This document shows positions 1 to 27,588 of a DNA stretch of 27,588 nt, piece after piece. Below the pieces are notes generated by a model. It made no database searches, was not told the origin of the DNA, and saw only the letters and a list, made by a program, of their open reading frames with translations. The translations under genes were made by a program, and so were the position numbers. The DNA is taken from the NCBI GenBank assembly GCA_004022145.1, contig RCNU01000040.1; one strand, given 5' to 3'. This stretch comes from Paecilomyces variotii (lineage: Eukaryota). Within the stretch, counting starts at the first letter, position 1, and each line of letters starts with the position of its first letter.

Positions 1-1488
1 AAATTAATAATCCTTGAAATTAGTATTAAGTCTCTATCCCCCTTAAAACCATTTCTAATAGTCCATACTAATACTCCAGTATTTAAGGTTATTATTACTA
101 TTTATAAGTATTTTTAACCTTTTTCTAAAGATATTATCTTCTACACTCCTCAGCCCTATTATATTTTATACTTTTTTAATATAAACTTAGCATATAATAG
201 CGGGTTTAATCTTTTCTTCCTTTAAAAGTTCTAATATTTCTTCGCCTTTCAGGTTAATAATAGCCTTTTCTATTAATATAGATATGCTAATCTTATATTT
301 ATATCCTTTTTTTAGCTATTTCCCCTTATCTTAAGTCTTAAGCTTCTTTCCCCTTTTAGCTTCTTAGGACTCTTAATCCTTTTCTTCCCTTTCTCCTTCT
401 CCTCTATACTTTCCTCTTCTTTATCTAATATTAGATTTATTAATAAGCTCTCACCCAAATCTTTTATCTAATATTCTTCCTTTTCTTCTATAATCTCCTC
501 TAGAAGATTATTCTCCCCTACTCTTATTCTAACCTCTTATAGTTCTTTATTAATAGGCTTTTAAAAAATCAGTCCTTCTCCGCCAAGGGCTTTTCTTAAG
601 ATATCTCTTACCTTTCTAATATTAATTAGTTAAAGGCTCTTTTTAATTAGTATTCCTTATCTCCCAATATTATAAAGTCTATTAACCTATACTTTTGCTA
701 AATATATAACTACTATTCTCTAGTCTCTAATACCAGAAGCTAATCCTCTTATAACTACTAAGGTCTAGTATAACTATCTAATAATTAACAAGACTTAGTC
801 TATAGTCTCCTAGCCCTATTTTTCTATAGCTTTATAATAACCTTTATCAGCATATTTATAATTCTTTTCTGCTTATATTTTTAATTCTTTTAGCTTATTA
901 ATAGCCAGCATTTCTTTCTTTCTTACTTCTTCTAATAGCTCTTATTAGTTTAGGAAATTATAAAAATTATTAACTACTTTATTATGCCTGCTTTAAAAAT
1001 TCAAAATAATTGCTACTATATCGCTTATAAACTAAACCTTTTCTTCCTTATTATTAGCCTTACTTATTATTTCCTTTATGAGATTACAAATTTCACTAAC
1101 TGTAATATATATATATATATTCTAAATTAAAGAGCTTTATCCTGACAGACAATATTTTATATTTCTAGTATATTTTTTTCTATTTTTAATATATATCTTT
1201 GCAGAGTAACTCTTCGAAATAGTTTCTAAATAAAAAAATATACTTAAAAGATAAGATAAGATTAAGTTTAGCTTAATTTAGTCTTTAGTCACTTCCGCTG
1301 TAGTATTATATAATATAAAAAATAAGGTTTTTATAATAAGATAAGAATTCTTTATTTATTATTTATATTCTTTATCTGATATTTTCTATTTTTGGCTTTG
1401 TTTATAGACTTTTTTAAGGTATTTAAGCTAATATCACATATTTTTCAATTATCTCTCTTTTTCTTCTTTCTAGATTATTATCAGGCAT
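1..1488 (-). pseudogene. Extra ORF of unknown function downstream of integrase in element A (RIP-damaged, runs off the window)
   Basis: One frame from about 1106 to 1 reads protein-like with only RIP-type stops (ELLEEVRKKEMLAINKLKELK; VRDILRKALGGEG; Glu/Lys-rich tract; RLNPLLYAKFIL...KYWSISMDY). Candidate ATG at 1488 (MPDNNLERRKRE) is in a different frame, with the shift near the (TA)n run at 1105-1120. The 5' end is uncertain. Confidence 0.6.
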
Positions 1489-1657
1489 CTTTAAATCCTT
1501 CCTCTCCCCTAAAGAAAACGCCCTTATCTTAAGTTTACCCTCCTTCTCTTCCTATTATAGCACTAATACTTATTTTATTATTATTCTTCTATTTCTTCTC
1601 CTTCTAAACTAACTCCTTATTTAGCATTAAACTTACTTTACTGCTAGCTTTCTATTT

Positions 1658-1691
1658 CCCTCCTTTTAAACTAACATTTTTAAAAGGAGGG
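1658..1691. repeat. Perfect 13-bp inverted repeat (hairpin) at the end of element A pol
   Basis: ccctccttttaaa (1658-1670), 8-nt loop, tttaaaaggaggg (1679-1691). Confidence 0.85.
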
Positions 1692-4600
1692 TGCTAGAAT
1701 AACAACTGTATATTCTAATCTAAGTAATATCTAGTTAATATTATCTTTATTATTACTTAGTTGCTGATTTTTTTGCTCAGGTACTATATTATTACTTATA
1801 GCTAGTATTTTATTTTAATCTTCTTATAAATAATAGCCTTTTAAGCAATTCCTATAAATCAGATCCCTAAAAAGCATACTATCTAACTCCTTAAGCTTAT
1901 AGGATCTTTTCCTAAGAACTTCTTTAATCTGATATAATCTAAACCAGTAGTATACCAGTTTTGCAGAATAAAACATCTCGAGCTTTATATTATAAAGCAG
2001 AACAAGCTATCCTTCTGTTAATTATTCTTCGCGAAGCTGTTTCTTATTATTAAAGACTTCCTTACTAGCTTCTTTTATATATTAGACACAAAGTCAGGCC
2101 TCTTCTATATTTTAGTCTCTGAGCTTTATCTATTATACGCGAAGGAGTAAAAGATCTTCTATAATCCTAACCTTATCCTATGCTAAAGTCTTCTAGGTAG
2201 GCATTTCCAATTCAATTGGCAATACAGCATTATATCCTATAATTGCTCTAAATAATATTAAGCCTATAGAGGTCTTAACTATATTCCTATCTGCCTAGAT
2301 TATTGCTAATAGATAGTTTATCTAATTTACTTCTATTCTTTTTGCAAGTTTTCTGATATTATATATAAAGGACTTATATATAACTTTAACTGCTCTATTT
2401 GCTTATAGATTATATAGTATAACCTTAATATAGTTAATTTTATATTTTTATACTAGTATATTAACTACAGCTTTATTCTCTAATCTATTATTATTAATAA
2501 GAGTCTCTATTATTCTTTAATAACAAATCTAGTCTTCCTACAGGAATTTAATAATAGCTCCTAAAATAGGATTATTAAGTATTTTATATTTTATTTAGCT
2601 AAAGTCATCTTAAAATACTATAATATAAGTTTTTCCTTTGCTAGGTAATATAATCTTATAAATATCTAAATAGAGCTTTAACTATCCTAACAAAATAAAA
2701 GTAGACTATAATACCTCTTTAGTATATTCTTTATCTACCTTTTAATATTTATTACATATTTTTACCTATTAAGCAATATATTTATATAGGCCCTTCTACT
2801 AATATTAATCAGTTATCTTTTAATAAATTGCTTTATACTTATAATATCTATGCTCTTTATAAAGGGCTATAAGAATTTCTTTTTACTTTTTCTTATTGTC
2901 AACAATTATACAATAAGGCTAATTTTATTATACTCTTTAGAAAAGCATACTATTTTATACTATATACTTTAGGGCCTCTTTTTTAAACTTGGCATACTAT
3001 CCTCTATCTATATTATCTAATTTTATTATAGTTTATAACTATTCCGCAATTAATAAAGACTTTTCTAACTAATACAATATAGGTATTAACTAAGAGATAT
3101 TATCTAATTCTACTTCTTGCACGCTAGTATAATAAACTATATAAAACTATAGGTCTAGGAATTCCTCTATATTATTATCTTCTACCTCTTCTAGGTCTCG
3201 CTCTATTACTAGCTTCTAAGATAACCTATCTACAATTAAGTTCTTTTTCTCTAATATATAGATAATATCAAAGTCAAATAGCTAAATCTAAGTAATCTAC
3301 TAAGCAATTACTAACCTAAGGAAGTCTATAGCTATCCTATTTAATTATATAACTAGAGTTTTTATATCTACCTCCAGTTAAAAGTATATACTATATAGAT
3401 ATATTTAAAATTTATAAAACACCTTTAGTACTACCCTACACTCTAGCTTTCTTCTATTATATTATCTCTCTACCTATATCTATACTCCACTTTTATATCT
3501 GGCTAAATATCTCTTATTAGACTCTTTTTCTTCTTAAGCAAGTTATATCCCCTATCTATTACTATTGGCATTAGTATTAATAATAATTATGCCTTCCTTT
3601 CTATAATTAATTAGTTTAAGTGCCAGTACTATTATTAGGGCCATTTTTAAGATATCTATTACTTCTTATTATTCCAGCCCTTAAAGAAAGTCTTATCCCT
3701 TCTTTAATATTAAGTATATTAGCTCAGCTTTAATAGCATATCCTTTAATCTATATCTAGTAATAGGCTATAACCCCCAGAAATTCTCTCGCTTTCTACAA
3801 GTTCTAACAAAATAGCTACTTTAAGATTTTAATTACCTTAACTAACTCAAGATATCTCCCCTTAATATTATATATATAGCCTACTACTTTAATTCTTAAT
3901 ACTATAAATTATAATTTCTCCCTAATAATTATTAAATCTGCAAATTTAAGACTATATAGTACCTTATCAATATTCTAGATATATTTAAATATAAACCTTC
4001 TAATTCCCGGCAGCATCTCTTCCCCCCTATAATTAGTCTTAGGTCCTTATATCAGCGCATTATCTAGAAATATATTATAGATATTAGGAATATTATCTGC
4101 CAGTACTCTTATAACTCCTTATATAAACTCCTATACTATATTTATCTATCTTTAAGATAGTCTGGCTTAATAAACTAAACTAATCCCTAGCATATAGAAA
4201 GCTATTAAGTCCTGCAATTCCTTAGCTAACTCTAACTAATTATACCTAGAGAATAAGTCTATAAATATTAATACCAGCATTCCACTAAACTCTTCTAAGA
4301 ACTTATTAATTAAAGGGGGCAGATTAATATCTTATATTATTACTTAATTGACTTCTATAGCTATATTAATCAGCCAATATTTATTACTTTTCTTTTTTAC
4401 CAGAAACCATAGATTTTGGTAAGATCTTTAACTATATTTAAAGATTCCTATATTTATCCTCTTTTTTATTATTCCTTGCGCTATACTATAGAGTGCCTTT
4501 AATACTAAAAAGCTCTTCGCCTGCCATAATTTATAATCTATAATCTAAATAATAATTAGAGATATAACTTCTAGATATATTTATCTAATCTCTTTAAAGA

Positions 4601-5140
4601 TCTAAGTAAAAACTGCTTTTTAGGTAAAAAACACCTCTGTTAATAATTCTTTCTCTTTTAGCTATAAATTATCACCTATAATAAGATTCTTCAGACAGTC
4701 TAGTATTAGTCTCATTCCTCTCTTAATATCTGATATCTTTAGCTAGATATATTTAGCAAATCCTCTATATATTTCTTTTATACTTCTTTGGAGGTTCTTA
4801 TAATAGCACTCCCTAATAACTTCTTTTTATTCCAATAACCCCCCTAGAGCTACTATAAGTCTATTCAATATATTTGCTAAATAAACCTTTTTATATTTCT
4901 TTTTATACTATATATTAACAGAATATTTCATTTTTATAATAAAAAGGTCACACCTTCTAGATAATCTATACCCCTATAATCTTCCAACTCCTTTATTTAA
5001 TTTAATAGGTTTAAATATTCCTACCCCTTTATTTTTAATTTCTTCGCTCGCTCTAAAGCTAATATTATTTACTAAATATAGCTCCCGCAGGCCTTCTCTA
5101 TTCCTAGTTTAATATTTATTATTCCTTTCCAACTCTAGTT
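1680..5140 (-). pseudogene. pol: Element A Pol (RT-RNase H-integrase), RIP-inactivated
   Basis: One frame: YQNLWFLVKKKSNKYWLIN (about 4370-4425); DLFSRYN*LEL (about 4230-4260); FLDN-ALI*GPKT (FLDD at 4059-4070); LPGIRRF; RNase H RYKSGV*...KLECR (about 3430-3510); HHCC remnant (about 2750-2865); VLPIELEMPT (about 2200-2225); SYKLKELD (about 1880-1905). Confidence 0.93.
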
Positions 5141-7357
5141 TAATAATTCTTATATTTAAGATAATAGATTACACAATACCTCTTCTCTTAATTTATTTTT
5201 TAGGTTATTTATTAAAAATACTTATACTACTGCCCAATTCTTTTAGTCTATAAAATAAATTATACTTTCCACTGTTCTATCAGATAAGGCTATATATCTT
5301 AGGCATACTTAATATTTGAACAGTTATCCTAGGACGCAGTTATAATTAATCCTATTATTCACTATAAAAAAAAAGACCTTATAATAGAAGGATCCTACCT
5401 GTATAGATACCTCTTTACAAAGACCTATAAAAGGAGTTTATCTGCCATCTATTAAAATTATATTACCCCTAAACTTCTAGCTTATAATAAGCTTATAGTA
5501 ATTTGCTACATCTCTATATATTATATTAATTTTGGCTCCGCTGTCCACTATAATATTTTATAGCTCTTTATACCTATTAATTTTAATAGGCAGTTTTAGA
5601 GTTATAGCCGCGTATAGTATCTTATTATTGTTAAGAGGCTTAAGTTATAATAATATATAAGTATACTAATCTGAACTATTTACTATATACTCTATATTAA
5701 ATACTAAAATATTAAACTATATAGCTTTAGAGTTATAGAATAACACTTTAATTGTTACTAGTTACAGTTAAAAGATAAATAAGGCTTTATAAAGCCCAGA
5801 AGACAATCCAATAAGATCCCTAATAAATATTTAAACCCCAGTATCTAGAATCTAGTTTATAATACCTATTATATCTATAATCCCCTTCAATTCATTTACT
5901 ACTTTAAACTTTCTTAGAGATAGTTTTTCTCTCATCTTAGTTATCTTCTTGCTTTTACCCAGTTCAGATACTTCTTTTATATCTTTATTTATTACTCTTA
6001 CTTGCTTAATTATATTTAATAGCTAATAATTGCCAAACTAATTTATTTTAACTAAGGGGAATCTTTACTCTTATTTAATTGCTCTTTATAATTTTTCCTT
6101 ATATTATTATTTAATCCTACTCTGTCTCTTTTTTATTCCTTAAGATTTCTCTAATCTTATTATATTAACTAAATAATAATCTTCTATAATATCTTTAGCT
6201 TCTTCTTTAGAGCTTAAGTTATTACCAGTCTATCCTAACATAATAGACTATATATTATATCTAATTAAACTAACTTATTTTTATTCCTCCTTTAATCTCT
6301 ATTTAATAATTACCTTTTATAATATATTTCCCTAGATAAGGCAGATAACTTCTCTATTCTGCCCTTCTAGTCTAAAATAAAGTTTATAATCTTCTTTCTA
6401 ATAAACAAGTTTCTAGTTTAAGAGGTTCTTTAAATCTAGATAATAAAGTCAAATATAATTAAAAGTCTAGCAGAAGTTATATAAGTTTAAAAAAATTCTA
6501 GATCCTCTAGCTAGTGCAAATCCCAAAGATACTCTAGCTTATATATTTATATCAGCATTAGGCATATTATTATTAGGCCTTCCCATATATTATATACTAT
6601 ATAGTTTCAACTTCTTAAACTCTTTTATTAACTAATTAATCTATAACTGCTCTATTAACTTTACTTTAATACTCTATTATTTAATCCTACTCTTATTCTT
6701 ATCTAGATAGGTTTTATTAGGTTTAATAAAAAATCACATATTATCTTCTTTAGTTACCTTCTCCTTTGCTAAAGCTACTATATCTTAATCTTTCTCTAAT
6801 TCTCTATTGTTAAGATAGTAAAGGGTTTTAATTATTCTTACCCTATCTATTATCTTCTTATAGAAATTAATATATTTAATAATAGACAGAGTATAGTAGT
6901 CTATATTTAACTCTTAAACCATTTACTGCTTAAGCTCCTCTAAAAGTCCTTAAAGATATTAAACTCTCTATAAATATCAGCTTAACTTATCTAAAGTTAT
7001 CAGCATTTCTAATACTATTTAATATTCTTAATTATATTCCTTTAGATCCTTAGAGCTATTATATTTCATATTTTTAAACCTTTCTAGCTATTAGATATTA
7101 TATTTCCTTTAATATTTATTATAATAGGCATACTCTTATTTAATTGCTTTTGCCAGTTTTGGGTAGTTCTTCTCTTTATATTCAGGTTAAGTACTTATCT
7201 ATAATAACACCAACAGGCTATAATAGTCTATAAACTATTCAGCTTTTTCTTCTTCTAAGAATTAATTCACCTTATATAACCTTTTAAAAAGCCTTAGATA
7301 ATAAATAATATTATCCCCTTTAAAATATAGTATCCCAGGATTTCTAGGTATCGGCAT
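5135..7357 (-). pseudogene. gag: Element A Gag-aspartic protease ORF, RIP-inactivated (may start further upstream, to about 7850)
   Basis: MPIPRNPGILYFKGDNI at 7357; CX2CX4HX4C remnant at about 6440-6481; VDSGAKINI with D at 5543-5545; CVLG*LF at about 5320-5340; ends TTA AAC TAG at 5135. All share one frame. Confidence 0.85.
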
Positions 7358-7882
7358 CTATAAAGCCAATATAACCTAGATTAGCTATACTTTTAATAAT
7401 CCTGCATTTTCAGATGCCTAAACTATTTATATCTCCAGACCTAGCAATATTAAGGAGCTAAAAGTCCTTCTATCTTAACTAATGCCAAAAAAATCAGTAT
7501 TTTTCTTTATATTTTTCTAAAAGAATAGTAATAAAGATAATAGTAAAAAGTTCTTCTATTTTTTAATAAATAATTCTTGTTTAATACTTTTCTATTCTTT
7601 CTAAATTTCTGCTTCTCTTTTATATCTGCTAAGCTCTTCCTTATATTTAGCAGTCCTTCCTTTCTCTCATTACTAATATATATTTTTATTTTATATTATA
7701 TTTGCTATCTCTGCTAATTTAAAAGATATATTTATCTCTTTTTATTTATAGTAGTAATCTTCTTTAGCTATTTTGCTTATCTTTTTACCGCTTCTTATCC
7801 CTTCCTTCAGCTTTAGCCTTAACCTTAGCTTTTAATTCTCCTTTCTCCCTTATTTCTATTTAATATTTTAACGCCCCCTATA

Positions 7883-7892
7883 TTTGGCTCCA
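7883..7892 (-). promoter_or_regulatory. Putative tRNA primer-binding site of element A
   Basis: Minus strand TGGAGCCAAA, 6 nt downstream of the LTR end, complementary to a tRNA 3' end ...UUUGGCUCCA. The cognate tRNA was not identified. Confidence 0.55.
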
Positions 7893-7898
7893 ATTTAT

Positions 7899-8222
7899 TA
7901 TAGGATAATATATTAAGACTTAATATAGAGTCTTTGAGCGAGTAGGTATTAAAAAGAAAAAGAAAGGTATTTAATTTTAGAGCTCAGAGTAGAGCTAGAG
8001 GAGAAGCTCTAGCTGCGAACTAATATAATAAACCAATAATAATCTAATGCTAAACTGATACTAAATAATAATAAAAAGATAAAGCTAATTATTTCTTTCT
8101 GAATAACTGAAAGGTCTTATGTTATTCCTCTCCTGCTTTTCTTATAGACTTTTAAAGACTTTAAGTAGAAGCACATAACCTCTTGACTAATTACATTCTT
8201 CACGCCGATTCTCCCTACTACA
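7899..8222 (-). repeat. 5' LTR of element A (about 324 bp)
   Basis: Minus strand begins TGTAG at 8222 and ends CTATA (RIP form of CTACA) at 7899. It adjoins the PBS-like site and GC drops abruptly after 8222. The partner LTR is not in the window. Confidence 0.65.
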
Positions 8223-8958
8223 CTATTATTTTTAACTCCTTAAAAAAAATAAAAAGTATTAAAAAATTTTATAAGTAAATAAATTAATATATTTATTTTA
8301 ACTAAAGTTAGAATAAGATTTAATTAAAATTTTAAATTAAGATATAGAGACTAATAAGATAAATAATATATTTTAAAAAAATAGTATAAATAATAATAAT
8401 AAAGGTAAGTTATTTTTTTTATTAATTATATTATTAAATAATTATAATAATATTATTATTATAAATATAGAAGTAAGGCTAAGTTTTTAATTTAAGTTTA
8501 AGTTTTTTAATTTAGCTCTAAATAAACTATCTTAATAATATTTACTTAATATATAAGAAATTAACTTAAGTTAAAAATAAAATAATTAAGTTTTTTTTAA
8601 ACTAATAATATAATCTCTATTTTTAAATTAAATTATTTAAGAGTAGTTTTTTTTCTAATAATAAGAATTTATATTATTTAAAAACTTTATCTTTAACTTA
8701 AGTTAGAATAGATTCTATTAATAGAATAAAAATTAATTCTTAAAGATTTAATTTAAATTAATATAACTATTACTTCTTATTTTTATTTTAAGATAATAAT
8801 TAAAAATAGAAAAATAAGATTATAAAGATAAAGACTATAAAATAAAAGAAAAAAATAATATATCTTAATAATTTAGGCTAGCTCTATAATAACTTAAGAT
8901 ATAAATATATTTAAGTAAGAATTTAACTTAAGTTAAAATACTATAGATATTATATTAT
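8223..8958. mobile_element. Heavily RIP-degraded segment, probably the upstream part of hAT element D split by insertion of B
   Basis: Same extreme AT content as 22987-25870, shares the TTAACTTAAGTTA(A/G) motif with it, and joins to it when B and one TSD copy are removed. No protein motif recognised. Confidence 0.45.
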
Positions 8959-9091
8959 TATTATAGATAATAACCCCTAAGTCTCGAGGGTTATATAACC
9001 TGCCGGTTATATAATACCCAGTATACTTAAATATCTTTAATCTTCAGATTTCTTCTAATCCTTAATAAGAAAACCTTTAATTATTATATTA
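8959..9091 (+). repeat. 5' LTR of element B
   Basis: Direct repeat of 22849-22981 with 18 transition-only differences. TA...TA ends are RIP forms of TG...CA. Confidence 0.9.
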
Positions 9092-9494
9092 TTATTTTCT
9101 TATTTTTTTTATTATTTTTTTATTATCTTATAATCTTAAAGGCTCTAGATTATTAAATAAACCTTTAGACTTATACTATAAACTGTAAAGAACCCTAATA
9201 AACTATAGCAAACTATAGCTTATTAAGATAAACTATAGATAATTATAACTCTAGATAACTATAATTTTAAAAAGCTATAGCTTTATAATTTATTAGAAGA
9301 CTATAATAAATTAAGATAAATTATAACTTATTATAATTATAGATAATAAGACCTTACTATAATAATTTATATATAATTATAAGATTAGGTAAAATAGCTA
9401 ATCTTTAACCTATAGATAATAGGGGGACTAGCCTTAGTATTAAGAATCTTATAATTTCTTTAAGCTAATAAGAGCTAATTAAAAACTACTAATA

Positions 9495-10812
9495 ATAGCA
9501 GAATTCTTTATAAAATAATAATTATAGGCAGTAATATAAAATATCTTTAATAATAGCAGAAATATAAGACTAAGATTATATAGAGAATTTAATAAATAAT
9601 ATAATAGTAAGAGTAATAGAATTATTTAGCCGCCTATAGAAGAGTTAGTAAAAATTATTAGCCTTAAGAGAGAATAATAATGCCTTATTATAGCAGTTAT
9701 ATATCCTTAATATTTAGCTATATATCTAGCAGCTATATATTTAGCAGCTATATATCTAGTAGCTATATATTTAGTAGCCTTATATCTAGCAGCTATATAT
9801 TTAGTAATTATATATTTAATAGTTATATATTTAGCAGTCTTAGTCTAAGTAAATAATAGCATTTTAAATATAAATATAAAAGCTTTAATAGTAACTAAAG
9901 GCCTTAATTTAATAAGAATAAGTATAAAATATAGTATAATCTAATAATAATAGTAATAGTTAAAATTTAGGACTTTTTATAATATTAATTAATAAAAAGC
10001 TTAAACTTTAATATCTAGAAGTATTTAATAGCTTAATAAAAGAACTTAAATATTAAATTATAGAATTTAATAAATAGCTAAAGAATAAGGCACTGCATAA
10101 TATTAAAGAGTAAGCTTTTTACCTTTATTTATATATAAAGAGTAAAATAAAGAAATAGCTAATAATATTAAAGATTAATAACCTAGAGAATCTAATATTC
10201 TAGAATTATACACTATTATACTATTAGCTATTAGACTATTATAGACTAGTAAATATTAAGATTATTACTACTTAGAGAATATTTAACCTCTAATAATATT
10301 TTAACTAACTGCTATAAGATTTTATTAATAAATTTAAAACTATTATAATAGATCTAGATTAAAATAATATAGCTTTAAGTAATATATTTAGCTATAAGCT
10401 TATACTATATATTATTTATAAGGTTTATTAAGAGTATTTTATATATCTTTTAGCTTTATATATAGAATAAAAGCATACTATTTAGCAGGCGGAGGTTTAT
10501 ATATAAAAAGGAAAATACTATATAGAATAATTATCTTAGGGCTATTATAATTACTTTAAGGCAATTAAAGCATTTAATATATAAAGCTAATTATTTAATA
10601 GAGAAATAATAATAGAGACTAAAGATTAAGAATAAGACTATAAATAATTACTCTAGATATCTTATAAAAATAAAAGATATAATTTACTAAATAAGGAGTA
10701 GAAGAGATAGTATAATAAGGGCCTTTATTTAAGATATAGAGAAAAAGGCTATTAAAAGAAGTAATATTTAAAGGCTTTTTAATTAGCAGAGAGTATAAGT
10801 ATAAAAAACTAA
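9495..10812 (+). pseudogene. gag: Element B Gag, RIP-inactivated (start approximate)
   Basis: CX2CX4HX4C remnant at 10726-10767 (YLRYREKGY*KK*Y). Ends A AAA AAC TAA (10803-10812), a -1 slippery heptamer. Confidence 0.75.
9719..9838 (+). repeat. 8 x 15-bp tandem repeat within element B gag
   Basis: Unit tatatat(c/t)tagcagc. In frame L-Y-I-*-Q, probably P-Y/H-V/I-Q-Q before RIP. Confidence 0.9.
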
Positions 10813-13800
10813 AAGGAGAACTAACTCTAAGGGCCTATTTCCCTTAAAATAGGCCTAAATAGAATATTAATATAGTTTTATTAAATAATCTAAATATTAT
10901 ATACATTTAAGTATTATTATCTTATATCTTAATATTTAGTAAAATTAAAGTATTAGTTTTAGTAATAGTATTATTAGCTATAGAGAGTATTATAATATTA
11001 ATAGTATTAATTAATAATAATATAAATGTAAATTATATTAATATAATAATAATAAGGTAAATTAAAGGAATTTATCTAACTTTAAGATTAATATTATTAC
11101 TAAGCATTTAAGATATTAATAATATATAACTAATAAAACTAATAAAGTATTATTTTAAACTATATTATATAATCTTAAATAAGAAAATAAAACTCTATAT
11201 ATTTAAAGTATTACTAATAATATTTAATATAATTCTTAGTTTACTATAGTTAATAGCTATAAATCTATTAATTAATTAGAAGAAAAGAAATATATTAGAG
11301 CGACTAGCTAAGCAGTAAAAGATTCTTAAAGTAAGATATATAATAGAAATTAAAGAGGAAATAAAGGATAATACTAAAGAAGGTTTTATATCTATATTTT
11401 ACTTAGGCTTATTTATAGCAGCAATAAACTTAAAGGATAAAGAAGACTTAGTTACTATTAAAATACTGCAGGAGTATATAGATTTAATGCGAGTATTTAG
11501 TAAAGAAGAGGTTAAATACCTATCTCTATAAAGACTAGATATTAATTATAAGATTAACCTTATTAAAGGAGCAATACTTTTATACAGACTATACTATTAT
11601 TTATTAGAATATAAATTAGAATTATTTAATAAGTTTTTAGATAAGGGTTTAGAATAGGGGTATATTTAGCCCTTTAATATATTATGCGCCTTACTATTAT
11701 TATTTATACTTAAATAACCTAGAGTTTTATAGCTTTATATAGACTTTAAGGCTATTAATAAAAGGATAATTAAGAATAGATACCTAGTTCCGATAATAAA
11801 TAACTTATTCTTAAGGCTATAAAATATAGTTATTTTTATCTATTTAAACCTCTGCTTAATATATTATCTAATCTGTATAGCGGAGGGATATAAGTAAAAA
11901 ATAGCCTTTTATATTAAATATAGTTTATTTAAGTAATAAGTAATACTATTTAGTCTCTGCAATACCCTAGTAATATTTCAGATATTTATAGATATAGTAC
12001 TTAAATAGCATATTAATAAATATTATATAGTTTATTTAAATAATATATTTATCTTTAGCTATAATAGGAAGCTTTATATTTAATATATAAGAATAATTCT
12101 TTAGAGCTTATTAGATAATAGTCTATTTTATAAATTAGAGAAATATAAATTCTCTATCTTTAGAGTTATATTCCTAGGATTTATAATTATGCCTTAAGAA
12201 GTAGTAATAAATAAACAGTAAATAGATATTATTACTGCCTAGCCTATTCTAATATTAATAGTAAGTTTAATCTAGTTCTTTAATTTCTATAATTTCTATT
12301 ATTAGTTTATTAAATATTATAGTTAAATTATTCTTCTATTAACCTAACTTATAAAATATAATATATTATTTATATAGGGAGAAGAAGCCTAGATAAGCTT
12401 CTAAGTATTTAAGAAGTATTTTATAGAGGCCCTATTATTAAGGCATTTTAATCTAAATAAACTATATATATTAAAAATAAATACTAGTAATTTTACTAGA
12501 TTAATAATATTAAGCTAAGTATTTAAAGATAGAGTATAATATCTTATTATATTTTATAGTATAAAGTTTATAAATATAGAGTTATACTGGCTAATATATA
12601 AGTAGGAATTATTTACTATTATTAATACTTTTAAAGTCTAGAGATATTTTTTAATTAAAATAGCTAAACTAGTTAAAGTAATTATAGACTATAATAATCT
12701 GAAATATTTCTTAATAATATAGATCTTATCTAGGAAATAAGCTAAATAAGTAAAATATCTTTTATAATTTTATTTTTATATTAGATATAGGCCCGGGAAG
12801 TATAACCTTACTAATAGCCTATTATATTAAAATAACTATAAATCCTAATAAATACTAGAGAATATATTAGCTTAACTTTTTTAAATTAAAGTAATATAAT
12901 ATATAGAGAGATATTATTACTCTAGAATATTATTATAAGATTTATCTTTAGATTAAGATTAAGGACTAAATATACTCTTATAGGATCGAATTAAACAAAG
13001 TTATATAGAGGAGATAAAGATAATAATATATATCTAGCTAGATATTTATTAGGATAAGAATAATAGTATTTTCTACTATAATTATATTAAAGTATATATT
13101 TTTATAAAAGAACTTTAACTACTTATTTTTTATAAATTTTATAATTTAAGAGTAAGAAGTTATTAGAGTAAGGAAACTATAATTAAGAGAATTAGAAGAT
13201 AAGTATTTTAGCCTAGTTTAGTATTTATAGTAGCGGACTATATTTAAAGTTATCTAGTATACTAGAGAGTAAAGCTAACGCAGATATATTATAAGATTCT
13301 AATAGTACTACTAATATTTAATAGATTATAGGATTATATAGTAATAGATTTTATTTTAAGACTTTCTAAGAGTATAAATAGTTTTAAGTTAAATTATTTT
13401 ATAATCTTAATATTTATTAATTAGTTTAGTAAAATAGGCTATTTTATAGTATATGCTGCAGAAACTAATATAAAAACCTTTATATAGCTTTATATTAAGA
13501 ATATATTTTATCTTTATAATATATAGAGATCTATTATCTTAGACAGAGACTTATTATTTATATTAAGTTTTTAAATAATATTAGCTAAGGCCCTTAATAT
13601 AAACTACTAACTATTTATAATATTTTATTCTTAAATAAATAGAGTAATAAAATATTTAAATTAAATACTAGAATAATATCTAAGAATATTTACTAATTAG
13701 TAATAAAATAACTAGGCTTACCTATTAGTAATTATAGAATATACTTATAATAACTTTTATTAGGCGGTAATAGAGATATCTCTATTCTTTATCTATTATA

Positions 13801-14440
13801 GCTAGTATTTAAAACTGCTAAATTTAATTAAAGTCCCTATTAATAGAGATACTAATATAATATAATTTATATAAGATATTTAGAAGCTATATAGAGAACT
13901 TATTAAATATCTTTTATTACTTTAAGATTAAATATTAAAAAAGTTTTTAAATAAACTAATAGATTTTAAAATTAATAATAAAGTCCTCCTTAATATTAAA
14001 TACTTATATATAAATAGACTTAGTAAGAAGCTTAATAATAAATATTAAGGTCTATTTAAGGTCTTAGCTAAAGTTAGCCCTTAAACCTATTGCTTAAAAT
14101 TACCTCTTTTATATTAAATATATTTAGTTTTCTATATATTCTTATTATCCCTATAAAAACAGAATAAATTATATATAGACCTAAAACCTAAACTGCTAGT
14201 TTAAGTCTTAGATAATATAAGATAGTATAATAAATAAGAAGTTAAAGAAATATTTAATATTAAGGGCCGCGATAAAATATTAAAATATCTTATTAAGTAA
14301 TATAATTATAGATATTAAGAGAATATATAGGAGCTATCTAGATATATTAAAAATATACTTAAAATAATATAATAATATTAGATATTAGTAAGAAAGCTAG
14401 CCTATATATTAAAGGCAGTGCGATATTTTTATACTAAGTA
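10806..14440 (+). pseudogene. pol: Element B Pol (PR-RT-RNase H-IN-chromodomain), RIP-inactivated
   Basis: Frame -1 to gag: LINNN (LIDSG) about 11007-11021; NIILSLL*L (DIILGLPWL) about 11225-11255; YIDFKAINKRIIKNRYLVP about 11735-11795; YLNN 12033-12044; LKINTSN (LETDASD) about 12471; IDYNNLKYF; YRPGK about 12786; HHCC remnant 13140-13265; SIILDRD about 13530; GLFKV about 14050; chromodomain EVKEIFNIKGRDKILKYLIK*YNY...NI*EL about 14238-14340. Confidence 0.95.
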
Positions 14441-15880
14441 CCTCTTTATACTAAATTTAATACTAAATAGTTAAAGATAAAGGCTAAATAATAGAACTTA
14501 CTATTTAGGGCTAAAGCTAAATAGAGAAATTTACTATTTAAAGCTATATATTATATATACTAGAACTTAGTAAACTAAGTAATTCTTCTACTATTTAAAG
14601 TAAGGCATTAAATAAGATAAGACTATATACTAGTAATATAAATATAGATAAGCTAATTAAGTTATTTTATTCTATCTCCTTAAGCTAATAAATAAGTTAA
14701 GTTAACTATTTAGATTTATATTAAGAAATTATTTATAAACTAATAAATAAGGTTTAAGAAATAATCTAGAGTAAATATTAATTATTCTTATTAGTTATTA
14801 GTAATAAAATAATATAAAAGTTAGAAGTCTTATATTAACTATAACTTAGAATAAACTATTATATTTAAATAATTAAGAATTTAACTCTTTAATATCTAAG
14901 CAACCTTTTAAATAATTAAAAATACTCTTAAATAATTAAATATCTAAAGCCTTTTTAGCTTTAAGCTTATATATTATTAAGATATATGCATTACTTAATA
15001 TAAATATTAAATATATATTAAATAAATTAATAATAAATATAGATAATATTATTAAATTAAAAGATAATAACTCTCTAGTAAAAGAGAGAATATTATTTAA
15101 TCTATTTCTTAAGTTCTCTTAAAAGATATAGAAGGCTGCTAAATATATAATTAAAAAATTACTAGATAATATTATAATCTTAAAGGAGTTATTAAAGAAA
15201 TATATATTATTTATAGCTTTTTATATATATGCTAATAAATAATAGGGTCTAAAATAAATTATTAAAGATACTATATAAAAAGAACTGCTATTACTTCTTA
15301 ATAGAGAGTAAATATCTTTTATATATTTAATATAATTATTACTATTAAAGAAATTAGAGTTTTATTATTAAGTAAAAGTAGAGTATATTTTAAAGAACTA
15401 TCTTATTAATATTAAATGCCTTAAAGTATAATAAAAGAGAAAGGACCTAGTAATTTAAAGAGATAACCTAATACCTCTTAAACTAAGAATATTAGTATAT
15501 AAGAAAATAAGTAATAATATTTACCTCTAAATTATAAAAGGAGCCCTTAAGCTCTATATATACTAATTTATAATAGATAGGGTCAGATCATTCTGCTAGT
15601 AAATATTATAAAGAAAGAGAATATTATTAATATTATAATTAAATTAGCGCTTATAAATAATAATAAGGAGCTATATTATATTATAATATATAATCTAGAA
15701 TAATAAGTTTTTATAGTTAAAACTAGACTATACCTAGAAATAAGAGAAGATAATCTTAGCTTAAATATAAGCAGATTGCTTTTTATAATTCTAGATATTA
15801 AAATATTAAATATATTAAACTTTATATAAGTAATTTTAAGAAAGCTAAATATTTAGCCTATAAATCTTAAACCTTATAAT
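14441..15880 (+). pseudogene. Extra coding-like region downstream of the chromodomain in element B, 5' part (unknown function)
   Basis: The pol frame stays protein-like, with 60 stop-free codons from 14940 and ...FNLFLKFS*KI*KAAKY...KELLLLLNRE. Probable 1-nt frameshift near 15590. Contains a 33-bp tandem duplication at 14480-14545. Confidence 0.55.
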
Positions 15881-16117
15881 TATTAAAGTATAGGCTTAAG
15901 AAGCAGGTTAGAATAAATAAAATAAGGTAATTAATACTAGGACTAGCTATAAGATCTTTATTTAACTAATTTAAACTAAAATAAGCTATTATAGGTAAGC
16001 TTAGTAAATAAAATATAGCTTAAAGAGCTTAAATTTAGATTAAGCTATATATTAAAGATATCTTTATAAGATTATATAACTCCTTATATAATTCTCTATA
16101 CTAGCACTATAATAATA
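15881..16117 (-). repeat. 3' LTR of element C
   Basis: Direct repeat of 21551-21787 with 26 transitions and no indels; directly preceded on the minus strand by the PPT. Confidence 0.95.
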
Positions 16118-16128
16118 CTCCCCTTCTT
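16118..16128 (-). promoter_or_regulatory. Polypurine tract of element C
   Basis: Minus strand AAGAAGGGGAG immediately before the 3' LTR. Confidence 0.85.
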
Positions 16129-19100
16129 AAGGTTAAGCTTTATTAAGACTATTTCTAGGCTTTAGCTTATTTAAATAGCGGTAATAAAAGTTTATAATAA
16201 TCTCCTAAGTATATTACAGATAATATATAAATTCTTTAATTAGGTTATTATAATCTAATTACTTAATAGTATACTATAGTTAAAGGCCTTTATACTTATA
16301 GCATTCTTATTAGGAGTTTAAGATATCTTTAATAACTTATTCTTTAAGGCTATTAACTTCTATAGGCAGTAATAAAGATTATTTTTATTTAGGCATAGGG
16401 TCTTTAATAATAGAGTAGAATAGGCTAATATTAAATATAGGATAAATATATATTAAGGTAGGTAAGTTAAGCTAGTAAATATATAAGCTAATAACTTTAA
16501 TAATATAAAATAGACTAAGATTCTTCTAATTAAATTTCTTCTAAAAGTATTAAGTATAAATATTCTAAGTATTTAATTAAATAGATTATTCTATATAATA
16601 GTAATAGGCTAGGGTTTAGTAATAATTAATCTACTCTTTATAATAGGCTTAAATAATATAAATCTAAATATAGATATAATCTATAATATTTTATATCTTC
16701 TTAATAAAGGCTTTAGCATCTCTAATAATAGGCTAGTTTATAGGCTAAATAGGCTTAAATCTTATATATAGATAGAACCTATAATTAGTAAAGAAAAGTA
16801 ATACTCTAATAATTTTAAAATAATAAGAGTTTAATATAAACTTAGCTAGAAATAGCTAATTAACTTAATTATCTTATAAATAATTAATATAAGTATATAG
16901 ATATTATTCTAAGATAATATTTATTCTCTTAGTTTAATTATTAATCTTAAGATAATAAATAGTAAATAATAGGTTTATAATATTTAAGCATTAAATTAAG
17001 TATTTCTAGAAAGCAGTAATAAACTAAGGGCCTTAATTAAATATTATAATCTTTAATAACCTATAAAACTTCTATATATAGCAGATATATAATTATATTA
17101 CTTCTTTAATATTATAAATAGCTTAGTAAGGAATAAAGTACCTTATTTTTATAAGTTAATCTATAATAACTAATATAGTATTATAACTTTAGCAAGGTAT
17201 AAGTCTAATAATAAAATCTATTAAGATATCTTACTAAAAGTATTTAGGGATAAAAAGCTAGTATAAGACTCTTTAGCAGCCTTTATTTAAGAGTATAATA
17301 TAATAGCAAGTATAGTAATTCTGGGTCTAATAATTTATATATTAATATATATTTAGCTAATAATACTCTTATAAGATTAAATTATAAAGCTTATATTTTT
17401 TAGGGTATTTAAATATATACTTATTATAGTATTCTTATAATAAGCGGGCTCTTAATTTATTATAATTAGAAATATATAGGCAGTCTCTATAGTATAAATA
17501 TCTTTTTCTTTATTAATAATTAACTAGTATAATCTTAAAATAATAGTTAGCTTTATAATCTAAGGCTTATAAAATAGACTATATTAAATTATTAGATAAA
17601 TAAGCTATATCTAATAGATCTTTAATACTAGATAAATATTTTAGTTTATTAAGTATAGTAAGAGAACTTAACTAATCTTATTTAATAAGCTAAGCTACTT
17701 TTTTAATAAGCTAAATAATCTCTTTAGTAAACTAGATTATCTTATTAACAGATTAAATAATCTTAATAAACTAATTAAGCAGTAGGATAGATTAGATAAA
17801 TTCTTTAAGCTAAATAAATTAATTTCTTAGAGTAAATTAGGTAAATATTTCTATAGATTTAGTAAAATTTTTAATTTCTTAAGCTATTAGATTAGTAAAG
17901 TAGATATACTTTACTATTTAACTCTTAATAATAGCTTTTAGTTTTAGGGATCTTTAAATCTATAGATTAAGGTTCTTTTTTTTTAAAACTATCTAGCTCT
18001 AATATTATAACTATTTATCTCTTTTTTTAGAAAAATCCTCTAATCTCCTAATTAAGATATTAGACTTTACTTCTTACTTTCTAAGTTAATATATAATTTA
18101 AAAGTTAAACTAAGATAAGAACTTAGACTAATAAGCCTATTGCTAGTTTAATAGCTTAGTTAATATAAAGTATTTTAAATTATAATAATCTATAATAATT
18201 TTAATTAGTAATAGTATATCTTTAAGCTTAAGATATTACTTTTTAAAGTAATAAATAATTACTAGCAGTTCTTTATTATAAATCTTATAATTATACTTTA
18301 TAATAAAGAGCTTTTTTAAGAAAAATATAATAAAATACAGGATTCCTTTATTATTATATTAAGATATAACTCTAGCTAATATATAGTTAGATAAATTAGT
18401 TTTAACTATAACCTCGCAGGTTTAATTAAATAGCTTTAAGATTAGGGCTTAAATAAATATTTCTTTTAAGGCTTTAAAACTAGACTAATAGATAAGTATT
18501 TAATTAAAGGGAATTCCCTTCTAGGTTAAATTTATAAGCAGTATAATTATCTTAAAAAAGTTATAAATAAATTAATAGTAAAAGTTGCTAAACTTAATAA
18601 AGGCTTATATATTAATTATATAAGTTAGGGTCCTCTATTTAGCAATTATTTTTATCTTATTTAAATCTATTTTAATATAGTCTTAGCTAATAATAATATT
18701 TAAGAACTTAGTCTTAGAGATAATAAACTTATACTTCTAAATCTTTATATATAGGCTTACTTTATATAGCTTTTATAGAATAGTGCAGATATATTAAATA
18801 TATTTAGAATAAGTTATATTATATATTAAGATATTATTAAGATATGCAGTATAAAAGATATTAAGGTAATCTTATAGAGTATTATTAATAAACTATTAAA
18901 ATATTACTAGTACTTTTATTAAGCTAAATAATATTACTAGTAATTTAAATAAGCTAAATTAAGTATAGAAGGTAGTTAGATATTCTTATCCTTTCTTAAT
19001 ATAAAGATTATTAAATATAGAAATAATATTAATCTTTATAAAGTACTTTATTTTTTTTAAGTTATTTAGGGTCTCTTTAATTAAAGATAGAGAATATTAG

Positions 19101-20150
19101 TCTTTAATAATTATTACATTTAGAGCTTAGTAATCTATGCAGATTTATATCTCTTTATTAGGCTTTTTAATAAATAGAATTAAAGATATAGTAGGTAATA
19201 AGCTTAAGCAGATAAATTCCTTTCTTAGATTTTTTTTAATTTATTCTTTTAAGACCTTTAATTTATCTTAAGATATAGTATATAAGAGTTTAAAAGGGAG
19301 TAACTTCTTCTCTAATAATTTAATATTATAATTATAAGAATAATATAATAGTAAGTATTTAGCCTTCTTAAAAGAAAAGATATTAGTATAATTTTTAAAC
19401 TCTTTAAGCAGCAAGCGGGTAAAGTCTTTTTTTTAAACTTATTTAATCCTTAGAGTAGTATCTAAGTCCTCTAAGATAATTATAAATATTTAAATATTTT
19501 TTTAGGCATAGGTAGAATAAGCGGCTAAAGAAATAAAGGCTATATTTCTCTCTTTTAGTCTTTTAAGTCTTAAGAGTAAATATTAGGGTAAAGCCTTTAG
19601 AAGAATATTATATAGAATAAGTATTTTAATTAATTTTAAGAGTATATTATAATTTTTTTAATAATAATTATTATTAAAAATAATATTATAAATAGTAAAT
19701 TATAAATGCGGGTTATAATACTTTAATTAGAAGAGTCTTAAAATAATAGAATAGTATATTAATTAGATAATATAAAACTTAATATCTTTTTTAAAGTAAT
19801 CCTTAATTCTTATATTTATCTAGATATAATATATAATCTTCCTATCTTCTAATTCTCTTTTATTAAATATATATAGGATAATTAGGCTTTTTAGGGAGAT
19901 AGGCTTTAACTTCTAGTCTTTAGCTTATTCTTAGTCTATAAATTCTTATTTTTTAGCTCTAATATTAAGCAAGGCATAAATTAATAAATAAATCTTTTTC
20001 TTCTTCTTCTCTAATATTATAAATAGTATTATTAATTTTAATTATTATAGATATTTTTTAAGGTTAATTTTATAAATAATAGCAGCGGAGATTTAGATAA
20101 TATATAGTTTTTAAGCCTAGCTATAATTTACTCTAGGCTTATTCCTTTTA
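16127..20150 (-). pseudogene. pol: Element C Pol (PR-RT-RNase H-IN-chromodomain), RIP-inactivated with a few small indels
   Basis: YALLNIRA (LDTGA) about 19955-19978; ICIDY*ALN about 19115-19145; AYLNNILIY with YLDD at 18833-18844; KTNLSNY (ETDSSDY) about 18390; NYKIYNKELL about 18265-18295; HHCC about 17300-17430; chromodomain E*VIKDILNS**E...L*YTIK*LDY...IINFYYRYLNKLKP about 16160-16345, resembling the MAGGY chromodomain as I recall it (DS.WE.RGRGG.RL.Y.V.W...NFH.RYP.KPGP). Confidence 0.93.
17665..17780. repeat. Degenerate about 21-bp tandem repeat in the RNase H-integrase linker of element C
   Basis: Units aagctaagctacttttttaat / aagctaaataatctctttagt / aaactagattatcttattaac. Confidence 0.55.
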
Positions 20151-21516
20151 TTAAAGACTAGCTAGGGGATAGATTATATAAGTTTAAAAACTAAATTACT
20201 TAAGGAGTTTAAAGGCGGGGTTTATATATAGTTATAATCTAGATCTTCTAATAATTATCTAAGTATAAGTAATCTCTAATATAATATTCTAGGGAGCTAT
20301 ATTAGAAATAGGTGCTAGTTTTATAGTATAATAAGCTATATTCTCTCTTGCTTAGGCATTTAGAAGTGCTTAAATCTATTAGATTATATAGTTATACTAA
20401 GGCTAGTTTACTTTTTTATATAAAACTTTTCTAAGGCTAACTATTATATCTTACAGCTAGAGTAAGACTTAGAATAAGTAAAGGGGACTAAATATACTAA
20501 ATAAATCTTAAAATAATAGTATAGGTTTTTATAGTAAAAGGCTAGTTTATAATATATTAATAATAGTAGTTCTTAAAATCTTATAAGAACTTAGTAAATT
20601 AATAATATTTATAACTTAAGGGCTAGCTATATAATAGTATTTCTTAGAGTTTTTAGCTAATAACTTGCTTTAGTAAAATAGATAATATTTCTTTAGATAT
20701 TTTTCTTTCTAATATTAAGCGCTAGAATTTAATAAAAAAGATTTTAAATTCCTTATTAATTTAATAGAGATTAAATAGTTTATTATATATATTGTTTATA
20801 TAATTAAAGTTATTAAATATATATTCTAAGATATCTAAAATCTTTTAGTAATTACTAAGAATATAGGTTCTATCTCTAATATATAGTAATATTTAAGTAT
20901 AAGATACATCTTTTAAGCAATTAATTATATAAGCTATATAGCTCTAAAGAGTTAGAAATCTATTTTAATTAATTATTATCTTCCTTTAAATCTAAGTTAT
21001 AAAGCGCTAAAGGTCCTTTTAGTTACCTTTAAATTTATTTAAATTAAGGAGTCTTTTTAAAAGTCTAGGGGCGAAGGAAGATATAATAGTAAATATTTTA
21101 GATATTTTTATTAAAGCAGCTATAGGCCTTTTAATATTAGGCTTAAGTTTAAATATAAATAAAGATATATTTATAGTAAGTATAACTATATAATAGGCTT
21201 AGTCTCTTTTAAGAATAGTCTAAATATACTACTATTCTTTTTCCTAGAACTAGATTTTTTAATATTATTAAATAGCCTTAAGTTTAATAATTTCTTATTT
21301 AAATCTTTATTAAATAATAGTAAATTTTTGCTAAAGCTTTTAAAAGTATATTTTAGCTTAATAACTTATCTTATTTACAGCAGTTTTAGCTTTACTAATA
21401 TATTTATATATTAGGCGATAATACTTATATTATTCTAGCCTATAGCTAGTAGTAATATATTTAATAAACTTATCTAGGGCAGTTAGTAAGAATAAGAGAA
21501 TTAAGGTAAATATTAT
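20128..21516 (-). pseudogene. gag: Element C Gag, RIP-inactivated
   Basis: N-terminus IIFTLILLFLLTALDKFIKY...E*YKYYR; IDLS (MDLS) about 20370; zinc-knuckle remnant TYF*YSSLE...RDYLY about 20265-20315 with a 2-nt deletion relative to copy F. Confidence 0.8.
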
Positions 21517-21550
21517 TAATAATATTAACTTTTAAGTAAAAGCTATATAG

Positions 21551-21787
21551 TATTAAGATATAGGCTTAGAGAGCAGATTAAAATAAATAGAATAAGATAA
21601 TTAATACTAGGACTAGCTATAAGATCTCTATCTAGCTAATTTAAACTAGAATAAGCTATTATAAGTAGGCTTAATAAATAAAATATAGCTTAAGAAGCTT
21701 AAATTTAGATTAAGCTATACGCTAAAGATATCTTTGCGAGATTATATAACTCCTTATATAATCCTCTATGCTAGCACTATAATAATA
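21551..21787 (-). repeat. 5' LTR of element C
   Basis: Direct repeat of 15881-16117, upstream of gag on the minus strand. Confidence 0.95.
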
Positions 21788-21792
21788 ATAAT

Positions 21793-22440
21793 TTATATAA
21801 TAAACTAGATAATATAATAATTATAATTAATCTAGAGTATAATCTATATAATAAGTATAATTAAGATTATTTTAAAGCCTATAATAATTATAAATAGGAC
21901 TATTTTAATAAGTATAGTTTTAAAGCCTATAATAACTATAAATAGAATTATTTTAATAAGTATAGTTCTAAAACCTAAGACTTAAGCTAAACTACTCTTT
22001 AAGGGTTAGAAGTCTAATTAAAAAGCAGTAAATAAATAAGTAAAGAATAGATAAATAGTAATATAATTATATTATAAGTTATTAGTTAGAGATTAAGAAT
22101 TTAACTAAGGAGTAAAGAATAAATTAGTAAAGAATAAATAAATAGTATTATAACTATAATATAACTTATTAATCCTTTATTAAAGCTTTTAGCAATTATA
22201 TAACTTAAGATTAAAAAAAATTTAGTTAAAATAAAAGTAAGATTAGCTAAAATAATTAATCTTATATTAAATAATAATACTAATAATTATAAGATTAAAA
22301 GATATTATATAATGCTTAATTTAATAATTACTATTAGTAAGCCTTAGTATAAAGTAATTAAATTAAAGGGTATTAATTATAATAATACTTACTATATTTT
22401 ACAAAATATATTATATTAATATTATATACTATTTTCTTTT
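21793..22440 (+). pseudogene. Extra coding-like region of element B, 3' part (continues across the element C insertion; end approximate)
   Basis: Removing C plus one TSD joins ...PINLKPYN|LYNKLDNII... in frame. Includes an in-frame 48-bp repeat. Confidence 0.5.
21870..21976 (+). repeat. 48-bp tandem repeat (2 copies plus a partial)
   Basis: ttttaaagcctataataa(t/c)tataaatag(gac/aat)tattttaataagtatag at 21870 and 21918; 16 codons per unit. Confidence 0.9.
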
Positions 22441-22465
22441 TAAGTATATTAATAATAATAATTTT

Positions 22466-22588
22466 TTATTTATTTTTTAAGGTTTAATAGACTTTATTTT
22501 AAGCTTACTAATTTTACTAAGGTTATTAATTATATTCTTTCTTATTTATTTTTAGGGTTTAATAGACCTTATTATAATCTTACTAATT
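22466..22588. repeat. About 47-bp direct repeat in the 3' untranslated region of element B
   Basis: ttattt...ggtttaatagac(t/c)ttatt...cttactaatt at about 22466-22513 and 22542-22588. Confidence 0.75.
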
Positions 22589-22833
22589 AGTTTATTTTCT
22601 TAACTAATTAATTATATTTTTATAAAGTTAGCCTTTCTTATTATTATTTATTTCTGCTTACTTTAATTATAATAATCTATAAGATATTATAATATAGTAT
22701 AATATTTCTTTATTTTTAATACTTTGCAATAAGCTATAATAGGCTATAATATTTAACAGCGAACTATAATATTTAGTAATATATTATAGTTTTAGCTTTA
22801 ACTTCTAAGACTTTATATAGACTTAAGTCCTTT

Positions 22834-22844
22834 AAGAGAGGAGG
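22834..22844 (+). promoter_or_regulatory. Polypurine tract of element B
   Basis: AAGAGAGGAGG, 4 nt before the 3' LTR. Confidence 0.85.
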
Positions 22845-22848
22845 TAAA

Positions 22849-22981
22849 TATTATAAATAATAACCCCCAGATCTTAAGAGTTATATAACCTACCAGTTAT
22901 ATAATACTTAATATACTTAAATATCTCTAATCTTTAGATCTCTTCTAATCCTTAATAAGAAAACCTTTAATTATCGCATTA
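22849..22981 (+). repeat. 3' LTR of element B
   Basis: Direct repeat of 8959-9091, follows the PPT. Confidence 0.9.
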
Positions 22982-23599
22982 ATTATTGCTAATATTATTA
23001 TTTTTAAATTTCTTCTCCTTTTTACTTTACTTTAATATAGATATATTAAAATTATTAAATCCTTTATTATAATTTTAAAATTATATTATTTATATTCTTA
23101 TAAAAATCTATAAGACTTCTTTATCTTTAAATATTAATATTTAAGATATAAATTTTAATTATAATTCTATTAAATAATATAAGCCTTAATCTAAAGCTAA
23201 TACTCTTAACTTAACTAAACTTAAGATAATAAGATATAATTAAAGAAAGGCTATTATCTATTTAACTCTTTTAAAATAAATTTAAATTTTTAAATTTTAA
23301 TAAAATAAAATAAAGTTTATAAAATAGTAGTCTAAGTTTTAATAAATAAAAATAAAGACTTAATTATATATATAATAATACTATTAAAAAGTTATAGATA
23401 GTATTTTTAATATCTTTTATATATAATATTTATATACTCTATATTTTTTTAATATTTTTATAAAGAAAAAAATAATACTAGCTTAATAATTATCTATATA
23501 AAAAGGGCTATATACTAATTTAAAGATAAGACTTAAAAAAATAATAATATTTAAAATATATTAATTATAAAGATAAGAACTAAGTAATTAATATAAACT

Positions 23600-25700
23600 T
23601 TATTACTAATATTTTTTTTAAAAAATTTTTAATTTAATATATATACTAAATATATTATATAATTAGATTCTATATTTTATTATAAGATATTGCTAATTAT
23701 TTTAAATAGTTAAATATATTTAGTTTTATTATATATTATATATAGCTACTAGTAATTTATATCTAGAGTTATTTAACTAATATTAGATTTAAGTATATCT
23801 TTTTAAACTTAAGGAGATTAATTATATTAAAATACTATTATATTTATTAAAATAAAAAAAGATTTCTTTAATATTAAATTATTAGATTAATTAAAATTAA
23901 TATTTTTTTCTTATTATAACTAGATATTTTATTAATATAAAATAAATATATAGAGAAATATTCTTAGCCTTTAATCTTATTTATAGATTATATACTAAAA
24001 AAAACTTAGTTAAAATATTATTAAAGAATCTTTATTAATATAATTTATAATATTAAATCTTTATTATTATTATAAATAATATAAATAATAATATTATTTT
24101 AATAATAAAGCTAAATAAAAGCTTAAAAGATAAGCTTAAAATAGATTTATTATTAAAAGATTTCTAAAATATAATATTAAGTTAACTTATTTTAAATTGC
24201 TATTATATTCTATATTTAGTATATATTTTATAATTTATAGTTAATGCTTTATTAAATAAACTCTATATTAATACTTTTATTAATAATAATATTAGTTAAA
24301 ATATAAAAAAGAATAAAGGCTTATTATATCTTTAGAGTATCTTAATATTATTAGAAAAGGTATTCTCTATTTAATTTAAGTTAGATTAATATTAATAGAT
24401 TTCTATATAAGTTTATAAGATTATTAAATTTATTAATGCGAGCTCTTAATATTAAGAATATTTCTTAATACTATAATAATTAAATATTAATTAGCTAAAA
24501 TTATTATTTTTTAATTACTAAATATAATAGAATTTAATATATTTTATATTTATATATACTCTTAAACTATATATAGTAATTAAATAATTTATTATATTAT
24601 AGGCTAATAAAGATATTTATTTTCTAATATTATCCTCTATTAAATAGTATTAAGTTAAATATCTTATTAAATTAACCTAGCTATTTTATAATCTTACTCT
24701 TACTATATTAAAAATAAATAATCTATTAATTTATAAAATTTTTAAAATTTATAATACTATCTTTAATTATCTTAATAACTATATAAAATATTTAAAATTA
24801 AAAAGAGCTATATAGAAGATATAATTTTAAAATATTTTATTTAAAGCTTATAATAAGTTATAAACTTATTATATTAAAATATATAAATTTTAAAGATTTA
24901 TATATATAATTATAATAATCCTTTACCTTAATATAAAATTTAAAATTTTTAAAACTTAAGTCTAGTATAATATAATAAAAAACTAATATAATACTTATAA
25001 AAAGATTTTTTATAAGATATTTTAATATTATAATAATTAAAATCTAAATATTAAGGTATAATTAAGAATTTATTTATTAGTCTTAACCTTAGATTATATA
25101 CTTATATAATTTAAATATTATTATCTTTCTTTAAGTATTACTAATACTTATTAAGAAATTTAAACTTATTTTATTAAAGGTAATATTTTATTTAATATTA
25201 TACTTAAATTATATAATATTATTTTAACTTAAGTTAGATTAAGTTTATTAAAATTAAATAATATCTTTAATTATTAGAGAATTAATAAATATTAATTTTT
25301 AATTCTTATAATAATAGCCTAAGATTTTTTTATAATCTTATTAAGTAATATTAATATAGAATAATTATTTAATAATATTTAAGATATCTGTTATTATTAA
25401 TATAGCTAATTACTTCTTAATATAATCTATACTTTAATACTTCTTATATATACTAAAAATTTTATTATTTAGCAGAAGTTTAAGATAATAACTAATAATA
25501 TAAATATAATATTTAATAATTAATAATTTAAAAAGAGAGAGATTAAATTACTAAATCTAATTAATAATAATAAGAATATAGATAATATATTAAAAGAAGA
25601 GATAAATATAGATAATAAAAATTATTAAATAAAGTAGTTTAAAGGTTAAAGTCTTTTAAATATTTAAATAAATTAACCTATTACTAAGTCTATTTATAAT
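23600..25700 (+). pseudogene. Element D: hAT-superfamily transposase relic, extremely RIP-degraded, with two probable short introns (limits approximate)
   Basis: ISLILNY*IN (SL.LDCWTS, D at 23877); TRYFIN..*.YREIFLAF; IINNINNN (TTDNASNN, D at 24075); ILYLVYIL* (IPCLAHILQ, 24207-24233); NY*I**NLIY (DC.TRWNSTY, 24513-24542). These motifs share one frame. Further on, K*Y*VKYLI...*LF, and the C-terminal dimerisation motif IA*DFF...IE*LFN...DICYY* (ERLFN..RDICHYRR, 25359-25400). Confidence 0.88.
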
Positions 25701-25989
25701 AAAAGAAAATAATTAGATAAATTACCTATATCTAAAATTTCTATATATCTTTAGAGAAATATAGTAATTATAGATAGATTTAAGTTTTTTAATTATTACT
25801 TATACTAGATTAATTATATTAAAGATTAATATAAATATTAAGAATTTAACTTAAGTTAGACTTTAATATTATATTCTAATATTATTTTACTAATTTTTAA
25901 TTAATATTTAGTAATAAATATTATAAAGAAATAAAAATCTAAATAGTTCTTAAAGATTAATAAGATTTATATAAAAATTTAGATTAATT

Positions 25990-26199
25990 TAAAGTAATTA
26001 AAAAAAAACTAAAAAACCGAATTAAACTAAAAAACTTAAAAAAACTAAACTTAAAAAAACTATATAATATACTATAAACTATTAGTTTAGTTTATAAAGT
26101 CTATAAACTATTTTAGTTTATAAAATTATAAACTAAACTAAACTATAAGTAGTTTAGTTTAGTTTAATTCGGTTTTTTTAATTTTCTATAATTACTTTA
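25990..26199. mobile_element. Element E: 210-bp MITE-like element with about 42-bp imperfect terminal inverted repeats
   Basis: Left taaagtaatta-10 nt-aaaaaaccgaattaaactaaa mirrors right tttagtttaattcggtttttt-10 nt-taattacttta. Interior is rich in aaacta/tagttt (probably RIP forms of AAACCG/AAACCA). Confidence 0.8.
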
Positions 26200-27588
26200 A
26201 ACTAGCTAAAGAATAAATTATATAAATCTAGGAATTAAATTACTTAAAGAGTCTAGAGGTAAGATTTATATATAGCTATAATTTAAATCTTTTAATAATT
26301 ATTTAAGTGCGAGTAATCTTTAATATAATATTTTAAGAAGCTATATTAAAAATAAGCGCTAGTTTTATAATATAATAAGCTATACTCTCTTTTACTTAAG
26401 TATTTAAAAATATTTAAATTTATTAAATTATATAGCTATACTAAGACTAGTTTACTTTTATATATAAGGCTTCTTTAAAGCTAATTATTATATCTTATAG
26501 TTAAAGTAAAGCTTAAAGTAAATAAAAAAAACTAAGTATACTAAATAAATTTTAAAATAATAGTATAAGTCTTTATAATAAGAGGCTAGTTTATAATATA
26601 TTAATAATAGTAATTCTTAAAATCTTATAGAAACTTAATAAATTAATAATATTTATAATTTAAAGATTAGCTATATAATAATATTTCTTAGAGTTTTTAA
26701 TTAATAGCTTACTTAAGCAGAGTAAATAATATTTTTTTAAGTATTTTTTCTTCTAGTACTAGGCGCTAAAATTTAATAAAAAAGATTTTAAATTTTTTAT
26801 TAATTTAATAGAGGTTAAATAGTTTATTATATATATTATTTATATAATTAGAATTACTAAATATATACTTTAAAATATCTAGAATCTCTTAGTAATTACT
26901 AAGAGTATAAATCCTATTTTTAATATATAGTAATATTTAAATATAAGGCGTATTTTTTAAATAATTAATTATATAAGCTATATAGCTTTAAGAGGTTAAA
27001 AATTAGTCTTAATTAATTATTATCTTCCTTTAAATTTAAGCTATAAAGCGCTAAAGGTTCTTTTAATAAATTTTAAATTTATTTAAGTTAAGAAGTTTTT
27101 TTAAAAGTTTAAAGGCAGAGAAAGATATAGTAATAAGTATTTTAAATATTTCTATTAAAATAGCTATAGGCCTTTTAATATTAAGCTTAGATTTAAATAT
27201 AAATATAAATATATTTATAGTAGAAATAGCTATATAATAAGCTTAATTCTTTTTAAAAATAGCCTAAATATATTACTATTCTTTTTTATTAAGCTATACC
27301 TTTTAATATTACTAAATAGCCTTAAGATTAATATTTTTTTATTTAAATCTTTATTATATAGCTATAAACTCTTACTAGAGTTTTTAAAACCTTATCTTAA
27401 TTTATTTAATATATTAGCTAGCTTTATTTATAGATAACTTAGCCTTAATAATATATTTATATATTAGGCAATAATAATTATATTATTTTAGCCTATAGTT
27501 AATAATAATATATTTAATAAATTCCCCTAGAATAATTAGTAGAAATAGAAGAATTAAGGTAAATATTATTAATAGTATTAACTCTTAA
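26200..27588 (-). mobile_element. gag: Element F: truncated second copy (gag region) of the element C family; 5' LTR expected just past the right edge
   Basis: Collinear with about 20156-21535, mostly transitions, with transversions and indels around 27285-27450. Confidence 0.92.

Follow-up and report, generated by a model that had tools for sequence, protein, structure and literature searches.

LTR retrotransposons are known to carry extra open reading frames (ORFs), the functions of which are an open question (PMC7264820). In fungi, the Boty-like Gypsy elements of Botrytis cinerea and Sclerotinia possess an additional gene, brtn, which in the available portions of its descriptions runs antisense between pol and the 3′ LTR and has no assigned function (Zhao et al., 2011; PMC7264820; PMC8365987). 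An "add. ORF" is similarly described, in the part of the account available, for fungal chromoviruses (Novikova et al., 2010; PMC2864245). In plants, the env-like aORF-3S of Athila and Bagy2 lies in the same interval in sense orientation in all copies of a family, and some of these ORFs have membrane segments and spliced RNAs (PMC7264820). A more distant analogy is VANC of the Arabidopsis VANDAL DNA transposons, an element-encoded protein that, in the portion of the report available, joins a conserved domain to a repeat-rich variable region, is accompanied by non-coding repeat motifs that vary from one subfamily to another, and has demonstrated binding and anti-silencing activity (PMC5735166).

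The window analysed here, a 27,588-nucleotide stretch of Paecilomyces variotii DNA (assembly GCA_004022145.1, contig RCNU01000040.1), contains a chromodomain Ty3/Gypsy retrotransposon (chromovirus), element B, with a third gene, ORF3, after pol. ORF3 shares with brtn its location, its unassigned function and its fungal Gypsy setting, whereas it lies in sense orientation, a comparison made by description. It may be identical to the "add. ORF," likewise an additional ORF of a fungal chromodomain Gypsy element and likewise compared by description only; one supplement text of PMC2864245 contains no match to ORF3, and a literature search whose scope stopped short of unseen supplements and of Figure 3 of that paper returned no paper on the ORF3 protein. 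The position, orientation and presence in all family copies recall aORF-3S, unlike some of which ORF3 has no membrane segment, and its host is a fungus. The likeness to VANC is one of layout and of neighboring motifs: no sequence similarity was found between the two, and for ORF3 both binding and anti-silencing are putative only.

Organization of element B

Element B has the features of a chromovirus, with an LTR pair and a polypurine tract (PPT) around gag-pol. Its 5′ LTR (8958–9107, ends approximate) is a direct repeat of 22849–22998, with 125 identical positions, 18 transitions and 6 transversions; the 3′ LTR spans 22849–23005 (end approximate) and is directly preceded by a purine run, the PPT, at 22834–22844. 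These features, like pol and ORF3, are on the plus strand. The pol gene (10803–14474, start approximate; PR-RT-RH-IN-chromodomain) is riddled with stops of the kind produced by repeat-induced point mutation (RIP), and in the window Pfam detects only RT_RNaseH and SH3_Tf2-1, the chromodomain escaping detection. The window aligns to a less mutated copy of the clade, C8, whose domains run RVT_1, RT_RNaseH, Integrase_H2C2, SH3_Tf2-1 and Chromo (PF00385, E 1e-10). Alignment of the C8 Pol end to 13716–14468 (43%) places the chromodomain at approximately 14235–14380. A TAA at 14472–14474, the likely Pol stop, occupies the same column in the window, C14, C36 and C56; in C8, the least mutated copy, a TGA one codon before that column ends Pol, which answers the call in a preliminary description of this locus to look for a stop after the chromodomain.

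That description had noted some 2.5 kb between chromodomain and PPT once a nested element, C, is set aside, and 2,524 nt indeed separate 14400 from the PPT of B when C and one target-site copy are removed. The interval begins with a non-coding spacer (14475–14939) that holds three copies of an interrupted-palindrome motif, at 14483, 14516 and 14574. ORF3 follows at 14940–15880 and 21790–22419. Its first part (14940–15571) starts somewhere in 14940–15030, residue 1 of the intact natural relative P0007 aligning to 15027, and a profile of natural relatives matches 15051–15572 (E 2e-28). The protein-like character claimed for 14940–15590 in the Pol frame is borne out, with 14 stops in the 211 codons of 14940–15572 versus 31 and 28 in the other frames. 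A one-base frameshift near 15570, private to the window copy and absent from C14 and C36, leads into the second part (15572–15880), which the profile matches in another frame (15566–15850, E 6e-17). The reading was said to cross C in frame: the frame entered at 15572 does resume at 21790, while this crossing part lies outside the Pol frame.

Element C (15881–21784, minus strand) is a Gypsy element with an LTR pair at 15881–16104 and 21551–21784, minus-strand RT_RNaseH matches and a 5-bp target-site duplication, ATAAT, at 15876–15880 and 21785–21789; its insertion site is empty in C14 and C36. As the preliminary description had it, the Pol frame of C reads directly into C's own PPT. Beyond C, the ORF3 tail (21790–22419) comprises low-complexity repeats (a 48-bp array and an 87-bp pair) and a conserved C-terminal block. 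A Paecilomyces-only profile reaches just E 4.1 on this tail, and the P. lecythidis tail P0016 matches approximately 22267–22410 (E 1e-6). The interval closes with a second non-coding spacer (22420–22833), on the 3′ side, which contains a 75-bp tandem pair; in the equivalent region of C56, C8 and C33, gap lengths modulo 3 are distributed 0/6/6.

ORF3 as a third gene of the element

Element B is one of a small clade of chromodomain Ty3/Gypsy retrotransposons of fungi, and in every member a separate third gene, on the sense strand, lies between pol and the PPT. ORF3 is present in nine of nine clade copies, all of them with Pol 3′ ends that match at E 3e-41 or lower, the next match beyond the clade falling to E 5e-20. 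All copies in the genome are inactivated by RIP-type mutation, the window copy additionally by its frameshift and by C. An unrelated insertion, the outcome that would have undone the original proposal, is not what the siblings show: the whole segment is present in the two uninterrupted copies C14 and C36, which are 85–89% identical.

ORF3 is a genuine gene of the element that has been under selection, and it encodes a soluble protein of approximately 470–530 amino acids. Its coding conservation resembles that of pol, with both codon-position bias and in-frame gaps: transversion columns in the conserved core are distributed 88/59/154 over the three codon positions (p 5.5e-11), compared to 53/21/118 in the Pol control and a flat distribution in the spacers, and gap lengths modulo 3 in the core are 14/3/1. 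Codon bias is absent from the tail taken by itself (p 0.23 for 7/13/15 in three copies). C6, near which no pol was found, and C39, which has a spacer insertion, were excluded from the frame count and trees; the core codon test nevertheless included C6, and the Pol control included C39. In C8, ORF3 opens with ATG codons, and a TGA ends it in both C8 and C56. Intact relatives of 465–534 amino acids are annotated as P. variotii hypothetical proteins, and three of these (P0007–P0009), known as protein records without their genomic context, as is the distant relative P0022, are 47–69% identical to the C56 read-through over 93–97% of its length. Of 202 stop codons in the copies, 172 align with a Q, W or R residue of P0007, the pattern predicted for RIP. 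The natural proteins include the records KAJ9394195.1, KAJ9351126.1, KAJ9257821.1 and KAI9816002.1. Scans of metagenome and viral contigs returned no ORF3 relative.

The spacer between pol and ORF3 differs from both genes. It has no codon bias, ranges in length between about 480 and 710 nt among copies, and contains stops in 22 of 156 codons, twice the density of Pol (90/1223) or ORF3 (36/523; Fisher p 0.007 and 0.008). The extra sequence after the chromodomain, first put at about 2 kb of coding, includes genuine coding sequence of about 1.57 kb (523 codons), flanked by non-coding spacers of about 470 and 410 nt. Internal repeats in multiples of three had been read as a sign of coding. This fits the 48-bp array of the ORF3 tail; the 33-bp repeat, which lies in the spacer and in other copies is spaced at 32, 35, 58 or 74 nt, is rejected as coding evidence. 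An antisense gene is likewise rejected: stop-poor minus frames have no profile match, and all matches of the ORF3 profile are in plus-strand frames.

Candidate routes of ORF3 expression would be a promoter of its own in the spacer or a spliced RNA. Four sequencing runs were compared with the C8 copy: two runs presumed to be RNA gave no contigs, one gave five contigs with none over the ORF3 core, and one, of unrecorded type, gave a 2.2-kb contig spanning the spacer, ORF3 and PPT.

ORF3 modules have been exchanged between subfamilies. The Pol and ORF3-core trees reject one another (AU p 7e-10 and 3e-47), and the window group is separated from C56 by a distance of 0.03 in Pol and 0.17 in the ORF3 core.

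The ORF3 protein and its possible roles

The protein consists of a conserved core of approximately 270 residues with a strongly basic middle (residues 100–190, 22–23 K+R versus 5–6 D+E) and an acidic, repeat-rich tail. The tail contains two IIDLT/VIDLT SUMO-interacting-type motifs (SIMs) and four ψ-K-x-E SUMOylation-type sites, all of which are kept in the diverged P. lecythidis tail; by sequence and model, the conserved SIM consensus lies within an acidic, unstructured region. Among 20,000 shuffles, two such SIMs arose in 3–7 and four ψ-K-x-E sites in 0–1, the patterns having been picked after the sequences were viewed. In the window's own subfamily there is a single alignable SIM-like position, its letters altered by RIP, and P0022, from the lichen fungus Pycnora, has the core with neither SIM nor ψ-K-x-E, which means that not all relatives share the tail. 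The SIMb of PIAS has VIDLT as its core (available text of PMC3901395), and ORF3 matches PIAS-type SIMb in this exact core, accompanied by IIDLT or FIDLT, and in its acidic surroundings (available text of PMC3901395 and PMC9071424). Unlike PIAS, ORF3 is a transposon protein with no recognizable ligase domain, its SUMO binding being predicted from the motif.

Searches for known families and folds returned little. Pfam matched none of the 12 window frames of the segment and none of five read-throughs, and the natural proteins had a best E of 0.02 or worse; NCBIfam gave a single match at E 0.23, and PHROGs and a PDB sequence search gave none. Rfam has no match in the C8 segment. The ESM Atlas held nothing usable for P0007 or P0022. 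With the first AlphaFold model, of poor pLDDT, Foldseek found no PDB match at E 0.001 or better, and viral fold searches were uninformative (one match at TM 0.07, with VIA peaking at Z 5.3 on a segment of three helices). Because both models are poor (pLDDT 45.5 and 37.7), nucleic-acid binding by the basic core is proposed from charge alone, and we favor it by a narrow measure. A SUMO gene is present in the host; complex prediction of the tail with only the first exon of host SUMO, the alignment unused, gave a score of 0.09 and a mark of 0.34. From its motifs, the tail is likely to be both a binder of SUMO and a target of SUMOylation.

SUMO has been linked to transposon silencing in systems other than P. 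variotii. The SUMO-type motifs of the intact relatives hint at a means of handling chromatin control by the host, and on balance we lean toward ORF3 as a nuclear accessory protein that would engage SUMO and act on the chromatin or transcription of its own element, offsetting host silencing. A plausible target of the basic core would be the palindromic motif of the spacer, of which 7 of the 10 scanned regions contain two to three copies, against means of 0.1–0.8 after shuffling. The next most likely role would be to steer the integration complex, together with the chromodomain, to SUMO-rich chromatin. A bolder version, tentative and rather unlikely, casts ORF3 as a counter-defence protein that would bind its own palindromic motif and divert or engage SUMO-dependent silencing, with subfamilies swapping modules as in an arms race, a counterpart of VANC.

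ORF3 might instead serve elsewhere in the element's cycle, in RNA export or packaging, as a particle chaperone or in nuclear import, with the SUMO-type motifs governing only localization or turnover. Such a role, which we regard as possible though doubtful, draws on the same gene-level evidence, on the ability of the spacer motif to form small hairpins, and on the comparison of plant additional ORFs to retroviral accessory factors (PMC7264820). The spacer, however, folds no more stably than shuffled sequence (z 0.0 to 0.3), and the retention of two SIM-type and four acceptor-type sites in different species suggests a role beyond mere localization.

It is improbable that ORF3 was captured from the host and is only a passenger that does nothing for the element. 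Un-RIPped ORF3 fragments do occur in GC-normal DNA, and a distant relative exists in Pycnora. The un-RIPped matches, however, are fragments of at most approximately 120 residues, no full-length host copy is found among 21 matches, and the presence of ORF3 throughout the clade, under selection comparable to that on Pol across subfamilies, speaks against a passenger.

A C-terminal extension of Pol, produced as one polyprotein or by readthrough, had been offered beside a separate accessory ORF; the evidence of spacer, frame and stop codons sustains the latter, and we consider the extension highly improbable. ORF3 shares the Pol frame in four of eight copies (the window, C14 and C36, which are near-identical siblings, and C33), whereas C56, C8, C23 and C78 have it in another. 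The one-in-three coincidence that the preliminary description had allowed for is the best reading of the in-frame start in the window copy. The frame argument is weakened because dead copies can shift frame after insertion, as illustrated by C33 and C56, which differ in frame despite their close relationship. The TGA after the C8 chromodomain and the variable, stop-dense spacer, non-coding by three tests, also oppose an extension, as does the stand-alone annotation of the natural relatives, found by word-index searches that are unable to return fused forms; an unrestricted profile search gave 14 proteins of 49–302 amino acids, one per cluster.

An env-like protein for cell-to-cell spread is scarcely credible: the position, rightly identified earlier as that of env, and the sense orientation would fit (PMC7264820), whereas the protein has no hydrophobic membrane segment (top 19-residue hydropathy 0.8–1.0 in all four natural proteins) and no Pfam or viral-fold match, and its motifs are nuclear in type.

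Significance

ORF3 offers a handle that most extra ORFs lack, with intact natural proteins, discrete conserved SUMO-type motifs that could each be altered separately, and a candidate target motif. The available text of PMC6300479 describes transformation, crosses and active RIP in P. variotii. Should ORF3 prove not to counter silencing, it would constitute an unannotated protein family, catalogued until now as host hypotheticals. If it does, it would reveal a means by which a retrotransposon survives the genome defence of a fungus; and if the counter-defence proposal is true, plant VANC would have its equivalent in a fungal retrotransposon, one whose host has working genetics and active RIP.

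Element B and its neighbours

The window is AT-rich (GC 10–29%) and holds LTR retrotransposons nested one in another, and its dinucleotides bear the mark of repeat-induced point mutation (RIP). Element B, an LTR retrotransposon on the plus strand (~8958 to 23005), is a chromovirus judging from a less mutated relative on contig C8 of the host genome, which encodes RT, RNase H, integrase, SH3, and chromodomain in that order, and whose Pol end aligns with window 13716–14468. Its gag region contains a 15-bp tandem array of ~8 copies (9716–9837), and a similar five-residue repeat appears on translation at the same place in the C56 copy. Element C (15881–21784, minus strand) is nested in B, with a 5-bp duplication (ATAAT) and an empty site in two other copies. 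With C removed, the chromodomain-to-polypurine tract (PPT) gap, preliminarily described as ~2.5 kb, measures 2,524 nt, and the Pol of C does run into its own PPT as described. Further C copies lie in or beside two B-clade copies, on C78 (L041:6760–9901) and C23 (L042:1–898), which together with the nested copy indicate that C struck the B clade more than once. Elsewhere, a 47-nt inverted repeat (25985–26204; 87%, arms 126 nt apart) is followed by a second partial element C (26192–27588, ~80% identical to 20148–21535), and element A, a minus-strand Gypsy-type element with a weak RT_RNaseH match (E 3e-4), occupies 1–8100.

A gene downstream of pol

ORF3 is a gene of its own on the sense strand, present throughout the clade and under selection; its SUMO-type motifs are conserved and its modules exchangeable. 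Among 64 genomic matches to the Pol 3′ end, nine score E 3e-41 or better (the next, 5e-20), and all nine of these clade loci have an ORF3 match downstream; the segment is present in other B copies. The ORF3 profile has no match in element A (1–8100), and no pol match was found within the 10 kb surrounding a tenth ORF3 copy, on C6. The C56 copy, translated with X at stops, matched three intact proteins of 479, 534, and 465 aa (47–69% identity over 93–97% of the query), named by NCBI as Paecilomyces variotii hypothetical proteins. Their profile in turn matches window 15051–15572 (E 2e-28) and 15566–15850 (E 6e-17), both on the plus strand, and has no minus-strand match. Among the aligned copies, 172 of 202 stops stand opposite Q, W, or R, although Q and W together make up 4.8% of the core. 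Transversions are not produced by RIP; across nine copies, those in the core fall 88/59/154 over codon positions 1/2/3 (p 5.5e-11), compared with 53/21/118 in Pol, and 14 of 18 core gap lengths are divisible by three. In the tail alone, codon bias is not significant (p 0.23) and all five gaps are in frame.

The segment had been described as ~2 kb of extra coding sequence, possibly a C-terminal extension of Pol. The coding part amounts to only ~523 codons. The frame at 14940–15572 is protein-like and coincides with that of Pol in the window copy, as it does in C14, C36, and C33 (window, C14, and C36 being near-identical); ORF3 is out of the Pol frame in C56, C8, C23, and C78, in a comparison of mutated copies only, where dead copies may acquire frameshifts. 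The pol–ORF3 spacer, ~480–710 nt long, lacks codon bias, is barely alignable across subfamilies, and in the window contains 22 stops in 156 codons versus 90 in 1,223 for Pol. In C8, Pol terminates at TGA and ORF3 opens with ATG and closes with TGA; because RIP destroys TpG rather than creating it, these stops are probably original. An extension of Pol is not supported, and on these sequence features ORF3 is very probably a gene separate from Pol. For P. variotii, PMC6300479 gives a CpA to TpA bias of RIP. The reading is continuous across C as previously noted, but its frame differs from that of 14940–15572, because a single-base shift, absent in C14 and C36, intervenes near 15570 in the window copy.

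Spacer palindromes, module exchange, and stray fragments

The spacer carries an interrupted palindrome (AGCAG, 4–6 nt, CTGCT where best preserved), a motif chosen by eye, with two or three copies in seven of ten regions, one in two, and none in one, at spacings that vary by subfamily. A stricter pattern has 60 genome-wide matches versus 11 for the reversed control, about one-third of the 60 in B-clade spacers. The C78 spacer (L041) has tandem repeats ~74 nt apart with a palindrome in each, and the C39 spacer a ~6.7-kb insertion (L044:1000–7700; internal ~147-bp tandem array at 4365–5185), unrelated to elements A and C by blastn. Near-identical palindrome-like sites with a TATATAAA core (G000:C18:44833, C76:3408, C5:822785, C28:26068, C23:1233763) probably belong to another repeat family.

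On purine/pyrimidine distances, the window group (window, C14, C36) lies 0.03 from C56 in Pol, but the distance grows to 0.17 for the ORF3 core and 0.34 for the tail; the partner of C23 is C8 in Pol (0.09) and C56 in the core (0.09), and C8 and C56 are 0.21 apart in the core but 0.04 at the tail end. The Pol tree is rejected by the core data, and vice versa (eight copies; unrooted, with no direction of transfer claimed). By these comparisons, ORF3 modules have moved between subfamilies, an exchange that template switching of co-packaged RNAs would explain without any selection.

Six short stray ORF3 fragments, of normal GC (46–56%) and with few RIP marks, lie outside recognisable elements (G000:C1:2095269–2095631, C3:262056–262406, C86:537704–537916, C45:875080–875202, C78:943264–943377, C1:2142718–2142906; L052, L054, L058, L063–L065). 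ORFs adjoining two of them are blank in Pfam and have motifs reminiscent of PD-(D/E)XK nuclease-like fungal proteins; gene callers joined one fragment to such an ORF (predicted protein P0010).

The ORF3 protein and its possible role

Searches matched the ORF3 protein to no known family or solved structure and gave no usable hit by fold; the protein has no membrane segment. An unrestricted profile search returned 14 proteins, comprising fragments (Paecilomyces and unnamed), a tail from P. lecythidis, and a Pycnora praestabilis protein of 302 aa that has the core (hhalign 96%, 188 columns) without SUMO-interacting motif (SIM)-type or psi-K-x-E motifs. Residues 100–190 are strongly basic; the tail is acidic, with a low-confidence structure prediction, and bears the SIM-type motifs IIDLT and VIDLT (VIDLT and FIDLT in P. 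lecythidis) and, in each species, four sites of the SUMOylation consensus psi-K-x-E, a combination that seldom arises in shuffled sequences. SUMO has a role in heterochromatin and transposon silencing, and the host genome has a SUMO gene. The SUMO-interacting motif of PIAS has VIDLT as its core (PMC3901395; PMC9071424).

ORF3 may be pictured as an accessory protein of the nucleus: its basic core is predicted to bind nucleic acid, and its tail, from its motifs, would engage SUMO. The most likely targets of such a protein would be the chromatin or transcription of the element itself. We lean slightly toward such a SUMO-engaging nuclear role; counter-silencing specifically is less probable. The combination of a conserved domain, a repeat-rich variable region, and subfamily-specific noncoding repeats brings VANC proteins to mind (PMC5735166), by analogy rather than homology.

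Family-wide additional ORFs located after pol and ahead of the 3′ LTR are already known, in plants (PMC7264820) and, antisense, in Botrytis as brtn (PMC7264820; PMC8365987); an "add. ORF" is drawn in fungal chromoviruses (PMC2864245). What sets ORF3 apart from these is that it lies on the sense strand, has no membrane segment, belongs to no known family, and bears SIM-type motifs.
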